A DNA stretch of 45,370 nt. Origin: an uncultured bacterium (lineage in GTDB: Bacteria > Patescibacteriota > Minisyncoccia > Phycocordibacterales > JAACPR01). Positions 1-45,370 of the stretch are shown here, one piece after another. Below the pieces are notes generated by a model. The model saw nothing but the letters and a program-made list of their open reading frames with translations, did no database searches and was not told the DNA's origin. Location of the stretch: NCBI GenBank assembly GCA_937858275.1, contig CALLZK010000021.1, positions 1 through 45,370 on the forward strand. The letters are read 5' to 3'. Both the position numbers and the translations under genes were made by a program. Within the stretch, counting starts at the first letter, position 1, and each line of letters begins with the position of its first letter.

Positions 1-2424
1 ATCTTCGTTTGTGATTGAGATTGTTGGGGCTGGTAAGGCAGTTCCACTACCATCATCAGCTCCAGAACCCCCATCAGTTCCAGAACCGCCATCAGTTCCA
101 GAACCGCCGCCGTCACCAGTTCCAGAACCGCCTCCACCGTCAGTTGGAGTTGTCTTATTTCTTGTACAATTAGTTGATGTGCCCCCGTTTAACCCATTAC
201 ATGTCCATGTCCAAGAATTTGCATTTGTATTTATGGAAGATGCCTGTCCAGATGAACACAAAGGTGCTACTGGTGCAGTTGTTCCGTCTGTTGTAGCTGT
301 AGGATGGCATTGACCATTTGTCGGTGATGTATTTGCCAAAACAGTTATATCCCAAGTCATAATTCCACCATTAAAATTTCTATTTATTCTACCAGGAACA
401 CCTTCAAAACCCATAAATGCATTTACAGGCTTACCGCTTGCAACACCACATCCTGGATTATTGTTACCAGTATTGTTACTTGTAACCGCAGTTCTAACAT
501 TGGTATATATACAACCAAACAATGTGGCTGATCCAGAATTTACATTTGCTGTAATTTTTGTGGTTCCAGCAGACTGAGCAGTACATTCCCATTTAACATT
601 ACTAATTTTTGTACAAGAAAGATTTGAATTATTTAATGCTAAATCAGCACTTAAACGTGGTCCATTTATTCTCATGACAGCAGTTCTATTTCCGTCTCTA
701 ACAGATAAATTGGTACCACAATTTGGAGTATCCCAAGCTCCACCAGATGCATTATATGTGCAAGATGATGCCAATTCAACATATACCTTTTGTCCTATTT
801 GCAATGTTGTTCCATTATTACCCAGCAATCGACCGGTAATATTTCTAGTAGCTGTTCCGTTTTTAAATGCAGTTCTTGTATCTCCAGCAGATGTATATCC
901 AACACTAAAATTAAAAGAGTGTGATAATGCCCTGTTTGTTCCTGATATGACAGGTTGTGCAAATCCAATTTTTGGTCCATTAAAAATGGTATAAATTCCC
1001 AAAAACAAAAATACGATAAGCAAAACAGAGAGCAATGCAATTGTTATTGATCTTAATTTACCACTCTTAATTTTTGAATAAACCAATACCAATAAAGCTA
1101 ATGTTATTATTGCCAAAAATAAGTAAACCAGATAAAACATTGAGAAAATTTCACAAGATAAAGGATCAATTACTTTGCAATCATACTCAGCTGTGTAAGT
1201 GTCTAAAATGTTTCCTTCAGAGTCGGTAATTTCTGAAACCAATTTAACATAATTTAATTTTTCTAATGCCGCAACATTAATTGCTGCTGCCTCAACCTCA
1301 CTTGAAATTGGAGTTTTATAATTTCCAGAACTAATTAAATTTCCTTTTTTATCAAAGAGTTTTAAAGAAATATTTTTTAATTCATCTGAACCAATAGAGG
1401 TATTGTGATAACAAATAAATGCTCTAAATTCTTCACCTTTTTTAATTGGAAAAGATGTTATTGCCTGATAATTTATCCTATCTTTTCCAACACCATTTGA
1501 AACCATAAGTGTGTCTCCCCACTCTCCGTCTTGAGATATAAAATCGTATCCAGTGGTCAAAAATCTAATATTTACCAGTGACTGGTATTCTTCGCCAGAA
1601 ATAGAAATTTTCAAATAATATACTGATCTGTCTATATTTTCTACATTATATGTCAAATTGAAGGTGGAATTTGGTAAAATTTTAACTTTTTCAATATTTG
1701 TCTTTATTAAATCTTCTTCTCTTAAACTATCCCAATAGTACAAATCGTATTTTATATTTAGTTCGATTTCTTTATCAAGCAAATTTTTTACTGGTTGGGA
1801 AATGGAAACATTTGAATTTTTTTCAAATTCTGGCCAATTACCAATATGAACATATGTTTGACCATTTATACTGGTCATAGTTCTATCTATAACGAAAGGA
1901 GTTTTTGTATTTGACATTATTTCAAATGTAGAAAAACCGGCTATTATTTCATTTGTAAATGGCAAACCACCCAAATTAAACCTCTTATCTACTGAAAAAA
2001 AATAATCTATTCTGTAGTTACCAGCATCTGAATTTTTTGGCATTTGCCAATTAAAATATATTGGCAAGGAACTTTTCGCTGGTATAGAAACTTTTTCATA
2101 TAGAATTTTTTCTTCGATTATATGATGGCCTTCTGTTTCCCAATTATTATCATTTACCCTACTCAATCTGGCAAATAAATATCCATCGACAATTGGATAG
2201 TCATTAGAATTAGATACTTTTCCAACAAAGTTTATTTTATCACCGGAATTATTTGATACATGTATAGTATCCTGTTCTAATCCTGCGGTCACACTAATAC
2301 TTTGAAATTTATAAAGTCCAGGATCAAAACATTCGACTGGCTGTAAATTATTATCTTGTGCAAAAGTAAAAACTGGTATTACAAATAATAATAAAAAAGC
2401 ACTTAACAATTTTCTAATTTTCAT
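1..2424 (-). CDS. Large (>=808 aa, runs off the left edge) surface protein: signal peptide, beta-rich extracellular region, central two-TM hairpin, second Cys-rich extracellular region, Gly/Ser/Asp linker
   Basis: Missing from the ORF track because there is no stop in the window. I read the minus frame codon by codon from ATG 2424 (MKIRKLLSAFLLLFVIPVFTFAQ) to base 1 and found no stop. Hydrophobic segments MFYLVYLFLAIITLALLVLVYS and ITIALLSVLLIVFLFLGIYTIF lie at about 985-1140. One NGQC..LCSSG..WTWTCNGLNGG..C repeat lies at 166-318. Confidence 0.85.
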   Translation of the reverse strand, partial: MKIRKLLSAFLLLFVIPVFTFAQDNNLQPVECFDPGLYKFQSISVTAGLEQDTIHVSNNSGDKINFVGKVSNSNDYPIVDGYLFARLSRVNDNNWETEGHHIIEEKILYEKVSIPAKSSLPIYFNWQMPKNSDAGNYRIDYFFSVDKRFNLGGLPFTNEIIAGFSTFEIMSNTKTPFVIDRTMTSINGQTYVHIGNWPEFEKNSNVSISQPVKNLLDKEIELNIKYDLYYWDSLREEDLIKTNIEKVKILPNSTFNLTYNVENIDRSVYYLKISISGEEYQSLVNIRFLTTGYDFISQDGEWGDTLMVSNGVGKDRINYQAITSFPIKKGEEFRAFICYHNTSIGSDELKNISLKLFDKKGNLISSGNYKTPISSEVEAAAINVAALEKLNYVKLVSEITDSEGNILDTYTAEYDCKVIDPLSCEIFSMFYLVYLFLAIITLALLVLVYSKIKSGKLRSITIALLSVLLIVFLFLGIYTIFNGPKIGFAQPVISGTNRALSHSFNFSVGYTSAGDTRTAFKNGTATRNITGRLLGNNGTTLQIGQKVYVELASSCTYNASGGAWDTPNCGTNLSVRDGNRTAVMRINGPRLSADLALNNSNLSCTKISNVKWECTAQSAGTTKITANVNSGSATLFGCIYTNVRTAVTSNNTGNNNPGCGVASGKPVNAFMGFEGVPGRINRNFNGGIMTWDITVLANTSPTNGQCHPTATTDGTTAPVAPLCSSGQASSINTNANSWTWTCNGLNGGTSTNCTRNKTTPTDGGGGSGTGDGGGSGTDGGSGTDGGSGADDGSGTALPAPTISITNED
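58..141 (-). repeat. Imperfect 18-24 bp coding tandem repeat (DGGSGT linker)
   Basis: AG(T/C)TCCAGAACC recurs at 58, 76, 94 and 118 and encodes DGGGGSGTGDGGGSGTDGGSGTDGGSGA. Confidence 0.85.
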
Positions 2425-2454
2425 AAATATATTTTAAATTTAATAATATTATTT
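2410..2454 (-). repeat. 45-bp direct repeat, copy 1 (5' leader plus first codons MKIRK)
   Basis: Identical to 3100-3144 (TTTTCTAATTTTCATAAATATATTTTAAATTTAATAATATTATTT on +). Confidence 0.9.
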
Positions 2455-2456
2455 AT

Positions 2457-2510
2457 ATTATACAACAAGAAATCACCGTATCGGTGATTTCTTGTAAATT
2501 ATGTGGATAA
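2457..2510 (-). terminator. 54-bp cassette, copy 1: DnaA-box-like 9-mer, 14-bp hairpin (intrinsic terminator) and TATAAT
   Basis: Stem ACAAGAAATCACCG (2465-2478) / CGGTGATTTCTTGT (2482-2495). TGTGGATAA at 2502-2510. On the minus strand the hairpin is followed by TGTATAAT. Confidence 0.8.
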
Positions 2511-2535
2511 TTATAATATATTTTTACCAATAAAA

Positions 2536-3114
2536 TTATTCCCCCCTGATACAAACAAGCTGACGACTCAGTACTACATTAGAATCAAAATCATCTTTAG
2601 TTGAACATTGTATTCTATAAATACCGGGCTCTACCCAAAATCCAGATTCATCATTATCAAATACTAATGGATCATTAGATGGGGTAAATTCAATTTTTGA
2701 AAACAAAACCATGTTTTGATTTACAGAAAATATATTACAGAAGCCCTCATGAGAAGATGTAACCTTAAATCTAATTGCACATTCTAATTTGGAATAATTT
2801 GCAGAATCTACATCATTATTTAAATTTAAATTATTATCAATTTCTTCATCTGTGATTTTAATTAATATTAATGATTGTGGGGAAATTTCACTTTCTACTT
2901 CATCTGATAATATGTCTATGTAATTTTCATCAAATTCATCAGCATTATTCTGAAATGTTTGATCTGGTGCACAGTCATTTGATGTGTCACCCTTTAAATA
3001 ATCACATTTGGGCATTGTATAATTCCTATCAAAACCGAATATCAAGAAAATAATTAGTCCAAGTAGTACCAAAAAAGAAATTGCGAGAATGGTAGTTATT
3101 TTTCTAATTTTCAT
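2536..3114 (-). CDS. Membrane-anchored protein with a C-terminal 4-Cys domain shared with the neighbouring 656-aa ORF
   Basis: 192-aa ORF with an N-terminal TM (ILAISFLVLLGLIIFLIFGF) and C-terminal CAIRFKVTSSH..C..VEPGIYRIQC..SRQLVCI. Confidence 0.8.
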   Translation of the reverse strand: MKIRKITTILAISFLVLLGLIIFLIFGFDRNYTMPKCDYLKGDTSNDCAPDQTFQNNADEFDENYIDILSDEVESEISPQSLILIKITDEEIDNNLNLNNDVDSANYSKLECAIRFKVTSSHEGFCNIFSVNQNMVLFSKIEFTPSNDPLVFDNDESGFWVEPGIYRIQCSTKDDFDSNVVLSRQLVCIRGE

Positions 3115-3144
3115 AAATATATTTTAAATTTAATAATATTATTT
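3100..3144 (-). repeat. 45-bp direct repeat, copy 2
   Basis: Identical to 2410-2454. Confidence 0.9.
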
Positions 3145-3180
3145 TATAATAAAACACAAAATTTGACTAAATTTTATTGA

Positions 3181-5115
3181 TTACATTTCAACAGGCCCTG
3201 AAGCACCAATACACCTAAGTTGTTTACTATTTGTTTCCTTTTTTGACTCGCCATCAATAGAAATTTCACACTTTACATAATATATACCAGGTAACACAAG
3301 TCTTTCCAGTGATTTTGTGTATTCTGTTGATGGCTCAAAATCCTGAGGTTTAGACATTTGAATTGGTGAATTTGCATTATATATAGCACAAGTACTGGGG
3401 TGGGAAGATTTTACTTCAAATCTGATTATACATTGAGGTGTTGCATATGCAAATGTATTATATGTATCTGTTAAATTTCCCTCACTATCTATATCTTCCT
3501 TAGATATAGATATGTCAAAATCTTGTTTATTTTTTATACATATAACTGTTCCTCCACCTGCAACACCCTCACAATTCCATTTTCTAAAATCAGTTTCTTC
3601 AATCACCTCACTAGGAGATCCCTGCAAACATATTGATTCTGATGGATTAAAATCTCCAGTAACAGTTGCCGTCGGATTACACTGTCCATCTTTTATTTTT
3701 GGTTTTTCACAACTGCTTGATGAACCGTTATTTGCACCAAGACAGTTCCATGTCCAATAATCTGGTGAGTCTTCTTTTAGATTATGATTTAGATTATGAT
3801 ATGTACCAGATGAACATGCGGAATTTGGATTTGGTGGAACTCTTCCTGGCAGTAAATCCCCCGGATTACATTGTCCATCAATCATTTTTGGTCTAGTGCA
3901 ACTTGCTGGTGGCACATTATCTAAAACATTTCTTTCACTAGAACATGTCCAATTCCATGGTCCAGAACCTGTGACAGTTGTAGGTGTTCCAATTGAACAG
4001 AGATCGGCTGGTTCGGTTGGTGGTGGATCCATACTTGGTATTATTGCTGTTGAACTACAACGACCAAGCGGTGCAAGTTCTTTCACACAACTAGCTGTTG
4101 CACCATCATTTATACCAACACATGTCCAATTCCATGGACCAGAACCTGTGACAGATGTGGGTGTTCCAATTGAACAGAGATCGGCTGGTTCGGTTGGTGG
4201 TGGATCCATACTTGGTATTATTGCTGTGGAACTACAACGACCATCCACACATGATCGACTAGTCGGAACATCAGAACATGTTGCCGGATTTGTAGTAGTT
4301 GAATACGAAACCGTATTTGCAGTTTGAAATCCGTTTGTGCAACTGTTCCATGTTGTTACAGCACTTATATAAGTACAAGAATAATTTTTTGCACAACTAA
4401 CAGATGTGCCACCATTTGAACCATTACATTTCCAATTCCATGGACCAGAACCTGTGACAGATGTGGGTGTTCCAGATGAACATAATGGACTTGTTGGTGA
4501 TGTTGTTCCGGAAATTATTGCTGTGGAACTACATTGGCCATTAACCAAAAGAGGTTTTGTACAACTAACAGGTGTGCCTCCATCTGAGCCATTACATGTC
4601 CAATTCCATGGACCAGAACCTGTGACAGATGTGGGTGTTCCAGATGAACATAATGGACTTGTTGGTGATGTTGTTCCGGAAATTATTGCTGTGGAACTAC
4701 ATTGGCCATTAATTGCACAACTATGAGTATTGCAATCTCTAGTTTCTCTATTACCACAACCATCTGTTCTGCTTTGTGTTCCAGTTCCACATGTTGCAGA
4801 ACAAGTGCTCCATGCAGACCAACTTGGTCGACATGCTCTACATATACGATTTGGTTTATTGCTACTACAATCACTAAAGTCATCGCAAAACCAATATTGC
4901 CCCGGAATACCGCTAACATAATTAGCCGGTTTCCAAGTCCAACCCTTTGTGACAAAACCATTTGCAGCACATTTCCAACTGCAAGCTCTTGTTGTATAAT
5001 CAGAAGAAGATGTACTCCAACACTCTTGTACACCCTGAGCAAAAACATTTGTATTTGTTAAAAAAAACATAAAAAAGAAAATTGCTGAGATTAAAAAAAA
5101 CATTTGTCTTTTCAT
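3181..5115 (-). CDS. Secreted Cys-rich repeat adhesin-like protein with a thrombospondin type-1 (TSP1/TSR) repeat
   Basis: ORF extends to 5151; likely start MKRQMFFLISAIFFFMFFLTNTNVFAQ at 5115 (signal peptide). WSAWSTCSATCGTGTQSR motif at 4717-4833. Six roughly 56-60 aa NGQC/GRC..C..G..WxWxC.G...G...C repeats. Confidence 0.85.
   Translation of the reverse strand: MKRQMFFLISAIFFFMFFLTNTNVFAQGVQECWSTSSSDYTTRACSWKCAANGFVTKGWTWKPANYVSGIPGQYWFCDDFSDCSSNKPNRICRACRPSWSAWSTCSATCGTGTQSRTDGCGNRETRDCNTHSCAINGQCSSTAIISGTTSPTSPLCSSGTPTSVTGSGPWNWTCNGSDGGTPVSCTKPLLVNGQCSSTAIISGTTSPTSPLCSSGTPTSVTGSGPWNWKCNGSNGGTSVSCAKNYSCTYISAVTTWNSCTNGFQTANTVSYSTTTNPATCSDVPTSRSCVDGRCSSTAIIPSMDPPPTEPADLCSIGTPTSVTGSGPWNWTCVGINDGATASCVKELAPLGRCSSTAIIPSMDPPPTEPADLCSIGTPTTVTGSGPWNWTCSSERNVLDNVPPASCTRPKMIDGQCNPGDLLPGRVPPNPNSACSSGTYHNLNHNLKEDSPDYWTWNCLGANNGSSSSCEKPKIKDGQCNPTATVTGDFNPSESICLQGSPSEVIEETDFRKWNCEGVAGGGTVICIKNKQDFDISISKEDIDSEGNLTDTYNTFAYATPQCIIRFEVKSSHPSTCAIYNANSPIQMSKPQDFEPSTEYTKSLERLVLPGIYYVKCEISIDGESKKETNSKQLRCIGASGPVEM
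3943..4242 (-). repeat. Near-identical coding tandem duplication, 177-bp period
   Basis: 3943-4065 versus 4120-4242 differ at only a few bases and encode GRCSSTAIIPSMDPPPTEPADLCSIGTPT(T/S)VTGSGPWNWTC. Confidence 0.9.
4431..4712 (-). repeat. Identical 114-bp coding duplication, 168-bp period
   Basis: 4431-4544 equals 4599-4712, compared base by base. Confidence 0.95.
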
Positions 5116-5167
5116 ATTATAATTGTATTTATTTATCATAAAAAATTTCAATAATTAATTAAAAAAC

Positions 5168-5572
5168 CTAATCGTTTTCAGAAAAATTATTTTTAGAATA
5201 GTTTTTCTTTCCATCAACAATATTGATGCATGATTTTTGCATATTTAAATCTGTGATTTTTCGACACAACTCCAAATCAGAATTTTCAATTCCTTTTTTA
5301 TAATTAATCAAAGATAATGTTACATTTTCACAATATTTTTTTTCATTTTCATCTTTCAGGCAATCACAATTTTGTGTATTACCCATATCCGCAGAATCAA
5401 CTACGGTTAAATAAGGATCGCATATTTCATTTTCAGATAAAATATTTGAGGATGTGTCAATTTTGTTTTTATCATTAATTTGAAGAAATAATCCTATCGC
5501 AACCATAACAATAATTAGTAGAAATAAAATAACTAAAGATTTTAGTTGTTTTTGTTTTAATTTATTAGACAT
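5168..5572 (-). CDS. Small membrane-anchored Cys-rich protein
   Basis: Likely start MSNKLKQ (ATG 5572; the ORF track starts at TTG 5593). One N-terminal TM; paired-Cys motifs CDCLKDENEKKYC and CRKITDLNMQKSC. Confidence 0.75.
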   Translation of the reverse strand: MSNKLKQKQLKSLVILFLLIIVMVAIGLFLQINDKNKIDTSSNILSENEICDPYLTVVDSADMGNTQNCDCLKDENEKKYCENVTLSLINYKKGIENSDLELCRKITDLNMQKSCINIVDGKKNYSKNNFSEND

Positions 5573-5581
5573 ATCAATGTA

Positions 5582-5635
5582 ATTATACAACAAAAAACCA
5601 CCGTGTCGGTGGTTTTTTGTAAATTATGTGGATAA
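5582..5635 (-). terminator. 54-bp cassette, copy 2 (fusA terminator plus DnaA-box-like 9-mer and TATAAT)
   Basis: Stem ACAAAAAACCACCG (5590-5603) / CGGTGGTTTTTTGT (5607-5620). TGTGGATAA at 5627-5635. 49/54 identical to 2457-2510. Confidence 0.85.
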
Positions 5636-5650
5636 ACTTATTTTATTTTT

Positions 5651-7798
5651 TTAAATTTTTCCAGATTTTATATTTTCGGCCACATTAGATGGAACTATTT
5701 CGTAATGATCTGGTTCTATTGTCGCAGAAGCACGACCTTGTGTCATCGAGCGAATAATAGTTGTATACCCGAACAATTCTGAAAGTGGAACTTTTGCATG
5801 AATTGTTGTCATACCATTACCGCGATCTTCCATACCTTCCACCTGACCTCTTTTTGAGCTCAAATTTCCAGTCACATCACCTGTAAATTGTTCTGGTGTT
5901 ATAACTTCAACTTTCATAATAGGTTCTAGCAAAACAGGTTTTGCTTTTTGAGCGGCTTCCTTGAAGGCCATTGAGGATGCTAATTTGAAAGCAATTTCTG
6001 AAGAGTCCACATCGTGATATGAACCATCATATAATTCCACAGAAACATCTGTCATTTTATATCCAGCAACAATTCCTCTATCCATTGCCTCTTTGAAACC
6101 TTTTTCACAAGGTGAAATAAATTCTTGAGGAATAGCACCACCCTTTATTGAATTAACAAATTCAAATCCGGCATCTCGTTTAATATTTTTTGGTAAATCT
6201 TCTAATTTTACATCTTTATCCAAAGGCTTAACTCTGATTTTGACATGACCATATTGACCTTTACCTCCAGATTGTTTTATATATTTGTGTTCAGCTTCAG
6301 CTTGACCAATAATTGTTTCTCTATATGCCACTTGTGGTTTTCCAACATCTGCACCAACATTAAATTCTCTCTTCATACGATCAACAATAATCTCTAAGTG
6401 CAATTCTCCCATACCAGAAATAACAGTTTCCCCAGTTTCTGAATCACTATTTACTCTAAAAGTTGGATCTTCATCAGAAAGTCTTTTTAGTGCCATACCC
6501 ATCCTTTCTTGATCAGCTTTTGTTTTTGGTTCTATTTTCATAGAAATAACCGGTTCTGCAAATTGAATTCTATGTAATTCAATAGGATTTGACTCATCAC
6601 ATAAAGTATCAGAAGTTTTTGTGGATTTCAAACCAACAGCTGCAGCAATTTCTCCCGCATAAACAGTTTGAACTTCTTCTCTTTCATTTGCATGCATTCT
6701 CAAAATTCTTCCCAATCTTTCTTTGTCTCCGGTTGTGGAATTATAAACATAAGAACCAGCAGAAATTGTTCCAGAATAAACTCTAAAATAAGTTAATTGA
6801 CCAACATATGGATCTGTTTGTAATTTGAATGCTAAAGCAGAAAAAGATTCTGTATCAGAAGCAATTCTTTCTATTTCTTCTCCTGTTTTTGGATCAAGAC
6901 CTTTTATTGGAGGTATGTCTGTTGGTGCTGGTAAATAATCAACAACAGCATCAAGAACCAGTTGAACTCCGGTATTTTTAAGAGCTGAACCTGTAAATAC
7001 TGGAACTATTTTATTTGCGATAACACCTTTTCTCAAAACAGATTTTAATTCTTCTACAGTTATTTCTTTTCCTTCCAAAAACTTTTCAGTTAATGAATCG
7101 TCTAATTCTGATATACGACTAACTAGTTCTGCATGATATTTTTCTGCTTCTTCTTTTAGTTCTGCTGGTATTTCTTGTTCTATTACAGTATTTCCCATTT
7201 CCCCTTCAAAAGTGAATGCTTTCATTTTTATCAAATCAACAACCCCTTTTAACTCAGATTCTTTTCCCCAAGGGATTTGTGCTCTAACAGCATTTTTTGT
7301 TAGACGATTCAAAATAGATTGGTAGGATCTTTCAAAACTAGCACCGGTTCTATCTAATTTGTTGATAAAACAAATTCTTGGAACTTGATACTTTTCTGCT
7401 TGTCTCCAAACTGTTTCTGATTGCGGTTCAACACCGGCGACACCATCAAAAACAACTACTCCACCGTCCAAAACTTTTAATGATCTCTCCACTTCAGCTG
7501 TAAAATCAACGTGACCGGGTGTATCAATAATATTAAAACGAACTTTTTTTGAAGTATCATCTTTGTTCATGTATGTTGGATTCCAAAAACAAGTTGTAGC
7601 AGCAGCAGTAATTGTAATACCCCTCTCCCTTTCTTGCTCCATCCAATCCATCACAGCTTGACCTTCGTGAACTTCACCTATTTTGTGAGAAACACCGGTA
7701 TAAAACAAAATTCTTTCTGAAGTTGTTGTTTTTCCTGCATCAATGTGAGCAATAATTCCAAAGTTTCTTACTCTTTCTAATGGATAATCTCGTTGCAT
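5651..7798 (-). CDS. fusA: Elongation factor G
   Basis: [41 protein letters not shown] and GMGELHLEI; 715 aa. Confidence 0.99.
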
Positions 7799-7952
7799 AA
7801 ATAATTTTTTATAATTTTAAATTTATTTGAAAATCCCTAAGCGGAATTTTATTATAATGATTAATAAAAAAATTTGGCCCTACCAAATTTGTGCTTTATA
7901 TATTATATGAAAAGGTGTGAAAAGTAAAGAAAAGTTAATTTGTTTGGTAAAC

Positions 7953-8066
7953 AAAAATTACCTAAATTGCTTTTTGAGGTTCTCCGCAGTCTTTTTTGGT
8001 CAAGTGCAACTTGACGAAAAAAGGAAACGAGGACTGAACCGAATAAAAGTAATTTAGGTAATTTTT
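7953..8066. other. About 115-nt rod-like inverted-repeat structure between rpsG and fusA
   Basis: AAAAATTACCTAAATTGC (7953-7970) pairs with GTAATTTAGGTAATTTTT (8049-8066). Nested GGTT/AACC, CAGTC/GACTG, TTTTTT/AAAAAA and GTCAAG/CTTGAC stems. Confidence 0.7.
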
Positions 8067-8073
8067 ATTCACC

Positions 8074-8544
8074 TTACCAAGCAAAGTGTGCGAATGCTTT
8101 GTTTGCTTCTGCCATTTTGTGAACATTTTCTCTTTTTTTGAATGCCTCACCTTCCCCCTTACTTGTCATCAATATTTCATCTGCTAATTTGATATGCATT
8201 GGTTGGCCTTTTTTATTTCTAGCAGCTTCTAATATCCAAGTCATAGCCAAAAATAGCCTTCTTTCCATTCTAACTTCTACAGGTACTTGATAGTTTGCAC
8301 CACCAACTCTCCTAGATCTAATTTCCAAAACTGGAGCGGCATTTTTTAATGCTTGTTCAAAAATTTCTAATGGATCTTCGACTTTTGCTTTTTCTTTTAT
8401 AAGTTCAAAAGTGTCGTAAACTACTTTTTCAGCAACACTTTTTTTGCCATTTTTCATTAAATGATTAATAAATTTTGAAACTTTTACAGAATTATATTTT
8501 GTATCAGGTTTTATTTCGTGTTTTCTCTTTATTGGTTTTCGCAT
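8074..8544 (-). CDS. rpsG: 30S ribosomal protein S7
   Basis: [12 protein letters not shown] and [15 protein letters not shown]. Confidence 0.99.
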
Positions 8545-8578
8545 ATTTTTTAAAAAATTATTTTTGGAAATTTAAATT

Positions 8579-8992
8579 TTAGCTTTGTTTTGGTTTTTTC
8601 ATACCGTACTGACTTCTTCCTTTTCTACGAGTTTGTACACCCTCAGAATCAAGAACACCCCTAACTATTGTATATTTTAGGTTAACATCTTTTACTCTAC
8701 CACCTCTAACAAGCACGACTGAGTGTTCTTGTAAATTGTGTCCTATTCCAGGGATATAAGCAGTTATTTCCATTCCATTTGTCAGACGAACTCTGGCGAT
8801 TTTTCGAACAGCTGAGTTTGGTTTTCTAGGGGTTTTTGTTGTAACTTTTGTACAAACACCTCTTTTGAATGGTGACTGATAAAAAGTTGGTTTGTTTTTT
8901 AGGGTATTGAAACCTCTACGAAGAACAACCGCTTTTGACTTGCGGGCCGCTTGTTTTCTGTTTCTTTTTACCAATTGATTAATTGTTGGCAT
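8579..8992 (-). CDS. rpsL: 30S ribosomal protein S12
   Basis: [32 protein letters not shown] and [19 protein letters not shown]. Confidence 0.99.
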
Positions 8993-9003
8993 AAGTGAAA
9001 GAC

Positions 9004-9032
9004 ACTTTACTACATTATGTTTTAAAATGCAA
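9004..9032 (-). promoter_or_regulatory. Putative sigma70 promoter of rpsL giving a very short leader
   Basis: Minus strand TTGCAT-17 nt-TAAAGT; the -10 element ends 11 nt before the ATG; no SD. Confidence 0.5.
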
Positions 9033-9076
9033 GAGCATTTGATGTAAATTAAATATGAATTAAAAAATTTTAAAAT

Positions 9077-9691
9077 TTATATTCCCGTAAACAATTTCAT
9101 CAAAATTCTAACTATTGGCATTATAAATTGCCAAGCCAAAAACACAATTGCTAAAACTAGAAAAAATCCATATCTTTCAAGATTTGCTCTAAACTTTAGC
9201 GAATACTGTGTTGGCAATATGGAAAATAAAACTTTTGAACCATCAAGTGGTGGAACTGGAATCATGTTGAAAACCGCCAAAATCACATTCATGAATACAA
9301 TTGCATAAGAAATTTGTATAACTGAAATTGGTAAATTTAAAAGATCGGAAAAACGAATTAGTAATCCAAACAAAATAGCAATTGCAATATTTGATAATGG
9401 ACCAGCAATTGCCACAATTAACTCACCCCATTTACGATTTCTCAAGTTGTATGGATTGTATGGAACCGGTTTGGCCCAACCTAAAATAATTCCCCCTGGC
9501 AATAAAGCAAAAATAATTGGCAAAATTATTGAACCAAAAGGATCAATGTGTTTTATGGGATTCATGGTCAATCTTCCAGCATATTTTGCAGTTACATCTC
9601 CCTGAGATAATGCAGCATATCCGTGAGCCACTTCATGAATTACCACAGACATGACCAGAATTGCTATTGAAAATATAATTGGTATATCCAT
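9077..9691 (-). CDS. Site-2 protease family (peptidase M50) membrane metalloprotease
   Basis: HEVAH zinc motif, IAIAGPLSN and FNMIPVPPLDG. Confidence 0.95.
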   Translation of the reverse strand: MDIPIIFSIAILVMSVVIHEVAHGYAALSQGDVTAKYAGRLTMNPIKHIDPFGSIILPIIFALLPGGIILGWAKPVPYNPYNLRNRKWGELIVAIAGPLSNIAIAILFGLLIRFSDLLNLPISVIQISYAIVFMNVILAVFNMIPVPPLDGSKVLFSILPTQYSLKFRANLERYGFFLVLAIVFLAWQFIMPIVRILMKLFTGI

Positions 9692-9789
9692 TTGTATTTA
9701 TTAAATTAAAAAACTAAAAATAAATTTGCGATTTAAAATATTTGCAAAATTATTAAAAGATGATAACATGTTTCTCACAAATACAAAAT

Positions 9790-10032
9790 ATGGCGAAAAC
9801 ATGCATAATTACAAATAAGAGTTCAAAAATGGCTGGAAGATATTCCAATCGTGTTCGTGCTACAAAATTTAATCCAGGCGGAAACACAAGAAGATATGCA
9901 AATATACAAAAAAGAAGAATATTTGTTCCAGAAACAGGAAAAACAGTTATTGTTAACATTTCTGCAAAAGGCCTAAAAACCCTAAAGAAAAACGGTGTGG
10001 CAAAAAGCTTGAAAAAAGCGGGAGCAATATAA
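9790..10032 (+). CDS. rpmB: 50S ribosomal protein L28
   Basis: Start MAKTCIITNK (ATG 9790); RRYANIQKRRIFVPE..VNISAKGLKTL. Confidence 0.93.
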   Translation: MAKTCIITNKSSKMAGRYSNRVRATKFNPGGNTRRYANIQKRRIFVPETGKTVIVNISAKGLKTLKKNGVAKSLKKAGAI

Positions 10033-10059
10033 AATAATTAATTTAAAAAGAAAAATTTT

Positions 10060-10087
10060 AAAAAATTCGCCGGAAGGGCGATTTTTT
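10060..10087. terminator. Bidirectional intrinsic terminator between rpmB and the MBL gene
   Basis: A-tract, TCGCC-GGAAG-GGCGA hairpin and T-tract between convergent stop codons. Confidence 0.75.
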
Positions 10088-11126
10088 ATTTTTGAAGCCA
10101 AACCTTTTTTCCATCCGATTTGAAAATAATTGTTCCCATTTTTGCGGTTTCTAATATTTGCAATTGTTGATTGTGATTTTCTGAAAAATTTTCTAAATTG
10201 GAAATTACTTCTGCATGAGGATGTCCGAATTTGTTATCTTTTCCGGCAGAAATAATTGCATATTGAGGTTTTATTTTTTCCAAAAAAATCGGAGAGGTTG
10301 AGGTTTTTGAGCCATGATGACCAACTTTGAGAATAACAATTTGTTTTATTATTTCGGATAAGGTTTTTGGTGTAGTTTTTTCTATGAAATTTTGTTCTAA
10401 ATTTTGAGTAGAAATTGTCCCAGAATTTTGTTCTAAATTTTGGGCGGGATTTGTGATTGTGTTTGCGGCGGGATTTGTGGCAAGATCTTGGGCGGTTTTT
10501 TTGATTTCAAAAAATCTAGCAATTGAAATTTTTTCTTCAATAGACTTTGAAGCATCACCGGTTAAAACAAAAGAGACATTTTCAAAAATTAAATTTGCCA
10601 CTACCGAAGCATCATTTGTGTCTGAAAATTGTTCTTCTTCTGGAGGCCACAAAATATCCAGGTAAATATTATTTTTTTGATCTAAAATTATTTTATCACC
10701 AGCAAATAAAAAAAGTTTGTTAATTTTTTGTGTTTCTATTATTTTTTCAATTTCTTCAAAAAGTGACTCACCAAAACGATTTGAGCCGGTGGCATATTTT
10801 TTGATTTTGTATTTTTTGAAAATTTCTGGAAATCCACCAATATGATCAGAATCTTGATGAGTGGCAATGGCTAAATTTATTTGGCGATCATAAAACGGTA
10901 GAATTTTTGATACTTGACGAGCGGCGGCTGAGGTTTGACCAGAATCTATCAAAATCTGATTGCCATTTGGGGCTTCTATAAAAATTGCATCGCCCTGACC
11001 AACATCCAAAAAAGCGACAGTTAAAAATTGGCGAGAATTTTCTGTAAGTTTGTAATAGGTTATAAAAATACTAGAAAAAAATAATGTTATTAAGAAAAAT
11101 AATAAAATTTTTTTCAAAAAATACAT
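10086..11126 (-). CDS. Stand-alone ComEC-type metallo-beta-lactamase-fold nuclease with an N-terminal TM
   Basis: FLDVGQGDA, THQDSDHIGG, LTGDA, LKVGHHGSKTS and FGHPH. Confidence 0.92.
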   Translation of the reverse strand: MYFLKKILLFFLITLFFSSIFITYYKLTENSRQFLTVAFLDVGQGDAIFIEAPNGNQILIDSGQTSAAARQVSKILPFYDRQINLAIATHQDSDHIGGFPEIFKKYKIKKYATGSNRFGESLFEEIEKIIETQKINKLFLFAGDKIILDQKNNIYLDILWPPEEEQFSDTNDASVVANLIFENVSFVLTGDASKSIEEKISIARFFEIKKTAQDLATNPAANTITNPAQNLEQNSGTISTQNLEQNFIEKTTPKTLSEIIKQIVILKVGHHGSKTSTSPIFLEKIKPQYAIISAGKDNKFGHPHAEVISNLENFSENHNQQLQILETAKMGTIIFKSDGKKVWLQK

Positions 11127-11230
11127 TTAAATATTTATAGCAAAGAAGAATCAAGAAATATTTAAAATAATTTAAAGATTTTATTTATTTTTTATATTTT
11201 ATAAGAAAATTGATTTTAGAAATACAAAAA

Positions 11231-13654
11231 TTAAATTTGTGTTTTGTTTTTATATTTTTCTGTAACTATATACCAAGAAATATTATCTTTTTCACCTTTT
11301 TTTGGAAACTTAAAATATCGAGTAACAATATTTCCATAAGATAACATTTTTTGAAAATCAAAATCGTTCTGTGTTTGAGCGGAATAAATTCTTATTCCAT
11401 TTTCATATTCATAAAAATCATTTTCTGATTTATTGTTTGATTTATCTACGGAATCACCTGAACCTGCTTCTAATTTTGATCGTAAAAATCTTTCAACAAT
11501 TTTTTCTTGTGACCAATCACCTTCTGATTCTTTTTTTGTGACAAAGTCAAAATTCGTATCATCTCTTTCAATATTCAAAACTTCTATTTCAGCGACCGGT
11601 TTCCATTCTGTTGCAACAAAACCTCTTTCAATATAATTTGCACTAATTCCGACATGTGGATTACATTCGGCGATAATTTTTTTATCTTTCGCCATCAAAT
11701 CCAAGTCGCTCAACATCATAGCTTCGCCCAATCCAGATCCGTGGAATTGTCTATCAACATTAAAAGAAGCAAAATGAATTGTTTTTTCATTAACAGTGTC
11801 TATTCTATAAAATCCGGTTATATCGTCTTTGTATCGCAAAATTGTAAATTCTGAATCTGCATATTCCAGCGATTTTTCGAATGAATCAAGTAATATTTTG
11901 GTCAATTCTGGATATTTATCGTAATTTTCTTTATACATTTGACGCATTGTGTCGATGTCTTGTGGAGAGATTTTTTCTGGATTTATATGTCCGGTTAATT
12001 CAAAATTTTTAACATCGGAAACATTAATACTCTCACCTTTTGATTTAATATTTTTCAATGCTGATGAAAGCAAAATCATGTCTGCTTTGATCCTCTGCAA
12101 ATCTGCCAAAACTTCATCAAGTGATAATTCCAAACCATTTTCTTTTGCTTTTTTATGAGCATCAATAAAAGTTATCAAAATATCTTTGGCTTGTGACATA
12201 ACCCAAGATCTAATACTTTCTAATTCAACCTTATCAGTAATTTGATTATTTAATTCGGCATTGATGAAATTTTCTATATTATATGACTGATCGACAATAT
12301 CTGAATACTTTTTAAACAAAACTTTTGCAGAATCTGGATAATTTTTAGCAAAATCAAAAATTACATCTCCATCTATATCAAAAAAATCAACAGACAAAAA
12401 ACATCTAACACCCGTTGTTCCAAATTTTTTTACAAAATTCAATATTTCATCTTTATTTTTTTGGGAAAGTAAAACTCCAAAAAGAACCATTTGCTCTTCC
12501 CATTTAATGTCTCCCAAACTTAATCCCGCTTCCTTCATCATTGGTCTAAAAACATTCATCTGATATGACTGATCGTTTAATGCTACAAGCCTAGAAGCAT
12601 AATCAGAGTCACTTTCATTCTTCTTTCTTTGACAAAAAACATCTGGTTTATATGGAATAATTCTACCATCCATAAAATCCGCACCGAAATTTGCTTTCCT
12701 AACAACATCTGCTTGGCTAAATCCTTGTAAAAGAAGCGGTTGATATAGGTTTTCAATCTCCTCTTTTGTGGCCAAGCTAAAATATGCAATGAGCCTCAAA
12801 TCACCACCGTGTACTGATTCGAAAATACCAACTGTGTTTTTATCTAAGCTGGCCATTTTTTGATTTTCATTCCTCTCAATAGATGTTCCAACAAAATTAT
12901 TTCTACCAATATAATAGTTCGCATACCCATTTACTCCACTAAAAGAGATATATGGTTTATCACCCAAAGGTTTTACTTTATATATAAAATCTTCTTCTTT
13001 TATATTTGTACCTGGATCAAAATCTGTTTCATTAAAAACACCTGCATTAATTAATTTTTTTGCATATTTCCTTATAAAAGAATTTGGTTTATGAGAGAAT
13101 TTTTCACCCTTTATTGATGGTAAATATTGATAATTAGACTCCTTGAGATATCTTGCGGATAATTTTCTAATCGAACCATCTTTATCATTTACTAATAAAT
13201 TTCCGGTTTTCTGATCTCTATAGACCCCGAGATCATTGAGCATTTTGGCTAAAAATAATTCCACAATAGAAAAAGCAGACCCATCTTCTAATATTATATC
13301 CTCTGTGCTCCAACGGATAACACCAATAAGTTCTCTAAGCTCGTAGTGTCCAACAGACCAAATCCCAGATAATGCCTCCCTTTCATTTCTAGGAAAAGTT
13401 AACAAAGGGGCTTCTTTTCCATTAATACAGACCCTCTCTGAAGCCAAGTCGATTAAGAGATTAAGTAGACCCATCCCTTTATGATTCGTGGAGTTTCGAT
13501 TTTCTTTTTTTAGTGCTTCTATATTAAAATACAATTTTCCTTCTTTTTCTGATATAAGACCGATTTTTTTCGCCACAGAAAAAAAATCCTCGTTTTTTCT
13601 CTCAGAAAAGCCAACTGGTTTTTCATCACTCTCGATGGAAATATATTCTTTCAT
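11231..13654 (-). CDS. Large hypothetical protein with a C-terminal GNAT acetyltransferase-like domain
   Basis: 809-aa ORF (ATG at 13654, TTG at 13660). FASFNVDRQFHGSGLGEAMM matches GNAT motif A (V..x.x.G.G.G); followed by SANYIERGF. Confidence 0.7.
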   Translation of the reverse strand: MKEYISIESDEKPVGFSERKNEDFFSVAKKIGLISEKEGKLYFNIEALKKENRNSTNHKGMGLLNLLIDLASERVCINGKEAPLLTFPRNEREALSGIWSVGHYELRELIGVIRWSTEDIILEDGSAFSIVELFLAKMLNDLGVYRDQKTGNLLVNDKDGSIRKLSARYLKESNYQYLPSIKGEKFSHKPNSFIRKYAKKLINAGVFNETDFDPGTNIKEEDFIYKVKPLGDKPYISFSGVNGYANYYIGRNNFVGTSIERNENQKMASLDKNTVGIFESVHGGDLRLIAYFSLATKEEIENLYQPLLLQGFSQADVVRKANFGADFMDGRIIPYKPDVFCQRKKNESDSDYASRLVALNDQSYQMNVFRPMMKEAGLSLGDIKWEEQMVLFGVLLSQKNKDEILNFVKKFGTTGVRCFLSVDFFDIDGDVIFDFAKNYPDSAKVLFKKYSDIVDQSYNIENFINAELNNQITDKVELESIRSWVMSQAKDILITFIDAHKKAKENGLELSLDEVLADLQRIKADMILLSSALKNIKSKGESINVSDVKNFELTGHINPEKISPQDIDTMRQMYKENYDKYPELTKILLDSFEKSLEYADSEFTILRYKDDITGFYRIDTVNEKTIHFASFNVDRQFHGSGLGEAMMLSDLDLMAKDKKIIAECNPHVGISANYIERGFVATEWKPVAEIEVLNIERDDTNFDFVTKKESEGDWSQEKIVERFLRSKLEAGSGDSVDKSNNKSENDFYEYENGIRIYSAQTQNDFDFQKMLSYGNIVTRYFKFPKKGEKDNISWYIVTEKYKNKTQI

Positions 13655-13690
13655 ATTCAAAATAATAACATAAAAATTAAACAGCTCACA

Positions 13691-13813
13691 TTCACCTCAA
13701 TTACACAGACATCAATAAAAATATTAAGAAAGAGATGTTTAGAGGAGAGAGTTTTAAAAACACTCACATCCATTCCCTAAATATCTTTCTGATGTCTGTA
13801 TAATTAGGGTGAA
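13691..13813 (-). ncRNA. Candidate rod-shaped structured RNA or processing stem
   Basis: 24-bp imperfect terminal stem (13691-13714 / 13790-13813) where 2 of 3 mismatches become G-U pairs on the minus strand. Nested AAAGATATT/AATATTTTT and GGATGT/ACATCT stems; pyrimidine-rich segment left unpaired. Confidence 0.5.
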
Positions 13814-13912
13814 AATTAACTTTTTCGCCATTTTTGGCTCATCAGTCAGGACACACATCCTGAGAAAGTGGTGCGCTTTTAAACCATTGGTGCGCACCAA
13901 ACCAAAACAAAT

Positions 13913-14338
13913 TCAAAACATTTCCGTCATCTTCCTCCTTTCTAAGTCCCTCTCCCTCATTTGCAAGACGGAAGTCTTGCAACTTTTTATTTCTATTAGC
14001 AACCTCGCGGTTGCTTCTTTGATTTCCTCAATGACTTTTGGGGAAATCAAAATTTTTTTACCGTCTTCTCCGAAGACGGTTATGTGGTTTTGGCCACCCC
14101 AGGGGTGGCAAGTGAACAACACTTCTCCGGATGGAATCCGAAAAGAAATACTTCGTAGATACCTGTCATAGGTATCTACCTTATATCCCTTTTTCTCCAG
14201 AAGTTTTTCTATAATCACCTGATAGTACTGTGGATTCCCCCAGGCACTCTCTATGTTAATGATGTTATCATAATCTAATAACATCATTGACAACGCGTCT
14301 AGCGGGTTCAGCCATTTGATTAAAAATTTTGTTATCAC
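13913..14338 (-). CDS. Hypothetical protein (141 aa, no recognised family)
   Basis: GTG start preceded by a strong SD-like AGGGGAG; globular-looking composition. Confidence 0.7.
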   Translation of the reverse strand: MITKFLIKWLNPLDALSMMLLDYDNIINIESAWGNPQYYQVIIEKLLEKKGYKVDTYDRYLRSISFRIPSGEVLFTCHPWGGQNHITVFGEDGKKILISPKVIEEIKEATARLLIEIKSCKTSVLQMRERDLERRKMTEMF

Positions 14339-14624
14339 TTCTCTCCCCTAATCTGGTGTATTGTTTTGGCACACCTGTTTGAAGCCCACTATCTATCAAA
14401 CCACCACACCATGTGATGATTTGAATAAAAAGGAGAAATTTACGTATTCTCCAGTTGGCTTGTGCCACGGCCGACACCACATCGGCAACCACCACGCAAT
14501 TGAGTCTCAAGATAAGTATACTTATCCTTCCCTCATCTAGCTTTTGCGCAAAGCAACTTTGCATGTCTCACGACATTCACAAGCTGTCCCAGTTTCCGCT
14601 GGTTCGGTGATGCCTTTGGACGAC

Positions 14625-15158
14625 CTACTGGGCCGTCCGTCGACTCACAAGGTGTTTGTGCACCTCGGCCGCAACCGCGCTGTCATACAGCGGGTTATGG
14701 GTGGCACCGAAATCCGGCACCACGAGCCCCCACTTGTCGACATACTTGTCGACAGAGGTGGGATCCTCTCCGGCCTGCGCGAGTTCCCCCGCAACATCCA
14801 GAAGAGGATACGGACCGTCCCAGTCCCCGATGCACCCTTGCGAGTGCATGTCCCGAAGGAGATTACTCTCCACGGGAGTTCCCATGTGGACGACTATCTC
14901 CACACCTAACTTGTTCGCCAAGTAGAACTTGGCGAAATCGATAAGCAGAGACTCGTATGTCTCATGGGAGACGGGGAGACCACTGAGTGTGGGCAACACA
15001 TTCGTGCGAACCCACTCGTCAGTCACTGCTGTATCGGGCAAGCGACCGACAAACCGTCCAACTTCACGACCGGACTCGTCATAGACGAGTGCACCGATTG
15101 CGAAAGCACGGCCCCATAGACCATTGGTCTCGGCGTCAAAAGAAAAGATTTTTTTCAT
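14625..15158 (-). CDS. DEDDh (DnaQ-like) 3'-5' exonuclease, Rv2179c/RNase AS-like
   Basis: ExoI FDAETNG, VTDEWVRTNVLPTL and ExoIII THNPLYD. GC-rich (39/60 in 14761-14820). SD GAGG 10 nt upstream. Confidence 0.8.
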   Translation of the reverse strand: MKKIFSFDAETNGLWGRAFAIGALVYDESGREVGRFVGRLPDTAVTDEWVRTNVLPTLSGLPVSHETYESLLIDFAKFYLANKLGVEIVVHMGTPVESNLLRDMHSQGCIGDWDGPYPLLDVAGELAQAGEDPTSVDKYVDKWGLVVPDFGATHNPLYDSAVAAEVHKHLVSRRTAQ

Positions 15159-16029
15159 CTTTTCTTTTCCTCTGCATACTATTTTCCTAGTCTCCTAGGT
15201 TTTTATGCAGAGGTCCTTATGGTGCTTGACTGGGCACACCAACCCAGAGTGTTTTTGTTATAGGAAACACTCAACCATCTCAACGAACTAACAACCGAAG
15301 TGTTGTGGGCTCGATAGAAAGGAGATTTTCTTGAAATCCCCTACACCTTTTCAGGTGTGATTTAAACAGAATGAATTTATTTTTATATTACTTGTAAAAA
15401 TGCCGTCCAAATCACACCTGTCCATCTTTGTTTTGTCGAAAACCAGTTTTTAACCCGTCTCGTTTTACTACCACTAGCAAAAGATGAACTTGTGTGGATT
15501 TAATATTCAATTATCAACGAACTCCTCACCCTCTCCTCTCAATCTCATCGTGACTCTCTCCTCTTTTGGTCTGGCAAAGGGCACCTTTCCAGAAAAAATC
15601 ACACGACTTTGAGGTAGCAAGGATATTTCTAGACACAAAGAGTGGTTAATTCCTTATGTCGAGCCGATATCATTACTATTAGATACGGTTGATGTAATTT
15701 GCCTTATAGACATAGTTCCAATTCATGGCAGATGTTTGAGGCCTGGCACTTCACAGAACATTTACATCTTCAAACATAATAGGTTTAAATTTGGCTTCCA
15801 ATATTCTCTCCTCTTTGGGAAAAGTATTTCCGCAGAAAATTCACTCTCTCCTCTTTCTACACTTGCCGGCTGTAGGCACCGTCTAGATTAGGCCCGAATA
15901 TCTGTGGTCCAATCAAGATCAGACAGTGAACTTCAAATTTAACTCTATTACCTTTTAACGAACTTTTTGATGATTTGATTTTCAGACGATCGCCTCTTTA
16001 CGACCGGCATCTTTTCTTTTCATCATTCT
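15159..16029 (-). ncRNA. Candidate long structured 5' leader or ncRNA (about 870 nt, no ORF >=60 aa)
   Basis: No ORF in the track; many perfect stems (15169-15213, 15248-15271, 15352-15420, 15571-15592 and others); repeated AGAGGAGAG and AGTTCGTT motifs; lies between a consensus promoter and the exonuclease. Confidence 0.5.
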
Positions 16030-16035
16030 GAGTAT

Positions 16036-16064
16036 ATAATAGCAAAGTTTTGACAAAATGTCAA
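16036..16064 (-). promoter_or_regulatory. Near-consensus sigma70 promoter driving the island leftward
   Basis: Minus strand TTGACA (16064-16059), 17 nt, then TATTAT (16041-16036), with an extended -10 TG. Confidence 0.8.
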
Positions 16065-16217
16065 TACTATTGTGACAAATATATTAAAAATGTCAGAAAA
16101 ACCATAACTATCAACAAAAAAACCTTTATTTATATGTGGATAAGTGTCACAGAGTTGTGACAAGATGTGCTATATTTATTATATTGAATGTGTTTAGACA
16201 AAATTTATTAGACAAAT
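16050..16217. promoter_or_regulatory. Cluster of TGACA/TGTCA operator-like sites between the island promoter and the TrmB gene
   Basis: TTGACA-AAA-TGTCAA (16050-16064), TGTCAC-N6-GTGACA (16145-16162), TTAGACAAA twice, and TGTGGATAA at 16135-16143. Confidence 0.55.
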
Positions 16218-16243
16218 TTACCAAAAAAATAATCACAACAAAT

Positions 16244-17002
16244 ATGCAACAAGAAATATTAAATTCCGCAGGACTTACCACAGAACAATCAAAGATATAC
16301 ACCACCCTATTAGAAAACGGCTCAATGCAAGCCAGAAAAATAGTCCTAAATACAGGTATAAAACGGGGATTGGTCTATAAAGCACTTGATCAATTAATAG
16401 AAATGGGTCTAGTCACCAAACACGATTCTTTAGGAAAAATAAGTGTCTTCAATCCAAATCATCCAAATTTAATTTTAAAAATTATTGAAGAAAAAAAGAA
16501 AAACCTAGAAACAATAGAGGATTCCGTAAAATCAGTTGTTGGCCAAATGACTTCTAGTTTTAATCTTTTGACCGGAAAACCAAATGTTCGATTTTATGAA
16601 GGTGAAAAAGGTTTAAAGGAAGTGCTGGACGATTCTCTGTATTCAAAATCAGAAGTTTTATCATATGCAGACCTGGAATCAATTGAGAAATTTATTCCAG
16701 AAATTAATAAAAAACATGTAGCAGATAGAAAAAAACATGGGGTAATAAAAAAGGCAATGGTTCTAGATTCTGAATTTAATAGAAAAGTAATTCAAAATTA
16801 TGACAAAGAAGTGACTAATGTTCGTTTTATGGATGTATCTGAATCAAAACCATTTCAATCACTTATGAATATTTACGATAACAAAGTTTCGTATTTGACC
16901 TTGGACACCGACAGAATGATTGGTGTAATTATAGAAGATGAACATATTGCCGAAATGCAAAGATATATTTGGGAATTTAGTTGGAAAAATGCAAAAGATT
17001 AA
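16244..17002 (+). CDS. TrmB-family transcriptional regulator (N-terminal wHTH)
   Basis: Start MQQEILNSAGLTTEQSKIYTTLLENG..TGIKRGLVYKALDQLIEMGLV; PNVRFYEGEKG; C-terminal IYDNKVSYL..GVIIEDEHIA. Confidence 0.9.
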   Translation: MQQEILNSAGLTTEQSKIYTTLLENGSMQARKIVLNTGIKRGLVYKALDQLIEMGLVTKHDSLGKISVFNPNHPNLILKIIEEKKKNLETIEDSVKSVVGQMTSSFNLLTGKPNVRFYEGEKGLKEVLDDSLYSKSEVLSYADLESIEKFIPEINKKHVADRKKHGVIKKAMVLDSEFNRKVIQNYDKEVTNVRFMDVSESKPFQSLMNIYDNKVSYLTLDTDRMIGVIIEDEHIAEMQRYIWEFSWKNAKD

Positions 17003-17090
17003 CAATCACTAAATAATATTTTATATTGCAAAAAATTTAGTAATCTATGCTAAAATACAAAAATTAACAAATTCAACAAAAATTTCAAAA

Positions 17091-17789
17091 ATGAATAATA
17101 AAATATTAATTTTTACAGACGGAGCATCAAGAGGTAATCCAGGACCTGGTGGTTGGGGTGCAATTATTGTTGAAGGAAATAACATTATAGAACTTGGTGG
17201 CGATGAAATAAAAACCACAAATAACAGAATGGAAATAATGGCCGCCTATGAAGCAATCAAAAAAACTCCTATTGGAACAAAAATAAAAATTTTTACAGAT
17301 TCGGCTTATCTAATAAACGGCATTACAAAATGGGTTTTTGGATGGATGAAAAATAATTGGCTTACAATAGAAAAAAAAGAGGTCTTAAATAAAGATTTAT
17401 GGGAAAAATTATTTAATGAAGTTCAAGACAGGGAAATACAGTGGTGTAGAGTAAAGGGGCATGCTGGAATTGATGGGAATAACAGAGCAGACAAAATTGC
17501 AACATCTTTTGGGCAAGGAGAACCAGTTAGACTTTTTCGTGGAGACAGAAGAAATTATGAAATAAATGTAAATGAACCAAACGAAGATGATTTGGCAGAA
17601 AAATCAGATCGAGATCGAAGAAGTTCAAAAGCTTATTCTTATTTATCTTTAATTGATGGGAAACTTGAAAAACACAAAACATGGGAAGATTGTAAATCAA
17701 GAGTGGATGGTGCCAAGGGTGCAAAATTTCGAAAAGCAATTTCTGCTGAGGATGAAATTGAAATAATTAAAAATTGGGGAGTTAAGTAA
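17091..17789 (+). CDS. rnhA: Ribonuclease HI with a C-terminal hybrid-binding-like (Cauli_VI/viroplasmin) domain
   Basis: FTDGASRGNPGPGGWG, TTNNRMEI, TDSAY, VKGHAG and NNRADKIA; tail HKTWEDCKSRVDGAKGAKFRK. Confidence 0.93.
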   Translation: MNNKILIFTDGASRGNPGPGGWGAIIVEGNNIIELGGDEIKTTNNRMEIMAAYEAIKKTPIGTKIKIFTDSAYLINGITKWVFGWMKNNWLTIEKKEVLNKDLWEKLFNEVQDREIQWCRVKGHAGIDGNNRADKIATSFGQGEPVRLFRGDRRNYEINVNEPNEDDLAEKSDRDRRSSKAYSYLSLIDGKLEKHKTWEDCKSRVDGAKGAKFRKAISAEDEIEIIKNWGVK

Positions 17790-17791
17790 AA

Positions 17792-19216
17792 TTATCTAAA
17801 TTGATAAAAATGAAGACCATCAGAAATTTTTATAAGCCCAATATCAACATCTTCATCAGAATTAGAAGCATTGTATCTTTTAACACTTTCAGTAAAATCG
17901 TGAGCTACTCCATAAATCATAACCTTGTGATTATCAAAACCATCCTTAGTCAAACTTTCAATTGCAAAGTCTTCTCTTTTTGATTGCAAAATATCAAATT
18001 GTTTTTTAACATAACAGATTTCATCAATTAAATCCAAAACATTAAAACCCTCTCCCAATTCAATCGTCCAAGATAATAATTTTTGTCTTAGTAAATTATA
18101 TGTTTCTAAACTGGTATTTTGAATATTTTTAAAATTAAAATCAATTAAAGTGTGTAACAGTTCAGAGCATTCTGCTTCTTTTAAACTCAATTTTTCTATA
18201 ATATTATGCAATTCATTAATTTTTTTGTTTAAATAAGTTATTTTTTCAATCCCAATTTGGTTTAGAGTCTTATCTTCAGCCGGTAAAACATCTATTTTAC
18301 CGTTAAGATATAGATGTGTTGCGGCACAATTAAAATCGGCCATTCTAACATTTTTATAAGAAGATAGCATAAGAGTTTCAAAATTTATTAAAAAATTTGA
18401 CAAATCAGAAATTCTTTCAGAAAATTGCACATCTTCTTGTGTCAATAAACGACACTCATTAGGATTTATCTCAAATCTATATTCATTTTCTGCTTTTTGT
18501 TTATATATAAAATCTCTTAATTTTTCTAAAATATCTTCTATCTTTTTTTTATCAATAACATTATCTGCAAAACCGGTATTTAATATTTTAATATACTCTT
18601 GCAAAACACCAACCACATAATCAGCATTATCAAAATCCAGTAATTCAAAATCTAATACCGTGTCTAAATATTGATTAAATTCAACAACAGCATTAATTTT
18701 ATTTTTAGAACTTTCGCTTTCAAAATACAACTTAGATTCTTCTGAAAAACCCTCATCGTAAATTTTCCCATCAGAAATTTTTGCAACATCTTCTAAAAAA
18801 ATTAAAATTTTTCTTTGCCACATGATTGGTTCAGTATTGTAAATTACATTGTTTTCTAACGGAGAAATATGTGATTGGCCAATATGAATAATGTATTTAC
18901 CCGAAGGAGAAATGTGCTTAATTTGTACAAAAAAATTATTGTCACCGATTTTATCTAAAAGTTCTTTTCCAAAAACACTTGTTAAGGCCTGCTCTTGCTG
19001 GGCTGGATAGTGTTTATTCTCGGTCTCTTCTTTTACCAAGTTTTTTATAACTGGAGCAATAGCAGTCATCAAAAAAATTGAAAGTAATGCAGATTTTTTA
19101 GATAAAATTTTTGATATTGATTCGGTTTTAAAAAACGGATTTTTAAGAAACTCTACTATTTTTGAAGAGTCCATTTTTTCTCTTTTCTCTTTTTTTGAAT
19201 TAATTTTTTCAAACAT
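17792..19216 (-). CDS. Hypothetical protein with an N-proximal hydrophobic segment; possible TraB/TIKI/EreA-like fold
   Basis: 474-aa ORF with motifs IIHIGQSH, IYDEGF and VMIYGVAHDF; the fold call is weak. Confidence 0.6.
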   Translation of the reverse strand: MFEKINSKKEKREKMDSSKIVEFLKNPFFKTESISKILSKKSALLSIFLMTAIAPVIKNLVKEETENKHYPAQQEQALTSVFGKELLDKIGDNNFFVQIKHISPSGKYIIHIGQSHISPLENNVIYNTEPIMWQRKILIFLEDVAKISDGKIYDEGFSEESKLYFESESSKNKINAVVEFNQYLDTVLDFELLDFDNADYVVGVLQEYIKILNTGFADNVIDKKKIEDILEKLRDFIYKQKAENEYRFEINPNECRLLTQEDVQFSERISDLSNFLINFETLMLSSYKNVRMADFNCAATHLYLNGKIDVLPAEDKTLNQIGIEKITYLNKKINELHNIIEKLSLKEAECSELLHTLIDFNFKNIQNTSLETYNLLRQKLLSWTIELGEGFNVLDLIDEICYVKKQFDILQSKREDFAIESLTKDGFDNHKVMIYGVAHDFTESVKRYNASNSDEDVDIGLIKISDGLHFYQFR

Positions 19217-19364
19217 ATTTTAAATTATAATAAAATAAAAAAAACAATCAAATATAACTGTTTCGCAAAGCTTTCTAAAAATCACCTAAAATCCAACTCA
19301 ATTTTTTATCAAAAAAAACTAAAATAAAAATTTGCTCAAAAAAAATTATTGAGGAAAATATTTA

Positions 19365-20678
19365 TTGGTGCAAAAAATTTTAATAATTTTGAATCAACAA
19401 AAAAAGTCTATTTTTTTATTTATTATTTTTGTTTTTGCAGTTGGAATAATTTCTTTTTTTAGGTTCAAAATAATTTTTAAAGAACCCATTTTACCAAAAT
19501 ATGCAGAGCAAAATATTTCAATTATTGGAATTATAAAAAATGAACCAGATGTTCGTGACACAACAACAAGAATAACCTTGACAGCTCTGTGGATGGAAAA
19601 TAAATATCAAAAGATATTTTTGGATGAAAAAATTATTTTGACGATACCAATTTATCCCGAAAGAAAAATCGGGGAAAAAATAAAAGTCACAGGCAAAATT
19701 TTACTTCCAAAAAATTTTCAAAACGAAAATGGAATTGAATTTGATTACATAAATTTTTTGGCAAAAGATAAAATTTACTCTTTAATGTACAGACCGAAAA
19801 TAGAAATTCTGGATGATTTAACTGATAAAAAATCTTCCGAATATTCTGTAAAATTATTTATTTTAAAAAATATTTTCAAAATCAAACAAAATTTTTTGGA
19901 AAAATTACAACAAGTTTTACCCTCGCCTGAGGCAGAATTGTTGGGTGGAATATTGCTTGGCACCAAAAGATCGCTCGGAAAAGAATTGGAAGAAAATTTT
20001 CGCAGAGTCGGACTGATTCACATAGTTGTTTTGTCTGGATACAATGTTTCAATTATCGCCGAAGGAATTTTGAGATTTTTTTCTTTTTTACCAAAAATTT
20101 TATCAGCTTCTGTCGGTGCAATTTCTATTTTAATTTTTGCAATTATGGTAGGTTCTGGAGCGACAGTTATCAGGGCAACAATTATGGCCCTTTTGGCATT
20201 GTATGCCAGGGTAACAGGAAAAAATTATGCAGTGAATCGTGCATTATTTTTGGCTGGAGCAATTATGATAATACACAATCCAATGATTTTGCTTTACGAT
20301 CCATCTTTTCAATTATCTTTTTTGGCGACACTTGGACTAATTAATTTGGGCAATATTATCAAAAAAATTTTAAAATTTATTCCAGAAAAATTTCAATTTA
20401 GAGAAATTAGTTCAGCGACAATTTCAACACAAATTGCTGTTTTACCAATGTTAATTAAAATGACTGGTGAATTATCTATTGTCTCGCCGATTGTAAATAT
20501 AATTACACTTCAGGTAATTCCAATAACTATGTTGCTTGGTTTTTTGGCTGGAGTATTTGCTTTTATCAATCAAACAATTGGATTATTTGTGGCATTTTTA
20601 CCATTTTTATTTTTAAAATATATTTTAATGATTGTAAATTTTTTTGCTGAATTGAGTTTTGCTGTGTGGGTGTTTTAA
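19365..20678 (+). CDS. comEC: ComEC/Rec2 competence channel (OB-fold/DUF4131 plus Competence domain, no MBL domain)
   Basis: GLIHIVVLSGYNV, VIRATIMA and DPSFQLSFLATLG; multiple TM segments. Confidence 0.92.
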   Translation: MVQKILIILNQQKKSIFLFIIFVFAVGIISFFRFKIIFKEPILPKYAEQNISIIGIIKNEPDVRDTTTRITLTALWMENKYQKIFLDEKIILTIPIYPERKIGEKIKVTGKILLPKNFQNENGIEFDYINFLAKDKIYSLMYRPKIEILDDLTDKKSSEYSVKLFILKNIFKIKQNFLEKLQQVLPSPEAELLGGILLGTKRSLGKELEENFRRVGLIHIVVLSGYNVSIIAEGILRFFSFLPKILSASVGAISILIFAIMVGSGATVIRATIMALLALYARVTGKNYAVNRALFLAGAIMIIHNPMILLYDPSFQLSFLATLGLINLGNIIKKILKFIPEKFQFREISSATISTQIAVLPMLIKMTGELSIVSPIVNIITLQVIPITMLLGFLAGVFAFINQTIGLFVAFLPFLFLKYILMIVNFFAELSFAVWVF

Positions 20679-20773
20679 ATTTTGATTTTCAAATAATATT
20701 TTGCACGACACTTTAACTTATTCTGAAAAATAAGAAAGTTTTTATTTTTGGAAATTAATATCAAATAAAGATA

Positions 20774-21646
20774 TTATCTGTTGGCATATGGATCTACTAT
20801 TCCAAATTTTTCAATATTTCCACCAAGAACTTCTTTTGCTTTTACAATAACATCTTTGTTTTCGGCTGAAGAAAGTAATTCATAATCAAAACCTTGTTCT
20901 GTTTCATAAATAGAAGGTGCACCATTTTCATGTGGTCTTGTTATGTCAAAAATATAAGTAGAAAATTCTTGTTCAATTTCTTCAGAATTTTCTGTTTCTT
21001 GCAAAACCGCTTGCGCTTCAAATTCTGAGCCATCTTTTATTTCAAAATTTGGTGAAGTTTTTTTGTATCTAATTACAACAAAACTATGATGCTCTGTTTC
21101 ATTTCCATAATCATCAAAAATAACAAAAGCCCCAACATAAGAACAATCTATTCCCATTTTCTGCAAAATATATTTTGCCAAAACCGCCCTTTCTCCGCAC
21201 ATTGTTTTTCCAACCATTTCTGAAAGTTTGGGAATTTTGTCTTTTGAATACATGCGGTTTCTCTCTGCTTCATTTGTCGGTTTTAGATAATCGATTTGTA
21301 AAAGTTTTTCGACTTTTTTTTGAACCTGAAAACATGCAAAGTGTAAATATGGATCTATTTGAGCATTGCAAGTTTTTAGATATTCAAAATATGCGGCTTT
21401 ATTATTTTCAAAAAAATCTTTAATGTTTTCTTCTGTAAAACCACCAAGTTCGTCGTCAAAATTTTCAAAATCAAGTTTTAATCTAAGGTTTAATTCTGAA
21501 GACGGAATAAATCCCTCGGATTCAGAACCTATTGGCAATTCTTGTCCGTTATAGACATAATCTGTCCAAACACCAAAAGGAAGTGCTTTATATTCTTCGT
21601 AATCTGGGTATTCTGTAAAATCTCTGTTGTTTCTAAATTTTTCCAT
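20774..21646 (-). CDS. Hypothetical protein with a transglutaminase/papain-like Cys-His-Asp triad
   Basis: GKTMCGERAVLAKYILQKMG (Cys), EHHSFVVI (His) and YIFDITRP (Asp). Confidence 0.6.
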   Translation of the reverse strand: MEKFRNNRDFTEYPDYEEYKALPFGVWTDYVYNGQELPIGSESEGFIPSSELNLRLKLDFENFDDELGGFTEENIKDFFENNKAAYFEYLKTCNAQIDPYLHFACFQVQKKVEKLLQIDYLKPTNEAERNRMYSKDKIPKLSEMVGKTMCGERAVLAKYILQKMGIDCSYVGAFVIFDDYGNETEHHSFVVIRYKKTSPNFEIKDGSEFEAQAVLQETENSEEIEQEFSTYIFDITRPHENGAPSIYETEQGFDYELLSSAENKDVIVKAKEVLGGNIEKFGIVDPYANR

Positions 21647-21739
21647 AAAATATAATCAAATTGATAGCGTGATTGTAGCATAAAAAAATAGCATGAAAAG
21701 GTGTTTTAAAGTGGTTCAAATTTTAGATTATTTTATAAA

Positions 21740-22891
21740 TTAATTTAAGTTTTTATTAAAAATTAGAAAATTATTCACAACATTATTTTTTATTTGAATT
21801 TTTACACTCCTCAAATTTCCATCGCTATTTTTTCCCTGATTTAAATCAGAAATGTATTTTAAATTGCCTTTATTAATTTCTAATATTTTCATATTTTTCA
21901 AAATAACAGTGTGTTTCATTCTTTTTTTATAACTTAATAAATCTTTTTTATTCATCACCTTATTCCAAAAAATAGTAACCTCATTTTTAAAGTCAGAATC
22001 TTTTTTTGTCTCATGATAAAAAACAATATACCAAAATTTACCATATTTATTTAATGCTCTTAAAAAAGACATTTTATCATTTCCTGATATAGAGCAAGTT
22101 TTATTGGAATGAGCCTTAAGATCTCCTAAATAATTATTTGAAAAATTTAAATCAAAATCTAATTCTCCATATTTTTTATTTTTAACAAAAAGACAAACAT
22201 TCTTAAAATTTGGATTTTTATTTAAAAAATTTTCAAAACTAAACTCTAGATAAAAACCAGGCCACTCAGCTTGTCCGGCATTTTTATAATTAAAATTAAA
22301 CATCTCTGAATAACATTTTATACCATTCCAGTGACGGTCAATTGAATTTGAAAATTTATCGAATAATATTATTTCTTTTGGAAGAGAAATTTTTTTATCA
22401 GAGAAAAAATTATCGATAAATTCAATTATCCCCTCTTCTTTAATTGCAACTATTTTATTTCCACGAGAGTCAATTTTCTCAAAAAAGCCATGTTCCACAG
22501 CCTTTCTTAAATCAATGGTATGAACATGAGCAGATGAATTATTTAAATTATTTTTTAAATATTTTTTTGTATCAAAAAAAACAAAAATTATATTACTTTT
22601 ATATTTATAAACTCCAATCAAGAAAGTATTTTTCTTGATCAAAAAACTTTTCCACTCTTTCGGAATTTGAATTCTTTTTTTAAAAATATTATGAGGATTA
22701 CCTAGATAAGTAATTTGCTTAACACACAAAAAGAATTTTTTATTATTTTTACTAAAACAAATAAATGGATTTCTGTCATTTATAACATTAAAATGCTTAG
22801 ATAATATTTTTTTAATATCTGGTGCAGAAATTTTTTCATCATAATCAATTATAACATTGTTATCAGAATCTATTTGTTCAACTTTTTTCAT
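21740..22891 (-). CDS. Putative type II restriction endonuclease (PD-(D/E)xK-like)
   Basis: Overlaps the C5 methylase by ATGA; EWPGFYLEF..DFDL..DLKAH; extremely AT-rich. Confidence 0.65.
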   Translation of the reverse strand: MKKVEQIDSDNNVIIDYDEKISAPDIKKILSKHFNVINDRNPFICFSKNNKKFFLCVKQITYLGNPHNIFKKRIQIPKEWKSFLIKKNTFLIGVYKYKSNIIFVFFDTKKYLKNNLNNSSAHVHTIDLRKAVEHGFFEKIDSRGNKIVAIKEEGIIEFIDNFFSDKKISLPKEIILFDKFSNSIDRHWNGIKCYSEMFNFNYKNAGQAEWPGFYLEFSFENFLNKNPNFKNVCLFVKNKKYGELDFDLNFSNNYLGDLKAHSNKTCSISGNDKMSFLRALNKYGKFWYIVFYHETKKDSDFKNEVTIFWNKVMNKKDLLSYKKRMKHTVILKNMKILEINKGNLKYISDLNQGKNSDGNLRSVKIQIKNNVVNNFLIFNKNLN

Positions 22892-24066
22892 TTATTTTTA
22901 TTAAGCATAATACTTAAGACCCTTTTTACAACTTCAACATTTACAGCATTACCCAATTGTTTTAGGGCAATATTTTTATCTTTATGTAACTTAAATTTTT
23001 GATCAAAAGACTGTAATATTTTTACCTCTTCCGGATGAGCCCTCCTCAAAAACTTTCCTATTATTTGATTATGATTCATTGCTACTAAGGTAGAAAAATA
23101 ATCTGGCCTTTTTACTCTTACACCAGATGGTCTAAATTGTATTAAAGAATCATAAATATCTTTTATATCTTTTCCTGCCTGCCACTCAAACTTTTTATGT
23201 GTTTCTTTTACCCAATCTAAATTGTTGTATTTTTTAAACCATAAATCTATATTTTTTTTATTTCTATTATATAAATCAATATTTTTTAATATGAAATCCC
23301 TTTTCCATTTTGGGGTATTTTTTGGAATGTCATTTTCACTGATTTTGAAATAATTACTCCAAACAGGAAATCCTATAACTTTTATGTCTATAATCTTATA
23401 AAAATCATTCCACATTTCAATAACACCTTTTTCATAAGTAGATATTTCAAGTAACTTTATATTGTATTTATTATTTAAAATAGAATAAGAACTTAATTTT
23501 CCTTTATTTTTTTCAGACAAAAGAGTATCGAACTTATTTTCATAATTGTCAAAATCTTTCTTGACACCCGGTATATATATTCTTTTTCTTAAAACCGGCA
23601 AACCGAACTGATTAGGGCTCAAGATAAGTGGTTTTTGTGGAATTGAATATCCTATTTTTTTTAATGTTTCAGTTATAATTTTATAAGTATTTCCATTATC
23701 GTGAGTGACTAAATTTGAAACATTTTCAAGTAAAAAGTATTTTGGTTGATGGTGTTTTAAAATTCTAACAATGTCAAAAAATAAATTTCCTCTTATGTCA
23801 TTAAACCCTTTTCTAAAACCGCCCTTTGAAAATGGCTGGCAAGGAAAACCAGCAAAGAGAATGTCGTGAGAAGGTATATTATTTTCACCTATCGTAGTTA
23901 TATCTCCGCATGGAATCATTTTGTAATTTTCAAAATATACACTCTGACAATCTACATCCATTTCTGAAGCAAAAACGCATTCACCGCCAAAATCTTTCAT
24001 TGCTTGATGAAATCCTCCGATACCAGCGAATAGATCTATAAATTTTATATTATTTTTTCTATACAT
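22888..24066 (-). CDS. DNA (cytosine-5)-methyltransferase of a type II RM system
   Basis: FIDLFAGIGGF, AGFPCQPFS, LLENV, RKRIYI and KQLGNAV; ATG at 24066 (TTG at 24072). Confidence 0.97.
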   Translation of the reverse strand: MYRKNNIKFIDLFAGIGGFHQAMKDFGGECVFASEMDVDCQSVYFENYKMIPCGDITTIGENNIPSHDILFAGFPCQPFSKGGFRKGFNDIRGNLFFDIVRILKHHQPKYFLLENVSNLVTHDNGNTYKIITETLKKIGYSIPQKPLILSPNQFGLPVLRKRIYIPGVKKDFDNYENKFDTLLSEKNKGKLSSYSILNNKYNIKLLEISTYEKGVIEMWNDFYKIIDIKVIGFPVWSNYFKISENDIPKNTPKWKRDFILKNIDLYNRNKKNIDLWFKKYNNLDWVKETHKKFEWQAGKDIKDIYDSLIQFRPSGVRVKRPDYFSTLVAMNHNQIIGKFLRRAHPEEVKILQSFDQKFKLHKDKNIALKQLGNAVNVEVVKRVLSIMLNKNK

Positions 24067-24156
24067 AAACAATCTAATTTAACACCGAAGTATAGTATAG
24101 CAAATTAAAATAAAATAATAATAAAGAAAATTTAAAATAAACCCAATATATCCAAA

Positions 24157-24744
24157 CTACCTCAAATTCCCCTCCACAACCTCCCAATTTAGATTAGTAA
24201 AAAAATCTTCTATGTATTTTCCCTTTCCGCTTGGCTGATAGTCGGCAACATATGAATGTTCCCACATATCCAAACATAAAATAGGTTCTAGTCCTATCAA
24301 ATGACCCAAATGCTGTTCATCCACCCAGCAATTCAAAAGTCTGTTAGCGCCAGTATCATGATATAAAATCGCCCATCCTGGACCACGAGTTTTTGCGATC
24401 ATTTTAAATAAATCAAGCCATTTTTCAAAACTTCCCCATTCTGCAATAATTGCTTTTTTCAAAGCACCATTTGAGATTGGTTTTGAACCACCTTCAAAAT
24501 TTGCAAAAAAATATTCGTGATTTCTCATACCATCAAACTCAAAAGAAAACCTTCTTTGTAATTCTGTAATTAAATAAATATTTTCTGCGAACGAAGGCAC
24601 ATTTGCCAAATTTTCTATTTCATTCAAAATATTATTTGTATTTTTTACATAACCTTCATACAACTTCAAATGTTCTTCGATATTTTTCGCAGAAATTCCA
24701 ACCAGTTCCGGAATATTAAATTTTTTAACTTCGTAATTTTTCAT
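24157..24744 (-). CDS. sod: Fe/Mn superoxide dismutase
   Basis: EEHLKLYEGYV, NHEYFF, RGPGWAIL and LDMWEHSY. Confidence 0.93.
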   Translation of the reverse strand: MKNYEVKKFNIPELVGISAKNIEEHLKLYEGYVKNTNNILNEIENLANVPSFAENIYLITELQRRFSFEFDGMRNHEYFFANFEGGSKPISNGALKKAIIAEWGSFEKWLDLFKMIAKTRGPGWAILYHDTGANRLLNCWVDEQHLGHLIGLEPILCLDMWEHSYVADYQPSGKGKYIEDFFTNLNWEVVEGNLR

Positions 24745-24810
24745 AAATTTGTTGTTAATTTTAAATTATAAATATTATATCACAAGAAGATTAATAAATT
24801 TTAATTATTT

Positions 24811-25092
24811 TTATAATTTATTTTGTAAAATTTTATAAGTCGAACCAGTTGCAATTAATATACACATTCCAAGCAATAAAGTCACAACAGGATGCTCGTT
24901 AAAAAAAGGAATTGAATCAAAGATATTCTGTGCCCCATGCAAAACTGCCGCTATGGCGATAACAGTTACAATTGAAAATGTTACCGGATATTTGGACAAA
25001 ACATTTTTACTTTTTTGCTGTTGTAAATCGTCAATATCTTTTATTGCTCTTTCTAAGCTCTCTAATAAATCTGGGGGTGTATTTTTTATCAT
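24811..25092 (-). CDS. Small two-TM membrane protein
   Basis: 93 aa with two hydrophobic helices; uninterrupted ORF co-oriented with its neighbours. Confidence 0.7.
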   Translation of the reverse strand: MIKNTPPDLLESLERAIKDIDDLQQQKSKNVLSKYPVTFSIVTVIAIAAVLHGAQNIFDSIPFFNEHPVVTLLLGMCILIATGSTYKILQNKL

Positions 25093-25194
25093 AACCCTAC
25101 TAATATAACACGATTTTTTGTTTTTTTAATCAATTATAATCAAACATCTTTTGAACCATTAAAATACAGTTTTGAAAATGTCACATAAAAAACA

Positions 25195-26937
25195 CTACAT
25201 AAAATCAACAATTCTTAGCCTAAGTTCGGTAATTCTGCCAAAATTTGATTTTTCAATATTTACTAATAAATCTACATTTTGACCGGATTTTATTTCATTC
25301 ATATTTTTTTCTTCCAAAGCAAAAAATTTTATTGCTGAAATTTTTTTTCCATCTTTTTTCTTAAAAATTAATTTGAGATGTTTTTTTTCTTTACCAAAAT
25401 AAGAAACTTCATCGACTCTTAAATTTTTTAATAAAAATAAAGGCTTTTCATTTCCAACCCCAAATGGTGCTAGTTTTTGTACTTCATTAAAAAAATTAAA
25501 ATTAATATCCTCTAGAGTAATTTCTGCATCAACAACAAAATCAGATTCAACATCATGATTTTTCACTTTTTCATAAGCAGATTGCAAACCATCATCCAAA
25601 TCAAATATTCCTTTTTCTTTCACCACAAATCCGCCTGCCATCATGTGTCCACCATATTCACCAATTATTCCATCTGGCACATTATTCATCAAATCAACCA
25701 AATTAACTTCACCATTTGAACGACAAGATCCTTTATAATCCGTCCCCTCACCCCTACCCCACAAAAAAACTGGCTTATTATAAGTTTCAACAATATTACT
25801 TGCCGCAAGACCCAAAAGAGATGGAGACCAGTTTGGATTACCTTTAACAATTATTTTTTTATTTGAAAAATCCATTTCCTTAAAATCTTTTTTTATTTCT
25901 TTTACCATTGAAGCAACAACACCCTTTCTCTCATCATTAATTTTGTGTAGATGTTTTACGGTTAATTCGGCTTCATGATCATCTTTTGTAAATAACATTT
26001 TGTAAGCAATTTCTGGTTCACCCATTCTAGAAGCCGCATTTATTCTTGGAGAAATAGAAAATCCAACATCATCCTCCACAATCAAATTCTGATCAATTTT
26101 GCATTCTTTGAGCAATCTTCGAAAACCCTTTCGCGGAGATTTTCTCATAACCAACAAGCCATATTTTGCAAAAATCCTATTTTCACCAACAAGCGGAACC
26201 ATATCAGACAAGGTCGCTATTCCAACCATATCAAGAAGCCATTTTTCCCATCCAATATTTGGCCAATTATCTTTTAAAATAAAATTTTCATCCTTTAAGA
26301 TCTTTTCTCTACCTTTCAAAATAAGTGCTTGTACAACCTTAAAAATAACACCGGAACCGCAAATATTTTTGTCTGAATATTTACAATCTTTTTGTTTTGG
26401 ATTTATGACTGCTAATGCTTTTGAAACATGATCATTTGGATCGTGATGATCTGTTACAATAACATCAATTCCAGATAAAACTGCTTTTTCTATTTGATCA
26501 ACATCTGTTATTCCACAATCAATTGTTATTATAAGATTAGCTTTTTCTTCTGTAATTTTTTTTATAGCTGAAAAATTTAATCCAAAACCTTCTCTATTTC
26601 TGTGTGGAATATAAACAAAAAAATTTTTAAAATTTATTTTGTCAAAAAAATCTGACAAAATTACTGCTCCAGGAATTCCATCAGCATCATAATCACTGTA
26701 AATACATATTTTTTGATTTTCAAAAATTGCTTGAAAAATTCTATCTGTAGCAATTTGTATATCTTTTAACAAAAAAGGATCGCCGGAATTTAATTCATAA
26801 TTTATATTCAAAAATTCTTCTGCCGACCGAACATCTTTGAATCCGCGATGGTATAAAAGGTGGGCCAAAATATCTGAATATTTATTCAAGTTTTTTCTAT
26901 CTGATTGAGTAATTTGTGGAAGAATTTTGTAAGACAT
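25195..26937 (-). CDS. recJ: Single-stranded-DNA-specific exonuclease RecJ
   Basis: YSDYDADG, ITIDCG, VTDHH, SPRINAASR and GGHMMAGG. Confidence 0.97.
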   Translation of the reverse strand: MSYKILPQITQSDRKNLNKYSDILAHLLYHRGFKDVRSAEEFLNINYELNSGDPFLLKDIQIATDRIFQAIFENQKICIYSDYDADGIPGAVILSDFFDKINFKNFFVYIPHRNREGFGLNFSAIKKITEEKANLIITIDCGITDVDQIEKAVLSGIDVIVTDHHDPNDHVSKALAVINPKQKDCKYSDKNICGSGVIFKVVQALILKGREKILKDENFILKDNWPNIGWEKWLLDMVGIATLSDMVPLVGENRIFAKYGLLVMRKSPRKGFRRLLKECKIDQNLIVEDDVGFSISPRINAASRMGEPEIAYKMLFTKDDHEAELTVKHLHKINDERKGVVASMVKEIKKDFKEMDFSNKKIIVKGNPNWSPSLLGLAASNIVETYNKPVFLWGRGEGTDYKGSCRSNGEVNLVDLMNNVPDGIIGEYGGHMMAGGFVVKEKGIFDLDDGLQSAYEKVKNHDVESDFVVDAEITLEDINFNFFNEVQKLAPFGVGNEKPLFLLKNLRVDEVSYFGKEKKHLKLIFKKKDGKKISAIKFFALEEKNMNEIKSGQNVDLLVNIEKSNFGRITELRLRIVDFM

Positions 26938-27009
26938 TATATTTTAAATCGAATTATTGTATCATATAACAATTAAAGAAATATTAAAAATAATAATAAG
27001 AAAAACAAA

Positions 27010-27417
27010 ATGGAAAAAACAATTTTTGAAAAAATAGTAGATGGAGAAATACCTTGTGCCAAAGTATATGAAGATGATAGCACATTGGCCTTTTTAGACA
27101 TTAACCCAAATTCAAAAGGTCATACATTATTAATACCAAAAAAACTCTACAAAGACATTTATCAATTAGATGAAAACATATCAGCGATTATGATGAAAAA
27201 TGTTGTCAAAATTTCAAAAGCGATCAAAAAAGGATTGGTCTGTGATGGTATAAATATTGTTATGAATAATGAATCATCGGCAGGTCAAATAATTTTTCAT
27301 GCACACATTCACATAATTCCTCGATACAAAAATGATGGCGGGTATTGGAATAAAAAAATAAATTATTCAGAATTAGAAAAAGAAGAAATTATCAAAAAAA
27401 TAACAGAAAATTTATAA
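27010..27417 (+). CDS. HIT family protein
   Basis: IFEKIVDGEIPC, GHTLLIPK and HAHIHIIP histidine triad. Confidence 0.96.
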   Translation: MEKTIFEKIVDGEIPCAKVYEDDSTLAFLDINPNSKGHTLLIPKKLYKDIYQLDENISAIMMKNVVKISKAIKKGLVCDGINIVMNNESSAGQIIFHAHIHIIPRYKNDGGYWNKKINYSELEKEEIIKKITENL

Positions 27418-27506
27418 AATTAAATAAAATTTAAAACAAAATTAAATATTTCAAAAACACAATCTGATACATTTCAATTAGAAATGTACAACAAAAGGAG
27501 TAGTTT

Positions 27507-27608
27507 ATGATCTTCGAGATTTTTTATTTTATTTATGCAAGCACTTGTCTTTTAACTTCTTTATTTTTTGCTTTTTTCATAATAAAAACAATAATCATAG
27601 AAGAATAA
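27507..27608 (+). CDS. Candidate 33-aa hydrophobic small protein
   Basis: AAGGAG SD 6 nt before the ATG; MIFEIFYFIYASTCLLTSLFFAFFIIKTIIIEE; a terminator follows immediately. Confidence 0.45.
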   Translation: MIFEIFYFIYASTCLLTSLFFAFFIIKTIIIEE

Positions 27609-27613
27609 AGATT

Positions 27614-27643
27614 GAGCCACAAAATATTTGTGGCTCTTTTTTT
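27614..27643 (+). terminator. Intrinsic terminator
   Basis: GAGCCACAAA-ATA-TTTGTGGCTC followed by T7. Confidence 0.88.
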
Positions 27644-27649
27644 AAAAAA

Positions 27650-28429
27650 CTAAATTGATTCAACAACTTTTAAAATGTCATTAAACACAAATGGATTTAG
27701 GCTTGATCTACCAACCAAAAAACCGTCGACTTCGCCTTCGCAAATCAATTCCTTACAATTTTCCGCATCAATACTTCCGCCATACAAAATCGGAATTGAC
27801 ATTGCCGTTTTTCTGTCATAAATATCAGATAATATTTTTTTGATATATAAATTGATTTGATGTAATTCGTGCCCAGAAATAGCATTGTGACCTTTGCCAA
27901 TTGCCCAAACCGGTTCATAAGCGATTAAAATTTTTCTAACCTCGAGCATCGATAGCAGTGAAAGAGAGTCTCTTATTTGTTGTTCAATAAATCTAAGATA
28001 TTTACCAGAATTATCTCGTTCAATCTCACCAATACACAATATTGGAATAATTTTTGATTCTATTGAATTTTTTAATTTTAAAGAAACCACCTGATCTGAT
28101 TCGCCATTTTTTCTTCGCTCAGAATGTCCAACTATGGAAAATTTGATTCCAATATTTTTTAATATTTCCGGAGAAACATCACCAGTTGATTCGTCATCAT
28201 TTTTTACCGACACATCCTGAACCCCAAATGAAAATCTAGATCCGGAATATTTTTCAATCATTTCTCGAATAAAAATTGTTGGCGGACACAAAACACATAA
28301 TGTATTTTTTAATTTTAAATTACTTTTTTTTAGATCCAGAAAAATCTTTTTTGCATCATTATAATTTTTTGGATTAGTTTTCCAATTAGCAACAACTATT
28401 TTTTTATTTACTATAATATTTTTTTTCAT
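27650..28429 (-). CDS. tpiA: Triosephosphate isomerase
   Basis: VANWK, GHSERR, AYEPVWAIG and LYGGS. Confidence 0.97.
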   Translation of the reverse strand: MKKNIIVNKKIVVANWKTNPKNYNDAKKIFLDLKKSNLKLKNTLCVLCPPTIFIREMIEKYSGSRFSFGVQDVSVKNDDESTGDVSPEILKNIGIKFSIVGHSERRKNGESDQVVSLKLKNSIESKIIPILCIGEIERDNSGKYLRFIEQQIRDSLSLLSMLEVRKILIAYEPVWAIGKGHNAISGHELHQINLYIKKILSDIYDRKTAMSIPILYGGSIDAENCKELICEGEVDGFLVGRSSLNPFVFNDILKVVESI

Positions 28430-28485
28430 CTGATTTTCATTTAATAACTACTTAATCTTAACATTTTTAAAACAAGTTTTAAATA

Positions 28486-29952
28486 TTATTTAACTTCTTC
28501 CCAAGAAATTGTTTGATAATTGTCAGATGTTAGTGGAAATTGTGGAGGTGGGCCATATAACAAATTAGCATCGTAATTTATATTTCGAATGGAATATCCT
28601 GTACCATCAGCATAAGCAAAGCCATATCTGTTTTTTGTGGCAATCATTCCATATAAAGTTATGGTATTTTTTTGATGATGAGGAGAACATGCAGAATTAA
28701 AACTATAAGGACCGCGATAATAATGTCTTCCAATTCTACCGTTTTGTGCAATTAAAGCAGAATCTATTCTTAAATTTGTGGCACTAAACAATCCAATATT
28801 TATATTATTTTGTGCAATTAAACCAATTACATCTGATCCGTCGTAATTTGTATACAAAAGATTTTCGTTTATGATTATATTTCTCCAATTAGAAGACACA
28901 TCAGGAAATCTACCAGCGGCAATATTAAGTCTTGCTCCATTTATTTGTCCAGAAATCCAAAGATGATCCTCAACAAAAATTATACCGTTTGATGGAAAAT
29001 TATAACTTCCAATAAAAACACTGTTTTGAATTGACCATGTACCCCAACCTTCTTGATTTTGATTATTCGTGCAAGTGCTGTGAGGAACGGGCATCAATGA
29101 GGTAACCCTATAAAGATCAAGTGTGTCATCAGTTTTTAAAACCATTCTATAACCCAAACCACCAGACTCGGCAAAATAAAGTCCACCATTTTGAGAAAGA
29201 TTTTTTAAATCGGCCAAATTACTAATCATTCCAGAAAAATCAACTGCAGGAACCGGAAATTGTCTGCCCGCTCTAAAAACATCAAATCTATCTGGCACAT
29301 TCGCCGGCGGAAGTGGATCAATTGGACTTAAATGTGTGTGAACGCCAAATTCATTTGGCCCAGTATGATCTGGATCGTCATAATCAGCTCTAGAACTTGT
29401 AACAACATTATGAGAAAGACCATCAAAACGAATTCCACCATTTGAATGTATCGGACCAAAAACTTCTGTCCCCTCCCCAAATCTCATATCTGAATCTGAT
29501 ACGAAAGCATATTTTGCAAAAGAAGGTTTTGCTAATTGAACACGAATTTTTCGACTAACATCAGAATTTGTAGAAACAAATCCAGTTGACTCTATCGTGA
29601 CAATAGTTGTTCCATTTTGTGGGGGTATAATATTTAAAGAAAATTGACCGATAACATTCCCGTCCTTATCAAAAACATCATGAATGTATGGTCCTGGCTG
29701 ATCAGTTCCATTTGTAAAATCATTTGGAGCATGAGCCAAATGCCAACGATAATATTCTATTCCGGATTCAGCAATATGAAATGCCTGCTCTTTAGCAATC
29801 AAAATCAGAGAAGTTTTAAAAACAATTGCAAACCAACTTGTCAAAGCAACAATAAGAGAAATTGTAATTATTGCAAAAACTAAAGTTGTAGACAAAATAA
29901 CTCCTCTTTTTTTTGATGCATTAAAAAAAATTTTGTTTTTATTATCAATCAT
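28486..29952 (-). CDS. PilX-like type IV minor pilin or assembly protein
   Basis: KKRGVILSTTLVFAII leader, QAFHIAESGIEYYRWHL and C-terminal YDANLLYGPPP..WEE. Confidence 0.8.
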   Translation of the reverse strand: MIDNKNKIFFNASKKRGVILSTTLVFAIITISLIVALTSWFAIVFKTSLILIAKEQAFHIAESGIEYYRWHLAHAPNDFTNGTDQPGPYIHDVFDKDGNVIGQFSLNIIPPQNGTTIVTIESTGFVSTNSDVSRKIRVQLAKPSFAKYAFVSDSDMRFGEGTEVFGPIHSNGGIRFDGLSHNVVTSSRADYDDPDHTGPNEFGVHTHLSPIDPLPPANVPDRFDVFRAGRQFPVPAVDFSGMISNLADLKNLSQNGGLYFAESGGLGYRMVLKTDDTLDLYRVTSLMPVPHSTCTNNQNQEGWGTWSIQNSVFIGSYNFPSNGIIFVEDHLWISGQINGARLNIAAGRFPDVSSNWRNIIINENLLYTNYDGSDVIGLIAQNNINIGLFSATNLRIDSALIAQNGRIGRHYYRGPYSFNSACSPHHQKNTITLYGMIATKNRYGFAYADGTGYSIRNINYDANLLYGPPPQFPLTSDNYQTISWEEVK

Positions 29953-29961
29953 AAATATATT

Positions 29962-30576
29962 TTATAAATTATCTTTCAAATTTCTAATTGAAACTTGTGT
30001 TGTTATTTCAATTGGTCCGGGTGGCTGATTTGGATCTGAATCTATAACCAAAACAACTTTAACTAATCTAACTTCTGAAGGATTAACTGGTTGAGAAATT
30101 GATTGTGAATTCTGGCCATCATAATTTGAATCAAAATAATAAAAAATATCTTGAGGAATAATATCTCTAATAACTTTTGTAATTTGTTCTTGTGATAAAT
30201 TATAGCCCAAAGGATTTCCAGACGGCTTTAATACACCCCTTTTAAAATCTGTACCATCCAAAAAATATCGCATCCTTTCTTTTAATCCATCATTATCTAT
30301 ATCAGAATAAAATATAAATTCTGTAGCAGATGCTTTTTCGATGGGATATGAACCAAGACTTGAAGGTGTTGCACTTCTAACTTCATTTACAAAAGGTTTA
30401 ATAAGTTTTTTTGCTTCTGACTGATTTTGTAATCCGGTTTGAATAAATCTAGTTAAAGAAAAAACATCAGATTGAAAACCCGCAACAGCAACAATAATCA
30501 AAGAAAAAACAAAAACTGACACTATTGTTTCTATCAAAGTAAATCCTTTTTTTGTTTTTTTAAAATCTAAAATCAT
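29962..30576 (-). CDS. Prepilin-type minor pilin (PilW/PulJ-like)
   Basis: KKGFTLIETIV class III signal; ATG 30576 overlaps the upstream TGA (ATGA). Confidence 0.85.
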   Translation of the reverse strand: MILDFKKTKKGFTLIETIVSVFVFSLIIVAVAGFQSDVFSLTRFIQTGLQNQSEAKKLIKPFVNEVRSATPSSLGSYPIEKASATEFIFYSDIDNDGLKERMRYFLDGTDFKRGVLKPSGNPLGYNLSQEQITKVIRDIIPQDIFYYFDSNYDGQNSQSISQPVNPSEVRLVKVVLVIDSDPNQPPGPIEITTQVSIRNLKDNL

Positions 30577-32366
30577 GGCGATAAAATTACTTGATATTCT
30601 GACCACGGAGAATTTATCGGAATTTGAATTTGAAAATCCTGATAAATTGAATGACTGACATTTAAATTATAATTTCCATTACTTAAACCAGAAAAAAAGA
30701 CTTGTCCTGGTGGCAAAAAATTCTCGGAAAATGTAATTGAAATATTTGAAAGAATTGGTGTAACAGAATTATCGTCTGTCTCCATGTAGATTTTATACTT
30801 AAAATATCTATCACCAAAATGAGATGCCGAAATTGGTTGTCCACTGGTAGTATAAAAAGTTTCAGATGTTCCGTCCGGACCCAAAAAATTCCATGTGGTT
30901 GTGGCAGTAATTTCTTGATTTGTAGCAAATTGAATTTTTAGACTTTCATCCCCAGACAAAACCGGCTGATCTGCCGGATCCCAAAAAATATTACTAAAAT
31001 TAGTACTTGTTCCCGTATCAAAAATTGCAGATTCTAAAAAGCCAGATGATTGATAGTTCCCGGCAAATTGTGATAGTGATATTTGTCCTTGTGGATTATT
31101 TGTATCAATATCACTACTAGAAAAATAACCTGAATTATTTGAACTAAAATATTCCTGACCTTGTCCAAATGACCAATCTGTTTGATTTAAAAAACCTCTT
31201 TCAGTTATCAATTCTTTAAATCCCCCTGGACCATCAATTGAAACATTTGCTCCAGAGACCGGAAGATTGGTTTGACCATCAATCACCTTTATCAAAAGTC
31301 CATTTTGATTTTTTGATTCTAAAATCAAATCAATTACATAGCTAGAATTTGGGTTAATTTGTATAGGCAAAAAAGGATTTGAGCCAGCAAAATGCCAATT
31401 TGTATCTAATATTTCTATATAATAATTATCCCACTCAAGACCGACAATTTCCAAAAAACCGTTAGAATTGGTTGTTTTGTTAAGATTATATTTATAAACA
31501 TTTTCACCGATAGTTTTTGAACCTCGAATATTAAATTCAATATTTGGAATTCTTTCTCCTGTTTTTGTTCTGGTGTAAATATCTAAATTACTTAATCTGT
31601 CTATTGAAAAACTTATTTGTGTAACTTGTCCAACTGCCACAGTAGAATGAGGTTTGTGTGGACTTGGATTTGAAATGTCGCCTATCGCATAAGTTTTATC
31701 ATTTGAAAAATTTGAACCATTAGACACACTAATTTCATAAGCAGAAACTCCGGGCGGAGCATCAACAAGTTGAAACATTCCAAAATTATTAGTTGTTTCA
31801 TTTATGGAAATAGTAGATGTGCCCTGGGTATTTAAAATAGAAACATTTGCCCCAGAAAGAGGTTGTCCGTTAGCATCAAAAACCTGAACAAACAAAGCCC
31901 CGTTGTTGCTGTTGGTTTCAAGTCCTAGTGGAGCGATTTTTGTATAAAAATCCATTTTTTCTTTAAATACACAATTTTGACACCAGATAGTTATTTGAAC
32001 CATTTTATAATCTGCAGGAGATAAATCATTTGGGCTTCCACCAATTGTTCCATCAAACGGATCATCAATATTTCTAATACTTGTTAAAACTGAAAAATTT
32101 ATTCCAGCCCTTTCAACTAACTGCTCTCTTTGTATTTTTCCATTTGGAATTCCATCTATTATTCCAACATCAGAATATGGTAAATTACGAATTATTTCAA
32201 TTTGCTCATTAGCCAAATTTACTGCCGTATTTTTTATTCTCAAAACCTTTACAGCTTCAATTATTTTTAAAAAACCACTATATGCAGGTATTGCAACTAA
32301 TACAAAAATAGTTACACCAATAAGTGTTTCAAACAAAGTAAAACCTTTTTGTTTTAAAAAAATCAT
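30573..32366 (-). CDS. Large prepilin-type protein (PilV-like) with beta-sandwich (carboxypeptidase-regulatory-like) domains
   Basis: QKGFTLFETLIG; VQVFDANGQPLSGANVSI and KVIDGQTNLPVSGANVSI. Confidence 0.85.
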   Translation of the reverse strand: MIFLKQKGFTLFETLIGVTIFVLVAIPAYSGFLKIIEAVKVLRIKNTAVNLANEQIEIIRNLPYSDVGIIDGIPNGKIQREQLVERAGINFSVLTSIRNIDDPFDGTIGGSPNDLSPADYKMVQITIWCQNCVFKEKMDFYTKIAPLGLETNSNNGALFVQVFDANGQPLSGANVSILNTQGTSTISINETTNNFGMFQLVDAPPGVSAYEISVSNGSNFSNDKTYAIGDISNPSPHKPHSTVAVGQVTQISFSIDRLSNLDIYTRTKTGERIPNIEFNIRGSKTIGENVYKYNLNKTTNSNGFLEIVGLEWDNYYIEILDTNWHFAGSNPFLPIQINPNSSYVIDLILESKNQNGLLIKVIDGQTNLPVSGANVSIDGPGGFKELITERGFLNQTDWSFGQGQEYFSSNNSGYFSSSDIDTNNPQGQISLSQFAGNYQSSGFLESAIFDTGTSTNFSNIFWDPADQPVLSGDESLKIQFATNQEITATTTWNFLGPDGTSETFYTTSGQPISASHFGDRYFKYKIYMETDDNSVTPILSNISITFSENFLPPGQVFFSGLSNGNYNLNVSHSIYQDFQIQIPINSPWSEYQVILSP

Positions 32367-32374
32367 TACAATTA

Positions 32375-33007
32375 CTATTTTAACTCTTTTTTTAAAATTT
32401 CGAAATCTTTTTTTAGATCTGGCAATGTGTTTCTGTTATAAATAGCTACAGCCGGATGATACAAAGGAATTATTTTAAGTTGAATATTTTCCCCAAAAAA
32501 ACTTGTGGTATTTTTTACTTCAAATTTTTGACCATGTATTTTGCTTATAGTATTAAGTTCTTTTTTCAAATCAAACTTTTCCATAACATACTTCATGGAA
32601 AATCTACCAAGTGTGGCAATAATTTCTGGTTTTATAATTTGTATTTGTTTATCCAAAAATGGTCCATAAAGTTTTATTTCTTCCGGCTTTGGATCACGAT
32701 TATTTGTTGGTCTATCTTTTATAATATTTGTTACATAAACATCTTCACGAGAAATGGAAATATGTTTTAATAATTCATCCAAAATTTTTCCCGATGCACC
32801 ACAAAAAGGTTGTCCAGTTTTTGCCTCATTTTTACCCGGAGCTTCACCAATAAACATAATTTTTGCATCATGATTACCACTACCAATTACCGGAAAAGAC
32901 TTGTTGGTAATTCTTTCAGCATAAAGTGGTGATTTTTTTAAATTAAAAATATCATCGCGAATTTTTTTCATTTCAGAAAGTTTTGATGAAAATTTTTGTT
33001 GTTTCAT
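32375..33007 (-). CDS. udg: Uracil-DNA glycosylase, family 4
   Basis: FIGEAPG, GQPFCGASG, VTNIIKDRP and LYHPAVAIY; ATG at 33007. Confidence 0.93.
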   Translation of the reverse strand: MKQQKFSSKLSEMKKIRDDIFNLKKSPLYAERITNKSFPVIGSGNHDAKIMFIGEAPGKNEAKTGQPFCGASGKILDELLKHISISREDVYVTNIIKDRPTNNRDPKPEEIKLYGPFLDKQIQIIKPEIIATLGRFSMKYVMEKFDLKKELNTISKIHGQKFEVKNTTSFFGENIQLKIIPLYHPAVAIYNRNTLPDLKKDFEILKKELK

Positions 33008-33061
33008 TATCAATAAATAATAACATAAAAAATATGCAATTTTATTTATTTTTTGAATAGT

Positions 33062-34282
33062 CTAAATTCCCTCAACCAAACTATACATAGGACCAATCAT
33101 AGATATCGCAAAAAAACCGACCACGACACCAACAAGAACCATCAGAACTGGTTCAATAATAGTAGAAATATTTTTTGTTTTTTGATCAACTTCACTTTCA
33201 TAAAAATCTGCAACTTCCAAAAGCATATTTCCCATTTCGCCAGTTTCTTCTCCAACAGCCATCATTTCACCAACAAAAGCCGGAAACAAATCATCGTTTT
33301 CAGAAAAAACTTTTGAAATTGGCAAACCCATTTGAATATTTTTTTCTGCCTTTTCAATTACTTTTTTATAATAGACATTTTGTATAACTTCTCTGGTTAT
33401 TTCAAGTGAGCGAGTAAAAGGAACTCCGGCCCCAAGCAAAGCAGATAATGTTCTGGTTGTTCTTGCAGAGTTTATTTCTTTTACTAAAGGAGATATTAAG
33501 GGGGATTTAATTAAAAATAAATGAAAATATTTTTTTCCATCTTTGGTTTTTAAAATAAATGAAAATAAAGTAAAAATTAAAAAAATTAAAATTATCACAA
33601 CAATCAAATTGTTTTGAAAAAAGTCACTTAATGCAATTATAAATTTTGTACTAGCCGGAAGTTCTATATTTAATTCAGCAAAAGTACTTGTCAGTGTTGG
33701 CACAACATAAATTAACATAAAAAAACCTATCAATATCATTGCCCCGATTATTACAGCTGGATAAATCATTGCACCTTTAACTTTTTTCTTTAACAAATAA
33801 TTTTTTTCCATTTGCTCTGCTGTAACTTTTAGAGATTGCACCAAATTTCCAGATTCTTCACCGGCTTTAATCATTGAAATCATCAAAGAAGTGAAAATTT
33901 TGGGAAAAGTTCCAAGAGCATCAGACAAACTTGACCCCTTTTTTACTTTGTCATTTATTATCTCCAAAATAGATTTTAATTTTTTATTTTTGGCTTGTCT
34001 TTGCATCACAGCCAATGCTCTAGTCAAAGGTAAACCGGCATTTATCATTGCTCCCAAGTTTCTATACATTATTATTTTGTCATGTTCAGAAATTCTACCA
34101 AAACTTTTTAGATATTCATTAACTGATTTTAAACCAAATTTTGAAACCGGCTCTGCAGATATTAGACTCAGTTTTTCAGATTTTAATTCTTTACTCAAGG
34201 AAAATTCATTTTCGGATTCTTTTGTTCCAATAATTAATTCTCCGTTTTGATTTATTGCTTTATAATTAAATTTAATGACCAT
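33062..34282 (-). CDS. pilC: Type IV pilus platform protein PilC (GspF family)
   Basis: AGEESGNL, KVKGAMIYP and AVGEETG; three TM segments. Confidence 0.95.
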   Translation of the reverse strand: MVIKFNYKAINQNGELIIGTKESENEFSLSKELKSEKLSLISAEPVSKFGLKSVNEYLKSFGRISEHDKIIMYRNLGAMINAGLPLTRALAVMQRQAKNKKLKSILEIINDKVKKGSSLSDALGTFPKIFTSLMISMIKAGEESGNLVQSLKVTAEQMEKNYLLKKKVKGAMIYPAVIIGAMILIGFFMLIYVVPTLTSTFAELNIELPASTKFIIALSDFFQNNLIVVIILIFLIFTLFSFILKTKDGKKYFHLFLIKSPLISPLVKEINSARTTRTLSALLGAGVPFTRSLEITREVIQNVYYKKVIEKAEKNIQMGLPISKVFSENDDLFPAFVGEMMAVGEETGEMGNMLLEVADFYESEVDQKTKNISTIIEPVLMVLVGVVVGFFAISMIGPMYSLVEGI

Positions 34283-34334
34283 TTTTTATTCTTCTAATTA
34301 TAACATCTAAAAAATAAATTTAGAAAAAGATATA

Positions 34335-36068
34335 CTATTCAGAAACAACTCTCAAAACCTCTTCGATTGTTGTTACACCAAGCACAGATTTGTAAATTCC
34401 GTCCTCAACCATAGTCAACATTCCTTCTGCTCTGGCTTGTTTTTCTATTTTTTCTGCTGATTCATTTTTCAAAATTAAATCTTTTACAGAATCAGAAACT
34501 CTCAAAATTTCTTGAATTCCAATCCTGCCAGAATAACCATCATCGTCACCTTCAACTATTGGTTTGTAAAAAGGAATTTCTGTCCAAGGAACATTTGGTT
34601 TGATGATTTTTTCATCAACCAAAACACGATGAATCAAATCCAGATTTGCTATTTTGTTCAATTGTTCTATTCCTATTTTTTTCAAAAAATATTTTTCTTT
34701 TTTATCAAGTTTTCTAACCAATCTTTGTGCAATTATGACTTTTAGAGTTGATACCAATAAAAAAGATTGTGATCCCATATCAATTAATCTTGGAATTGTA
34801 CCTGAAGCAGAATTTGTGTGCAGTGTAGATAAGACAAGATGACCCGTAAGCGATGCATTAATTGCCAAATTTGCAGTTTCACCATCTCGAATTTCTCCAA
34901 CCATTATTATGTCTGGGTCTTGTCTAACCAATGCTCTCAACCCTGAAGAGAATGTAAATCCAATATCTGGTTTTACTTGTGTTTGATTAACTCTTGGCAT
35001 TTGATATTCAATCGGATCCTCTATTGTTGAAATATTTACATCTGGAGTATTTAGCAAATCAATAAGTGTATATAAAGTCGTAGTTTTTCCAGAACCAGTC
35101 GGTCCAGTTGTCAAAATCATTCCAGTTGTTTGTTTTAGTGCCGAATGAACCATTTCCAAACCATCTCCATGAAAACCCAAAGCTTCAAGGGTAAATCCGC
35201 CACCACCCTCCCTCAAAATTCTCATTACTATTTTTTCTCCATGAGATATTGGAAGAATAGAAACCCTAAAAGAAACATTTTCACCCTCAAGTTCAGTTTT
35301 AAATCTTCCATCTTGTGGCAATCTTTTTTCGTCAATTTTTAGACTAGATAAAACTTTTATTCTAGCAACTATTGCTGGTCCTGAATGTTTTGGCAAAACC
35401 ATAGCATCATGTAACAAACCATCAACTCTATATCGAACGATAACATTTGCCTCATTTGGTTCTATGTGAATATCTGATGCTCCTTGTATAATTGCATGTT
35501 TTAATAAGGTATCTACGATTTTTATAACCGGCAAATCTGTTGCGATTTTTTGCAAGTCACCAACATTTTGTAATTTTGATTGATCAAGATTTGAGGCCTC
35601 TTTTTTGATAATATCTCCAAAATCTTCCTTTAAACTTTTTTGATATTGTAAAATTGCTTTTTTGAGACCTTCTGATGAAGTTAATCTGGGCAAGATTTTT
35701 AAGCCAGTTTTTTTTGTAATAAATTCTATCGCTGACAAATTATCAGTATCAAGCATTGCAACTTCTAACTTGTTACCCTCTTTGTTATAAGCTACTATAT
35801 TATTTTTTCTAGCAATCGGTTCTGGAATCAAATTTAAAACATCAAAAGAAATTTTTTGTGAACCAATATCTATAAAAGGTATTCCCAAAATATAAGCTTG
35901 TACTCTTTTTAATTCGTCCTCCGAAACAACACCTTCTCCAACCAAATAATCTCCGATAGTTTGTTTATGGTCTTTTGATATTTTTTTATAAGCATCTTCC
36001 CAAACATCTCTGGTCACAATACCAGAATCAATCATAAAATCTTTTAATTTATTTTCATCTATGAACAT
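34335..36068 (-). CDS. pilB: Type IV pilus assembly ATPase PilB (GspE family)
   Basis: ASDIHIEP, PQDGRF, GPTGSGKTTT, RQDPDIIMVGEIRD and TGHLVLSTLHTN. Confidence 0.96.
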   Translation of the reverse strand: MFIDENKLKDFMIDSGIVTRDVWEDAYKKISKDHKQTIGDYLVGEGVVSEDELKRVQAYILGIPFIDIGSQKISFDVLNLIPEPIARKNNIVAYNKEGNKLEVAMLDTDNLSAIEFITKKTGLKILPRLTSSEGLKKAILQYQKSLKEDFGDIIKKEASNLDQSKLQNVGDLQKIATDLPVIKIVDTLLKHAIIQGASDIHIEPNEANVIVRYRVDGLLHDAMVLPKHSGPAIVARIKVLSSLKIDEKRLPQDGRFKTELEGENVSFRVSILPISHGEKIVMRILREGGGGFTLEALGFHGDGLEMVHSALKQTTGMILTTGPTGSGKTTTLYTLIDLLNTPDVNISTIEDPIEYQMPRVNQTQVKPDIGFTFSSGLRALVRQDPDIIMVGEIRDGETANLAINASLTGHLVLSTLHTNSASGTIPRLIDMGSQSFLLVSTLKVIIAQRLVRKLDKKEKYFLKKIGIEQLNKIANLDLIHRVLVDEKIIKPNVPWTEIPFYKPIVEGDDDGYSGRIGIQEILRVSDSVKDLILKNESAEKIEKQARAEGMLTMVEDGIYKSVLGVTTIEEVLRVVSE

Positions 36069-36111
36069 TTGAATGAATTATAACACATATATAAATAGTA
36101 TTTCAAAACAT

Positions 36112-36139
36112 TTGCACCTTTTTTGAAATATGATACAAT
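36112..36139 (+). promoter_or_regulatory. Putative nusA promoter
   Basis: TTGCAC-16 nt-TACAAT with an extended TG; the -35 is flanked by a perfect 10-bp inverted repeat TATTTCAAAA/TTTTGAAATA (36099-36130). Confidence 0.6.
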
Positions 36140-36160
36140 ATATTCCATCAGAACAGGACA

Positions 36161-36189
36161 GTCTGCCCAAAAGGCGGGCTAATTTTTTT
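36161..36189 (+). terminator. Terminator-like attenuator in the nusA leader
   Basis: GTCTGCC-CAAAA-GGCGGGC (two G-U pairs), then TAA and T7; lies between the promoter and the nusA ATG. Confidence 0.55.
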
Positions 36190-36250
36190 AAAAAAATCGT
36201 GATTTTTTAATCAAAATAAAAATTCACACAACACAATATAACAAAATAAT

Positions 36251-37450
36251 ATGTTTGATTTAAAAGTAATAAATGCTGTGTTATCACAGATGGAAGAAGA
36301 AAGGGGTATTCCAAAAAATAAAATAATTGAAGCCATAGAAATGGCCTTGGGAACCGCTTACAAAAAAGAATACGGAAAAAAAGGACAAATAATAAAAGCA
36401 AAGTTCGATATAAATTCGGGCGATGTTGAATTTTGGCAATCAAAAATAGTAGTAGAAAAAGAAGGTGTCATAATGCCAGAAGAAGAATTTGATTTGTCTT
36501 CCACAAAAGATGGCGAGGAACCAAAACCAAGGTACAACCCAGAACATCATATACTTATAGAAGAAGCAAAACTTATAAAAAAAGATTCTCAGGTTGGAGA
36601 CGAATTAAATTTTCCCCTAGATAAAAAAAGTGATTTTGGCAGAATAGCTGCTCAAACAGCAAAACAAGTTATAACTCAAAAAATTCGTGAAGCAGAAAAA
36701 GTCTCGGTTGTTTCGGAATTTGGAGAAAAAGAAGGCGAAATAGTTTCAGGCACAATTGAAAGAGTTGAGAGAGGTACAATATTTTTGGATATGGGTAGAG
36801 CAATAGGAATGTTGTCATATGAAGAACAAATCCCTGGGGAAAGATTCAAACAAGGAGAAAGAGTTAGGGCATACCTGTTCAAGGTAGACGAAACAAGTCG
36901 TGGTGTTTTTCTAAAACTATCAAGATCACATCCAAAATTTCTAGAGGAATTGTTTAGATCTGAAGTTCCAGAAATGTCATCAGGAACAGTAGAAATAAAA
37001 GCTATTGCTAGAGAAGCTGGTGCCAGATCAAAAGTAGCAGTTTATTCAAATGACGAACATATTGATCCTGTTGGTTCTCTTGTTGGACAAAGAGGTGTTA
37101 GAGTAAGCACCATAATGTCAGAACTTGGTGGTGAAAAAATAGACATAATAGAGTGGTCAGAAAAGCCAGAAGAATTTATTAGCGAGGCACTATCACCAGC
37201 CAAAATATTAGATATAAAAATAAATTCAGAAGAAAAAATAGCACAAGTCAAAGTTGCTCCGGATCAACAATCACTTGCGATTGGAAAAGGTGGTCAAAAT
37301 GTTAGATTAGCAGCAAAATTGACTGGTTGGAAAATAGATGTGATCTCAGAGCAAAATCAAACAAATACTGACACACCAGAAACACAATCAACGGCACAAA
37401 AAGACGATTCTGCTGATGTAAAAACATCTGAAAATGATAAAATATCATAA
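36251..37450 (+). CDS. nusA: Transcription elongation factor NusA
   Basis: FGRIAAQTAKQVI, S1 domain, IAREAGARSKVAV, IDPVGSLVGQRG and AIGKGGQNVRLAAKLTGWKID. Confidence 0.99.
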   Translation: MFDLKVINAVLSQMEEERGIPKNKIIEAIEMALGTAYKKEYGKKGQIIKAKFDINSGDVEFWQSKIVVEKEGVIMPEEEFDLSSTKDGEEPKPRYNPEHHILIEEAKLIKKDSQVGDELNFPLDKKSDFGRIAAQTAKQVITQKIREAEKVSVVSEFGEKEGEIVSGTIERVERGTIFLDMGRAIGMLSYEEQIPGERFKQGERVRAYLFKVDETSRGVFLKLSRSHPKFLEELFRSEVPEMSSGTVEIKAIAREAGARSKVAVYSNDEHIDPVGSLVGQRGVRVSTIMSELGGEKIDIIEWSEKPEEFISEALSPAKILDIKINSEEKIAQVKVAPDQQSLAIGKGGQNVRLAAKLTGWKIDVISEQNQTNTDTPETQSTAQKDDSADVKTSENDKIS

Positions 37451-37484
37451 TTATTAAATAAAATTTAAATTTAAAATAAAAAAT

Positions 37485-38039
37485 ATGAATCTTTGGCATG
37501 AAATATCAAGAGGTAGTAATGTTCCAGAAACCATAAATGTTATAGTAGAAATACCAGCCGGCTCAAATAACAAATATGAAATAGACAAAAAAACCGGTCT
37601 TATTTCATTAGATAGAGCAAATTATACATCTTCTGCATATCCATTTGATTACGGTTTTGTTCCGCAAACACTTTGGGATGATAATGATCCGCTTGATGTT
37701 GTAATTCTTACAACCTTTCCTCTATATCCCGGAATTTTGGTTAAAGTTAGACCGATTGCGGTTATGGAAATGATTGACGACGGAGAATCAGATTATAAAG
37801 TAATTGGTGTTCCCTGCGATGACAGGAGATGGGAAGACACTCACGACCTACAAGATATCAGTAATCACAGAATAAAAGAAATATCCCACTTTTTCAAGAC
37901 ATACAAACAATTAAAAAAAGATGGTGAAGAGGTACAAGTTGAAATAAGAGGTGTAAAAGGAAAAGCTGAAGCCATTGAGGCAATCAAAAAATCAATAAAT
38001 ACATACGATCAAAAATACGGTACTCCAAAAAGCGAATAG
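37485..38039 (+). CDS. ppa: Inorganic pyrophosphatase (family I)
   Basis: NKYEIDK, YPFDYGFVPQTLWDDNDPLDV and DDGESDYKVI. Confidence 0.97.
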   Translation: MNLWHEISRGSNVPETINVIVEIPAGSNNKYEIDKKTGLISLDRANYTSSAYPFDYGFVPQTLWDDNDPLDVVILTTFPLYPGILVKVRPIAVMEMIDDGESDYKVIGVPCDDRRWEDTHDLQDISNHRIKEISHFFKTYKQLKKDGEEVQVEIRGVKGKAEAIEAIKKSINTYDQKYGTPKSE

Positions 38040-38047
38040 TCAGTAAC

Positions 38048-38078
38048 AAAAAAACAGCAGAAAAGGTGCTGTTTTTTT
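38048..38078 (+). terminator. Intrinsic terminator after ppa
   Basis: A7-CAGCA-loop-TGCTG-T7. Confidence 0.85.
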
Positions 38079-38150
38079 GTTTTTGATAATATTCCACATT
38101 ATTGTATAATCAAAACAAATTACTAATTTAATAAAATAAATAAACAAAAC

Positions 38151-38747
38151 ATGAAAAAAACATTACTTTTAATACCGCTAATCATATTTTCCTTTGTATT
38201 TTTTAATCAAAAGGCAACTGCACAATTATTAGCACCAATTCCAAATCAAATTATTACAAATCAGGAAGAGTTAGAATTAGAAATGTATGAAAGAGCAGTT
38301 CCTAGAGATAAAAAGACACATTCTGATTTTGGAGCAAGAATGAAAATAAATACCGAGCAAAGAAAAGAAAATTTGAAAAAAAGAATTGACGAAAAGAAAA
38401 TTTCTAACATCGAATTTATAGTTGAACAAATTTCAGATCGTTTAATATTTATTTTAGAAAAAATAGAAAACATTTCTATTGCATTAGAAGATAAAATAAA
38501 AGATTTAAAAGAAAAAGAAATTGATGTAAGTGTTGCGGAAGAAAAACTTTCTGTTTCAAAACAAAAAATAGAAATTGCAAAAAATAAAATATCAAATTTA
38601 GAAGATGAAATATATTTAGAAATTTTAAATGAAAAAATAAACAGAGCAGAAGTTCAAAGAAAAATTCAAGAAGCAAGAATGTCTGTCATAGAAGCAAGAC
38701 AATCTTTAAAAGATGTTTTAGAAGAAATTAAAAATCAAATAAAATAA
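38151..38747 (+). CDS. Exported coiled-coil hypothetical protein
   Basis: Signal peptide ending ATA-Q; long E/K-rich heptad region. Confidence 0.8.
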   Translation: MKKTLLLIPLIIFSFVFFNQKATAQLLAPIPNQIITNQEELELEMYERAVPRDKKTHSDFGARMKINTEQRKENLKKRIDEKKISNIEFIVEQISDRLIFILEKIENISIALEDKIKDLKEKEIDVSVAEEKLSVSKQKIEIAKNKISNLEDEIYLEILNEKINRAEVQRKIQEARMSVIEARQSLKDVLEEIKNQIK

Positions 38748-38776
38748 TTTATAAAAAAATAAAATATCAAAAAATT

Positions 38777-39049
38777 ATGGAAAATGAAATATCAAAAAAA
38801 GATGAAGGTGGTGTGGGTCCAATAATTGCATCAATTGTAATTATAATATTAATAGTTTTGGGTGGGTATTATATTTTGTCCAATTCTTCAATTTCACAAA
38901 ATAGAAATGTTGAAGAAGAAAATGCCTTGATTGAAAATCAAAACATTGAATTAATTGAGCAAAAATTTTCTGATGAGGAAATAAATCAAATCGAACAAGA
39001 ACTTGAAAAATTACAACAAGAAATAGACAGCGAGTTGCAAAATATTTAA
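38777..39049 (+). CDS. Small single-TM protein
   Basis: GGVGPIIASIVIIILIVLGGYYIL followed by an acidic coiled tail. Confidence 0.75.
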   Translation: MENEISKKDEGGVGPIIASIVIIILIVLGGYYILSNSSISQNRNVEEENALIENQNIELIEQKFSDEEINQIEQELEKLQQEIDSELQNI

Positions 39050-39068
39050 AAAAAGTTAATCTAAAAAA

Positions 39069-40127
39069 ATGTCTGACAAAAAAATAAATTTTAAAATAAA
39101 AAATAAAAAAGAAGTAGGGCGAGAATTAACTTTTGAAATAATAATAGAAAAAAAAGAGTTAGAAAAAGTCAAAGAAATTGCATTCAAAAAAGTTTCTGAG
39201 AATGTAGAAATAAAAGGTTTCAGAAAAGGAATGGCACCAGAAAAATTGGTTGTAGGCCAGGTTGGAGAAATGAAAATAATTGAGGAACAAGCATATCAAT
39301 CAATAAACAAAATTTTACCAGAATTAGTAGAGCAAGAAAAAATCGAAGCCATCACCCATCCCCAAATTTCTATAACAAAAATATCAGCTAGTGATGATTT
39401 GGAATTAAAAATAGTTTTTATATTGATGCCGTTGATCGAATTACCCGATTACAAAAAAATCGCCAAGGATGTCAAAAAAAATGAAGAAACAAAAGTTTCT
39501 GAAAAAGAGGTAAATGAATATATTGATTACATTAGAAAAAACAGAGCCGAGAGTGAGTATTTAAGAAAAAAAACATCTGGCGAAAATCCTGCGGAAGAAG
39601 AAAAAAATAAACTTCCAGATTTCAACGATGAATTTGTAAAAAGTTTGGGCGATTTCAAAAATGTTTCTGAATTCAAAACTGAATTAGAAAAAAACATGAA
39701 TGAAGAAAAAAAGAATAAAGAAAAAAATCGACGAAGAACAGAGATAATTGAAAAAATAATTGAAGAGGCAAAAGTTGATTTACCAGAAATACTGGTTCAG
39801 GAAGAGTTAGAAAGAATGTTGCAACAATATCAATCTGACATACAAAGAGTTGGTATAAAATTTGAAGACTATCTAAAAGAAATAAAGAAGACTATTGATG
39901 ATTTAAAAAAAGAGTGGCACACAGATGCTGTGAAACGAGCCAAAATGAACCTTATTTTGCCAAAGATTGCCATAAAAGAACAAATAAAAGCAGATCAAAA
40001 AAGACTGGAGCATGAAATGAATCACATAATAGATCATCATAAAGATGTAAATCCAGACCATGCAAGATCATACTTTAGTTATATTTTGACCAATGAGGCA
40101 GTATTCGAATTTCTAGAAAACCTTTAA
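39069..40127 (+). CDS. tig: Trigger factor lacking the FKBP/PPIase domain
   Basis: IKGFRKGMAP signature; LPDYKKI..LPDFNDEFVKSLG joined without the PPIase domain; 352 aa. Confidence 0.92.
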   Translation: MSDKKINFKIKNKKEVGRELTFEIIIEKKELEKVKEIAFKKVSENVEIKGFRKGMAPEKLVVGQVGEMKIIEEQAYQSINKILPELVEQEKIEAITHPQISITKISASDDLELKIVFILMPLIELPDYKKIAKDVKKNEETKVSEKEVNEYIDYIRKNRAESEYLRKKTSGENPAEEEKNKLPDFNDEFVKSLGDFKNVSEFKTELEKNMNEEKKNKEKNRRRTEIIEKIIEEAKVDLPEILVQEELERMLQQYQSDIQRVGIKFEDYLKEIKKTIDDLKKEWHTDAVKRAKMNLILPKIAIKEQIKADQKRLEHEMNHIIDHHKDVNPDHARSYFSYILTNEAVFEFLENL

Positions 40128-40344
40128 TATTGGTCATGAAATAAAAAGTCTAAAATATTTCTAAATTTTTTCTAAAGAAAAGTTAAAATACCTAAAAAAC
40201 ATTTTTGATATACAAAAAATAACTCAAAAAATAAGATATCAAAATTGTTTCACAGGCAAACAAAATTTGATTTTATAAGATTTTTTTTGTATCTTTTAGA
40301 CAAGTCGAGTAAGTTAAAAAAATTAAAAAAATAATATTAAAAAT

Positions 40345-40917
40345 ATGTTAATTCCAACAGTCATAGAAAAAAGTCAATTTGGTGAAAGGGCTTTTGATAT
40401 TTATTCAAGATTATTAAAAGAAGGAATAATTTTTCTTGGCGGACCAATAGATGATCATGTAGCAAATATAGTTATAGCTCAACTATTATTTTTACAATCA
40501 GAAGATCCAAAAAAAGATGTTCAAATTTATATAAATTCACCAGGAGGTTCAATCACAGACATGATGGCAATAATTGATACCATGAATCATATAAAAAATG
40601 ATGTCTCAACAGTTTGTGTCGGAATGGCAGCAAGTGCCGCTGCTTGGATTTTGTCTGCTGGAAAAAAAGGAAAAAGATTTGCTTTGCCAAATGCAGAGGT
40701 CATGATACACCAACCACTTGGCGGTGCACAAGGTCAGGCTTCAGACATTGCAATTTCTGCAAAAAGAATTTTGGAAATGAAAAAAAACTTGGTAGAAATG
40801 ATGTCAAAAAATACAGGAAAACCAACTAGTCAAATTGAAAAAGATGTTGATAGAGATTATTTTTTGACCGCAGAAGAAGCCAAAAAATATGGAATTATAG
40901 ACAAAGTTATTTCATAA
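40345..40917 (+). CDS. clpP: ATP-dependent Clp protease proteolytic subunit
   Basis: [27 protein letters not shown] and [18 protein letters not shown]. Confidence 0.99.
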
Positions 40918-40948
40918 AAATATTTATAAAAAATAAAAAAATTAAATT

Positions 40949-40968
40949 CCGACAAAAGGTCGGTTTTT
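40949..40968 (+). terminator. Intrinsic terminator after clpP
   Basis: CCGAC-AAAAG-GTCGG-T5. Confidence 0.75.
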
Positions 40969-41159
40969 AATTTATTTAAAAATTTTTAATAATTTTTGAC
41001 TTTTTCAAACTTAAAAGATAACATAAAAATATTAGCAATTTAAAAAATAAAATCTTCTCAAAATCTCTTTTTGAAAGAAAAGAATAAACACGATAGACTG
41101 GCCAAAAAAACGATAAAAAATGAAAAAGTAAAAGAGTATAAGAGAGGGTTTATAAAAAT

Positions 41160-42689
41160 ATGGAATTATTAATAGTTTTGTTAATTGCCACATCGGCGAT
41201 TTTGGTGGGTATTGTGATCGGTTGGTTTCTTCGATTTATTGTAGCTTTGGGTAAAAAAGGTTCGATGGAATTGGAGATAAAAGAACGATTATTAGAAGCC
41301 AGAGAAGAAGCAGAAAAAATTACAACTGATGCAACAGAAAAAGCAGAGGAAATAATTAAAGAAGCAAAAAATGAAATTAAAAAAGAAGAAGAAAAATTGC
41401 AAAAAACAGAAGACCGTCTGATTGCAAAAGAATCTTTATTGGACGAAAGACAAACAAATCTTGATCTGGAAGAGGAAAATTTGAAAAAGAAATTTGAGGA
41501 AAATGATTTATTAAAAAATAAACTTAAAGAAAAAACGGAACAAAAAATTTTGGAATTACAAAATGTTTCCAGCTTGTCAAAAGAAGAAGCAAAAGAAATT
41601 CTTCTTGAACAATTAAAAGAAGAGATGGATTCTGATTTGCAAAACAGAATTCAAAAAATGGAATTGGCGGACAAAGAAATGTATGACAAAAGAGCCAAAA
41701 ATATATTGGTTTCTGCAATTGAAAGACTTGGTGTTTCGGTTTATTCTGAAAATTTCACCTCAGCGGTCAATATAGCCAATGAAGAAATAAAAGGTAAAAT
41801 AATTGGAAAAGACGGCAGAAATATAAAAACATTTGAAAGAAATGCTGGGGTTGAATTAATCGTGGATGATACTCCAGGAATAATTACAATTTCGACTTTT
41901 GATCCAATTAGAAGAGAAATTGCAAAACAGGCATTAGAAAATTTGATACAAGACGGAAGAATTCAACCAGCCAAAATAGAAGAAGAAATTGAAAAAGCCA
42001 AAAAAAACATAAACAAAGTTATTAAAGAAAAAGGAGAAAAAGCGGCTTTTGAGTGTGGAGTAATTGGTCTTGATCCAAAAATATTATTAATATTGGGTAG
42101 ATTACACTTTAGAACAAGTTATGGACAAAATGTTCTACAACATTCTATTGAAATGGCACATATGGCCGGAATGATTGCCGAAGAAATTGGTGTTGATGTG
42201 AAAATCGCAAAAGCTGGTGCCCTGCTACACGACATAGGTAAAGCAATAGATCACGAAGTTTCTGGATCTCATGTTGAAATAGGAAGAAGAATTTTGCAAA
42301 AATTCGGAGCAGACGAACAAATAATAAAAGCGATGCAATCTCATCATCAAGAATATCCATTTGAAACACCAGAATCAGTAATAGTATATGTGACCGATTC
42401 AATATCTGGCGGTAGACCAGGAGCAAGAAAAGATACCGTCGAAAATTATTTAAAAAGATTGGGTGAATTAGAAATAATCGCCGATTCTTTTGCTGGTGTA
42501 GAAAAATCTTATGCACTACAAGCAGGTAGAGAAATAAGGGTTTTTGTGAAACCAGAAGAAATTTCTGATTTTGAAGCAAAAAACATGGCAAAAAATATCG
42601 CAAAAAAAATAGAAGAGGATTTGAAATATCCGGGCGAAATAAAAATAACATTAATTAGAGAAAACAGGGTTATAGAATATGCAAGATAA
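41160..42689 (+). CDS. rny: Ribonuclease Y
   Basis: N-terminal TM, coiled coil, KH (KGKIIGKDGRNI) and HD (LLHDIGK); SYALQAGREIRV. Confidence 0.98.
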   Translation: MELLIVLLIATSAILVGIVIGWFLRFIVALGKKGSMELEIKERLLEAREEAEKITTDATEKAEEIIKEAKNEIKKEEEKLQKTEDRLIAKESLLDERQTNLDLEEENLKKKFEENDLLKNKLKEKTEQKILELQNVSSLSKEEAKEILLEQLKEEMDSDLQNRIQKMELADKEMYDKRAKNILVSAIERLGVSVYSENFTSAVNIANEEIKGKIIGKDGRNIKTFERNAGVELIVDDTPGIITISTFDPIRREIAKQALENLIQDGRIQPAKIEEEIEKAKKNINKVIKEKGEKAAFECGVIGLDPKILLILGRLHFRTSYGQNVLQHSIEMAHMAGMIAEEIGVDVKIAKAGALLHDIGKAIDHEVSGSHVEIGRRILQKFGADEQIIKAMQSHHQEYPFETPESVIVYVTDSISGGRPGARKDTVENYLKRLGELEIIADSFAGVEKSYALQAGREIRVFVKPEEISDFEAKNMAKNIAKKIEEDLKYPGEIKITLIRENRVIEYAR

Positions 42690-42695
42690 TAAGAC

Positions 42696-42724
42696 TTGCA
42701 AGGCCAAATTTGCTTTTATATACT
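42696..42724 (+). promoter_or_regulatory. sigma70 promoter of hup
   Basis: TTGCAA-17 nt-TATACT. Confidence 0.75.
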
Positions 42725-42812
42725 TATTTGGTGCTTAAAAAGTAATTAAAGCACGTGCTTTTTACAAGTTAACCGTCCAAAAATGCACAATTTTGGACAA
42801 AAAACAATTTAT

Positions 42813-43085
42813 ATGAATAAAGCAAGTATTGTGGAAAAAGTTCAAGAATTGCTTGGAGGAACAAAAGTTCAAGCTGAACAAGTTGTAGATACAGTATTTG
42901 ACACAATTGCGAATTCCATAAAAAAAGGAGAGGAAGTTTCAGTTGCAGGATTTGGTATTTTTAGCTCAAAAGAAAGAGCTGCTAGAACAGCTAGAAATCC
43001 AAGAACTGGAGAAACAATCACTGTCCCAGCTATGAGAGTTCCAAAATTCAGAGCAGCTAAAGCTTTGAAAGAGGCTGTAAAATAA
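42813..43085 (+). CDS. hup: DNA-binding protein HU
   Basis: Start MNKASIV; VAGFGIF and ARTARNPRTGE..PKFRAAKALKEAV. Confidence 0.97.
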   Translation: MNKASIVEKVQELLGGTKVQAEQVVDTVFDTIANSIKKGEEVSVAGFGIFSSKERAARTARNPRTGETITVPAMRVPKFRAAKALKEAVK

Positions 43086-43093
43086 TACAGATC

Positions 43094-43137
43094 AAAATAA
43101 AATTGCCATCACTGACGAGTGGTGGCAATTTTATTTT
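43094..43137. terminator. Bidirectional terminator between hup and tRNA-Gly
   Basis: AAAATAAAATTGCCATCACT-GACG-AGTGGTGGCAATTTTATTTT. Confidence 0.88.
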
Positions 43138-43180
43138 TAAAAGACGATTTGTTAGTTTTTTTTAAAATTATTATTTTCTG

Positions 43181-43251
43181 TGCGGGTGGGGAGAATCGAA
43201 CTCCCGTCTTCTGCTTGGAAGGCAGACATTCTACCACTAAACCACACCCGC
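43181..43251 (-). tRNA. tRNA-Gly (anticodon TCC), CCA not encoded
   Basis: GCGGGTG acceptor / CACCCGC; TCTGC-CTTCCAA-GCAGA anticodon arm; GTTCGATTC T-loop. Confidence 0.97.
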
Positions 43252-43347
43252 AAACTAAAAAAATAATATCAAATTTTTTAAAAAACATCAAATTTTAAAT
43301 TATTTTGAGAAAATGGAAAAAAACAATAAATCATATATAATTCAAAC

Positions 43348-44631
43348 ATGCCTTTTATACTTAGAATAATATTGCAAAGAATTCTGCTTTTTATATATTC
43401 AGTTTTAACTTTTCTTGGAATTGCACCACAAGCCCAAATAGCAACACCAGAAGAGGTCGCCATAATTCAGGAACAAAGAAGAGAAAGAATATCTGACATA
43501 CTTTCTGAAAGACCATCACAAACACAAATAGCAGAAATAGAAAAGAGAGATTTGGAAAACCCAAGCACAATGGATGTGCTAGAAAAAACCAATCCAGAAT
43601 TACCCGTTACACCAATCACAAAATCGCCAACTCCAACCATTGCACCAACTCCAACCATTGCACCAACTCCAACCGTCACACCAACAACTCAGCCGTCAAC
43701 ACAAATACCAATCACACCAACTCAAGCCACAACCCCAACTTCCCCAACACCAGCAACACCAAAAATTATTCCAGAAAGTCCCATATTACAGCCCCAATCA
43801 ATTCAACAAAAAAACATATCTGTTGAAGATGTTTTGGTAAACACGGTTTGTGTTGAAAGAAGTGGAAATTCAATAAGTGTGACAACTGGTAGTGGTGTAA
43901 TCATATCTCCACAAGGAGTAATATTAACAAATGCTCATGTTGCTCAATTTTTTATTTTACAAGATTACAACAAAAGTGTTGATTGTGCAGTTTATAAAGA
44001 AAACATACCGACATACGGATACAAAGCAGAAATACTTTATATATCAAAAGAATGGATAAATAGAAATTACAATTTAATTAGAGAAAAAACAGCCAGAGGT
44101 ACCGGAGAATATGACTATGCCTTACTTTATATTACAAAAAACACAAATCCAACAATTTCAATTCCCCAATCTTTTCCATCAGCCAGATTGGCACTTTCAC
44201 AAAGTCCAAATGTTGGATACGAAGTATTGGTTGCTGGATATCCTGGAGGTCCAACAAGTATTTTGGACTTAACACGATCTGTAAAACTCCGAACTGCTTT
44301 TGTAAACATATTAGACATATTTACATTTGGCGGAAACAATCCTGATATTTTTACAGTTTCCAGATCAGAAGTTGGAGCAAAAGGTGCATCTGGCGGTGGA
44401 GTATTTTTATCAAAAAATGATAATTTGGATTTGTTAGGTGTTATAGTCACAACAGACGGAACTGGTGGAAATGCAAAAATAAATGCCATCACAACAAATT
44501 ATATTAATCGAGCAATACAATCAGAAACTGGAAATAATTTGAATTATTATCTTTCTGGAAACCTAAAAAGCAAGTCAGAACAATTTAGCAGTGTTCACCT
44601 AAAAGATTTGGCATCACTTTTGATTAAATAA
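43348..44631 (+). CDS. Membrane-anchored trypsin-like (S1) serine protease with a Pro/Thr-rich stalk
   Basis: GSGVII..ILTNAHVA (His), DYALL (Asp) and GASGGGVF (Ser); PT-rich linker. Confidence 0.9.
   Translation: MPFILRIILQRILLFIYSVLTFLGIAPQAQIATPEEVAIIQEQRRERISDILSERPSQTQIAEIEKRDLENPSTMDVLEKTNPELPVTPITKSPTPTIAPTPTIAPTPTVTPTTQPSTQIPITPTQATTPTSPTPATPKIIPESPILQPQSIQQKNISVEDVLVNTVCVERSGNSISVTTGSGVIISPQGVILTNAHVAQFFILQDYNKSVDCAVYKENIPTYGYKAEILYISKEWINRNYNLIREKTARGTGEYDYALLYITKNTNPTISIPQSFPSARLALSQSPNVGYEVLVAGYPGGPTSILDLTRSVKLRTAFVNILDIFTFGGNNPDIFTVSRSEVGAKGASGGGVFLSKNDNLDLLGVIVTTDGTGGNAKINAITTNYINRAIQSETGNNLNYYLSGNLKSKSEQFSSVHLKDLASLLIK
43627..43680 (+). repeat. 18-bp x3 coding tandem repeat (PTPTIA)
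   Basis: CCAACTCCAACCATTGCA twice, then CCAACTCCAACCGTCACA. Confidence 0.9.
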
Positions 44632-44976
44632 TTAATTATTTTTATTTTGTTTATTAATTAATTTTTTCAACTCATCAAAATCATCTTTAATATTAAATTT
44701 GTTGTTTTTTTCTTTAAGACAAATAATGCATCGATGTTTTATATAAAAATACTTCCCCTTTGTGTATGCAAAAATCGGCTCCATTAATCCAGAGCATTTT
44801 TCCAAACGATCTCCAGGATTTATGTCTACATGTTTTGACCAAAGACATTTTTGACAATGATTTGTGTAGCCGTCTCCCCTATTCAAAAAACCACATTTTT
44901 CGCAAACAAAATCCTCAATTTTTTTTTGAAATTTTTTTGTTTGAGATGTGTCTTTTTTTAAATTATCAGAATTCAT
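44632..44976 (-). CDS. RNHCP-domain protein
   Basis: EDFVCEKCG..YTNHCQKCLWSKHVD..PGDR..CSGLMEP..HRCIIC. Confidence 0.9.
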   Translation of the reverse strand: MNSDNLKKDTSQTKKFQKKIEDFVCEKCGFLNRGDGYTNHCQKCLWSKHVDINPGDRLEKCSGLMEPIFAYTKGKYFYIKHRCIICLKEKNNKFNIKDDFDELKKLINKQNKNN

Positions 44977-45077
44977 TTTTTAAATAAAAATTATAAAATA
45001 AATTAAATTTAAATTTATACTATCATTTGATTTGATATATGCAATATTTTAGTGTATTATCTTGTTATGTAGCATTA

Positions 45078-45150
45078 CGGAGCGTGGTGTAACGGCTAAC
45101 ATGCTCGCTTTGGGAGCGAGTGACTCCGGGTTCGAATCCCGGCGCTCCGA
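45078..45150 (+). tRNA. tRNA-Pro (anticodon TGG), CCA not encoded
   Basis: CGGAGCG / CGCTCCG acceptor; CTCGC-TTTGGGA-GCGAG; GGTTCGAATCC. Confidence 0.97.
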
Positions 45151-45252
45151 CTATAATCTGTACTTTCTCTGTAATTTTAGCATAGGACAAAATTTTTGAA
45201 AAAAGGATAAAGTAAAAAGAGAAAAGAGAATAAGTTTCTAAGTGCCAAAGTA

Positions 45253-45370
45253 TCATTTGCGAGATAGAAAAACAAACTGAACGTCGCCAAACCATCCGCT
45301 GTCAGGGTCCGCGAAGTTGGCATTCAGCCACGATTCAGAATCGTTCCGATTGACGTTGAACACGTTCGGA
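45253..45370 (-). CDS. 3' end of a probable DGR target gene (variable repeat), truncated by the window edge
   Basis: The minus frame reads PNVFNVNRNDSESWLNANFADPDSGWFGDVQFVFLSRK*, matching the CPR DGR target C-terminal pattern as I recall it. About 52% GC (31/60 in 45301-45360). Confidence 0.75.
   Translation of the reverse strand, partial: PNVFNVNRNDSESWLNANFADPDSGWFGDVQFVFLSRK

Follow-up and report, generated by a model that had tools for sequence, protein, structure and literature searches.

The window, by which we mean the whole 45,370-nt stretch of DNA analyzed in this study, carries nearly the same 54 bp at two gene boundaries, each time with a perfect DnaA-box consensus, a hairpin and a TATAAT hexamer in close succession. 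This raises the question of whether the repeat is a dispersed regulatory cassette or a local copy of an ordinary gene junction, and of what would read the box. The best explanation as a whole, to which we give a probability of roughly 0.6, is a duplicated terminator-promoter boundary module with an upstream operator that would be read by DnaA.

Anatomy of the Repeat

Pairwise comparison of positions 2457-2510 and 5582-5635 gave 49 of 54 identical bases, which reproduces the identity claimed in an earlier sequence-only reading of this DNA, and both boxes match the consensus TT(A/T)TNCACA at nine of nine positions, as was also claimed there. On the minus strand, each copy consists of TTATCCACA, 6 nt, a hairpin with a 14-bp stem, a 3-nt loop and a U-tract, a further 2 nt, and TATAAT (Table 1). 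As all genes here lie on the minus strand, the order in the direction of transcription is box, hairpin with T-run, TATAAT and next gene, the same order in both copies as had originally been proposed. The 19-mer TTATCCACATAATTTACAA occurs twice, against 0.1 occurrences expected, and the similarity between the copies stops sharply at TATAAT. Copy 1 directly adjoins a second repeat, which is 45 bp long and 100% identical between its two occurrences (2410-2454 and 3100-3144).

The region was found in only two runs, both of activated-sludge DNA, and in no RNA run. An assembly artefact was ruled out, since each copy is bridged to its unique flanks by independent Logan contigs of two DNA runs, and no deletion joint was seen.

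Table 1. Positions of the repeat elements, genes and related sites in the window.
Feature	Position	Strand	Description
808-aa signal-peptide surface protein	1..2424	-	Truncated by window edge; orthologs directly behind fusA module in same-genus genomes
45-bp leader and start	2410..2454	-	AT-rich 5'UTR, ATG and first codons (MKIRK); abuts copy 1
Copy 1 -10 hexamer TATAAT	2457..2462	-	Predicted promoter of 808-aa surface-protein gene
Copy 1 hairpin	2465..2495	-	ACAAGAAATCACCG-ATA-CGGTGATTTCTTGT, 14 bp; two compensatory pairs relative to copy 2
Copy 1 box	2502..2510	-	Perfect DnaA-box consensus TTATCCACA; 26 nt past stop of 192-aa gene
Lineage-specific segment between copies	2511..5581	-	Not between fusA and surface-protein ortholog in four same-genus genomes
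192-aa protein	2536-3114	-	Within segment between copies
Second copy of 45-bp leader/start unit	3100..3144	-	Before 192-aa gene; 100% identical to 2410-2454
656-aa Cys-repeat/TSP1-like protein	3181-5151	-	Within segment between copies
134-aa membrane protein	5168-5572	-	Within segment between copies
Copy 2 -10 hexamer TATAAT	5582..5587	-	Within TGTATAAT; ATG of 134-aa gene 9 nt further on
Copy 2 hairpin	5590..5620	-	ACAAAAAACCACCG-ACA-CGGTGGTTTTTTGT, 14 bp, A-tract/U-tract arms; predicted intrinsic terminator of fusA
Copy 2 box	5627..5635	-	Perfect DnaA-box consensus TTATCCACA; starts 16 nt past fusA stop codon
fusA (EF-G)	5651..7798	-	Conserved upstream neighbour of module
Third perfect TTATCCACA	16135..16143	-	Upstream of structured-leader exonuclease operon; outside repeat

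Hairpin and Promoter

The two copies differ at cassette positions 20, 24, 31, 38 and 42. The changes at positions 20 and 42 convert a G-C pair to A-T, those at 24 and 38 convert T-A to C-G, and the remaining difference, at position 31, is in the center of the loop; a perfect 14-bp stem is kept in both copies despite these differences. When five random substitutions were simulated, the chance of an intact stem with at least four stem hits was 7e-4. RNA folding of 71-nt pieces gave -23.2 and -20.4 kcal/mol, with z-scores of -6.5 and -4.3; the hairpin by itself gave about -19 to -20 kcal/mol. Together with the orthologous hairpins in three of the four same-genus genomes compared, whose sequence has turned over completely while the structure is retained, the compensatory changes indicate that the hairpin is under structural selection, and the same claim in the sequence-only reading is borne out.

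Both copies have what is expected of an intrinsic terminator, namely a stable GC-containing stem-loop with a U-rich tract directly after it (tails UUUUUUGUUGU and UUUCUUGUUGU), starting 31 nt past the fusA stop and 41 nt past the stop of the 192-aa gene, in the same orientation as these genes. A simple terminator scanner missed both hairpins because the T-run belongs to the extended stem, and Rfam gave no known RNA family at either copy. Intrinsic (Rho-independent) terminators with A-tract/U-tract arms that abut the next promoter in compact genomes likewise combine a stem with a GC core, a loop of 3 nt and a 3' tail rich in U, 15-40 nt past the stop; nothing fundamental differs here, and the two copies stand out only by the nesting of the hairpin between the -10 element and an operator upstream of it.

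The TATAAT hexamer is perfect in both copies, lies at a suitable distance from the gene and is conserved in orthologs, consistent with a -10 element. Words of the form TGnTATAAT are among the most enriched intergenic 9-mers in this genome; a canonical extended -10 element was rejected, as TGTATAAT is without the 1-nt spacer of this motif. Promoters in this genome are generally -10-only, and around 9-11 others have a terminator-like hairpin directly before TATAAT. Eight of the nine terminator-abutting promoters found in a genome scan, which missed the two copies in the window, are without a box.

Duplication at the fusA Junction

A genome-wide search for the cassette, proposed along with the sequence-only reading, turned up no family: a 121-nt BLAST query hit only the two copies in the window, with no further match in this genome and none in the 40 relatives searched. 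This result rules out a mobile or multicopy cassette. A MITE- or REP-type repeat was also rejected, given two copies whose boundaries coincide with functional signals. The earlier proposal of a modular insulator/promoter therefore stands in part, in that terminator anatomy does precede a -10 element between co-oriented genes, but a reusable cassette family is not what the two copies, from one local duplication, amount to.

The copies are direct repeats with a period of 3,125 bp, bordering a lineage-specific segment of three genes; four same-genus genomes have no such segment at the orthologous site. In all four, the gene after fusA is an ortholog of window 1-2424, with 39-43% identity over 460-480 aa. 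Behind fusA, three of them (G003, G004 and G002) carry TTATTCACA, TTCTCCACA or CTATCCACA, unrelated hairpins and then TATAAT, with gaps of 40, 38, and 40 nt; in the fourth (G001), hairpin and TATAAT are present and the box is missing. TATAAT is thus conserved at this site in all four, and a box-like 9-mer with at most one mismatch is found in three of the four, where the derived background density of such boxes is ∼0.012 per 30-nt window. Unusual box variants, with C at position 1 or 3, are present in two same-genus genomes, which, like the missing box in G001, weighs against the best explanation. From this comparison, the module belongs to the ancestral state of the fusA/surface-protein junction in the genus, and its duplication took place in this genome. 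Both 54-bp copies represent a genuine, locally duplicated gene-boundary signal, predicted to stop and restart transcription, and the repeat itself is ordinary: a duplicated terminator/promoter junction.

The arrangement resembles the PeSL (promoter-early stem-loop) cassettes of T4-like phages (PMC2839356, PMC4122927), which are also short (∼50-70 bp) composites of terminator stem-loop and promoter, repeated at the borders of variable segments; in both cases the composite plausibly served as the point of recombination at which the segment was inserted. The copies here border a 3,125-bp segment in the same manner, but the dispersal differs, with a genome-wide family in the phages against only two copies here and none in 40 relatives. 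This module is also found in a cellular rather than a phage genome, and it carries a DnaA box. Since the inserted genes are paralogs of the neighboring surface-protein gene, tandem duplication with shuffling and capture mediated by a cassette are equally likely origins. The locus also documents the copying of regulatory modules to wire newly inserted surface-protein genes.

The Box as a Promoter-Linked Motif

Thirteen of the 23 perfect boxes in this genome fall in the 9.5% that is intergenic, where 0.87 would be expected, an approximately 15-fold enrichment of TTATCCACA, and 11 perfect TATAAT hexamers lie 32-51 nt after boxes. Across 41 genomes of the same order, the pattern box-N34-46-TATAAT was matched 43 times, compared to once for the backwards control and 10 times with the box inverted, and the gap peaks at 37-43 nt. 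The effect is strong at the order level and weaker phylum-wide (∼76 matches vs. ∼20 in controls, 300 genomes). Of 28 ribonucleotide reductase (RNR) loci, 13 have a perfect box upstream, among them all 11 family-level orthologs, and phosphoketolase and a TM-helix protein likewise have a conserved upstream box. Such non-random, conserved placement at the promoters of orthologous genes is what would be expected of an operator. Judged from these counts, TTATCCACA is a promoter-linked motif across the order, constrained in orientation and distance, and not incidental.

The targets, which span RNR, phosphoketolase, SecA, pilins and ncRNA-like loci, are not limited to adhesin genes, and the tie between adhesin expression and DnaA suggested earlier is not supported as a specific one. 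A specific link of the box to terminators was ruled out as well, as most box promoters are hairpin-free and most terminator-abutting promoters box-free. Across the order, ∼9 of 55 box promoters have a clear terminator-like hairpin. All three box, terminator and promoter modules in this genome are linked by descent and so cannot count as separate evidence that the combination was designed.

DnaA as the Candidate Reader

The genome encodes a canonical full-length DnaA of 447 aa on contig C22, which matches 8BTG with an E-value of 7e-116, B. subtilis DnaA being the closest. The recognition motif of domain IV is intact, with PRQ and GGRDHTTVIH conserved; we take the base-contacting residues of this domain to be those assigned from the 1J1V structure. 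Related boxes are carried by the region upstream of dnaA itself and by the dnaA-dnaN spacer, likely oriC, where only boxes with one mismatch are found.

The promoters regulated by DnaA in E. coli (nrdAB and dnaA) and the DnaA regulons of B. subtilis and Caulobacter (PMC8203912) also have a consensus box just upstream of or over the promoter, RNR as a target, boxes upstream of dnaA itself, and a DnaA that can activate or repress. They differ from the promoters described here, which usually have just one perfect box, in a fixed orientation and with a preferred spacing of 37-43 nt to the -10 of a -10-only promoter, and whose targets include pilins, surface proteins, SecA, phosphoketolase and ncRNA-like loci. 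In the two copies, the terminator of the upstream gene also fills the space between operator and -10, and the hosts are uncultured Patescibacteria. A search of one literature library returned nothing that combines a DnaA box or TTATCCACA with Patescibacteria or CPR. The conserved promoter-linked box suggests that DnaA is also a gene regulator in these ultra-small bacteria, and the module is an ordinary terminator-promoter junction with a probably genuine, lineage-wide DnaA operator.

From these signals we infer termination, transcription start, DnaA binding and direction of regulation at both copies as follows. The 14-bp hairpin and its U-tract would end the upstream transcript, that of fusA at copy 2 and that of the 192-aa gene at copy 1, and two bases further on a sigma-70-type, -10-only promoter would restart transcription. 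As the ATG lies 9 nt past TATAAT at copy 2, the mRNA of the 134-aa gene is predicted to be leaderless or nearly so, while at copy 1 the message would have a conserved AT-rich leader, with ∼32 nt from TATAAT to ATG. The terminator would be nested in the 39-nt gap between the -10 element and the operator TTATCCACA, which would be located at roughly -60 to -52 if transcription starts ∼7 nt downstream of the -10. This operator is most likely bound by the canonical DnaA, with initiation tuned and probably stimulated, although the -35 regions of box promoters are no weaker than others (mean score 2.90; other promoters 2.88, random sequence 2.62), and thus give no specific sign of activator dependence. 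Box spacing also differs between promoter classes, at 21-23 nt for RNR and 37-43 nt elsewhere, which argues against a single geometry of RNA polymerase contact. The ancestral module was duplicated, leaving copies that flank a 3.1-kb insertion of three genes, mosaic surface-protein paralogs, and compensatory substitutions after the duplication kept the hairpin intact.

A broader proposal, which we hold only tentatively, is that in Paceibacteria-type CPR bacteria, with few regulators and mostly -10-only promoters, DnaA doubles as a global transcription factor, the oriented single perfect box, ∼40 nt before the -10 or, at RNR, overlapping the -35 region, marking a conserved regulon. Such a regulon would couple dNTP supply, central carbon flux through phosphoketolase, secretion, pili, fast-evolving surface proteins and several ncRNAs to the state of replication initiation, and one of its operators would be the module downstream of fusA, which encloses a terminator. 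The regularity of the box, with its fixed orientation, preferred promoter distance and retention at RNR and other genes across the order, is reproducible and testable in uncultured ultra-small bacteria. Were DnaA the reader, this would offer a starting point for explaining how cells nearly without classical regulators coordinate surface, pilus and metabolic genes with replication, and a sequence rule for predicting the regulon in metagenome-assembled genomes.

Alternative Explanations

The box could be a DnaA site without promoter control, either a high-affinity titration site (cf. datA and the B. subtilis DnaA-box clusters), confined to what non-coding DNA is available, or a roadblock that reinforces upstream termination. 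Perfect boxes scattered singly in intergenic DNA, a dnaA-dnaN spacer with one-mismatch boxes only, and the position of both boxes in the 3' region of the upstream gene, just before the terminator, fit this explanation. Complexes of E. coli DnaA with its box can also reportedly block RNA polymerase in an orientation-dependent manner, a finding attributed to Schaefer and Messer in 1988. The orientation bias (43 to 10) and the 37-43 nt constraint, however, would be unexpected for pure titration sites, many box promoters lie behind divergent genes or have no close co-oriented upstream gene, and in genome G006 the box-like 9-mer is located after the fusA terminator. With conservation at the RNR and phosphoketolase promoters pointing to gene-specific control, this explanation is unlikely.

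The main reading, with DnaA at the promoter, must also be weighed against a different reader, be it another transcription factor or RNA polymerase itself recognizing a lineage-specific upstream element, with a coincidental match to the DnaA box. The motif appears far stricter than the classical degeneracy of the DnaA box, position 5 across relatives being C in 43 cases and A or T in 12 (control ∼7). Moreover, as promoters here are generally -10-only, an upstream element could belong to basal promoter recognition. The site is also single, unlike the clusters or pairs typical of DnaA regulons (PMC11317965). Against this stand the exact nine-of-nine match to the highest-affinity DnaA box, the conserved DNA-binding motif of DnaA and the related boxes around dnaA. 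The most conserved box is at RNR, a classical DnaA target (PMC8203912). Intergenic one-mismatch variants in this genome are concentrated at positions 5, 3, and 6 and loosely resemble TT(A/T)TNCACA, a count confounded by a repeated promoter module. A reader other than DnaA is thus similarly improbable.

Least probable of all, and quite unlikely next to a DnaA operator, is a functionless box carried along with the duplicated fusA terminator/promoter region: there are two copies from a single event and G001 has no box at the orthologous site, but all five substitutions fall in the hairpin and none in the box, 6-nt spacer or -10 (a chance of only ∼0.05), and the same place in three of four same-genus genomes still has a box, mismatched at one base at most and separated from TATAAT by the same 38-40 nt, although the hairpin sequence in between has turned over completely.

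The Two 54-bp Copies

Every gene in the window's first 9 kb is on the minus strand, and the two copies lie between these genes as ordered sets of signals (see table). The hairpin has a 14 bp stem and a 3-nt loop in both copies, with a T-run forming the 3' arm. The copies share 49 of 54 positions, and the five differences (cassette positions 20, 42, 24, 38, and 31) comprise a G-C to A-T change at 20/42, a T-A to C-G change at 24/38, and a loop base at 31. Both stems are perfect because four of the five differences form compensatory pairs and the fifth is in the loop, which bears out the repeat with compensatory base changes described in the sequence-only reading. In RNA folding, 71-nt pieces gave -23.2 and -20.4 kcal/mol, far outside the shuffle range.

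Features of the repeat locus, in order of transcription
Feature	Position	Strand	Detail
fusA (EF-G)	5651-7798	minus	stop codon 16 nt before copy 2
Copy 2	5635..5582	minus	TTATCCACA, TAATTT, hairpin, TG, TATAAT
Copy 1	2510..2457	minus	TTATCCACA, TAATTT, hairpin, TG, TATAAT
808-aa signal-peptide protein	1-2424	minus	next gene after copy 1

Chance or artefact as the source of the repeat is argued against by 3 million simulations of five random substitutions, in which an intact stem with at least four stem changes had a probability of 7e-4, by the 19-mer common to both copies (2 occurrences versus 0.1 expected), and by independent contigs from two public activated-sludge DNA runs that span each copy with its unique flanks. 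A strain variant of 4683-6400 is also present in public contigs from the same sludge sample; it differs by 20 substitutions and by 3 nt inserted after 4859, with no differences within copy 2.

A gene for a 134-aa membrane protein has its ATG 9 nt past the TATAAT of copy 2, so its message is predicted to be leaderless or near-leaderless. Copy 1 begins 26 nt past the stop of a 192-aa protein gene, and directly adjoining it are 45 bp (2410-2454) that are 100% identical to 3100-3144. This unit, an AT-rich leader, ATG and the first five codons (MKIRK), heads two different genes, those of the 808-aa and 192-aa proteins respectively. Two separately duplicated modules thus make the region upstream of the 808-aa gene a mosaic, and the whole locus is pieced together from duplicated coding and regulatory parts, since the proteins encoded between the copies have Cys-repeat and C-terminal modules in common with one another and with the 808-aa protein. 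Between rpsG and fusA (7930-8080, minus) is a rod-like hairpin of ~130 nt (-52.7 kcal/mol, z -8.4) that had no match in an Rfam search; its inner ~60 nt (CTCGTYTCCTTTTTTCGTCAAGTTGCACTTGACTAAAAAAGACTGCGGAGGA) occur ~11 times in the genome, and two of these copies lie no more than 100-150 bp from perfect DnaA boxes (contigs C1 ~13853 and C19 ~26268).

Origin of the Duplication

The repeat is not a cassette family: the genome-wide search found cassette DNA at two places only, both in the window's genome, with nothing comparable in 40 relatives and no counterpart in Rfam. The region 3' of fusA was retrieved from 23 relatives, four of the same genus, and in 4/4 of the latter the fusA stop is followed by a terminator hairpin, TATAAT, a ~30-nt AT-rich leader and a signal-peptide gene orthologous to window 1-2424 (39-43% identity over 460-480 aa). 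Box-like 9-mers follow the fusA stop at 13-27 nt in G003 (TTATTCACA), G004 (TTCTCCACA) and G002 (CTATCCACA), with none behind fusA in G001, and the gap from box to TATAAT is 38-40 nt, compared with 39 nt in the window. This layout and orthology make fusA, module, surface-protein gene the ancestral order. In the window's genome a 3,125-bp unit (one module copy plus the genes for the 134-aa protein, a 656-aa protein and the 192-aa protein) sits between fusA and the surface-protein gene, flanked by the 54-bp copies as direct repeats. The two copies arose from a single local duplication at the ancestral fusA junction.

The module plus gene may have been duplicated in tandem and shuffled afterwards, or recombination may have occurred at the module, a route described in T4-like phages for PeSL terminator/promoter cassettes (PMC2839356, PMC4122927); either mechanism would fit. 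The post-fusA hairpins of the same-genus genomes are unrelated in sequence, and this complete turnover with structure and spacing kept, together with the compensatory pairs, shows that the hairpin is selected for its structure, as would be expected of a terminator.

Proposed Mechanism

The anatomy of the insulator and promoter proposed earlier is correct, with a hairpin and U-tract followed by TATAAT between genes. Transcripts of fusA or the 192-aa gene would end at the hairpin and U-tract, transcription would restart 2 nt past the stem at a -10-only promoter, and DnaA at about -60 to -52 would modulate initiation. Promoters of this genome are generally without a -35: matches to it average 2.9/6, for box and non-box promoters alike, compared with 2.6 in random sequence. 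Stimulation by DnaA is favoured, since the box is upstream of the predicted polymerase position, although DnaA oligomers could also spread downstream and repress.

Placing the terminator inside the gap between operator and promoter looks like a saving of space. Terminator-like hairpins directly precede ~9-11 of the ~150 TATAAT promoters in the genome, mostly without a box, and in the related genome G006 the fusA terminator is ahead of the box-like 9-mer rather than nested. The three signals can therefore occur apart, and the cassette is assembled from common parts and is not a dedicated device.

A Promoter-Associated DnaA Box

The 600 kb genome (30% G+C) contains 23 perfect copies of TTATCCACA, 13 of them intergenic versus 0.87 expected under a second-order Markov model, where intergenic counts are approximate because genes were crudely called as longest ORFs (intergenic share 9.5%). 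Eleven perfect TATAAT hexamers lie 32-51 nt downstream of boxes, nine at 37-46 nt (<1 expected), with no comparable distance peak for the inverted box. The three box, terminator and promoter modules of this genome are related by descent, and of the data only those across genomes are independent. Across 41 genomes of the same order, TTATCCACA-N34-46-TATAAT had 43 matches versus 1 in the backwards control (inverted box: 10, own control 4), and 35/42 gaps fell at 37-43 nt, with a mode of 41. Position 5 of the box is strongly biased towards C, with counts by base of C 43, A 7, T 5, and G 0 (control total 8). At the phylum scale (300 genomes) the signal was weaker than at order level, with ~76 matches versus ~20 controls.

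Ribonucleotide reductase (RNR) is the classic example of a gene under DnaA control in E. coli, and such control has also been proposed in B. subtilis and Caulobacter (PMC8203912). A perfect box lies 66-79 nt upstream of the RNR ATG in 13/28 loci, including 11/11 family-level orthologs (L048-L058) despite diverged flanks, and six further loci have one-mismatch boxes. Unlike the 37-43 nt class, the RNR box is 21-23 nt before a TAnAAT -10 and over the -35 region, where repression by DnaA is plausible; in the window's genome (contig C3, ~9028-9036) the gap is extended by a T8A9 run. There is one full-length DnaA in the genome, with B. subtilis DnaA as its best structural relative (8BTG, E 7e-116) and PRQ and GGRDHTTVIH of domain IV conserved. 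Four DnaA boxes, each with one mismatch, lie in the dnaA-dnaN spacer (contig C22, 23748-23911), which is the likely oriC; the perfect boxes are at promoters elsewhere.

The strict motif, single-site architecture and two spacing classes leave room for the box being read by another factor, or serving a different purpose, for example titration or a roadblock. The link to DnaA, the predicted binder, is plausible and is part of a lineage-wide, promoter-associated box pattern with conserved targets. This pattern exceeds what the sequence-only reading proposed and is the part worth pursuing. The literature searched had no paper connecting DnaA boxes to promoters of Patescibacteria or CPR.

Genes Behind the Boxes

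Co-oriented genes after boxes in the window's genome encode RNR, phosphoketolase, SecA, two type IV pilin-like proteins, a TM-helix protein, a GT39-like membrane protein, a 1027-aa protein and four secreted or surface proteins, among them the window's two and a contig C14 paralog that combines a box of its own with an unrelated terminator and TGTATAAT. Box-led families recur in relatives: G026 has RNR, G015 phosphoketolase and G040 the TM-helix protein, the last with the same second, inverted box. A third perfect TTATCCACA in the window (16135-16143, minus) adjoins a GTCACA-N4-TGTGAC palindrome upstream of a structured-leader exonuclease operon.

Boxes in relatives also precede several genes for small membrane proteins, predicted to be leaderless, and G+C-rich loci that lack an ORF. 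L010 and L011 (G018, G009) and L013 (G014) have such sequence after box promoters, conserved between two genomes, and are candidate ncRNA genes. A repeated strong promoter, TTAT[T/G]CACA-ACAATG-TTGACT-N17-TAT[T/A]AT (C1 16695/18147/18828, C8 9, C11 20/607/1191), has a position-5 variant DnaA box directly before a good -35, and its gap of ~29 nt to the -10 is unlike the 37-43 class.

Follow-up and report, generated by a model that had tools for sequence, protein, structure and literature searches.

A candidate hammerhead ribozyme and conserved structured RNAs in a TrmB-linked DEDDh exonuclease operon of Patescibacteria

We describe a ~2.4-kb operon of foreign-looking make-up in a Patescibacteria genome (minus strand, positions 13691-16064 of a 45,370-nt stretch of DNA from an uncultured bacterium, GCA_937858275.1 CALLZK010000021.1:1-45370, hereafter the window or W). 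The operon combines a compact DEDDh-type exonuclease gene with three conserved, covarying RNA structures that are new to Rfam (the leader RNA, a 3′ RNA termed block B and a rod-like hairpin), together with a strongly supported candidate type III hammerhead ribozyme that recurs in sense orientation beside members of this exonuclease family. As a serious but tentative possibility, we put forward that this is a horizontally acquired, TrmB-repressed exonuclease operon in which the hammerhead and its flanking hairpins would cut and insulate the transcript. A ribozyme located beside an exonuclease gene in many genomes provides a handle on what bacterial hammerheads do. Much of a first-pass annotation of this DNA is borne out below (horizontal origin, DEDDh nuclease, TrmB-gated promoter, structured leader, orphan ORF and rod RNA), whereas its suggestions of a defence or toxin-antitoxin-like function and of boxA motifs are not. 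The features referred to in the text are listed here in window coordinates, and related loci are designated by L numbers.

16244..17002, plus strand: divergent gene for a TrmB-family winged-HTH regulator, 252 aa from ATG (Pfam PF01978, E=3.3e-11)
16145..16162, strand not applicable: conserved palindrome TGTCA-N8-TGACA adjoining trmB, putative autoregulatory operator
16051..16095: operator half-sites around and over the -35 box (TGACA 16095-16091, TGTCA 16077-16073, TTGACA 16064-16059, TGTCA 16055-16051)
16036..16064, minus strand: sigma-70-type promoter TTGACA-17-TATTAT with TG extension, 11/12 match, predicted start near 16029
16030 to 15159, minus strand: ORF-free leader, 872 nt
15765..15959, minus strand: 5′ domain of leader block A, with nested helices P2, P3 and P5, conserved loop CAGCCGGYAAGYG and purine box 1
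15843..15854, minus strand: purine box 1, AGAGGAGAGAGU
15819..15805, minus strand: degenerate third copy of the purine box
15499..15764, minus strand: 3′ domain of leader block A, including purine box 2, delimited by nhmmer conservation
15564..15553, minus strand: purine box 2
15284..15341, minus strand: two-hairpin module, upstream copy
15186..15199, minus strand: small hairpin CCUAGGAGACUAGG with GGAG in its loop, ~30 nt before the start codon
15138..15168, minus strand: start-region lock hairpin, AAAAGAAAAGAU with AUCUUUUCUUUU (codons 4-7), AUG at the base of the loop
14625..15158, minus strand: DEDDh-type 3′-5′ exonuclease, 177 aa, from fold search and predicted structure
14340..14624, minus strand: block B, structured RNA directly 3′ of the exonuclease stop codon (fold z=-3.7)
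14452..14395, minus strand: two-hairpin module, second copy
Between the exonuclease ORF and ORF2, minus strand: ORF-free gap, 286 nt
13913..14338, minus strand: ORF2, orphan putative coding sequence, 141 aa from GTG or 124 aa from an ATG at 14287
13912..13661, minus strand: ORF-free tail, 252 nt
13870..13898, minus strand: hairpin GGUGCGC...GCGCACC abutting hammerhead stem III, from sequence and minimum free energy (MFE) fold
13816..13873, minus strand: predicted type III hammerhead ribozyme (Rfam Hammerhead_3, 37 bits; own model R1)
13679..13825, minus strand: rod hairpin (block C), inverted repeat of ~60 imperfect base pairs (fold z=-8.1)
11231..13654, minus strand: downstream cistron, ~807-aa protein with a GNAT acetyltransferase domain (Pfam Acetyltransf_10/_1 at residues 573-685)

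The segment stands out from its surroundings in composition and in structure, much as had been annotated. Its GC content (~43%, against ~30%) shifts abruptly at the edges; scored in 100-nt windows, it averages ~0.43 over 13700-16099 and peaks at 0.57-0.64 at 14600-14899, and the exonuclease ORF reaches 0.566 against 0.303 in the remaining window. The announced 1.4 kb of non-coding sequence corresponds to 1,410 ORF-free nucleotides (872+286+252), and the hairpins are denser than chance would allow: compared with dinucleotide shuffles, MFE z-scores are -7.8 for the leader, -3.7 for the gap, -8.1 for the tail, -7.9 for ORF2 and -9.6 for the exonuclease coding sequence, versus +0.4 for the neighbouring TrmB coding sequence. 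The remark that genes here have Shine-Dalgarno (SD) sites, unlike most host genes, also holds, GGAG or GAGG at -22..-4 being present in just 2 of the 32 large ORFs of the window, one of which is the exonuclease, and no integrase, transposase or reverse transcriptase domain was seen in the flanking ORFs scanned. An independent NCBI assembly (L083) is identical to the window over 5.8 kb save for one substitution, and the junction of TrmB, leader and exonuclease recurs in L001, L084, L087, L088 and L105; for these two reasons, the segment is not an assembly chimera.

Horizontal acquisition of the operon is supported by its foreign GC content, by SD use in a non-SD host and by a much lower divergence at synonymous sites than in the neighbouring TrmB gene. 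Across loci, GC content in the exonuclease gene exceeds that of the flanks by a median of 13.5 points, and its 4-fold sites remain 64-74% identical where TrmB sites are saturated; trmB itself is host-like in GC and synonymous sites. The exonuclease gene of L084 is closer to that of the window than the one in L001, though the TrmB of L084 is much more distant. Members of the family are also found in Clostridia, in one Actinomycetota MAG and on 12 viral contigs of IMG/VR.

Transcription of the operon would depend on a single near-consensus promoter, as had been proposed: the sigma-70 match is conserved in L001 and L105, and no intrinsic terminator of note was found on the minus strand inside the segment. 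In 15 of 64 genome loci, as well as in L084, L087, L088, L089, L091 and L105, trmB and the exonuclease gene are divergently arranged. Upstream of trmB, TGTCA-N7-9-TGACA is present in nearly all TrmB-bearing loci, with TrmB identity down to 24-30%, and TGTCA-N8/9-TTGACA is kept over the -35 box in W, L001, L084, L105, L011, L089, L023 and L021; palindromes at the trmB side and at the -35 box span at least 15 lineages, which supports a TrmB-gated promoter. We infer that the TrmB-like protein binds the TGTCA-N8-TGACA boxes. With an N-terminal winged HTH (PF01978), divergent genes and a conserved inverted-repeat operator overlapping the promoter that it would regulate, the system resembles those of TrmB-family regulators, but the C-terminal part of this protein has no match to the known sugar-binding TrmB domain, and its target would be a nuclease operon rather than sugar metabolism.

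The leader contains block A, a conserved and covarying 5′ RNA of ~460 nt with two invariant purine boxes. Covariance model R2 scores 137 bits at 15765..15959 and was found in 10 lineages. In this 5′ domain, which has no Rfam match, both partners have changed in 14 of 30 pairs and 83.8% of cells are paired, versus at most 52% when the structure is slid, and none of 500 shuffles reached the observed values. The 3′ domain is conserved at the nhmmer level in L001, L092, L088/89, L002, L084/85, L087 and L105, and RNAalifold identifies compensatory changes in 25 of 65 pairs over the whole of block A; this covariation supports the long structured leader of the annotation. The sequence GAGGAGAGAG lies upstream of the exonuclease gene and on the same strand in nearly every locus that carries it (~14 lineages, mostly in two copies; chance expectation, ~0.7 occurrences per strand in 705 kb), the exceptions being L007 and L014, where it is found just downstream of the gene. 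The stems of the two-hairpin module covary in the alignment, and its two copies form a direct repeat on either side of the exonuclease gene; a profile built on the 3′ portion of block B has a further match 5′ of the exonuclease gene, both in L001 and in the window lineage (L083, 97-192). Closer to the start codon, the small GGAG-loop hairpin is present with covarying stems in W, L001, L002, L084, L087, L003 and L091.

The claim of a locked start codon holds within a sub-clade only. The lock hairpin is a perfect 12-bp inverted repeat, the 5′ arm of which is repeated identically at 16020..16009, and its duplex energy is -13.8 kcal/mol in the window and -9 or below, with compensating changes, in 11 of the 13 closest relatives; across all 83 loci, it is neither significant nor family-wide. 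For this sub-clade, base pairing of codons 4-7 with the AUG and the ribosome-binding region is strongly supported.

The encoded protein is a divergent DEDDh enzyme with an RNase T / RNase AS fold according to its AlphaFold model (pLDDT 93), for which the best Foldseek matches are RNase T, Pol III epsilon, ExoX, RNase AS and Orn (probability 1.00, TM 0.6-0.7), and this fold search bears out the nuclease assignment of the annotation. The modelled chain adopts the RNase H-like alpha/beta fold of the DnaQ superfamily. Its probable catalytic residues are D8, E10, E97, H154 and D159: D8-x-E10 (ExoI) and H154-x4-D159 (ExoIII) are invariant, and the apparent ExoII residue, as read from sequence, is E97 in H91-M-G-x-x-V-E97 instead of an aspartate. 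No sequence-level match to Pfam, NCBIfam or PDB was obtained, with the profile included, and the window protein matches neither Pfam RNase_T, Rv2179c-like nor NCBIfam models at E<=0.1-1; among 50 divergent relatives searched against Pfam, one matched Rv2179c-like at 4.5e-7 and one RNase_T at 0.0096. The enzyme probably acts on RNA, as a distant relative of RNase AS/Rv2179c and RNase T. The family comprises 651 homologues (90%-identity clusters) among 5.8e9 proteins, and a profile search of 1.8e9 proteins at E<=1e-3 gives 907 clusters at 50% identity; across many Patescibacteria, the protein is 65-86% identical.

The coding sequence of the exonuclease is itself under selection for intramolecular base pairing throughout the family, a strongly supported conclusion. 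Against synonymous-codon permutations, the window gene has a fold z of -8.9 and all 21 homologue coding sequences evaluated range from -2.6 to -14, with TrmB genes as controls. The helices are not conserved in register across the family, and the consensus fold reaches only -44 kcal/mol versus ~-260 for single sequences. This protein shares the DnaQ-like fold, the D-x-E and the H-x4-D of known DEDDh exonucleases (RNase T, Pol III epsilon, ExoX, oligoribonuclease and RNase AS; PF00929, PF16473), but differs from them in its apparent ExoII glutamate, in its very compact size and in the high GC3 and hyper-structured mRNA seen in every lineage tested.

Directly 3′ of the exonuclease, block B is conserved in L001, L002, L092, L088-90, L084-86 and L087, and RNAalifold shows compensatory changes in 25 of its 52 pairs. 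ORF2, which follows, is the orphan that had been annotated: it matches only its own cluster among 5.8e9 proteins and nothing in Pfam, NCBIfam, PHROG or PADLOC, its RNA is strongly folded (z=-7.9), and its slot is occupied in relatives by unrelated ORFs of 146-533 aa. Homologues of the GNAT protein lie directly after the rod in L001, L002, L084, L088 and L105, and upstream of trmB in L003, L005, L007, L011, L015 and L052.

Between ORF2 and the rod, the putative hammerhead presents stems III (ACUUU/AAAGU), I (UCAGGA/UCCUGA) and II (GCCA/UGGC), the core CUGAUGAG...CGAAA and a complete set of catalytic positions (C3 U4 G5 A6 N7 G8 A9...G12 A13 A14), with A15.1-U16.1 as A13823-U13865 and H17 as C13864, so that cleavage is predicted after C13864 (between 13864 and 13863). 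Rfam Hammerhead_3 (RF00008) scores it at 37.0 bits (E=1.2e-5 in a 3-kb search), under the gathering score of 48.5 because stem II and its loop are short. In the alignment of our own model R1, changes on both sides occur in 14 of 16 pairs and in all three stems, and 95% of cells are paired versus at most 46% in slid controls, values that 0 of 500 shuffles reached. The model yields 26 matches over ~0.73 Mb, all on the exonuclease strand, among them the L095/L096 duplicate and, in L083, a near-identical counterpart of the window hammerhead. Hammerheads lie beside exonuclease homologues in ~21 other loci, always in sense and usually 40-55 nt past the stop codon; 12 of the 26 fall within 250 nt 3′ of a stop codon and three just 5′ of the gene, L076 alone has hammerheads on both sides and L073 carries two. 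The first-pass annotation mentioned neither this ribozyme nor the family-wide structure of the exonuclease coding sequence. The ribozyme is dispensable, since it goes undetected in ~78% of exonuclease loci when the fetched flanks (3-5 kb per side) are searched, and the compact relative L105 lacks it; in eight hammerhead-less loci, other ribozyme classes were not found. MFE folding of either the isolated 3′ region or the entire module places the hammerhead core in other pairings.

Hairpins flank the hammerheads on both sides, and the ribosome-binding site of the next gene comes right after the downstream one. In the window, the predicted hairpin at 13870..13898 would form the 3′-terminal stem of the upstream cleavage product, and analogous hairpins stand 5′ of the hammerhead in L009, L022, L070, L073, L075, L077 and L032. 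The downstream hairpin is the rod, whose apex displays the conserved box GAGUG...ACUCUCUCCUCUAA, with the pyrimidine box at 13752..13741. The same apical box tops long hairpins with unrelated arms in eight lineages (W, L001, L002, L088, L084, L105, L013 and L018), which substantiates the rod RNA first annotated here, and long hairpins are found 3′ of the hammerhead at other loci too. The rod pyrimidine box is a perfect 12-nt complement of both purine boxes, a pairing that has no covariation support because both boxes are invariant.

Bacterial and phage operon hammerheads of type III (RF00008) share with this one the CUGAUGA...GAAA core, A15.1-U16.1, an NUH triplet (UUC), three helices with the open end in stem III and an intergenic position in a co-directional operon. 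The present element differs in being a minimal variant (4-bp stem II, 4-nt loop) under the Rfam gathering cut-off, in its fixed hairpin-ribozyme-hairpin arrangement and in its tight link to one gene family. Processing of polycistronic mRNA has been suggested, and remains unproven, as a role for bacterial hammerheads (PMC6765202).

In the explanation that we favour, structured RNA would control the nuclease. The TrmB-like protein would repress the operon promoter and, once transcribed, the hammerhead would cleave itself after C13864, leaving an upstream exonuclease(-ORF2) RNA that ends in a stem-loop with a 2′,3′-cyclic phosphate and a downstream GNAT mRNA that begins with a 5′-OH, the folded ribozyme and the rod. 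RiboJ is a synthetic part made of a hammerhead and a downstream hairpin, cleavage of which gives the downstream mRNA a defined 5′-OH end regardless of the preceding transcript. With self-cleavage and defined ends, the ribozyme and its flanking hairpins would thus act as a natural insulator of this kind, uncoupling the stability and translation of the exonuclease and GNAT cistrons. Like RiboJ, the arrangement places a hammerhead and then a hairpin just upstream of the next gene's start; it differs in being natural, in its extra upstream-side hairpin and in having as its downstream hairpin a 60-bp rod with a conserved apical box. With its cyclic-phosphate end, terminal hairpins and heavy internal structure, the nuclease message would be a poor substrate for 3′-5′ exonucleases, its own product included, and the leader and start-codon lock would hold translation low until remodelled, possibly through pairing of the purine boxes with the rod pyrimidine box.

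Autoregulation in a resident gene is an unlikely reading, on which this would be an RNA-maturation or turnover exonuclease of Patescibacteria, akin to RNase T, Orn or RNase AS, with an autoregulatory leader and 3′ structures as in rne, pnp and rnc and an incidental hammerhead. Fold comparison places the protein closest to RNase T, and a remote link ties it to the RNase AS family; it is under very strong purifying selection, and the trmB and GNAT neighbourhood is kept in two arrangements though TrmB identity falls to 27-51%. Structured autoregulatory leaders are moreover the norm for bacterial RNase genes, which fits this reading, and a leader of the rne, pnp or rnc kind could let a ribonuclease sense or limit its own message. 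The likeness to those messages (rne 5′ UTR, pnp leader, rnc) lies in a long structured leader before a ribonuclease gene; the present leader, however, has no sequence or Rfam similarity to them, the rne5 family included, and structure here runs on through the coding sequence and the 3′ region. The family is also patchy, its 651 and 907 clusters falling far below those of a core gene in a large phylum, and its foreign composition and SD use, the incongruence of its synonymous-site divergence with flanking genes and its presence in Clostridia, an Actinomycetota MAG and viral contigs all speak against residence. We give a somewhat lower chance to the defence or toxin-antitoxin-like function of the earlier annotation, in which structured RNAs restrain or guide a toxic nuclease that phage infection or stress sets free. 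Such a function would suit a horizontally mobile module of foreign composition with homologues on viral contigs, variable cargo ORFs in two fixed operon slots (in the one between block A and the exonuclease gene, L002 encodes a SAVED-TM protein together with a radical-SAM protein matching pVip) and, by the predicted lock, a sequestered start codon. Yet PADLOC has no match for the exonuclease, ORF2 or the GNAT protein, and TrmB matches only generic HTH parts of its CARF/Csa3 models; the 150 neighbouring ORFs scanned are mostly housekeeping (Pol III alpha, RNase Y, Mur ligases, TruB, RecA), with scattered defence matches, and no second protein is conserved, the regulator aside. At 65-86% identity, the exonuclease is also unlike fast-evolving defence genes, and repeats like type III antitoxin RNA arrays were not found; this part of the annotation is accordingly not sustained.

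Other readings centre on the RNA. It is improbable, to a similar degree, that the exonuclease-hammerhead unit, taken with its conserved leader, purine and pyrimidine boxes and family-wide structured coding sequence, is an unrecognised class of RNA-centred genetic element, its RNA functional and self-processing, spreading horizontally among Patescibacteria, Clostridia and their phages; it may then be a riboregulator gating the nuclease, or an excised, possibly circularised, exonuclease-protected RNA, and if so the gene-ribozyme linkage would explain one long-unexplained gene association of bacterial hammerheads. Considerably less probable is an RNA-level selfish element, DNA-encoded, ribozyme-delimited and base-paired like retrozymes and viroid-like RNAs, that spreads by being excised and perhaps circularised. 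The doubled hammerheads of L076 and L073, the extreme, family-wide structure of every part of the transcript, coding sequence included, its horizontal spread, and a Logan contig graph with ~2x depth and a two-allele bubble in block A would all suit it. Ribozymes at both ends or in tandem units, with a circular RNA product, mark retrozymes, viroid-like RNAs and Obelisk-type RNAs, however, and the window and most loci carry a single hammerhead; no reverse transcriptase or replicase was found nearby, the chromosomal context beside trmB is fixed and the predicted fold consists of local domains instead of a single rod. An artefact, whether through chimeric assembly of the metagenome or through a decayed coding sequence being taken for structured RNA, is scarcely credible. 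GC content does change abruptly at the segment edges, the Logan contigs are broken within block A (15658-16082) and L083 stops at 15437, but assemblies made independently from different samples repeat the same order of elements, relatives differ from one another by indels that do not keep to multiples of three, substitutions show base-pair covariation and no ORF-level similarity was found in the leader. As far as the data allow, we reject this reading because of its conflict with recurrence in independent assemblies and covariation.

Comparison of the RNAs with known families completes the picture. An Rfam 15 scan of the leader, block B and rod returned only chance-level miRNA and snoRNA matches in the window and likewise in six relatives, and none to riboswitches, group I/II introns, GOLLD, ROOL, HEARO or OLE RNAs or other ribozymes. 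The boxA motifs suggested earlier are not borne out: GYTCTTTRAMAA has no match with up to one mismatch within 13691-16064, and the transcript segment lacks the GCUCUUUAACAA-like consensus of a boxA/Nus antitermination leader. A boxA-like sequence, GYTCTTTRAA, does lie 3′ of the hammerhead in eight other loci.

The window has a GC content of about 30% and derives from a Patescibacteria (Paceibacteria-like) genome; a near-identical contig (L083), differing by one substitution in 5.8 kb, was deposited as Candidatus Paceibacterota. Against this composition, the segment at 13691-16064 averages about 43% GC, rising to 57-64% over the open reading frame (ORF) of a putative exonuclease, and every one of its elements is read from the minus strand. 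Folding z-scores, computed against dinucleotide shuffles, are listed with the elements.

Elements of the segment and the gene that follows it
16064..16036, minus strand: sigma-70 promoter, TTGACA-17-TATTAT, 11/12 consensus match
872 nt, minus strand: leader without ORFs (fold z = -7.8)
15158..14625, minus strand: exonuclease ORF, 177 aa (fold z = -9.6)
286 nt, minus strand: gap between the exonuclease ORF and ORF2 (fold z = -3.7)
14338..13913, minus strand: ORF2, the second cargo slot (fold z = -7.9)
252 nt, minus strand: tail, stopping just short of a large GNAT-domain gene (fold z = -8.1)
13898..13870, minus strand: GC-rich hairpin abutting stem III of a hammerhead
13825..13679, minus strand: rod, a hairpin of about 60 imperfect bp
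ATG at 13654, minus strand: GNAT-domain gene

All parts thus fold far better than their shuffles (z from -3.7 to -9.6), the adjacent TrmB coding sequence serving as control (z = +0.4), and ORF-free sequence sums to 1,410 nt. A GGAG/GAGG motif at -22..-4 is present in only two of the 32 window ORFs of at least 150 aa, the exonuclease and an ORF at 41159, and the host appears not to use Shine-Dalgarno sites. The first-pass annotation had drawn attention to this segment of about 2.4 kb as GC-rich, hairpin-dense, non-coding over some 1.4 kb and unlike host genes in its Shine-Dalgarno sites, and this observation is confirmed. The minimum free energy (MFE) of the whole 2.4-kb RNA is -881 kcal/mol, with 69% of positions paired. 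The predicted fold contains nested long-range helices (15246-15218/14451-14481, 15383-15359/13904-13931 and 15963-15956/13844-13837) that would enclose the exonuclease gene, and that gene together with ORF2, the last of them pairing leader segment 15963-15956 with the hammerhead core; as MFE predictions, these helices were given no weight.

The earlier list of parts missed a hammerhead ribozyme lying between ORF2 and the rod. A permissive Rfam scan places Hammerhead_3 at 13871..13817 (37 bits against a gathering score of 48.5; E=1.2e-5), and the core CUGAUGAG...CGAAA is complete, with cleavage predicted after C13864. A pattern scan followed by a covariance model built from nine copies recovered this minimal type III ribozyme next to homologues of the exonuclease, with 26 hits in about 0.73 Mb, all on the strand of the gene and including the near-identical L083 copy and the duplicate loci L095/L096. 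Base pairs have changed on both sides at 14 of 16 positions and 95% of cells are paired, values that none of the shuffle and slid controls came near. The commonest site is 40-55 nt past the exonuclease stop codon (homologue-bearing loci L009, L022, L032, L070, L071, L073, L075, L076 and L077), while in L004, L015 and L076 a hammerhead lies just upstream of the gene, so that in L076 (1201-2070) ribozymes stand on both sides of it. Typically, a small hairpin is followed by the hammerhead, a long hairpin and the ribosome-binding site of the next gene; the window holds a stretched version, with the structured RNA we term block B and ORF2 inserted between exonuclease gene and hammerhead, and a rod that starts four nt past the ribozyme.

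To our knowledge, almost none of the abundant bacterial hammerhead and twister ribozymes has an established role, apart from glmS. The hammerhead described here belongs to a known class; its tightly gene-linked setting appears to be new. What brings such ribozymes close to particular genes is recognised as an open question in bacteria, where a part for hammerheads in processing polycistronic mRNAs has been suggested without proof and their gene associations are unexplained (PMC6765202). A single small gene family whose hammerhead keeps both its place and its orientation, in a recurring hairpin-ribozyme-hairpin arrangement, provides a compact and easily tested system.

Two further observations concern the ribozyme at other loci. 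In L073 (3559-4042) two hammerheads lie 3' of the exonuclease gene, about 430 nt apart, and both this tandem and the double flanking in L076 could release a defined RNA. Among 23 hammerheads outside the window, 8 have a boxA-like GYTCTTTRAA directly on their 3' side (L022 4615, L015 3804, L009 4615, L003 4773, L073 3617/4043 and L076 1272/2071) and a ninth has a partial match, which suggests a ribozyme-boxA-hairpin module there. boxA, named at first pass among the motifs to be compared, has no match with up to one mismatch inside 13691-16064, and the boxA-like motif is likewise absent from the window.

The 177-aa protein has no sequence match in Pfam, NCBIfam, PHROGs, PADLOC or PDB, the last searched also by profile. 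Its 651 homologues, at 65-86% identity over many Patescibacteria lineages, expand to 907 clusters at 50% identity in a profile search, and occur in Paceibacteria relatives, Saccharibacteria, Uhrbacteria, Moranbacteria, Clostridia MAGs, one Actinomycetota MAG, Streptococcus oralis and S. mitis (28% identity) and 12 IMG/VR viral contigs. Conservation is complete or almost complete at residues D8, E10, H91, E97, H154 and D159. The AlphaFold model (pLDDT 93) resembles RNase T, Pol III epsilon, ExoX, RNase AS and oligoribonuclease at TM 0.6-0.7, and one divergent family member matches the Pfam Rv2179c-like (RNase AS) family. Together with the conserved residues and this single match, the predicted fold points to a divergent DEDDh 3'-5' exonuclease, probably with a glutamate at the ExoII position.

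The RNA surrounding the gene is itself conserved, in line with the long structured leader and rod RNA put forward at first pass. Block A, the 5' part of the leader (15959..15499, about 460 nt), is shared by ten lineages, and one 125-nt stretch of it is more conserved than the coding sequence. Modelling the 5' domain of block A (helices P2, P3 and P5) shows changes on both sides in 14 of 30 pairs, 11 of 16 in P2, with 84% of cells paired versus at most 52% in slid controls. The remainder of the leader (15498..15160) is common only to the window and the near-identical contig. Block B, directly 3' of the exonuclease stop codon, shows compensatory changes in 25 of 52 predicted pairs; a two-hairpin sub-module of it occurs both at 14452..14395 and upstream of the gene at 15341..15284, so the exonuclease ORF lies between direct copies of one structured motif. 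Decayed coding sequence was rejected as a source of the leader, which has no ORF similarity, carries indels that are not multiples of three and accumulates substitutions that covary as base pairs; small leader peptides after the purine boxes were also rejected, their ORFs not being conserved in the alignment.

Conservation of the rod is structural: in eight lineages, long hairpins whose arms are unrelated in sequence bear the same apical box, GAGUG...ACUCUCUCCUCUAA. Its pyrimidine box is perfectly complementary, over 12 nt, to two invariant purine boxes in the leader (AGAGGAGAGAGU). At nearly all loci (L007 and L014 are exceptions) the purine box precedes the exonuclease gene, and the pyrimidine box lies downstream on the same strand, with less than one occurrence expected by chance. 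On complementarity the boxes may pair, both being invariant and covariation therefore uninformative; locus L087 lacks the rod box at this position as well as the second purine box, a joint loss that lends weak support to a link.

Scanning the window and 54 loci against Rfam at gathering and permissive thresholds returned tRNAs, a single DUF805b hit and the hammerhead below threshold; riboswitches, introns, large ncRNAs and further ribozyme classes did not appear. Leader, block B and rod matched no Rfam family in the window or in six relatives, and these elements, with the box, appear to be undescribed; block A, block B and the rod with its apical box constitute three conserved, covarying RNA motifs outside Rfam. 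The DUF805b motif (locus L027, 1366-1400; 51 bits, above the gathering score) lies 36 nt upstream of an exonuclease start.

The exonuclease had also been described as locked. In the window, AAAAGAAAAGAU (15168..15157) is perfectly complementary to AUCUUUUCUUUU (codons 4-7), a duplex that would occlude the AUG, and a strong equivalent with compensating changes is found in 11 of the 13 closest relatives. A family-wide lock was rejected: over 83 loci the median duplex energy equals that of controls, more distant homologues have ordinary AAGGAG sites and no lock, and the lock is real only in the window's sub-clade. The start of the leader (16024-16008) reads GAUGAAAAGAAAAGAUG, a near-duplicate of the sequence just before the exonuclease AUG, and so may be a rival partner for the coding-side arm of the lock; it is not clearly conserved in relatives.

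Upstream of the operon, the window and no fewer than 20 further loci have a divergent TrmB-family HTH gene. Conserved palindromes, TGTCA-N7-9-TGACA, occur in two sets, one adjoining trmB and one overlapping the -35 box from which the exonuclease is transcribed, and both persist at TrmB identities as low as 24-30%; the TrmB-gated promoter suggested at first pass is thereby well supported on comparative grounds, with TrmB as the putative ligand of these sites. Gene regulation in Patescibacteria is, as far as we know, almost unstudied, and the TGTCA-N8-TGACA operator is a candidate regulon marker for this TrmB-like regulator.

The exonuclease gene exceeds its flanks in GC at almost every locus (median +13.5 points; GC3 0.64-0.9). 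Among relatives sharing blocks A to C, its four-fold sites are 64-74% identical to those of the window, whereas those of TrmB are saturated (27-50%), and the orders of relatedness conflict, the exonuclease gene of locus L084 being nearer to the window's than that of L001 while its TrmB is far more distant. With Shine-Dalgarno use in a host that otherwise appears to lack it, this contrast supports the view that the module entered a conserved trmB-GNAT neighbourhood by recent horizontal exchange, consistent with the acquisition proposed earlier.

High GC3 is retained even between family members with saturated synonymous sites, so something must maintain it, and RNA structure is the likely cause. 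The coding sequence folds better than synonymous-codon permutations in all 21 homologues tested, which span 45-100% identity and include Clostridia and viral copies (z from -2.6 to -14, median -5.7; median -0.5 for 12 TrmB control genes). A common fold was rejected, the consensus being weak and helices out of register across the family, although single sequences are highly structured. Selection for RNA structure along a whole coding sequence is unusual among bacterial genes, and this family-wide feature appears to be undescribed; it suggests that the message of a nuclease has evolved resistance to RNA decay, perhaps by its own product.

Codon choice creates perfect palindromes at 15089-15075 and 15131-15117; CUCGUC-UAU-GACGAG (L-V-Y-D-E) is paired in 14 of 14 aligned homologues, and many homologues retain GAGACC-AAY-GGUCUC (E-T-N-G-L). 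Long antisense ORFs over the gene (14544-14925, plus strand, with equivalents in 49 loci) cluster as "families"; the simplest explanation is a side effect of high GC3 and of conservation at the nucleotide level, and they are not evidence of genes.

The reading with most support is an exonuclease operon, acquired horizontally and under TrmB repression, whose transcript would be cut by a hammerhead between protective hairpins. A TrmB-type protein would repress the operon, ribozyme and hairpins would act as a natural insulator, and the nuclease's own message, heavily folded and ending in a 2',3'-cyclic phosphate, would be protected against 3'-5' degradation. We infer cleavage, read-through and regulation from the sequence; a look for metatranscriptome runs linked to the window or to L022 found none. 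The initial interpretation is partly supported: it keeps the horizontal origin, DEDDh nuclease, TrmB promoter, leader, orphan and rod; it loses boxA, keeps the lock for one sub-clade, and had recognised neither the hammerhead nor the structured coding sequence.

The defence or toxin-antitoxin module that it named among its options becomes a rival to be weighed. Relatives hold unrelated ORFs in two slots, one separating block A from the exonuclease gene and the other separating block B from the rod, and in L002 (2360-3705) the first of these is occupied by a SAVED-TM protein and a radical-SAM protein matching the PADLOC pVip model, which look like defence-type cargo inside the operon. The 150 neighbouring ORFs scanned are, however, mostly housekeeping genes, and a conserved protein partner was rejected, the clustering of 1,776 ORFs yielding only TrmB and the GNAT protein as recurrent neighbours. 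ORF2, in the second slot, is a true orphan, as had been supposed: a search of 5.8e9 proteins found only its own cluster, and it has nothing useful in Pfam, NCBIfam, PHROGs, PADLOC or PDB. A selfish element acting at the RNA level would fit the hammerheads on both sides of the gene in L076, and a housekeeping RNase with autoregulation is a further rival to the insulated operon; of the four rivals weighed, only the fourth, an assembly or annotation artefact, is effectively excluded.

ORFs after block B in L088 (4876-5790), L002 (4865-5782) and L087 (5864-7465) share an N-terminus of about 70 aa at 47-57% identity; those of L088 and L002 are homologous throughout, while that of L087 runs on into an unrelated, longer C-terminus, a layout reminiscent of polymorphic proteins. 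In Logan contigs from two activated-sludge runs, window 15658-16082 assembles in short pieces, with about twofold word depth (20-24 versus 10.8) and a two-allele bubble of five SNPs at 15804-15865, indicating either a second copy or a second strain for block A of the leader. Words of window 16083-18500 are 100% present in runs X1 and X2, yet Logan contig depth is zero there, which may reflect how the tool handles very long contigs. Next to trmB, window 17091-17789 encodes an RNase HI with an extra C-terminal RNase H1 hybrid-binding (Cauli_VI) match.

Follow-up and report, generated by a model that had tools for sequence, protein, structure and literature searches.

In hok/Sok systems, fold-back (fbi-tac) pairing between the 3′ and 5′ parts of one transcript controls translation. 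The sRNAs of the RsaE/RoxS type serve as chromosomal core regulators of many targets; they carry UCCC-type seeds in hairpin loops and act on SD sequences. In the engineered part RiboJ, a hammerhead ribozyme is joined to a 23-nt hairpin, and its cleavage gives the RNA downstream a uniform 5′ end. The Vibrio cholerae sRNAs OppZ and CarZ derive from 3′UTRs and repress their own operon; they are released by RNase E and depend on Hfq (PMC7398697). In icaR of Staphylococcus aureus, an anti-SD sequence of the 3′UTR pairs with the SD of the 5′UTR (PMC3868564), and for bacteria and prophages, clustered hammerheads have been reported which sit between variable genes and cleave polycistronic RNAs there (Perreault et al., 2011, PMC3088659).

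The locus described here lies in a 45,370-nucleotide stretch of DNA from an uncultured bacterium, the whole of which is called the window below. Its likeness to OppZ and CarZ would lie in its origin as an sRNA from the far end of an operon transcript, in a seed matching an upstream site, in feedback on its own synthesis and in an end formed by a terminator, and the seed was indeed found to be complementary to sites in its own operon. It differs from them, however, in the hammerhead at its 5′ boundary, in its targets, which are repeated non-coding boxes of a leader, and in its form of a 120-200-nt rod, and it is known here from sequence alone. With icaR, and also with hbs of B. subtilis (PMC5737220), it shares a C/U-rich anti-SD-like motif 3′ of the coding region and, at the unit's 5′ end, a purine motif resembling an SD. 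In icaR, however, it is a single short monocistronic mRNA that pairs with itself in cis, and the SD blocked is a real one, whereas in the rod-bearing units the partners are 0.9-11 kb apart, often with a ribozyme between them, and most of the boxes serve no ORF. The clustered hammerheads are comparable in having a canonical type III core amid co-directional, variable, mobile-element-like genes, and in the relatives they also occur in tandems of 2-4; the only role assigned to them was the cutting of polycistronic RNA (PMC3088659), whereas here a subset directly borders a conserved non-coding RNA on its 5′ side.

The rod RNA and its family

The features around the rod were located as follows.

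13691..13813, minus strand: rod RNA, an imperfect long hairpin of ~52 bp, belonging to a conserved RNA family
13741..13752, minus strand: seed ACUCUCUCCUCU, of which the UCCUCUAA part (13746-13739) is the unpaired bulge
13661..13690, minus strand: U-rich tract UUUAAUUUUUAUGUUAUUAUUUU, which follows the rod and runs straight into the start of the 809-aa gene
11231..13660, minus strand: gene for a GNAT-domain protein of 809 aa, whose start lies ~35 nt past the rod; in genome G024 the rod is likewise followed by a homologue

The arms of the inverted repeat were found at 13679-13738 and 13766-13825. On the minus strand the rod folded with -55.3 kcal/mol (z = -9.1 against 200 dinucleotide shuffles, whose mean was -24.6), and the fold of the plus strand was weaker (-41.7 kcal/mol, z = -6.6); since the minus strand folds better, the structure uses G-U pairs that exist on that strand only. 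The apex runs in the order GAG, mini-hairpin, CUC and 8-nt bulge, and the rod is almost entirely paired except for this bulge, UCCUCUAA (13746-13739, minus strand), which was unpaired in the ensemble with P = 0.95-1.0. The preliminary description had stated that (CUC)UCUCCUCUAA is left largely unpaired on the minus strand, and this was borne out for the bulge; the CUC preceding it pairs with the invariant GAG and has a probability of being unpaired of 0.06-0.17. Opening the full 12-mer (13741-13752) was calculated to cost 3.9 kcal/mol.

On the 3′ side, the window rod is followed by the U-rich stretch, which may be a weak or partial terminator at best, and then by the gene start, whereas in most other members the end is clear, being marked by a U-tract or by a separate intrinsic terminator. 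A co-directional gene starts within ~35 nt after the rod both in the window and in G024, so that the rod is there also a 5′UTR element and not strictly a 3′ end.

The rod belongs, with high confidence from the comparison of genomes, to a conserved and previously undescribed RNA family of Patescibacteria. Parcubacteria-type genomes yielded 17 members of it, and a GTDB scan a further 5, two of these from Saccharibacteria. When the region was compared by BLAST with 60 relatives, the apex of the rod was matched in G024 (same family) and in G059 (another family), and both elements proved to be long rods with the same apex of GAG, mini-hairpin, CUC and bulge UCCUCUAA. CM R1, a model of this apex, added rods in G132, G276, G232, G279 and G171, and CM R2, which was rebuilt from eight sequences, gave nine further rods in other orders of the class; the window rod itself scores 75.6 bits with R1 and 67.8 bits with R2. 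A GTDB-wide pattern scan for AWCTCTCTCCTCTAAACAYC returned 11 records, among them MAGs named Parcubacteria, Azambacteria, Nomurabacteria and Saccharibacteria, and nine of the records score 43-63 bits with R2.

All over the family the apex has the pattern of GAG, a variable hairpin (10-95 nt), CUC and the bulge UCCUCUA(A/G), which is also the pattern of the window rod. The seed core CUCUCUCCUCUA is present in 16 of the 17 members, the remaining one having CUUUCUCCUCUA, and the seed corresponds to the invariant columns in alignments A1-A3, being the one invariant sequence over at least 17 homologous rods. The stems, on the other hand, change freely: in the 8-sequence alignment, 90.3% of cells were paired against 44-62% with slid partners, and changes on both sides were seen in 8 of the 12 pairs of the main helix. 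The covariation score was reached by none of 500 shuffles, and the GAG/CUC helix is without any variation across the family. It is clear from the folding of all 17 rods that the sense strand folds better than the antisense strand (17/17), with 217 G-U pairs against 89. Action of the rod at the RNA level, on the minus strand, is supported, and so is the view that the exposed CU-rich stretch would be its functional part.

No Rfam 15 family matched any of the rods beyond chance miRNA-like hits. A 6S RNA was rejected, as the genome gave no RF00013 match (E up to 10), the rod has no large central bubble and the family is too sporadic; an SRP (4.5S) RNA was likewise rejected, there being no RF00169 match in the genome and neither a GNAR tetraloop nor an AGCA loop motif in the rod. 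It is itself odd that neither the 6S nor the SRP model matches this genome. A repeat or MITE was set aside, as the rod is single-copy in its genome.

The genes beside the rods were found to vary. A GNAT-type large protein follows in the window and G024, rplS and tRNA genes flank the rod in G059 and G279, and in G132 and G276 the rod is located between yebC and ruvB; because the flanking genes differ, the rod RNA is not the leader of one particular gene. The family was present in only ~2-3% of the sampled genomes and is therefore too sporadic for a housekeeping RNA.

The hammerhead ribozyme beside the rod

The preliminary description lacks one element, a hammerhead ribozyme, which separates the rod from all that lies upstream, and which is adjoined by a further hairpin.

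13817..13871, minus strand: type III hammerhead ribozyme (RF00008), 3 nt upstream of the rod, with the predicted cut between 13864 and 13863
13870..13898, minus strand: hairpin GGUGCGC...GCGCACC, which adjoins helix III from the 5′ side (MFE fold of 13640-13930)

The match to RF00008 has 37 bits, with an E-value of 1.1e-5 in a permissive Rfam scan of 13400-16300 and of 5.5e-7 per genome, and it stays below the gathering score of the family (37 vs 48.5 bits). Read by eye, the core is canonical, with CUGAUGA, GAAA and C17 at 13864, and the minus strand reads CCACUUUC / UCAGGAUGUGUGUCCUGA-CUGAUGA-GCCAAAAAUGGC-GAAA-AAGU. Helix I (6 bp, UCAGGA-UGUGUG-UCCUGA) is followed by the CUGAUGA core, helix II (4 bp, GCCA-AAAA-UGGC) by GAAA, and helix III (5 bp, ACUUU/AAAGU) is weak and A-U-rich. 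The topology is that of type III, helices I and II being closed by loops and present in the MFE fold and helix III being open, with the A15.1-U16.1 pair in place. The ribozyme is an ordinary type III hammerhead, whose self-cleavage is predicted; after cleavage, the hairpin at 13870..13898 would become the 3′-terminal hairpin of the upstream fragment. No second hammerhead was found in the window or in the genome, and the idea of a circular or retrozyme-like RNA, with cargo flanked by two hammerheads, was therefore rejected.

Among the relatives, RF00008 gave 26 matches in 11 of 61 genomes, all 26 likewise under the cut-off (31-46 bits); at an equal E-value, 14 control genomes gave no match. The matches in the relatives were observed in co-directional clusters of 2-4 with a spacing of 0.5-3 kb, an arrangement which Perreault et al. 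had described for prophage-like regions (PMC3088659). A close homologue of the window hammerhead is present in G001, a genome of the same genus, where three ribozymes each precede a gene and, as in the window, adjoin a divergent TrmB-like gene. Within 30 nt after ~16 of 28 hammerheads of the relatives a long hairpin follows, often behind a boxA-like spacer GAUCUUUGAAAA, and therefore hammerhead plus hairpin is a recurrent module; the sense strand of these hairpins is usually the more stable one. Hairpins abutting the 5′ side were also seen at many of the relatives' hammerheads. We considered the rod as one more generic post-hammerhead hairpin and rejected this, as those hairpins have neither a conserved apex nor rod sequence and CM R1 matches none of them.

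A canonical hammerhead lies at most 60 nt upstream of the rod in four units, namely those of the window, G279, G774 and a Saccharibacteria MAG. The one of G279 has 31.8 bits; the one of G774 was parsed by hand (CUGUU-C-UGCC...GGCA-CUGAUGA-GUUCCGC...GCGGAAC-GAAA-ACAG) and was not reported by RF00008 at E up to 0.1. Decayed hammerhead copies were further seen upstream of the rod in G682 and in one Moraniibacteriota genome. As hammerheads are rare, their adjacency to the rod is not due to chance. In G171, the hammerhead comes after the gene for a homologue of the 177-aa protein (see below), and the rod 2.3 kb further on. Among the papers searched, none linked hammerheads with Patescibacteria or CPR.

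The leader, its purine boxes and the cargo

From 5′ to 3′, the units were found to consist of a conserved promoter, a leader with 1-4 boxes (AGAGGAGAGAG), 0.8-11 kb of variable cargo, a hammerhead in some units, the rod, and a U-tract or terminator. In the window, the upstream parts are the following.

16136..17002, plus strand: gene for a TrmB-family regulator, divergent, which adjoins the leader also in G024 (47.6% identity) and G232 (33%)
16036..16064, minus strand: promoter-like site TTGACA-17-TATTAT with TG extension (11/12 matches)
15159..16029, minus strand: untranslated structured leader of ~870 nt, with four boxes and boxA-like motifs
15843..15854, minus strand: purine box 1, AGAGGAGAGAGU, 12/12 complement of the seed, duplex -20.5 and net ~-10 kcal/mol, at the matching position in the leaders of G024 and G232
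15803..15814, minus strand: purine box 2, AGAGGAGAGAAU, 11/12 complement, net ~-11 kcal/mol
15553..15564, minus strand: purine box 3, AGAGGAGAGAGU, 12/12 complement, net ~-8 kcal/mol
15528..15539, minus strand: purine box 4, AGAGGAGAGGGU, 11/12 complement or 12 bp with one G-U, net ~-9 kcal/mol
13913..15158, minus strand: variable cargo, with genes for a 177-aa protein (14625-15158) and a 141-aa orphan (13913-14338)
14341..14351, minus strand: SD of the 141-aa gene, UUAGGGGAGAG, 11 bp with the seed including one G-U, -19.9 kcal/mol

The promoter is conserved in homologous units as TTGAC...TGCTAT(A/C)(A/T)T. The window, G024 and G232 have in common the divergent TrmB-like gene, the promoter, an untranslated leader of 700-870 nt and boxes at matching positions, and the window leader is homologous to the other two with 69-79% identity in longer blastn blocks. 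When the three leaders were aligned, no conserved ORF was found in them. The reading frames behind homologous boxes differ, and the boxes are therefore not ribosome-binding sites of conserved peptides; a role as ribosome-binding sites of micro-ORFs was also rejected, as the micro-ORFs are not conserved between homologous leaders. The only real SD among the sites complementary to the seed is that of the 141-aa gene.

The cargo has a G+C content of ~49% against 30% for the genome, and the gene content between leader and rod is unrelated from one genome to another. For the 141-aa orphan no homologue was found in 60 relatives, and homologues of the 177-aa protein were found in 4 of 300 genomes of the order, so that conservation of the element by way of either protein was rejected. 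The 177-aa protein is DEDD/RNase H-fold-like, its sole match being a faint PHROG hit to ‘RNase H’, and no Pfam or PDB match was obtained for the cargo proteins. The preliminary description had drawn an analogy to hok, which failed here. Fold-back in hok/Sok belongs to a toxin mRNA, whereas the window has no small hydrophobic toxin ORF, no mok frame and no antisense Sok-like gene or other cis antisense RNA; its cargo is variable (here the nuclease-like protein and the orphan), and its 3′ partner would be cut by a ribozyme.

The four box duplexes with the seed have energies of -17 to -20.5 kcal/mol, which leave a net -8 to -11 kcal/mol after both partners are opened. The perfect 12-nt complementarity of 13741-13752 to 15553-15564 and 15843-15854, which had been noted before, was reproduced. 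Pairing with the SD of the 141-aa gene had been proposed as well, over 9 nt; the potential is real, and the length was corrected to 11 bp with one G-U. Where 0.09 matches to the seed complement with at most one mismatch were expected in the window, five were counted. The genome of 600 kb has three exact copies of the 12-mer, all in this island, and seven matches with at most one mismatch, five of them in the window. The raw duplex energy was only ~3.6 sd better than that of a shuffled apex.

Seven rod-bearing genomes were searched for TAGAGGAGAGAG with at most one mismatch, and copies other than that of the rod lay upstream on the same contig and strand (window, G232, G024, G279, G276). Over 17 oriented loci, AGAGGAGAGAG boxes occurred 19 times upstream on the strand of the rod versus 2 times on the opposite strand; downstream of the rod none was found in 35 kb on either strand, and the reversed pattern gave five. 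Longer flanks added units in G745 and G562, and the Saccharibacteria MAG added another. For ~5-7 of the 17 rods (e.g. G059, G132, G774, G631) there was no box in the flanks examined, and the single hits in G661, G542, G171 and G535, which lie in or antisense to coding sequence, may be due to chance; unlinked box-like hits in G059, G132, G276 and G232, having no leader homology, also look like chance and were discarded. The box context AAGACAAUCUUUAGAGGAGAGAGUC is common to G276, G279 and the Saccharibacteria MAG, with a similar one in G682, and in these four there is a single box near the transcript start, which would allow end-to-end pairing of 12-14 bp.

With high confidence, the complementarity of seed and boxes is a conserved, strand-specific and linked feature and not a local accident. 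For the anti-SD-like reading given in the preliminary description, this means that the complementarity to the upstream motifs stands, and that these motifs are not SDs of real genes except at the 141-aa site. The seed recalls those of RsaE/RoxS-type sRNAs, being exposed, pyrimidine-rich and complementary to purine-rich SD-like sequences, but it measures 11-14 nt, sits in an asymmetric bulge and has targets that are genetically linked to it. No covariation of seed and boxes was observed: for the sole seed variant, CUUUCUCC in G631, no box that matches it was found up to 12.5 kb away. The main weakness of the case is that, seed and boxes both being invariant, no compensatory change proves the pairing, and the invariance of both partners may point to a third party, that is, the ribosome or a protein.

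Proposed function and alternative explanations

We propose, with moderate confidence as to function, that the rod and the leader work as a pair. The rod would end the cargo operon, be freed by the ribozyme and pair with the leader of its own operon, as feedback or as 5′-3′ communication, in the manner of an autoregulatory sRNA; we give this reading a probability of about one half. Transcription of the minus strand would begin from ~16036-16064 and pass through the leader and the two cargo genes to reach the rod. The hammerhead cut (13864/13863) would then separate the cargo mRNA, ending in a protective hairpin, from a downstream RNA which begins with the ribozyme body and the rod and which would form a discrete product from the cut to the terminator. 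The invariant bulge within ACUCUCUCCUCUAA, as the one open element of the rod, would pair with two kinds of site, the boxes in the leader of its own operon and the SD of the 141-aa gene. It would do so chiefly in trans, once released, on other transcripts or on nascent ones; pairing in cis before the cut is possible too. In such a way the pairing could couple the amount of finished transcript to the fate of new transcripts, possible routes being a block of translation, RNase cleavage of the duplex or premature termination. Minus-strand transcription, cleavage in vivo, the pairing itself and the sign of the regulation are the parts of this scheme that we infer.

What is new is the RNA family itself, together with the three-part arrangement of a purine-box leader, variable cargo, and ribozyme plus rod. 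More tentatively, and with appreciably less confidence than in the autoregulatory sRNA, rod and leader might be RNA ‘bookends’ of a mobile variable-cargo unit widespread in Patescibacteria (Parcubacteria, Saccharibacteria), in which the hammerhead-matured 3′ bookend pairs with the 5′ one and sets expression. If so, a bacterial hammerhead would for the first time have a defined biological task, that of making the 5′ end of a regulatory RNA, and genes that move horizontally would be governed by RNA alone, a new control logic, in organisms whose protein regulators are minimal. The hammerhead subset at the 5′ edge of the rod gives a testable role where since 2011 only ‘cutting’ had been assigned (PMC3088659). 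That a conserved RNA-RNA pair frames cargo acquired by horizontal transfer, in genomes which measure ~0.6 Mb and have few regulators, suggests that members of the Candidate Phyla Radiation control foreign genes by means of RNA. Seed and box form a short, modular and invariant pair, which is therefore directly testable in laboratory hosts, and ribozyme plus rod could serve as a natural ribozyme-plus-hairpin insulator part.

The preliminary description had left a choice between inhibition by fold-back and a trans-acting sRNA, and the latter fits better. If the bulge paired with the boxes of the same molecule, before or without cleavage, the resulting loop could stabilise the mRNA or silence its translation; the boxes always lie upstream of the rod on the same strand, the single boxes near the transcript start in G276, G279, G682 and the Saccharibacteria MAG could pair over 12-14 bp, and icaR (PMC3868564) and hbs (PMC5737220) offer precedents. 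In the window and in at least three other units, however, a canonical hammerhead lies between the partners, and fast self-cleavage would part them. The partners are moreover up to 11 kb apart, four boxes face one seed in the window, and a toxin ORF is missing. Permanent fold-back on one transcript is thus unlikely in the window, where the ribozyme would sever the rod from the upstream transcript, and closure in cis as a general account is unlikely as well, though it is possible for units that have no ribozyme.

It is improbable that the rod is a structural module only, that is, a cap or insulator at the 5′ end of the released RNA or the terminator of an antiterminated (boxA-carrying) operon, with a box match that has no pairing function. 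Such a part would agree with the long, unrelated hairpins that follow so many of the relatives' hammerheads behind boxA-like spacers, and with the U-tract or terminator after most rods. The synthetic insulator RiboJ works likewise, with a hammerhead and an immediate hairpin upstream of a gene, but RiboJ has neither a conserved seed nor a complementary upstream partner. A cap or terminator needs no invariant bulge of 11-14 nt kept across classes while stems change freely, and the strand- and side-specific recurrence of an exact upstream complement would be left unexplained.

Quite improbable is a rod directed at a protein or the ribosome, in which the bulge mimics the 16S anti-SD or binds a conserved protein and the boxes bind the 30S subunit or the same factor, complementarity being a by-product. 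The two sequences are invariant and not covarying, which suggests a constraint beyond mutual pairing, and the box contains GGAG and the seed CUCC, like SD and anti-SD (the 16S tail is probably ...CACCUCCUU). Yet the conservation reaches 11-14 nt on both partners, well past the 4-5-nt SD core, and no candidate protein is conserved in the units except the TrmB-like DNA-binding regulator, which is present in three only.

A DNA-level element, with rod and boxes as inverted protein-binding or recombination sites ending a mobile cassette array (attC- or transposon-end-like), is very improbable: it would suit the variable cargo of higher G+C, the patchy distribution and the island-like sites (tRNA genes and a serine recombinase in G279, yebC/ruvB in G132 and G276), but in all 17 rods the G-U pairs are to the advantage of the sense RNA, which a DNA hairpin or duplex site would not bring about. 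Reading of the sequence showed no attC R-box consensus. The boxes are internal, being part of the transcribed leader with promoter and regulator gene upstream of them, and do not mark the outer ends; nor is any integrase conserved. For an integron attC in particular, the R''/R' core (RYYYAAC...GTTRRRY) was lacking, the nearest strings, AATTAAC and GTTAATT, each missing the consensus.

The runs holding this sequence were DNA runs from activated sludge only, with no RNA runs among them. Inside the unit, a terminator-like hairpin with a U-run was observed at ~14425-14452 (minus strand), and it may stop many transcripts before the rod, limiting read-through.

The leader as a predicted large RNA

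The leader of the unit, which precedes the 177-aa and 141-aa cargo genes, has homologous sequences in two other extracted loci (L070 and L069).

Window 15159-16029, minus strand: large leader RNA, ~870 nt, with homologues in L070 and L069
L070, 2520-3140: leader homologue
L069, ~1880-2620: leader homologue, in reverse-complement orientation
Window 15156-15168 and 16008-16020: direct repeat of 13-17 nt, CATCTTTTCTTTT... (repeat family D7)

Blocks such as AACCGUAUC...GAUAUCGGCU...AAUUAACCAC...AGAAAUAUCCUUGCGACCUCA could be aligned among the window, L070 and L069, and a covarying hairpin (GAUGGACAGGUGUGAUUUG...CAAAUCACACCUG) as well as boxA-like motifs were present in the leader, which matched no family in Rfam. 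As judged from these sequences, the 870-nt leader is a predicted conserved large non-coding RNA in its own right. It was also observed that the whole leader is flanked on both sides by the direct repeat; the transcript's 5′ end would accordingly duplicate the sequence that lies at the 177-aa gene's start codon.

A search of the whole genome carrying the window (97.8% complete) for 6S RNA (RF00013) and small SRP RNA (RF00169) found neither at E-values up to 10, and a regular-expression search of this genome for the SRP helix-8 motif gave nothing convincing.

The junction between the cargo genes

Window ~14352-14395, minus strand: spacer before the 141-aa gene, GGCUUCAAACAGGUGUGCCAAAACAAUACACCAGA plus SD, homologous to L044:4950-4996
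Window ~14425-14452, minus strand: intrinsic-terminator-like hairpin between the two cargo genes, GGAGAAUACGUAAAUUUCUCC then UUUUUAUU

The spacer of the 141-aa gene was found to be homologous to that ahead of an exonuclease gene in a related genome (G171), and a conserved pre-gene junction element thus appears to move between different cargo genes. The hairpin, with the sequence following it, looks like an intrinsic terminator; it is also similar to the hairpin 5′ of the hammerhead in G171.

Arrangement and genomic sites of the units

L096 (G772:C62), read as the reverse complement: rod motif, 386; purine box, 468
L071 (G279:C5), 393-2063 and 16774-16960: surroundings of the G279 unit

In G772, ~80 nt downstream of a rod, there is a purine box with TATTAT ahead of it, a position which suggests that units may stand head to tail. 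The 11-kb unit of G279 is flanked by tRNA genes and has at one of its ends a large ORF that resembles serine recombinases, consistent with a putative integrated mobile element. G276 (L072) and G132 (L073), which belong to different families, share the site of a rod-containing insertion, between yebC and ruvB; in G276 a broken GNAT gene and a HicAB-like pair accompany the insertion.

Hammerheads in relatives

L038 (G001:C8), 2622-4290, minus strand: three tandem type III hammerheads, in a genome of the same genus

This locus contains neither rod nor purine-box leader. One hammerhead stands ahead of each of three genes, the last being pyrG, and a divergent TrmB-like gene adjoins the array. Directly 3′ of many hammerheads (L013-L037), the spacer (GAUCUUUGAAAA / GUUCUUUAAAAA / UGCUCUUUUAAAA) resembles a Firmicute-type rrn boxA and is followed by a long hairpin, a nut-like arrangement.

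Follow-up and report, generated by a model that had tools for sequence, protein, structure and literature searches.

An RNA-rich locus around a DEDDh-type exonuclease gene

The window, that is, the whole stretch of 45,370 nucleotides that we analysed, belongs to an uncultured member of the Patescibacteria and carries on its minus strand a gene (14625..15158) for a 177-aa DEDDh-type 3'-5' exonuclease-like protein, which lies in a 2.35-kb G+C-rich island full of structured RNAs. The gene has a G+C content of 55-60%, compared to roughly 28-31% for the genome, and this G+C richness recurs in every host. We found 651 homologues of the protein, mostly in Patescibacteria, as well as twelve distant ones in a viral collection. 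Curated models did not recognize it (no Pfam match at E up to 0.1 and no NCBIfam or PADLOC match at E up to 1), and a sequence-profile search against the PDB returned nothing at E up to 1. Two observations support the exonuclease label given by the initial annotation, namely the predicted fold and the conservation without exception, across 25 sequences, of D8, E10, D103, H154 and D159, the residues of Exo I (D-x-E), Exo II (D) and Exo III (H-x4-D). The AF2 model had a pLDDT of 92.9, and the best Foldseek matches were RNase T, ExoX, Pol III epsilon and RNase AS (probability 1.0, TM 0.6-0.7). With these motifs and a confidently predicted RNase T/ExoX/epsilon-like fold, the protein is assigned to the DEDDh 3'-5' exonuclease superfamily, which has an RNase H-like alpha/beta fold. 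Compared with the solved structures of RNase T, ExoX, Pol III epsilon, RNase AS/Rv2179c and ERI/3'hExo, it is alike in the invariant motif residues and the predicted fold, while sequence identity is just 10-19%. Among the neighbours of the homologues, no protein family was recurrent except TrmB. Conserved antisense "ORFs" were rejected as artefacts of G+C-rich codons.

The best promoter-like site in 13500-16300 (11/12 matches) is a sigma-70-like TTGACA-17-TATTAT sequence with a TG extension on the minus strand (16036..16064), and no promoter-like sites were found on the minus strand between 16036 and the exonuclease gene. A palindrome, TTGACATTTTGTCAA (16064-16050), contains the -35 box and is retained in the related locus L001, and the promoter faces a divergent gene on the plus strand (16136/16244-17002) whose product is a TrmB-family regulator by Pfam match. 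The promoter may be operator-controlled. The leader is ~870 nt long and carries at its 3' end two hairpins, H1 and H2, which are described below. It opens with a conserved structured non-coding RNA of ~500 nt (15504..16028, minus strand), hereafter the 5' module, which holds three copies of AGAGGAGAGAG (about 15854-15843, 15814-15805 and 15564-15553), has UUGAnAAUUGAAUA as its 3' end and contains no ORF of at least 60 aa. The 5' module was detected by blastn and nhmmer in about 15 distinct loci. Its strand was that of the exonuclease gene in each of them, and with the exception of L029 it lay upstream of this gene; in one of its helices, 11 out of 14 pairs showed compensatory changes. Closer to the gene lie structured pre-ORF pieces (15221..15325, minus strand), made up of UCUCCUUUCUAU (15325-15314) and the hairpin H0, GGUGUGCCCAGUCAAGCACC (15240-15221), which recur before the next ORF at 14436-14425 and 14375-14355 (direct repeats D9 and D17). 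Hairpins of the H0 type numbered 11 on the exonuclease strand versus 0 on the other strand in 341 kb, and most of them sit 10-70 nt before an ORF start.

Right after the exonuclease stop codon follows a conserved non-coding block (14440..14620, minus strand; …AACCAGCGGnAAnnCUGGGA…CUAGAUGAGGGAnGGAUAnGU..ACnUAUnnUGAGACU…), which could be aligned with L001, L006, L012, L092 and L094 and has no Rfam match. The next position is one of variable cargo, filled here by a 141-aa ORF (13913..14338, minus strand) for which family searches (Pfam, NCBIfam and PADLOC) gave no match and which is unrelated to the 146-aa ORF in the same position in L001. Further along the same strand are a helper hairpin (13898-13870; GGUGCGCACC…GCGCACC), common to L001, L019 and L026, and an element (13871-13817) with the core CUGAUGA…GAAA, three helices and the cleavage triplet UUC, of the N-U-H type, that, on these sequence features, is a type III hammerhead predicted to be self-cleaving. 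A rule-based scan assigned it stems I, II and III of 8, 4 and 5 bp, with helix III open, and Rfam Hammerhead_3 scored it at 37.0 bits (E 1.1e-5), which is under the gathering score of 48.5, with all core positions aligned. The same scan found 20 such hammerheads in 73 loci, every one on the exonuclease strand. In the relatives they flank the exonuclease gene, 11 of them just past the stop codon and 5 upstream, and Rfam matched those of L052 (50.2 bits) and L038 (43.5 bits) and also L054 and L019. We do not claim activity for a hammerhead-like sequence at the equivalent place in L001, in which the first pair of stem II is mismatched and which had no Rfam match at E up to 0.05.

Just upstream of a gene for an 809-aa protein with a GNAT domain (13660-11231, minus strand) lies a long imperfect hairpin with 60-nt arms (13679..13825, minus strand; inverted repeats I1, I15 and I16). 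Its apical loop, GUGAGUGUUUUUAAAACUCUCUCCUCUAAA, holds ACUCUCUCCUCU (13752-13741), which is perfectly complementary to the AGAGGAGAGAGU repeats in the 5' module. The motif upstream together with the anti-motif downstream on the same strand was present in 9 loci (8 distinct), and the loop of the long hairpin is conserved in about 12 loci. The viral collection contained nine exact matches to the 18-mer of this 3' loop, eight of which were unrelated sequence without the hairpin. An integron attC reading of the long hairpin was rejected by eye, as its apical loop is conserved and no R'/R'' boxes are apparent. Rfam was searched with the window at gathering threshold, with 13500-16400 at E up to 10 and with 28 related loci, and gave no match to H1/H2, the 5' module, the 3' hairpin or the kissing-hairpin leader; the matches obtained comprised only tRNAs, hammerheads, a single SAM riboswitch and miRNA-like hairpins attributed to chance. 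The sequencing runs that hold the locus are DNA only, and no RNA-seq was found for the window or L001. One freshwater metatranscriptome contained diverged relatives of L038 only, so that members of the family do occur in an RNA library, without ends.

Two abutting hairpins over the exonuclease start

The minus-strand sequence confirmed the two hairpins that the initial annotation had reported to abut at the exonuclease start: H1 (15213-15169) is followed by H2 (15168-15138) with zero nucleotides between them, and the MFE fold is exactly this structure. H1 consists of an outer stem of 10 bp, in which CCTCTGCATA (15213-15204) pairs with TATGCAGAGG (15178-15169; as RNA, CCUCUGCAUA/UAUGCAGAGG), and an inner stem of 5 bp, CCTAG (15199-15195) with CTAGG (15190-15186), which has A-rich internal loops (AAAUA / GAAUAA) next to it and a GAGA loop of the GNRA type at its tip. 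H2 is a 12-bp stem of AAAAGAAAAGAT (15168-15157) and ATCTTTTCTTTT (15149-15138) closed by the loop GAAAAAA (as RNA, AAAAGAAAAGAU/AUCUUUUCUUUU; also listed as inverted repeat I17). Its 5' arm terminates with the A and U of the start codon, its loop is made of the G of ATG and codons 2-3, and its 3' arm corresponds to codons 4-7 (I F S F). The earlier statement that H2 buries the AT of the ATG is therefore correct, whereas the pairing it gave with codons 3-7 is in fact with codons 4-7. The purine tract upstream of the start codon is likewise occluded by the predicted structure. Neither hairpin resembles an intrinsic terminator: the scan returned no minus-strand terminator at this place, and neither AAAAGAAAAG, which follows H1, nor GACGCC, which follows H2, is a U-tract on this strand. 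A 17-nt direct repeat, GAKGAAAAGAAAAGAUG, is also found at the transcript 5' end (16024-16008; D4, I18); displacement of the H2 5' arm by this repeat was dropped as a general mechanism, as it is not conserved in L001, L092, L094, L098, L099 and L012.

The MFE of the region -56..+21 is -33.3 kcal/mol, compared to a mean of -9.5 (sd 2.5) for 1000 dinucleotide shuffles, none of which was as low (z = -9.4). Folded separately, H1 and H2 have energies of -22.4 and -10.9 kcal/mol. Within the whole 929-nt leader, the predicted pair probabilities are 0.97-1.0 for H1 and 0.8-1.0 for H2, the first two nucleotides of the AUG have a probability of being unpaired of ≤0.01, and the ensemble, in a prediction that takes no ligand, contains no alternative fold of appreciable probability. 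These energy predictions leave out proteins and tertiary contacts with the large leader, and H2 is A-U rich, such that the S1 ribosomal protein or helicases may open it more readily than the energy model implies.

The exonuclease start stands apart from other starts in the window. Among 39 ATG-ORFs of at least 120 aa (the exonuclease gene and 38 others), it is the extreme outlier: its energy for -56..+21 is -33.3 kcal/mol, where the others average -6.0 (sd 3.7), and for -20..+21 it is -10.9, where they average -1.1 (sd 1.3, minimum -5.0). The genome is essentially SD-less, and the other starts of the window are nearly structure-free. The initial annotation had read the GAGG of this leader as an SD that is buried in the H1 stem. 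GAGG is indeed located within the H1 3' arm, but a role as SD is doubtful, given that an SD-like tetramer precedes only 2 of the 39 ORFs, of which the exonuclease gene is one.

Covariation of H1 and H2 among homologous leaders

Conservation in homologues, which the initial annotation had proposed as a check, was found for both hairpins: H1 and H2 are retained with compensatory changes in 12 distinct homologous leaders. As MAFFT set the H1 arms in three different registers, we counted pairs in an N-padded structural alignment of the 12 leaders. In this alignment, 95.8% of the cells were paired, compared to 76.8% in shuffles and 43-52% in slid controls, a percentage that is inflated by the hand-building of the alignment around each sequence's own fold. 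Two-sided changes occurred in 16 out of 28 pairs, and in H1 they affected all 8 outer pairs and 4 out of the 5 inner pairs; the covariation score was 0.589 versus 0.215, and 0 out of 500 shuffles reached 0.589. RNAalifold run on the plain MAFFT alignment, which is not structure-fitted, also identified compensatory changes in 12/12 H1 pairs. In H2, covariation is seen for the pair that includes the wobble position of Ser codon 6 (UA 4×, AU 3×, GU 2×, CG 1× and UG 1×), with the UTR arm tracking the synonymous changes of this codon (TCT/A, TCA/U and TCG/C) and the switch to AGT. Indeed, in L018, L039 and L033, which carry AGT Ser codons, the same H2 architecture is rebuilt. The H1 internal-loop sequences and the GAGA/ACAC loops are better conserved than the stems. 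Given the compensatory substitutions in 12 distinct leaders, we consider the structure functional and not accidental. H1-H2 is thus a stable structure that is unique in the window and maintained in evolution.

In a permutation test of UTR/CDS complementarity, 8 out of 77 distinct starts reached p ≤0.01, compared to 0.8 expected. The test is weak for the window's own sequence (p = 0.22), since an A-rich leader can match U-rich codons in several registers, and the case for H2 is based on its folding energy, on covariation and on how this start compares with others in the genome. In a chimera test of 70 starts, the mean duplex energy was -10.1 for native UTR/CDS combinations and -10.1 for chimeras (p = 0.74), and many exonuclease homologues have an open start with a strong AGGAGA. 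Both observations indicate that start occlusion is limited to a subset of lineages and is not a requirement of the protein. The suggestion of the initial annotation that the start is sequestered in the manner of a toxic gene consequently finds no support, as the same gene's start is left open in other lineages.

A candidate translational lock and its alternatives

We consider it reasonably likely that H1-H2 is a conserved cis-acting translational lock that ends the long structured leader of the DEDDh exonuclease gene. As for its effect on translation and any route by which it might open, we infer the following. Transcription would most likely start from the promoter at 16064-16036, at a site predicted near 16029, and produce the ~870-nt leader. 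Starts in this genome usually lie behind A/U-rich, unstructured and SD-less leaders. At the exonuclease start, H2 pairs codons 4-7 with the purine tract and with the AU of the start codon, and the preceding 45 nt form H1, a rigid two-part stem stacked directly on H2. As a 30S subunit would find no single-stranded landing site on the folded RNA, the finished transcript would be very poorly translated. Opening -18..+12 by force is predicted to cost ~25 kcal/mol, which makes "off or very low by default" the natural thermodynamic reading. On these models, the exonuclease gene is probably translated rarely, and its product would be synthesized only in small amounts or under certain conditions. Three candidate routes to its translation are co-transcriptional initiation in the short interval before the H2 3' arm exits the polymerase, cleavage of the coaxial stack (~27 bp) by an endonuclease, and a change of partner by the pyrimidine 3' arm of H2, which is able to pair with the leader's purine repeats if G-U pairs are included. 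The initial interpretation is thus supported in part, namely for the structure with its stability and conservation, for the default-off reading and for the exonuclease label, and not for its thermometer, riboswitch, SD and toxic-gene parts.

Several alternatives have to be weighed against such a lock. The near-continuous H1-H2 duplex of ~27 bp could be a substrate for a double-strand-specific endonuclease (e.g., RNase III), or the end product of the cleavage of a polycistronic ribozyme transcript, in which case the leader would be activated by processing and the hairpins would mainly be a processing or stability signal; cleavage would then remove or remodel the lock and leave a translatable mRNA. 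A type III hammerhead on the same transcript in a locus rich in RNA-processing elements, the hammerheads that directly flank the exonuclease gene in relatives, the repetition of structured pre-ORF pieces before successive ORFs and the abutment of H1 and H2 without a spacer are all consistent with this idea. We nevertheless regard it as unlikely, as Rfam has no ribozyme family match in 15130-15330 and as a stability element need not pair the start codon, whose exact register the covariation follows. It is less likely still that the H1 loops and the GNRA cap form an operator to which a protein, for instance the exonuclease itself, binds and thereby stabilizes or opens the lock, as in ribosomal-protein leaders. 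The stronger conservation of loops than of stems would fit such an operator, and DEDDh relatives such as 3'hExo, whose structure is among the fold matches, recognize stem-loops. However, conserved loops could stem from tertiary contacts with the long leader, and Rfam searches gave no match to a known protein-binding RNA family.

The initial annotation had suggested a switch that senses a ligand or temperature, a reading to which we give little credence. In its favour, the start codon is occluded and H2, with one U-rich arm, looks by eye like a fourU-type pairing, but H1 is a perfect stem of -22 kcal/mol and the unpaired probability of GAGG, of the 5' arm and of the AU of the start codon was predicted to be ≤0.17 at every temperature from 10 to 65 C. 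Both hairpins are thus predicted to be closed from 10 to 65 C, which argues against an RNA thermometer, and a riboswitch is not supported by Rfam, which matched no riboswitch or thermometer in 13500-16400 at E up to 10, nor by the ensemble predicted in the absence of ligand, which offers no alternative conformer of appreciable probability. The least probable explanation in our judgement is incidental complementarity, whereby an A-rich SD-less leader happens to meet U-rich I-F-S-F codons next to a palindrome that arose by chance or serves the opposite strand, e.g., as a terminator. Shuffled A-rich leaders do pair fairly well with the U-rich arm, as reflected in the permutation result for H2 in the window, and the terminator scan flagged the inner hairpin on the plus strand. 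This explanation is largely refuted by the covariation, with compensatory changes in all three helices, and further opposed by the extreme position of this start among the ORFs of the window; besides, the plus strand has no gene that ends there, and on the minus strand neither hairpin is followed by a U-tract.

Beyond the lock itself, one may tentatively, and with considerable doubt, see H1-H2 as one component of a variable and RNA-rich Patescibacteria locus that has not been described before. As we propose it, such a locus would comprise a promoter with a candidate operator beside a TrmB-family gene, a structured RNA of ~500 nt in which AGAGGAGAGAG is repeated, and unrelated cargo ORFs, from one to several in number, that are each preceded by a separate structured leader and among which the G+C-rich exonuclease is the recurrent one. 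A hammerhead or another small motif in its place would follow, together with a long hairpin that exactly matches, through its loop, the complement of the 5' repeats. Long-range pairing between the 5' and 3' RNAs and ribozyme cleavage would, in this proposal, select the translated cargo, and the rearrangement would open the lock.

Patescibacteria are uncultured bacteria with reduced genomes, in which translation is mostly initiated without an SD, and to our knowledge almost nothing is known about the regulation of single genes in them. The exonuclease start provides a concrete and testable case, namely a putative RNA lock, backed by covariation, on the start of a gene whose exonuclease family is very widespread but lacks annotation. 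This family has its own base composition in every host and is repeatedly accompanied by ribozymes that are predicted to be self-cleaving. Why bacterial hammerheads cluster near certain genes has been a question since their discovery in bacteria, and if the lock and the RNA modules cooperate, the locus could help explain such clustering. Taken alone, the hairpins represent an ordinary mechanism, translational occlusion, in a new place.

In the work of Weinberg and colleagues from 2015, bacterial genes associated with hammerhead and twister ribozymes reportedly were the context that yielded the RAGATH motifs. Like those genes, members of the exonuclease family recurrently have type III hammerheads and other, unclassified structured RNAs next to them on the same strand; the leader motifs described here match no Rfam family, RAGATH families included. 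As in fourU and ROSE thermometers, a U-rich strand pairs with a purine-rich ribosome-binding region. Those thermometers are marginally stable and melt near 30-42 C, whereas the predicted occlusion of the exonuclease start lasts to 65 C, with H1 as a perfect stem of -22 kcal/mol. Leader hairpins that occlude a start and gate translation are known from the translational operators of RNA phages and from the folded mRNA leaders of type I toxins (hok and tisB). In common with these, a local stem at the exonuclease start holds the initiation codon and the upstream purine tract, the default state is (here by prediction) poorly translatable, and the stem has evolved by compensatory changes. The exonuclease locus differs from them in lacking an antisense RNA, a known repressor protein and a small ORF of the toxin type, in that the gene encodes a 177-aa enzyme with a nuclease fold, and in that two coaxially abutting helices end a structured leader of ~870 nt in an SD-less genome.

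Structure of the exonuclease start region

The start of the 177-aa exonuclease gene (14625-15158, minus strand) lies within two hairpins on the same strand, H1 (15213-15169) and H2 (15168-15138), which abut with a spacer of 0 nt, as proposed in the initial annotation. H1 comprises an outer stem, CCTCTGCATA (15213-15204) with TATGCAGAGG (15178-15169), and the previously noted inner CCTAG/CTAGG stem (15199-15195 with 15190-15186), which carries a GAGA cap. H2 pairs AAAAGAAAAGAT (15168-15157) with ATCTTTTCTTTT (15149-15138) around a GAAAAAA loop. The ATG (15158-15156) is the sole in-frame start preceding the catalytic residues D8/E10. The H2 5' arm ends with the A and T of this codon, which are therefore buried as claimed, while the 3' arm corresponds to codons 4-7 (ATC TTT TCT TTT) rather than to codons 3-7. 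For positions -56 to +21, RNAfold returned exactly the H1+H2 structure at -33.3 kcal/mol (H1, -22.4; H2, -10.9 kcal/mol), versus -9.5 ± 2.5 for 1000 dinucleotide shuffles, none of which was as low (z = -9.4). Every H1/H2 pair had a probability of 0.8-1.0 within the complete 929-nt leader.

We compared this region with the other starts among the 39 ATG-initiated ORFs of at least 120 aa within the window. The mean energy of the other 38 for the -56 to +21 segment was -6.0 kcal/mol (sd 3.7), and for the shorter -20 to +21 segment it was -1.1 kcal/mol (sd 1.3, minimum -5.0) versus -10.9 kcal/mol for the exonuclease gene. An SD-like tetramer (GGAG, GAGG or AGGA at -25 to -1) preceded two of the 39 ORFs, including the exonuclease gene; the other 37 had A/T-rich leaders without one, and no sign of SD pairing in this organism was found among the 39. 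Judging by these ORFs, the genome appears to be essentially SD-less, with ORF starts nearly free of structure. An open A/U-rich start is evidently needed for initiation here, the exonuclease gene being the one exception. Of the buried SD described initially, the burial stands, given that the GAGG sits within the H1 3' arm; that it acts as an SD is questionable, because the window's other leaders are A/T-rich and SD-less.

Conservation of the hairpins in related loci

Among approximately 100 loci gathered for comparison, 12 distinct leaders with differing stem sequences share a two-part H1 directly followed by an H2 with the start codon (the window's own, WIN, and those of the related loci L001, L006, L095, L036, L097, L092, L094, L096, L014, L099 and L016). 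A plain MAFFT alignment combined with RNAalifold recovered H1, with compensatory changes in 12 of 12 pairs. Because the arms fell into differing registers under MAFFT, pairs were counted on an N-padded structural alignment (A7). With the caveat that the fold of each individual sequence guided the construction of A7, 95.8% of its cells were paired, versus 76.8% in shuffles and 43-52% with slid partners, and 16 of 28 pairs showed changes on both sides. The covariation score was 0.589 versus 0.215, with 0 of 500 shuffles reaching 0.589, and covarying H1 pairs comprised 8/8 of the outer and 4/5 of the inner stem. In H2, the UTR partner tracks the third position of Ser codon 6 (TCT/A, TCA/U, TCG/C or U), and where this serine is encoded by AGT (L018, L039, L033) the UTR is rewritten to match. 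Within H1, conservation is higher in the internal loops (AAAUA / GAAUAA) and the GNRA-type cap than in the stems. The homologue comparison suggested in the initial annotation thus found both hairpins kept in 12 distinct leaders with compensatory changes and, by the criterion of covariation, the H1-H2 structure is functional.

The exonuclease and the RNA elements around its gene

The 177-aa product had no match in Pfam, NCBIfam or PADLOC. Its 651 homologues come mostly from Patescibacteria metagenomes, the best 120 sharing 64-99% identity. Its designation as an exonuclease is supported as far as fold and motifs go, because the DEDDh signature (D8, E10, D103, H154, D159) is invariant and the AlphaFold model (pLDDT 92.9) matches RNase T, ExoX, Pol III epsilon, RNase AS/Rv2179c, ERI and 3'hExo structures with TM values of 0.6-0.7. 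The coding sequence has 55-60% G+C in a host genome of roughly 28-31%. Over 58 loci it averages 56% (GC3 up to 86%) whatever the composition of the flanks (26-61%, r = 0.28). Long, seemingly conserved ORFs run antisense or out of frame to it (14544-14909, plus strand, in the window, with equivalents in 69 loci); we rejected these as overlapping genes and attribute them to its G+C-rich codon usage. No neighboring protein family recurred except for a TrmB-type regulator (8 loci).

The gene lies in a compositional island (approximately 13700-16050; 36-60% G+C versus roughly 28-31% for the genome), whose limits coincide with two RNA elements, a 5' module and a 3' long hairpin, with all RNA elements on one strand. 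The conserved non-coding 5' module of about 500 nt (16028-15504, minus strand) contains the AGAGGAGAGAG repeat three times and ends in the conserved sequence UUGAnAAUUGAAUA. Among the approximately 15 distinct loci that have the module, it consistently shares the strand of the exonuclease gene and, except in L029, precedes that gene by 50-3000 nt. Covariation was seen in one helix, and Rfam gave no match. The imperfect 3' hairpin (147 nt; 13825-13679, loop 13739-13765, minus strand) has a conserved apical loop, GUGAGUGnUUUnAAAAnCUCUCUCCUCUAAA, containing ACUCUCUCCUCU, the exact complement (11-12 nt) of the 5'-module repeats. In 9 loci (8 distinct), the motif upstream and the anti-motif downstream share a strand and bracket a variable cargo, comprising the exonuclease and a 141-aa ORF in the window, an 81-aa ORF, the exonuclease and an unrelated 146-aa ORF in L001, and the exonuclease alone in L098; the genes flanking the loci are orthologous. 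The two motifs resemble SD and anti-SD, although the genome is SD-less.

Two further elements on the exonuclease strand, UCUCCUUUCUAU and a hairpin of small size, GGUG(Y)(R)CC…CACC, are repeated ahead of ORFs. Copies of the hairpin lie at 15221-15240 and 14355-14375 (minus strand) and in L019, L026, L028, L071, L095 and L098. The exonuclease strand has 11 of these hairpins and the opposite strand has none; AGA usually follows, and most copies stand 10-70 nt ahead of where a different ORF begins. Directly after the exonuclease stop codon, a conserved non-coding block (14440-14620, minus strand), common to L001, L006, L012, L092 and L094, has hairpins including AACCAGCGGUAAUUCUGGGA and GGAUAnGU…ACnUAUC.

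After the 141-aa ORF lies a type III hammerhead with a complete core (13871-13817, minus strand; 37 bits, E 1e-5, below the Rfam gathering score), preceded on the 5' side by a conserved helper hairpin (13817-13898 together). A rule-based scan of 73 distinct loci found 20 type III hammerheads, several confirmed by Rfam, all on the exonuclease strand, 11 of them 35-200 nt after the exonuclease stop codon and 5 upstream (loci besides the window: L004, L019, L026, L038, L039, L047, L049, L052, L054, L059, L065, L069, L071, L077, L087, L088 and L090). In the hammerhead's place, upstream of the 3' long hairpin, another small motif, hairpin-CACUUUAUU-GAGC…GCUC-AUAGAG, is found in L092, L028, L054, L012, L006 and L098; it had no Rfam match and may be another processing element. 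Distant exonuclease homologues (38-63% identity) also occur on 12 IMG/VR contigs classed as viral (L100-L111), just two of which (L102, L103) had hammerhead-like matches.

Limits, opening and transcription of the proposed lock

A different group of leaders (L017, L027, L038, L049, L051, L056, L077, L084) has a strong AGGAGA and an open start. At about -85 to -20 from the ATG, two hairpins have loops able to kiss, CUAGC/GCUAG (UCUAGC / GCUAGA) or CCUAG/CUAGG, followed by A-rich sequence, AGGAGA and the unstructured start. The 6-bp loop-loop helix is 100% paired, with two covarying pairs, and the motif had no Rfam family match. Across 70 distinct starts, native UTR/CDS duplexes had no advantage in strength over chimeric duplexes (-10.1 vs -10.1, p = 0.74), and only 8 of 77 starts reached p <= 0.01 in a UTR/CDS permutation test, versus 0.8 expected. 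Judging from these leaders, the lock belongs to one set of lineages and is not something the protein requires; the argument that a toxic nuclease must be kept off is weakened accordingly, the eight loci with AGGAGA leaving the start of the same gene open. The sequencing runs holding the window are DNA only; one freshwater metatranscriptome contained diverged exonuclease-family members, including one with an L038-type leader, whose ends were not informative.

Like the SD and toxicity parts of the initial interpretation, the other types of control raised there are not supported. A thermometer is excluded because both hairpins are predicted to stay closed from 10 to 65 °C, and a riboswitch finds no support, as neither a riboswitch family match nor a competing alternative fold was obtained. 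The initial idea that the gene is off by default remains the best-supported reading: holding positions -18 to +12 single-stranded has a predicted cost of 25 kcal/mol, and we consider it fairly probable that the hairpins form a cis-acting lock blocking translation by default. Such a lock would keep exonuclease expression low or conditional. As one of three possible routes of opening, initiation might occur in a co-transcriptional window before the H2 3' arm emerges. Alternatively, the ~27-bp coaxial stack could be cleaved, or the pyrimidine arm of H2 could re-pair with purine repeats of the leader (13 pairs including G-U).

The best promoter-like site, TTGACA-17-TATTAT, lies at 16064-16036; none was found between it and the exonuclease gene, and the hairpins therefore end a leader of ~870 nt. 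A palindrome, TTGACATTTTGTCAA (16050-16064, minus strand; conserved in L001 as TTGACATTTAGTCAA), holds the -35 box of this promoter and faces a divergently oriented TrmB-family gene; WIN and L001 share 73% identity in the protein it encodes. This palindrome is a candidate operator for the TrmB-family regulator, which could plausibly control leader transcription. The purine tract and ATG of the exonuclease start (15156-15172) also form a 17-nt direct repeat (16/17 matches) with 16008-16024; this upstream copy is located at the predicted transcript 5' end and could replace the H2 5' arm, and the repeat is not conserved in six related loci. Translational occlusion as proposed here is a known kind of mechanism; a more novel lead is the surrounding variable locus with its wealth of ribozymes and other RNA elements.

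Follow-up and report, generated by a model that had tools for sequence, protein, structure and literature searches.

We found that three boxA-like motifs lie in the sense orientation within a long, untranslated leader RNA that has no rRNA behind it, and comparison with homologous leaders supports the conclusion that the motif is a selected, strand-specific RNA-level signal which these leaders have in common. We lean slightly toward the view that the motifs are rrn-type nut-like sites, with a boxA core for NusB-S10 and, in the middle copy, an added NusA-type AAUU..AAUA spacer, and we infer factor binding and antitermination at them. For a long time, boxA and the Nus complex were considered specific to rRNA and lambdoid phages; to our knowledge, the list has since grown only by suhB, a few other genes, and CRISPR arrays. 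If correct, our reading would add a conserved use of boxA and Nus factors in the Candidate Phyla Radiation, a group of reduced, uncultured bacteria in which transcription control is almost unexplored, at a locus where the sites lie on both sides of a large structured RNA and are spaced through a variable operon.

Three boxA-like motifs in an untranslated leader

The window (the whole stretch of DNA that was analyzed) is essentially an entire 45.3-kb contig and is Paceibacterota-like, and the public contigs found through one of its proteins all stop at the same ends; the host genome has a GC content of ~29%. On the minus strand, an untranslated leader RNA of ~870 nt spans the distance from a strong sigma-70 promoter to the gene for a 177-amino-acid DEDDh exonuclease. 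The sigma-70-type promoter (positions 16036 to 16064, minus strand) consists of TTGACA, 17 nt, and a TG-extended TATTAT, with 11 of 12 matches; from it we placed the start of the leader near position 16029, and equivalent promoters are found upstream of related leaders. Small ORFs at the purine tracts of the leader were considered and rejected, since a 13-codon ATG ORF at ~15549 has no ATG in the related loci L001 and L002. Because this ORF is not kept and indels between relatives have lengths that are not multiples of three, we took the leader to be non-coding. The earlier note had described a leader that drives no rRNA, and indeed there is no rRNA gene in the window, nor did universal rRNA probes detect one in 58 Patescibacterial loci. 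A search for RNA runs containing the window locus or L043 found none.

The three copies of AGTTCGTT that the note had placed on the minus strand are exactly where it put them, with AGTTCGTTAAAA at 15964 to 15953, AGTTCGTTGATAATTGAATA at 15523 to 15504, and AGTTCGTTGAGA at 15289 to 15278. Over both strands of the whole window, this 8-mer has four matches, where dinucleotide shuffles predict 0.97; three of them lie on one strand within 687 nt, and the fourth is inside fusA. The relaxed pattern G[TC]TCNTT[GAT]A has eight matches in the window, and only these three are both intergenic and sense to the transcription unit. It is unlikely that the three copies arose by chance.

Motif 1 (AGUUCGUUAAAA, positions 15953 to 15964, minus strand) is a promoter-proximal boxA-like site ~65 nt past the inferred start. 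The hairpin claimed for its 5' side is predicted in both the minimum-free-energy and the centroid folds and occupies a boxB-like position (folded positions 6 to 63, corresponding to 16025 to 15968, minus strand), with an inner stem of CGGUCG/CGAUCG; a hairpin also stands ahead of the first boxA-like site in L001/L044, L021, L023, and L046. By position, the counterparts of motif 1 in relatives are AAGTTCATTG in L001, L037, and L003, AAGTTCGTTT in L044, AAGTTCGTTA in L011, TGTTCATTACAAATTAATA in L010, and AGAACTTTAAAAAAC in L046. Motif 2 (AGUUCGUUGAUAAUUGAAUA, positions 15504 to 15523, minus strand) combines a boxA-like core with an AAUU..AAUA tail and closes a covarying structured RNA core, 86 nt past the core hairpin described below; it is the strongest copy and the best nut-like site of the three. 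A 16/20 match of this 20-mer to TGTTCTTTGAAAACTGAATA, which the note gives as a boxA context, is arithmetically correct, and 18 bases of TGTTCTTTGAAAACTGAATA are those of a nested PCR primer published for the detection of Mycoplasma, GTTCTTTGAAAACTGAAT (PMC3019172), to which the window copy matches at 15 of 18 positions and the copy in L010 at 17 of 18. Motif 3 (AGUUCGUUGAGA, positions 15278 to 15289, minus strand) lies 130 nt ahead of the ATG of the exonuclease gene and overlaps the 3' strand of a helix in a junction module (module A, below).

For reference we used the 8- to 9-nt boxA cores of E. coli (UGCUCUUUA) and Aquifex (GGCUCCUUG) and the published consensus GYTCTTTAANA (PMC5725501). 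All window copies read AGUUCGUU, and A-G-U-U-C-G-U-U-R-A agrees with N-G-Y-U-C-Y-U-U-R at seven of the eight recognized positions, with the purine (G) at position 6 as the difference. Position 6 is a pyrimidine in E. coli (U) and Aquifex (C) and is contacted by NusB (PMC3177189). This G counts among the points against the Nus antitermination proposed in the earlier note, an interpretation that is supported in part. Across the family, position 6 is U, G, or A; we rejected a genome-specific co-variation of this base, as the window has G in all three copies, but A, G, and U occur together within L001, L003, and L010. BoxA is bound as an extended single strand, for which the site would have to be accessible. 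The predicted unpaired probability over 30 sites was 0.31 for the first five nucleotides and 0.47 for the last four, compared to a background of 0.41, values from thermodynamic folds of a 900-nt RNA that say little on co-transcriptional access.

Conservation of the sites and of the RNA core

Across 18 related leaders, the relaxed boxA pattern was found 19 times in the sense and once in the antisense orientation, compared to 3.2 expected. At most 250 nt upstream of the exonuclease gene, GTTCTTT is present at 14 of 38 loci compared to 1.85 expected (P of about 1e-8), and control words of the same composition had two matches (TTTCTTG) and one match (AAAGAAC) at the 38 exonuclease loci. These counts bear on whether the motifs are DNA operators or chance repeats. 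A TrmB-family winged-helix regulator, whose helix-turn-helix also resembles Csa3/CasR, is encoded divergently (positions 16136 to 17002, plus strand), and its gene adjoins the RNA on the opposite strand in at least 20 loci. The constant adjacency of this gene would suit operators, and T-rich words arise easily in AT-rich genomes. However, the 19:1 strand bias, the lack of enrichment of the control words, the shuffle expectation of under one copy per whole window, and the presence of sense boxA-like sites up to 1.5 kb into the transcribed region, directly ahead of ORFs, all stand against operators or chance, which we consider highly improbable. Three separate palindromic GTTTTGACAAAAT-like repeats at promoters (positions 16047 to 16059, 16154 to 16166, and 16192 to 16204) fit an operator better and are the probable operators.

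Some relatives have canonical boxA sequences, with GTTCTTTAAAAA and GTTCTTTGAAAA fitting the consensus, and exact canonical forms occur in L003, L005, and L036 (GTTCTTTAA..) and in L021 and L010 (GTTCTTTGAAAA). A boxA-like site directly follows the promoter in at least 11 leaders, and the most consistent conservation across loci is that of a site 43 to 190 nt upstream of the exonuclease ATG, with a hairpin usually present in relatives between the two. BoxA-like sites are also found in the leaders of L043, L044, and L046, which have no exonuclease gene downstream.

The family consensus for motif 2 is G-W-W-C-N-U-U-G-A-M-A-A-U-U-N-A-A-U-A. A counterpart 9 to 116 nt past the core scored at least 15/21 against this consensus in 11 of 17 loci; the 99th percentile of shuffles was 14. 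The post-core sites conserve G3 (16/17), C6 (16/17), U8 (15/17), and U9 (17/17), and their tails conserve A13 (17/17), A14 (16/17), U15 (14/17), and U16 (14/17); the tail of motif 2 reads AAUUGAAUA. Positions 3 and 4 differ by member (UU, AA, or UA/AC) and are looser than GCUC/GUUC, and at positions 2 to 5 some of the sites read GAAC, GUAC, or ACCC. Over about 19 nt, the consensus parallels the E. coli rrn boxA together with its NusA-binding spacer, and it also parallels the Mycoplasma primer sequence. NusA binds the rrn spacer ACAAUUUA, in which AUU and AUA are the critical trinucleotides, and motif 2 shares these AUU and AUA features (PMC2724277). In every one of 5426 genomes checked, the E. 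coli rrn leader sequence GCUCUUUAACAAUUUAUCA is found 104 nt before 16S.

The leader is a real structured RNA, with a fold stability z of -5.2. Its 5' domain (positions 15769 to 15958, minus strand) is closed by a 25-nt imperfect stem (15934 to 15958 with 15769 to 15793) and contains two purine tracts and a conserved hairpin (..CCUAC-AGCC..AAGUG-GUAG..), the stem of which changes, by eye, among CUAC/GUAG, ACCG/CGGU, CCGAC/GUCGG, and CCAUG/CAUGG. Purine tract 1 (AAAGAGGAGAGAGUGA, positions 15842 to 15857, minus strand) is Shine-Dalgarno-like and has no conserved ORF after it; further copies of it lie on the same strand at ~15803 to 15817, 15553 to 15567, and 15528 to 15540. The conserved core hairpin (positions 15611 to 15695, minus strand) has a 9-nt loop, AYUAACCNC, and an internal loop, AUCGG/AGAAAU. 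RNAalifold identified compensatory changes in 10 of its 17 pairs, pairing held in 95% of cells compared to 38 to 50% with the partners slid, and the covariation score was 0.54 compared to at most 0.16 with the partners slid. A covariance model of the core (R1) scored 90.5 bits at the window core and found 16 other loci. The 3' part of the leader contains a long AU-rich hairpin (positions 15352 to 15420, minus strand).

This RNA core is in no catalogued family. We searched Rfam at the gathering threshold, which two tRNAs and nothing else passed in the window, and at an E value of at most 10; for positions 14900 to 16400, the best match in Rfam 15 was IMES-5 (E = 0.3; 20.8 bits compared to a threshold of 96). 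An ornate RNA of ~450 nt like this one is absent from Rfam 15, and none turned up in our literature searches. A new RNA family, solidly supported by covariation, comes out of this locus, and scans for promoter-proximal boxA could provide a handle for finding more long non-coding RNAs in these genomes. Several other identities were rejected. A CRISPR or TIGR guide array, for which we used the published TIGR architecture in comparison (PMC12045711), has regular tandem repeats set apart by spacers of constant length and does not fit purine tracts that are irregularly spaced (40, 250, and 25 nt) and sit in covarying hairpins. Mimicry of the 16S 3' end was considered because AAAUCUCCUUUCUAU after GUAGGGGA looks like helix 45 followed by the anti-Shine-Dalgarno sequence, but about 0.1 to 0.6 such matches of 8 to 9 nt would arise by chance, and L048 alters the sequence yet keeps the hairpin. 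A 17/20 match of L007 to the 16S 5' end is not significant when the eight probes used are counted. A phage origin of the RNA was also set aside, as the core pattern is absent from IMG/VR and five phage homologues of the exonuclease have no boxA leaders.

Junction modules and the exonuclease gene

The gene downstream of the leader (positions 14625 to 15158, minus strand; 57% GC) has more than 650 homologues with 65 to 86% identity, and its product is predicted to belong to the DEDDh superfamily of 3'-5' exonucleases on a DnaQ/RNase T fold. Residues D8, E10, D103, H154, and D159 are invariant and correspond to the D-x-E, D, and H-x4-D catalytic motifs. The AlphaFold2 model has a pLDDT of 93, its best Foldseek match is RNase T (TM 0.70), and the top structural matches are RNase T, RNase AS, Pol III epsilon, and ExoX; sequence searches of Pfam, NCBIfam, and PDB returned no match. 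A perfect 12-bp hairpin (positions 15138 to 15168, minus strand; AAAAGAAAAGAU/AUCUUUUCUUUU) encloses the ribosome-binding region and ATG of this gene, and its 5' arm has an identical copy at the 5' end of the leader (16009 to 16020). Adjoining the gene is a two-level stem-loop (positions 15169 to 15213, minus strand) with an outer stem of CCUCUGCAU/AUGCAGAGG and an inner stem, CCUAG-GAGA-CUAGG, with a GNRA loop; the inner stem varies in step, to CCAG/CUGG in L001 and CUCAG/CUGAG in L002.

These features bear on repression as in E. coli suhB, in which NusB/E and partners on a boxA in the 5' UTR would keep the exonuclease and other cassette genes from being translated, with polarity following; repression of this kind would tie an rRNA- and tRNA-trimming nuclease to ribosome synthesis by feedback. 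Such repression and the occurrence of boxA upstream of translation-related genes are documented (PMC5725501, PMC12360218), and here too a boxA-like site stands ahead of an RNA/ribosome-metabolism gene, is conserved in many species, and makes feedback control possible. The RNase T-like fold, the ribosome-binding region already held within conserved hairpins, and the position of the best-conserved site 43 to 190 nt upstream of the ATG would all suit it. However, the published survey used a distance of at most 50 nt from the start codon, with longer distances reported to be workable (PMC5725501), and the nearest motif in the window, motif 3, is 130 nt away. In addition, there are several sites per transcript here, the host belongs to the Patescibacteria, and the gene encodes an RNase T-like exonuclease and not a Nus factor. 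Nor would repression account for motifs 1 and 2, on either side of the core and distant from every ORF, and the leaders without a downstream exonuclease gene still carry boxA-like sites. We regard this explanation, including the feedback link to ribosome synthesis, as quite unlikely.

Motif 3 falls in junction module A (positions 15278 to 15340, minus strand), which consists of a hairpin (GGGGAUUU..AAAUCUCC) and then a two-part helix, in which the outer part pairs CGAGC (15313 to 15309) with GUUCG (15288 to 15284) and the other part pairs ACAAC (15306 to 15302) with GUUGU (15295 to 15291). The outer helix changes in step, from CGAGC/GUUCG in the window to UGAAC/GUUCA in L002 and UAAGC/GCUUA in L048, and the 5' half of motif 3 (GUUCG) is one strand of this covarying helix. 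In L048 the helix is retained and the boxA-like sequence is lost, and in L003 the boxA-like site comes after the helix and not within it. Module B (positions 14395 to 14470, minus strand), past the exonuclease gene and ahead of a 141-amino-acid ORF, has the same architecture, with parts GGAGAAU..AUUUCUCC, UCAAA/UUUGA, and AUCACA/UGUGGU; at the boxA-like position it has GGUUUGAUAGAUAG, which is not boxA-like, and the structure is retained. Such modules recur at cassette boundaries, namely, in L003, in the 291-nt repeats of L046, and on the two sides of the window exonuclease gene.

The modules could mean that the motifs are unrelated to Nus factors. The GUUC half would then be a helix strand within a structured module of cassette junctions or leaders, the likeness of the motif to boxA would be convergent, and the A/U-rich tail would be a processing signal or a site for another factor (an RNase such as RNase Y, protein S1, or the exonuclease). 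The covarying helix, the fold of module B, and the recurrence at cassette boundaries all fit this explanation, as do the unremarkable accessibility of the sites, the looseness of positions 3, 4, and 6, and the RNase Y gene of the window. In contrast, the likeness of the post-core sites to rrn nut sites spans about 19 nt and includes the NusA spacer features, many relatives have an exact canonical boxA, the L003 site is no part of the helix, and placement next to the promoter in so many leaders is what a loading site needs and a junction does not. On balance, we consider a Nus-unrelated module somewhat unlikely; if the sites bind no Nus factors, the locus still represents a structured junction module and an RNA family that are both new.

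Relation to known boxA and Nus systems

The nut-like sites of rrn operons (boxB-boxA-boxC; rrnTAC: NusA/B/E/G, SuhB, and S4) have a hairpin-then-boxA order and are placed both in the 16S leader and internally, in the 16S-23S spacer (PMC8632103). Motif 1 has the same hairpin-then-boxA order, one site is near the promoter and another past a large structured RNA, and the core G-Y-U-C-N-U-U-R-A goes with an AAUU/AUA-containing spacer; the boxB/NusA-spacer flanking elements were found for motifs 1 and 2 only. By analogy, a long, untranslated, highly structured transcript such as this one is the kind that Nus complexes serve. Unlike in rrn operons, the sites are followed by protein-coding cassettes and no rRNA, the structured RNA is ~450 nt and is in no catalogued family, and position 6 of the window copies is a purine.

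CRISPR leaders offer a second comparison. According to PMC7862264, the Legionella CRISPR boxA (GTTCTTTAAAA) reduced polarity experimentally (Stringer et al. 2020), with boxA protecting a long non-coding transcript there, and this sequence is identical to the exonuclease-adjoining sites in L003, L005, and L036. The Csa3/CasR-like helix-turn-helix of the adjacent regulator and the defense-like content of some related operons are further likenesses. Unlike CRISPR arrays, the leader has no repeat-spacer array and forms a single ornate fold with covarying helices.

Other processive antitermination systems (EAR, put, LoaP, and RfaH ops) act via specific RNA folds or via NusG paralogues and DNA ops sites. 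As in these systems, the leader may provide an element for polymerase read-through of a long operon; unlike them, it has no Rfam match, and its signal is a short linear boxA-like word.

In the rrn-type mechanism that we favor, motif 1 would emerge behind its hairpin soon after initiation, and Nus factors would be loaded on RNA polymerase. The modified polymerase would resist Rho or pausing over about 0.9 kb of ribosome-free RNA, and it may hold the 5' end and aid folding of the ~450-nt core, as in rRNA synthesis. At motif 2, on the 3' edge of the core, the complex would be reloaded, like at the boxA of the 16S-23S spacer, and the boxA-like sites at cassette junctions, located directly ahead of the exonuclease gene in many relatives, would take the complex on into the genes that follow or adjust how these are translated. 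Because comparable signals occupy comparable positions in relatives, a new RNA that is in no catalogue may have borrowed the transcription control of rRNA. The sites punctuate a variable cassette operon next to the TrmB/Csa3-like regulator gene and are probably nut-like. As a tentative possibility, Patescibacteria might run a miniature rRNA-operon-like unit, with a ~450-nt RNA bracketed by nut-like sites, a Nus-modified polymerase, and a shuffling cassette operon, in which the Nus complex would both help a new ribonucleoprotein or defense-linked RNA to fold, as a chaperone, and act as its antiterminator.

The window encodes NusA with S1 and KH domains (positions 36251 to 37450), as well as RNase Y; the scanned ORFs of the window, a single contig, yielded no nusB, nusE, nusG, or rho. 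A search for Patescibacterial rrn via intron-encoded endonucleases (I-CreI query) returned four contigs, all of plastid or mitochondrial DNA, and two papers on Rho make no mention of the phylum. Some related operons contain defense-like genes, and the cassettes in relatives encode a viperin-like enzyme, a SAVED-2TM protein, and a helicase.

boxA-like words in the leader and its relatives

The earlier note had placed three boxA-like words on the minus strand of the leader, and a sequence check agrees: motif 1, AGTTCGTTAAAA (15964-15953); motif 2, AGTTCGTTGATAATTGAATA (15523-15504); and motif 3, AGTTCGTTGAGA (15289-15278), which is the weakest of the three window copies. Searching both strands of the 45-kb window with the 8-mer gave four matches, against 0.97 expected from dinucleotide shuffles, with the fourth match falling within fusA. 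Eight sites in the window fit the relaxed pattern G[TC]TCNTT[GAT]A; five of them, outside the leader, fall inside genes, and the three leader sites are the only ones in intergenic sequence on the sense strand of a transcription unit.

The motif is also enriched in related leaders. In a motif scan of 18 related leaders, G[TC]TC[TGA]TT[GAT]A occurs 19 times in sense and once in antisense orientation (a 19:1 sense bias), where the locus background predicts 3.2. The 250 nt ahead of the exonuclease ATG also contain GTTCTTT in 14 of 38 loci, where 1.85 are expected (P about 1e-8); control words of the same composition give two matches and one match. A boxA-like word is present 10 to 75 nt past the promoter in at least 11 leaders, often preceded by a hairpin, and four loci have a similar word 190 to 270 nt downstream of the exonuclease stop codon. 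The motif is beyond chance and shared with relatives, and we consider it very improbable that these words are a DNA operator or chance occurrences. Predicted accessibility of 30 boxA-like sites was not above background.

On balance, we lean toward reading motifs 1 and 2, together with the exonuclease-adjacent boxA-like sites of the relatives, as rrn-type nut-like sites that serve read-through. NusB-S10 and NusA would be loaded onto polymerase at these sites, and the loaded polymerase would cross the long, ribosome-free structured RNA, possibly aiding its folding, and then proceed into the downstream cassettes. The case is weakened by the G at position 6 of the window copies and the varied positions 3 and 4 of the site 3' of the core, by the structured module around motif 3, and by the accessibility values. 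The leader sites are proposed to work like the nut sites of rrn leaders and spacers and like the boxA upstream of CRISPR arrays; in contrast to both, they bracket an uncatalogued ~450-nt RNA, recur at the junctions of a variable cassette operon, and have Patescibacteria as their host group.

A conserved structured RNA

The Patescibacterial contig, which comes from activated sludge and has its nearest protein match named Candidatus Paceibacterota, is ~29% GC, with 41 to 49% GC at 13.9 to 16.0 kb. Between a near-consensus leftward promoter (TTGACA, 17 nt, TGnTATTAT; 16064-16036) and the 177-aa exonuclease ORF lie ~870 nt without a conserved ORF, and the folding z-score of a 901-nt stretch is -5.2 versus shuffles. 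Relatives contain the central 55 to 545 nt of the leader (nhmmer), and a metagenome pattern scan returned 11 true matches (8 distinct sequences) and 2 false ones. The most conserved piece of the RNA is a core hairpin with the loop AYUAACCNC (minus strand, 15695-15611), which has compensatory changes in 10 of its 17 pairs (RNAalifold). In the core alignment, 95% of the cells are paired, compared to 38 to 50% with the partners slid, and the covariation score is 0.54, compared to at most 0.16 with the partners slid. Searching with a covariance model located the hairpin in the window and at 16 further loci (L001, L002, L010, L011, L015, L027, L037, L043, L044, L046, L048-L051, L054, and L055); it is present in 7 of 37 fetched Patescibacterial exonuclease loci, or 8 of 38 with the window. 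Nothing resembling the leader RNA was found in Rfam 15. The leader RNA is genuinely structured, and the AYUAACCNC hairpin forms the core of an RNA family of ~450 nt that is absent from Rfam 15.

Each RNA also has two to four purine tracts, (A)AGAGGAGAGAGU, mostly in or beside hairpin loops with stems that change in step, and relatives keep at least two per RNA. The four Shine-Dalgarno-like tracts of the window (minus strand, 15842-15857, 15803-15817, 15553-15567, and 15528-15540) have no conserved ORF downstream. A possible role for these tracts is pairing with the anti-Shine-Dalgarno end of 16S rRNA, or protein binding.

The exonuclease gene, its junctions, and the cassette operon

Searches of Pfam, NCBIfam, and PDB sequences gave no match for the 177-aa ORF (minus strand, 15158-14625); its homologues number more than 650, at 65 to 86% identity. 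Since the D-x-E, D, and H-x4-D motifs are invariant in these homologues and the best structural matches of its AlphaFold2 model (pLDDT 93) are RNase T (TM 0.70), RNase AS, Pol III epsilon, and ExoX, we call the predicted product a DEDDh 3'-5' exonuclease with an RNase T-like fold. The gene has a GC content of 57%, against ~29% for the genome, and homologues (L001-L038) are at 0.5 to 0.6 in most hosts, largely independent of background GC; the high GC of the exonuclease and flanking ORFs points to a common pool of mobile genes or to some unusual constraint. Five viral contigs from IMG/VR (L067-L071) carry exonuclease homologues at 46 to 63% identity, among tightly packed genes with no boxA-like leader.

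The exonuclease ribosome-binding region and ATG are held in a perfect 12-bp hairpin (minus strand, 15157-15168 with 15138-15149). Its 5' arm, AAAAGAAAAGAU, has an identical copy 850 nt upstream, at the leader 5' end (16009-16020), that could pair with the 3' arm in its place and so release the start site. Just 5' of the start codon is a two-level stem-loop (minus strand, 15169-15213). Its inner hairpin, CCUAG-GAGA-CUAGG, has a GNRA tetraloop and a stem that shows paired changes in L001 and L002, and a weak Rfam IMES-5 match (E = 0.3) comes from this stem-loop. It is also conceivable, and in our judgment unlikely, that the same Nus factors act here in a suhB-like manner, repressing exonuclease translation.

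Motif 3 lies in module A, a structured element before the exonuclease gene (minus strand, 15278-15340), in which a hairpin, GGGGAUUU/AAAUCUCC, is followed by a two-part helix pairing GUUCG (15288-15284) with CGAGC (15313-15309). In L002 and L048 the counterpart lies downstream of the exonuclease gene and the helix covaries (UGAAC/GUUCA and UAAGC/GCUUA, respectively), with the boxA-like sequence lost in L048. Module B, a second copy after the window exonuclease gene (minus strand, about 14395-14470), retains the fold but reads GGUUUGAUAGAUAG at the motif position, and in L003 the boxA-like word comes after the module helix. The boxA likeness of motif 3 may be partly owed to its place in a helix strand. 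That the motifs are parts of a structural or processing module independent of Nus is a tentative alternative, which we find rather doubtful. Similar modules are repeated at cassette boundaries in relatives (L003 and the 291-nt repeats of L046), a pattern that suggests cassette exchange between conserved junctions.

A gene for a TrmB-family winged-helix regulator, with an HTH also similar to Csa3/CasR, is always divergent from the RNA, and three GTTTTGACAAAAT-like repeats in the divergent promoter region between regulator and leader (16047-16059, 16154-16166, and 16192-16204) are likely operators of this regulator. The RNA is separated from the exonuclease gene by zero to three variable GC-rich ORFs, and several RNA loci are without a downstream exonuclease gene. 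In L002, a SAVED-2TM protein and a viperin-like radical-SAM enzyme are encoded between the two (1531-3705), and L046 has a DEAH/Cas3-like helicase cassette (3549-7281) flanked by the 291-nt repeats (3186-3476 and 7304-7594); these operon genes are defence-like. The transcription unit is thus an operon of variable cassettes behind a conserved head.

An 809-aa window protein (minus strand, 11231-13660), annotated only for a GNAT acetyltransferase domain at its C terminus, recurs close to the regulator/RNA/exonuclease cluster, on either side, in at least 11 loci. Also in the window, and ordinary for Patescibacteria, are a C-5 cytosine DNA methylase and its MTaX1 "methylase-associated" partner (minus strand, 21740-24072), type IV pilus/T2SS genes (29962-36068), RecJ, UDG, NusA, RNase Y, and ComEC.

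Likeness to rrn boxA and Nus sites

Motif 2 agrees at 15 of 18 positions, and the L010 site at 17 of 18, with the Mycoplasma primer GTTCTTTGAAAACTGAAT, whose target we take to be the boxA of the 16S-23S spacer. The 20-mer given in the earlier note does exist, as this published detection (nested PCR) primer (PMC3019172). Sequences matching the published boxA consensus, GYTCTTTAANA (PMC5725501), are GTTCTTTAAAAA (L003 and L005) and GTTCTTTAAGAA (L036), with L030 off at the last position; L010 and L021 have GTTCTTTGAAAA. In addition, GTTCTTTAAAA in relatives is identical to the Legionella CRISPR boxA, which lowered polarity in experiment (PMC7862264). The E. coli rrn leader sequence TGCTCTTTAACAATTTATCAG... 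is present in 5426/5426 genomes (median of seven places per genome), 104 nt from the downstream 16S at the single E. coli place inspected.

The boxA-like word 3' of the core, motif 2 in the window, has the family profile G-W-W-C-N-U-U-G-A-M-A-A-U-U-N-A-A-U-A, and in 11 of 17 loci its score exceeds the 99th percentile of shuffles. This profile parallels E. coli G-C-U-C-U-U-U-A-A-C-A-A-U-U-U-A-U-C-A, extending beyond boxA into the spacer, with positions 3 and 4 variable (UU, AA, UA, or CC). The rrn spacer is bound by the S1-KH-KH region of NusA, with AUU critical, and AUA is critical for KH-domain binding in M. tuberculosis (PMC2724277); a NusA with S1 and KH domains is encoded in the window. 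NusB-S10 reads boxA nucleotides 1 to 8, and at position 6 it contacts the pyrimidine O2 of U (E. coli) or C (Aquifex) (PMC3177189). Position 6 is G in all three window copies and U, G, or A among family sites, without a genome-wide concerted pattern. The window copies are putative boxA-family members.

In the related locus L007, AGAGTTTGATCCAGGCTGAT (2599-2618) has 17/20 identity to the universal 16S rRNA 5' end, which alone is not significant. It lies 80 nt downstream of the boxA-like TTGTTCTTTAT and 150 nt upstream of GAACTTTGAAAA, a layout that is rrn-like.

What the first reader, a model, noticed from the sequence alone, without database searches (positions are those of the whole stretch)
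45253..45370. Variable repeat of a diversity-generating retroelement target at the window edge
Seen: a GC-richer partial ORF ending PNVFNVNRNDSESWLNANFADPDSGWFGDVQFVFLSRK*. Established: DGRs are abundant in CPR, mutate template adenines (AAC/AAT codons) and diversify C-terminal C-type-lectin-fold segments. From memory, CPR template repeats translate like PNVFNVNRN..WLNxN..NPDNxWNxDNxFVF..RK. Here the 5' half keeps Asn codons, while 3' codons (GCC, TTC, AGC, GGA, TTT, GGC, GTT, CAG) are all reachable from AAY/AAR by adenine-only changes, consistent with mutagenesis polarised toward the 3' end. This is inference, because the template is not in the window.
Basis: partly seen in the sequence, partly recalled or inferred. 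Interest (0 to 1): 0.75.

Follow-up and report, generated by a model that had tools for sequence, protein, structure and literature searches.

The report
Orphan hybrid repeat of a CPR retroelement
The GC-rich stub at the window edge is a repeat of a diversity-generating retroelement of a Patescibacteria (CPR) bacterium, but it is a non-genic hybrid of the template and a variable repeat, not the end of an intact target gene; the retroelement itself is ordinary.

Summary
The minus strand of 45253-45369 reads PNVFNVNRNDSESWLNANFADPDSGWFGDVQFVFLSRK* at 49.6% GC in a 31% GC window.

The DGR call is right at family level. The peptide belongs to a Patescibacteria-wide repeat family. In about 80 related loci an Asn-rich template repeat (TR) lies about 450 nt after a target gene ending in a mutated variable repeat (VR). 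A reverse transcriptase (RT) with the LGNLTSQ/YADD motifs follows, sometimes with Avd. Of the TR/VR mismatches, 86% fall on TR adenines.

In the source metagenome a second copy shares at least 400 nt exactly with the window copy. That copy continues Asn-rich and sits on a contig colinear with the spacer, Avd, RT and toxin-antitoxin genes of the closest relative.

The reading as "VR of a target gene with 3'-polarised mutagenesis" is not supported:
- The upstream flank is the non-coding VR-TR spacer, with an in-frame TAA.
- The 5' half equals the TR at every adenine.
- Only the 3' half, the stop codon and the downstream flank are of VR type.

So the window copy is a TR/VR recombinant. The same anatomy occurs in two relatives. 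Its 3' half is not derived from the present TR by adenine changes alone. Every assembly breaks at this fork. This is a known kind of element, of modest interest.

The parts
45316..45370 (-). 5' half of the repeat (..PNVFNVNRNDSESWLNAN). It is of template-repeat type and runs on beyond the window end into the VR-TR spacer.
   Evidence: It is 100% identical to a second copy in the same metagenome. A 403-nt shared unitig covers 45316-45370 plus 348 nt beyond the window end. All 15 adenines are unchanged. The window ends at the fork plus 54 nt (k=55) and L001 ends at the fork plus 140 nt (k=141).
45256..45315 (-). 3' half of the repeat (FADPDSGWFGDVQFVFLSRK), of variable-repeat type.
   Evidence: It has S, F and V (AGC, TTT, GTT) where the family TR consensus has Asn. 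A variant contig in run X2 differs only by TTT>AGT, GAC>AGC and GTT>CAT. Against the 30 nt of the second copy that could be read there are 15 mismatches, 8 at TR adenines and 7 at non-A sites.
45253..45255 (-). TGA stop directly after ..SRK, placed as in VRs of the family.
   Evidence: In relatives the VR ends ..RK* or ..SQ*, while the TR usually reads on past that point.
45152..45252 (-). Downstream flank of VR type ('D' flank).
   Evidence: GCACTTAGAAACTTATTCTC aligns with the flank that follows the target stop codon in L110 and L091 (GCACTTAGATACTTAGTCCTTC), not with the flank after the TR. It has no significant hairpin of its own. The unitig 45161-45219 has about 3x depth.
45078..45151 (+). 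tRNA-Pro(TGG), the first unique gene next to the repeat block.
   Evidence: ARAGORN and Rfam both call it.

Best explanation
The segment is one copy of the repeat of a diversity-generating retroelement (DGR) of a Patescibacteria/CPR bacterium from activated sludge. It is neither the working template nor the end of a target gene. It is a recombinant, 'orphan' copy.

Its anatomy, in coding sense:
- Its upstream flank (the about 260-nt VR-TR spacer, preceded by the distal part of a VR-type flank) and its first roughly 70 nt are the TR.
- Its last 60 nt, its stop codon and its downstream flank are of VR type.

Such a copy arises when the homologous TR and VR recombine out of register. This is either unequal crossover giving a duplication, or deletion between a TR and a downstream VR. 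Here the crossover falls at the conserved TGAATGCCAAC (WLNAN) stretch.

The working module, spacer-TR-Avd-RT followed by a RelB/RelE-like pair, lies on another contig that shares at least 400 nt exactly with the window copy. That shared stretch is why every assembler stops here.

Shown: family membership; the fork and the shared 403 nt; the non-coding upstream flank; the VR-type downstream flank; Avd and RT homology of the second contig; the same hybrid anatomy in relatives.

Inferred: that both contigs belong to one genome; the recombination route; that the VR-type half records past adenine mutagenesis from an older or different TR.
For: 1. Family. A profile of the motif finds 266 short Patescibacteria ORFs. 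In context they are TRs lying between a target gene and an RVT_1 reverse transcriptase, with bAvd in L086 and L089. In 62 TR/VR pairs from the fetched loci, 1218 of 1424 mismatches sit at TR adenines, median 91%.

2. Closest relative, L110. Its layout is: target of 689 aa ending in a VR, flank, spacer, TR (IIFCIITDHDDNPNVFNVNRNDSELWLNANNGRSGNRHN..), Avd on the minus strand, then an RT with LGNLTSQ and YADD.

3. Second copy. A three-way junction of unitigs lies at 45316-45345. The other arm continues AATGGCAAGTCTGACAATAGGTGGAATGAC (NNGKSDNRWND), like the L110 TR. That 3387-nt contig aligns colinearly to L110 at the spacer (2206-2421), Avd (2832-2934) and RT (3280-3373 and 3564-3685, the latter covering GLPLGNLTSQ..YADD). 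It also aligns to the toxin-antitoxin genes of L091.

4. Not a gene end. L001 gives 87 nt beyond the window, with TAA in frame and stops in every frame. The shared unitig aligns to the non-coding spacer of L110 and L091.

5. Downstream flank is of VR type.

6. Precedents. L089 has VR, hybrid and TR at 481-nt spacing; its hybrid carries the TR flank and body with the VR end and flank. L090/L091 have target-VR-flank-spacer-hybrid-flank with no RT in 4.7 kb; that hybrid has a TR-like 5' half and a mutated 3' half.

7. Real VRs of the family change 53% of 5'-half TR adenines and 48% of 3'-half ones, so an untouched 5' half is not polarity.
Against: - Only 30 nt of the second copy's 3' half could be read, and the contigs of the source samples could not be fetched. 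The order of the pieces on the chromosome is therefore inferred.
- The depth of the shared unitig (13.7) is below the roughly 19 expected if both arms (10.3 and 8.95) are single-copy in one genome. Two co-occurring strains remain possible.
- The 3' half does not fit the present TR, so its donor is unknown.
- The crossover stretch shared by the two lineages may be as short as 11 nt.
- A GTG (ATG in the relative L090) opens a 52-codon ORF over the copy, so a small protein cannot be formally excluded.
Confidence: 0.7

Rival explanations
1. It is the working variable repeat at the 3' end of an intact target gene, with mutagenic homing polarised to the 3' end.
For: The 3' half is of VR type, the stop codon and downstream flank are as in VRs, and a variant contig differs at canonical positions. 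Partial 5' resolution of cDNA is known for the Bordetella phage DGR, where at least 8 bp of homology suffices (PMC3240598).
Against: There is an in-frame TAA 66 nt upstream, with stops in all frames. The upstream 400 nt equals the flank of the TR copy and aligns to the non-coding spacer of relatives. No protein in 5.8 billion carries this C-terminus. Family VRs show no 5'/3' polarity.
Confidence: 0.06
2. The hybrid copy, although non-genic, is still a live acceptor of mutagenised cDNA. It keeps a VR-type 3' end, so the DGR writes into it, and its 3' half changes while the 5' half is reset by homology with the TR.
For: For the prototype DGR, sequences upstream of the VR are dispensable, and IMH plus hairpin plus short homology are sufficient (PMC3240598). 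The window and the X2 variant differ by six changes confined to codon positions 1-2 of three canonical codons. L091's hybrid also has an A-mutated-looking 3' half.
Against: The 3' half differs from the readable TR at 7 of 19 non-A sites (P about 2e-6 under the family rate). The copy and its flank are identical in three assemblies. There is no hairpin beside it. The X2 variant has a different 5' part and may be the true VR of a target gene rather than an allele of the hybrid.
Confidence: 0.15
3. It is itself a template repeat: the donor, or a decayed donor of a DGR that has lost its RT.
For: Its upstream flank and 5' half are of TR type. All database relatives found with it are TRs.
Against: There is no Avd or RT downstream; tRNA-Pro, an RNHCP-domain gene and a protease follow. 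The canonical Asn positions of the 3' half are non-Asn. The stop codon and flank are of VR type.
Confidence: 0.05
4. It encodes a real small protein of about 52 aa starting at GTG, unrelated to retroelement activity.
For: The start position is kept (GTG here, ATG in L090) and gene callers predict such ORFs.
Against: ORF lengths and ends vary freely across the family (43-151 aa). The conserved part is exactly the TR. The context is always target/TR/RT.
Confidence: 0.03

Closest known systems
Patescibacteria/CPR diversity-generating retroelements (DGR clade 2 of Roux et al. 2021, PMC8144416; the 'CPR set' of Wu et al. 2018, PMC5758913; Paul et al. 2017 from memory, paper not held)
   Same: The repeat family is the same as in L086, L110 and about 80 other loci. 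A target gene ends in a VR, an Asn-rich TR lies about 450 nt downstream, Avd and an RT with the [LI]GNLTSQ motif follow, and mismatches are adenine-specific.
   Different: The window copy is not one of the two canonical repeats. It combines the TR's upstream flank and 5' half with a VR's 3' half, stop codon and flank. It lies beside tRNA-Pro with no Avd or RT next to it.
Bordetella phage BPP-1 DGR (prototype; target-site rules in Guo et al. 2011, PMC3240598)
   Same: The logic is the same: TR RNA is copied into adenine-mutagenised cDNA that replaces the VR. Only 3' recognition elements plus short 5' homology are needed at the acceptor.
   Different: No (GC)14-type IMH or adjacent hairpin is visible here. 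The target domain has no detectable sequence relation to Mtd. Nothing mechanistic was tested for this family.
Extra hybrid repeat copies in relatives: L089 (Wolfebacteria GCA_001793865.1, copy c2) and L090/L091 (copy c2)
   Same: The anatomy is the same: TR-type spacer and 5' part, VR-type end and flank. In L091 the 5' half is likewise TR-like and the 3' half mutated, with the boundary at the same place after ..NAN.
   Different: In L089 the hybrid is still fully TR-like and sits in tandem between VR and TR. In L091 no RT lies within 4.7 kb. In the window's samples a TR-Avd-RT contig is present, and the hybrid's upstream 400 nt is still 100% identical to it.

Membership tests
Diversity-generating retroelement (DGR) | The repeat is homologous to TR/VR repeats of bona fide DGRs | tested here: met
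   phmmer and profile hits are TRs that sit between a target gene and an RT. L086 has 25 mismatches over the 135-nt span, 23 at TR adenines. Over 62 family pairs, 86% of mismatches are at TR adenines.
Diversity-generating retroelement (DGR) | A DGR-type reverse transcriptase ([LIV]GxxxSQ motif) in the same genome, usually next to the TR | tested here: inconclusive
   There is none in the window. In the same runs, the contig carrying the second repeat copy aligns at 82-87% identity to L110's RT, including the GLPLGNLTSQ..YADD stretch, and to its Avd. That both contigs belong to one genome is inferred from the exact 403-nt overlap, the similar depth, and the same break in every assembly.
Diversity-generating retroelement (DGR) | The TR/VR pair differs almost only where the TR has adenine | tested here: not met
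   Comparing the window copy with the second copy: the 5' 55 nt show 0 differences. In the next 30 nt there are 15 differences, 8 at TR adenines and 7 at 19 non-A sites. The family non-A rate is 3.4%, giving P about 2e-6. The rest of the TR could not be read.
Diversity-generating retroelement (DGR) | The VR lies at the 3' end of a protein-coding target gene | tested here: not met
   L001 shows TAA in frame 66 nt upstream, and the flank is the non-coding VR-TR spacer. Alternative code 25 does not rescue it, because the stop is TAA and the window's genes read normally in table 11.
Diversity-generating retroelement (DGR) | Population-level variation confined to adenine-templated positions | tested here: inconclusive
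   One variant contig in run X2 differs at codon positions 1-2 of codons 27, 29 and 30, but it has another 5' part. Only assembled contigs were available, not raw reads. Three assemblies are identical across the copy.
Diversity-generating retroelement (DGR) | IMH-like 3' end and a hairpin/cruciform just downstream of the VR | tested here: inconclusive
   The flank folds no better than shuffles (z = 0.31). The requirement is known only for the BPP-1-type elements.
C-type lectin fold variable protein | The VR forms part of a C-type lectin fold domain | not testable with these tools
   The family's conserved C-terminal target domain of about 150 aa (alignment A3) has no Pfam, NCBIfam or PDB sequence match.

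The most novel reading that the evidence does not exclude
Out-of-register TR x VR recombination is a recurrent way in which CPR DGR cassettes duplicate and decay. The resulting non-genic hybrids keep a VR-type 3' end and continue to be written into by the retroelement. They would then be natural 'orphan acceptors' showing that, in the wild, homing needs only the 3' end of a VR and no gene at all. The six DGR-style differences between the window copy and the X2 variant would be traces of that activity.
Probability: 0.15. Interest if true: 0.5.

Novelty: new member of a known kind. Interest (0 to 1): 0.3.

Why it matters
- For annotation: the stub should not be called the end of a DGR target gene. 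The repeat explains why every assembly of this genome stops at this exact base.
- For DGR biology: it adds a third example, beside L089 and L091, of TR/VR hybrid copies. DGR finders that look for one TR and its adenine-mismatched VRs will misclassify such copies or miss them.
- A gap in knowledge: the C-terminal target domain of this widespread CPR DGR family (about 150 aa) has no Pfam, NCBIfam or PDB counterpart by sequence.
- None of this changes what is known about how DGRs work.

Tried and rejected
- Looked for a TR inside the window with blastn at word size 7: none. RT-motif scan of the window: none.
- Exact and A-to-N degenerate patterns of both halves against the GTDB representative genomes, JGI metagenomes and IMG/VR: no match, so the organism is absent from those collections.
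- Word-indexed protein search with the 43-aa peptide, and with the 23 aa that end just upstream in another frame: nothing. A first try was rejected as too short.
- Synteny through the neighbouring RNHCP-domain gene in 80 CPR genomes: the neighbourhood is not conserved and no homologous segment turned up.
- Rfam, to test for rRNA, an intron or a known RNA at the GC-rich break: only the tRNA.
Laying them on the L110 TR alone gave nothing, so the 3' end of the second copy stays unread.
- Looked among all fetched TRs for a donor of the window's 3' half: the best still has 12 non-A mismatches. Closer TRs among the protein hits: none.
- Genetic code 25 as a rescue of the ORF: rejected, because the upstream stop is TAA.
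Sequence searches of PDB, Pfam and NCBIfam: empty.
- Cluster look-up for an organism name: names are withheld for the window's own proteins.
- The Paul et al. 2017 paper is not held.

Full report
**Observation.** The minus strand of window 45253-45369 translates as PNVFNVNRNDSESWLNANFADPDSGWFGDVQFVFLSRK followed by TGA, and the frame runs off the window end. GC is 49.6% against 31.0% for the window, and only 1.5% of 117-nt windows reach that value. tRNA-Pro(TGG) lies 100 nt downstream on the other strand. No Rfam family other than the tRNA matches. There is no second copy of the segment and no RT with a DGR motif in the 45 kb.

**Why the contig ends here.** The neighbouring RNHCP-domain protein is encoded on 12 public contigs: ENA, the NCBI MAG GCA_035324455.1, and Logan assemblies of two activated-sludge runs. 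All of them stop at this place.
- In the Logan unitigs (k=31) three pieces meet at 45316-45345:
  - a 155-nt piece carrying the window's 3' half (depth 10.3);
  - a 3013-nt piece that continues differently (depth 8.95);
  - a 403-nt shared piece covering 45316-45370 plus 348 nt beyond the window (depth 13.7).
- The window ends at the fork plus 54 nt, and the k=141 contig L001 ends at the fork plus 140 nt. That is what de Bruijn assemblers do at a repeat.
- L001 therefore gives 87 true nucleotides beyond the window. They are AT-rich, carry TAA in the repeat's frame 66 nt upstream of CCG, and have stops in all six frames.

**What family it is.**
- The 38 residues alone found 19 short predicted proteins among 1.84 billion (E down to 2.5e-5), matching end to end.
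- A profile search found 266 proteins. All 120 listed are 45-88 aa, and those that carry a name are from Patescibacteria.
- Context shows these ORFs are gene-caller artefacts laid over template repeats:
  - In L086 a 218-aa protein ends ..GGGPRVFALERRGDERWLGGDWASPDVKWYLFNEFVFRLRK*. The Asn-rich copy lies 467 nt downstream, followed by a bAvd gene on the other strand and an RVT_1 protein with LGNLTSQ and YADD. Of 22 mismatches in the 131-nt repeat, 21 are at TR adenines.
  - L089 (Wolfebacteria) is similar, with bAvd and RT.
- A scan of JGI metagenomes brought 80 more loci with the same layout. Targets are either 210-280 aa or 580-780 aa.
- Over 62 TR/VR pairs, 1218 of 1424 mismatches are at TR adenines (median 91% per pair). 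Both halves of the repeat are hit alike: 53% of 5'-half adenines and 48% of 3'-half adenines are changed.
- This matches published descriptions. PMC8144416 describes a DGR clade restricted to Patescibacteria, and PMC5758913 compiles a set of 126 DGRs mainly from CPR bacteria.

**The second copy is the template, with its enzymes.**
- Beyond the fork the other arm reads AAT GGC AAG TCT GAC AAT AGG TGG AAT GAC (NNGKSDNRWND). This is close to the TR of the nearest relative L110 (..WLNANNGRSGNRHNADN..).
- L110 carries target (689 aa)-VR, flank, spacer, TR, Avd (minus strand) and RT.
- I laid the run contigs on L110 at 80% likeness or better. The 3387-nt contig holding the second copy aligns colinearly to:
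  - the spacer (2206-2421);
  - Avd (2832-2934);
  - RT (3280-3373, LYPYFD..SYSCRNNKG..; and 3564-3685, GLPLGNLTSQ..YIRYADDFV);
  - a point beyond the RT (4465-4505).
- Laid on L091, the same contig also matches a RelB/RelE-like gene pair. In L110 the homologous 90-aa antitoxin-like gene follows the RT.

**Why the window copy is not a working VR.**
- Its upstream 400 nt is the same sequence that precedes the TR. That sequence aligns to the non-coding spacer between the target stop and the TR in L110 and L091, and its far end is the distal part of a VR-type flank with a terminator-like hairpin (CCGCATTCATGCGG). There is no gene for it to be the end of.
- Its 5' half equals the TR at all 15 adenines. 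With the family's 53% change rate, that has a probability of about 1e-5 for a real VR.
- Its 3' half, stop codon and downstream flank are of VR type. It has S, F and V at canonical Asn positions, a stop directly after ..RK, and a flank (GCACTTAGAAACTTATTCTC) homologous to the flank after the target stop in L110 and L091 rather than to the flank after the TR.
- The copy is therefore a TR/VR hybrid with the junction at TGAATGCCAAC.

**Precedents.**
- L089 has three copies at 481-nt spacing: VR, a hybrid (TR flank and body with the VR end and flank, 97% identical to the VR's downstream 166 nt), and TR. This is the expected product of unequal crossover.
- L090/L091, the closest relative of the window's spacer, has toxin/antitoxin-target-VR-flank-spacer-hybrid-flank and then an unrelated gene. 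There is no RT in 4.7 kb; thrS lies at the other end. Its hybrid is TR-like up to ..NAN and mutated after that, as in the window.
- Extra copies are rare: 2 of 86 loci have three or more.

**What does not fit.**
- The 30 readable nucleotides of the TR's 3' half differ from the window at 15 positions. Seven are at non-A sites, against a family rate of 3.4% (P about 2e-6). The window's VR-type half was therefore not written from the present TR. An older TR version, or a second DGR, is the likely donor; a 429-nt second RT-like contig at depth 3.8 exists. No fetched TR fits better.
- A 612-nt contig in run X2 has the same flank and 3' half but differs by TTT>AGT, GAC>AGC and GTT>CAT. These are exactly codon positions 1-2 at canonical positions 27, 29 and 30. 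Its 5' part is unlike the window (..LVSDDAKLLLNAN). It may be the true VR of a target gene or an allele. It is the only direct hint of DGR-style variation.
- A 493-nt contig homologous to the target body has twice the depth and ends about where the VR should begin.
- The copy and its flank are identical in three assemblies, though these are 99.8-100% identical genomes overall.
- The flank has no hairpin. The BPP-1 rules for acceptors (IMH, hairpin, short 5' homology, upstream sequence dispensable) come from PMC3240598.
- Whether the two contigs are one genome is inferred. The shared piece has depth 13.7, not the sum of the two arms.

**Comparison and verdict.** The element works like, and belongs with, the CPR DGRs. 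The specific copy fails two membership tests for a working VR: it is not at the 3' end of a gene, and its mismatches to the TR are not adenine-only. It is best filed as an orphan hybrid repeat. The C-type lectin fold claimed for the variable segment could not be tested. The finding is a new member of a known kind. Interest is modest; the points of some value are the hybrid copies and the unannotated target domain.

Noticed in passing
window 13800-15300: A GC-rich island, up to 62% GC in a 31% GC genome. It holds a 177-aa ORF (14625-15158, minus strand; MKKIFSFDAETNGLWGRAF.., whose N-terminus looks like a DnaQ-type exonuclease) and a 141-aa ORF (13913-14338, minus strand). Neither has a Pfam hit. 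It is probably horizontally acquired.
   Followed up: partly
L044 1-2800 (CAILDB010000001.1): A textbook DGR of another type in a CPR MAG that was fetched only through RNHCP homology. The target (105-863) ends YYWSSTEFGESYAWY..FSVRCVR; Avd is at 943-1431; the TR (about 1450-1610) reads NYWSSTENDENNAWNANYNNG..; the RT is at 1650-2789.
   Followed up: partly
L089 7598-8693 (Wolfebacteria GCA_001793865.1): Three DGR repeat copies at exactly 481-nt spacing (VR, TR/VR hybrid, TR). This is a tandem duplication by unequal crossover between VR and TR.
   Followed up: yes
L091 489-1032 and L110 4090-4362: RelB/DinJ-like antitoxin genes (94 aa in L091, 90 aa in L110) travel with this DGR lineage. L091 also has an adjacent 84-aa RelE/YafQ-like toxin gene. 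The pair lies downstream of the RT in L110 and in the window's sister contig, but upstream of the target in L091.
   Followed up: partly
window 45142-45226: The 59-nt unitig 45161-45219 has about 3x depth. A 626-nt contig carries a diverged copy of the flank. A 134-nt contig joins 45185..45142, which includes the last 10 nt of tRNA-Pro, directly to the middle of a repeat copy that looks adenine-mutated (TTCTGAATCGTGGCTGCTTGCCTAC; AAT>CTT, AAC>TAC). This is unexplained.
   Followed up: no
L145 422-4987: A DGR with the layout TR-RT-...-target(VR), plus an inverted 89-nt partial TR copy at 2790-2878.
   Followed up: no
alignment A3 (targets of L086, L089, L091, L110 and others): The targets of this DGR family share a conserved C-terminal domain of about 150 aa (..ISDWA.D.L.KP.F......L....V..LGF...T..EI..RA.ELGLELCPAE.GP.LRLQY.DQP.GEW...AME.ITDSDG..). 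It has no Pfam, NCBIfam or PDB sequence match.
   Followed up: partly
window 43348-44631: The trypsin-like protease has a Pro/Thr-rich low-complexity linker. It differs by an 18-nt indel (421 vs 427 aa) between otherwise 99.8% identical assemblies.
   Followed up: no
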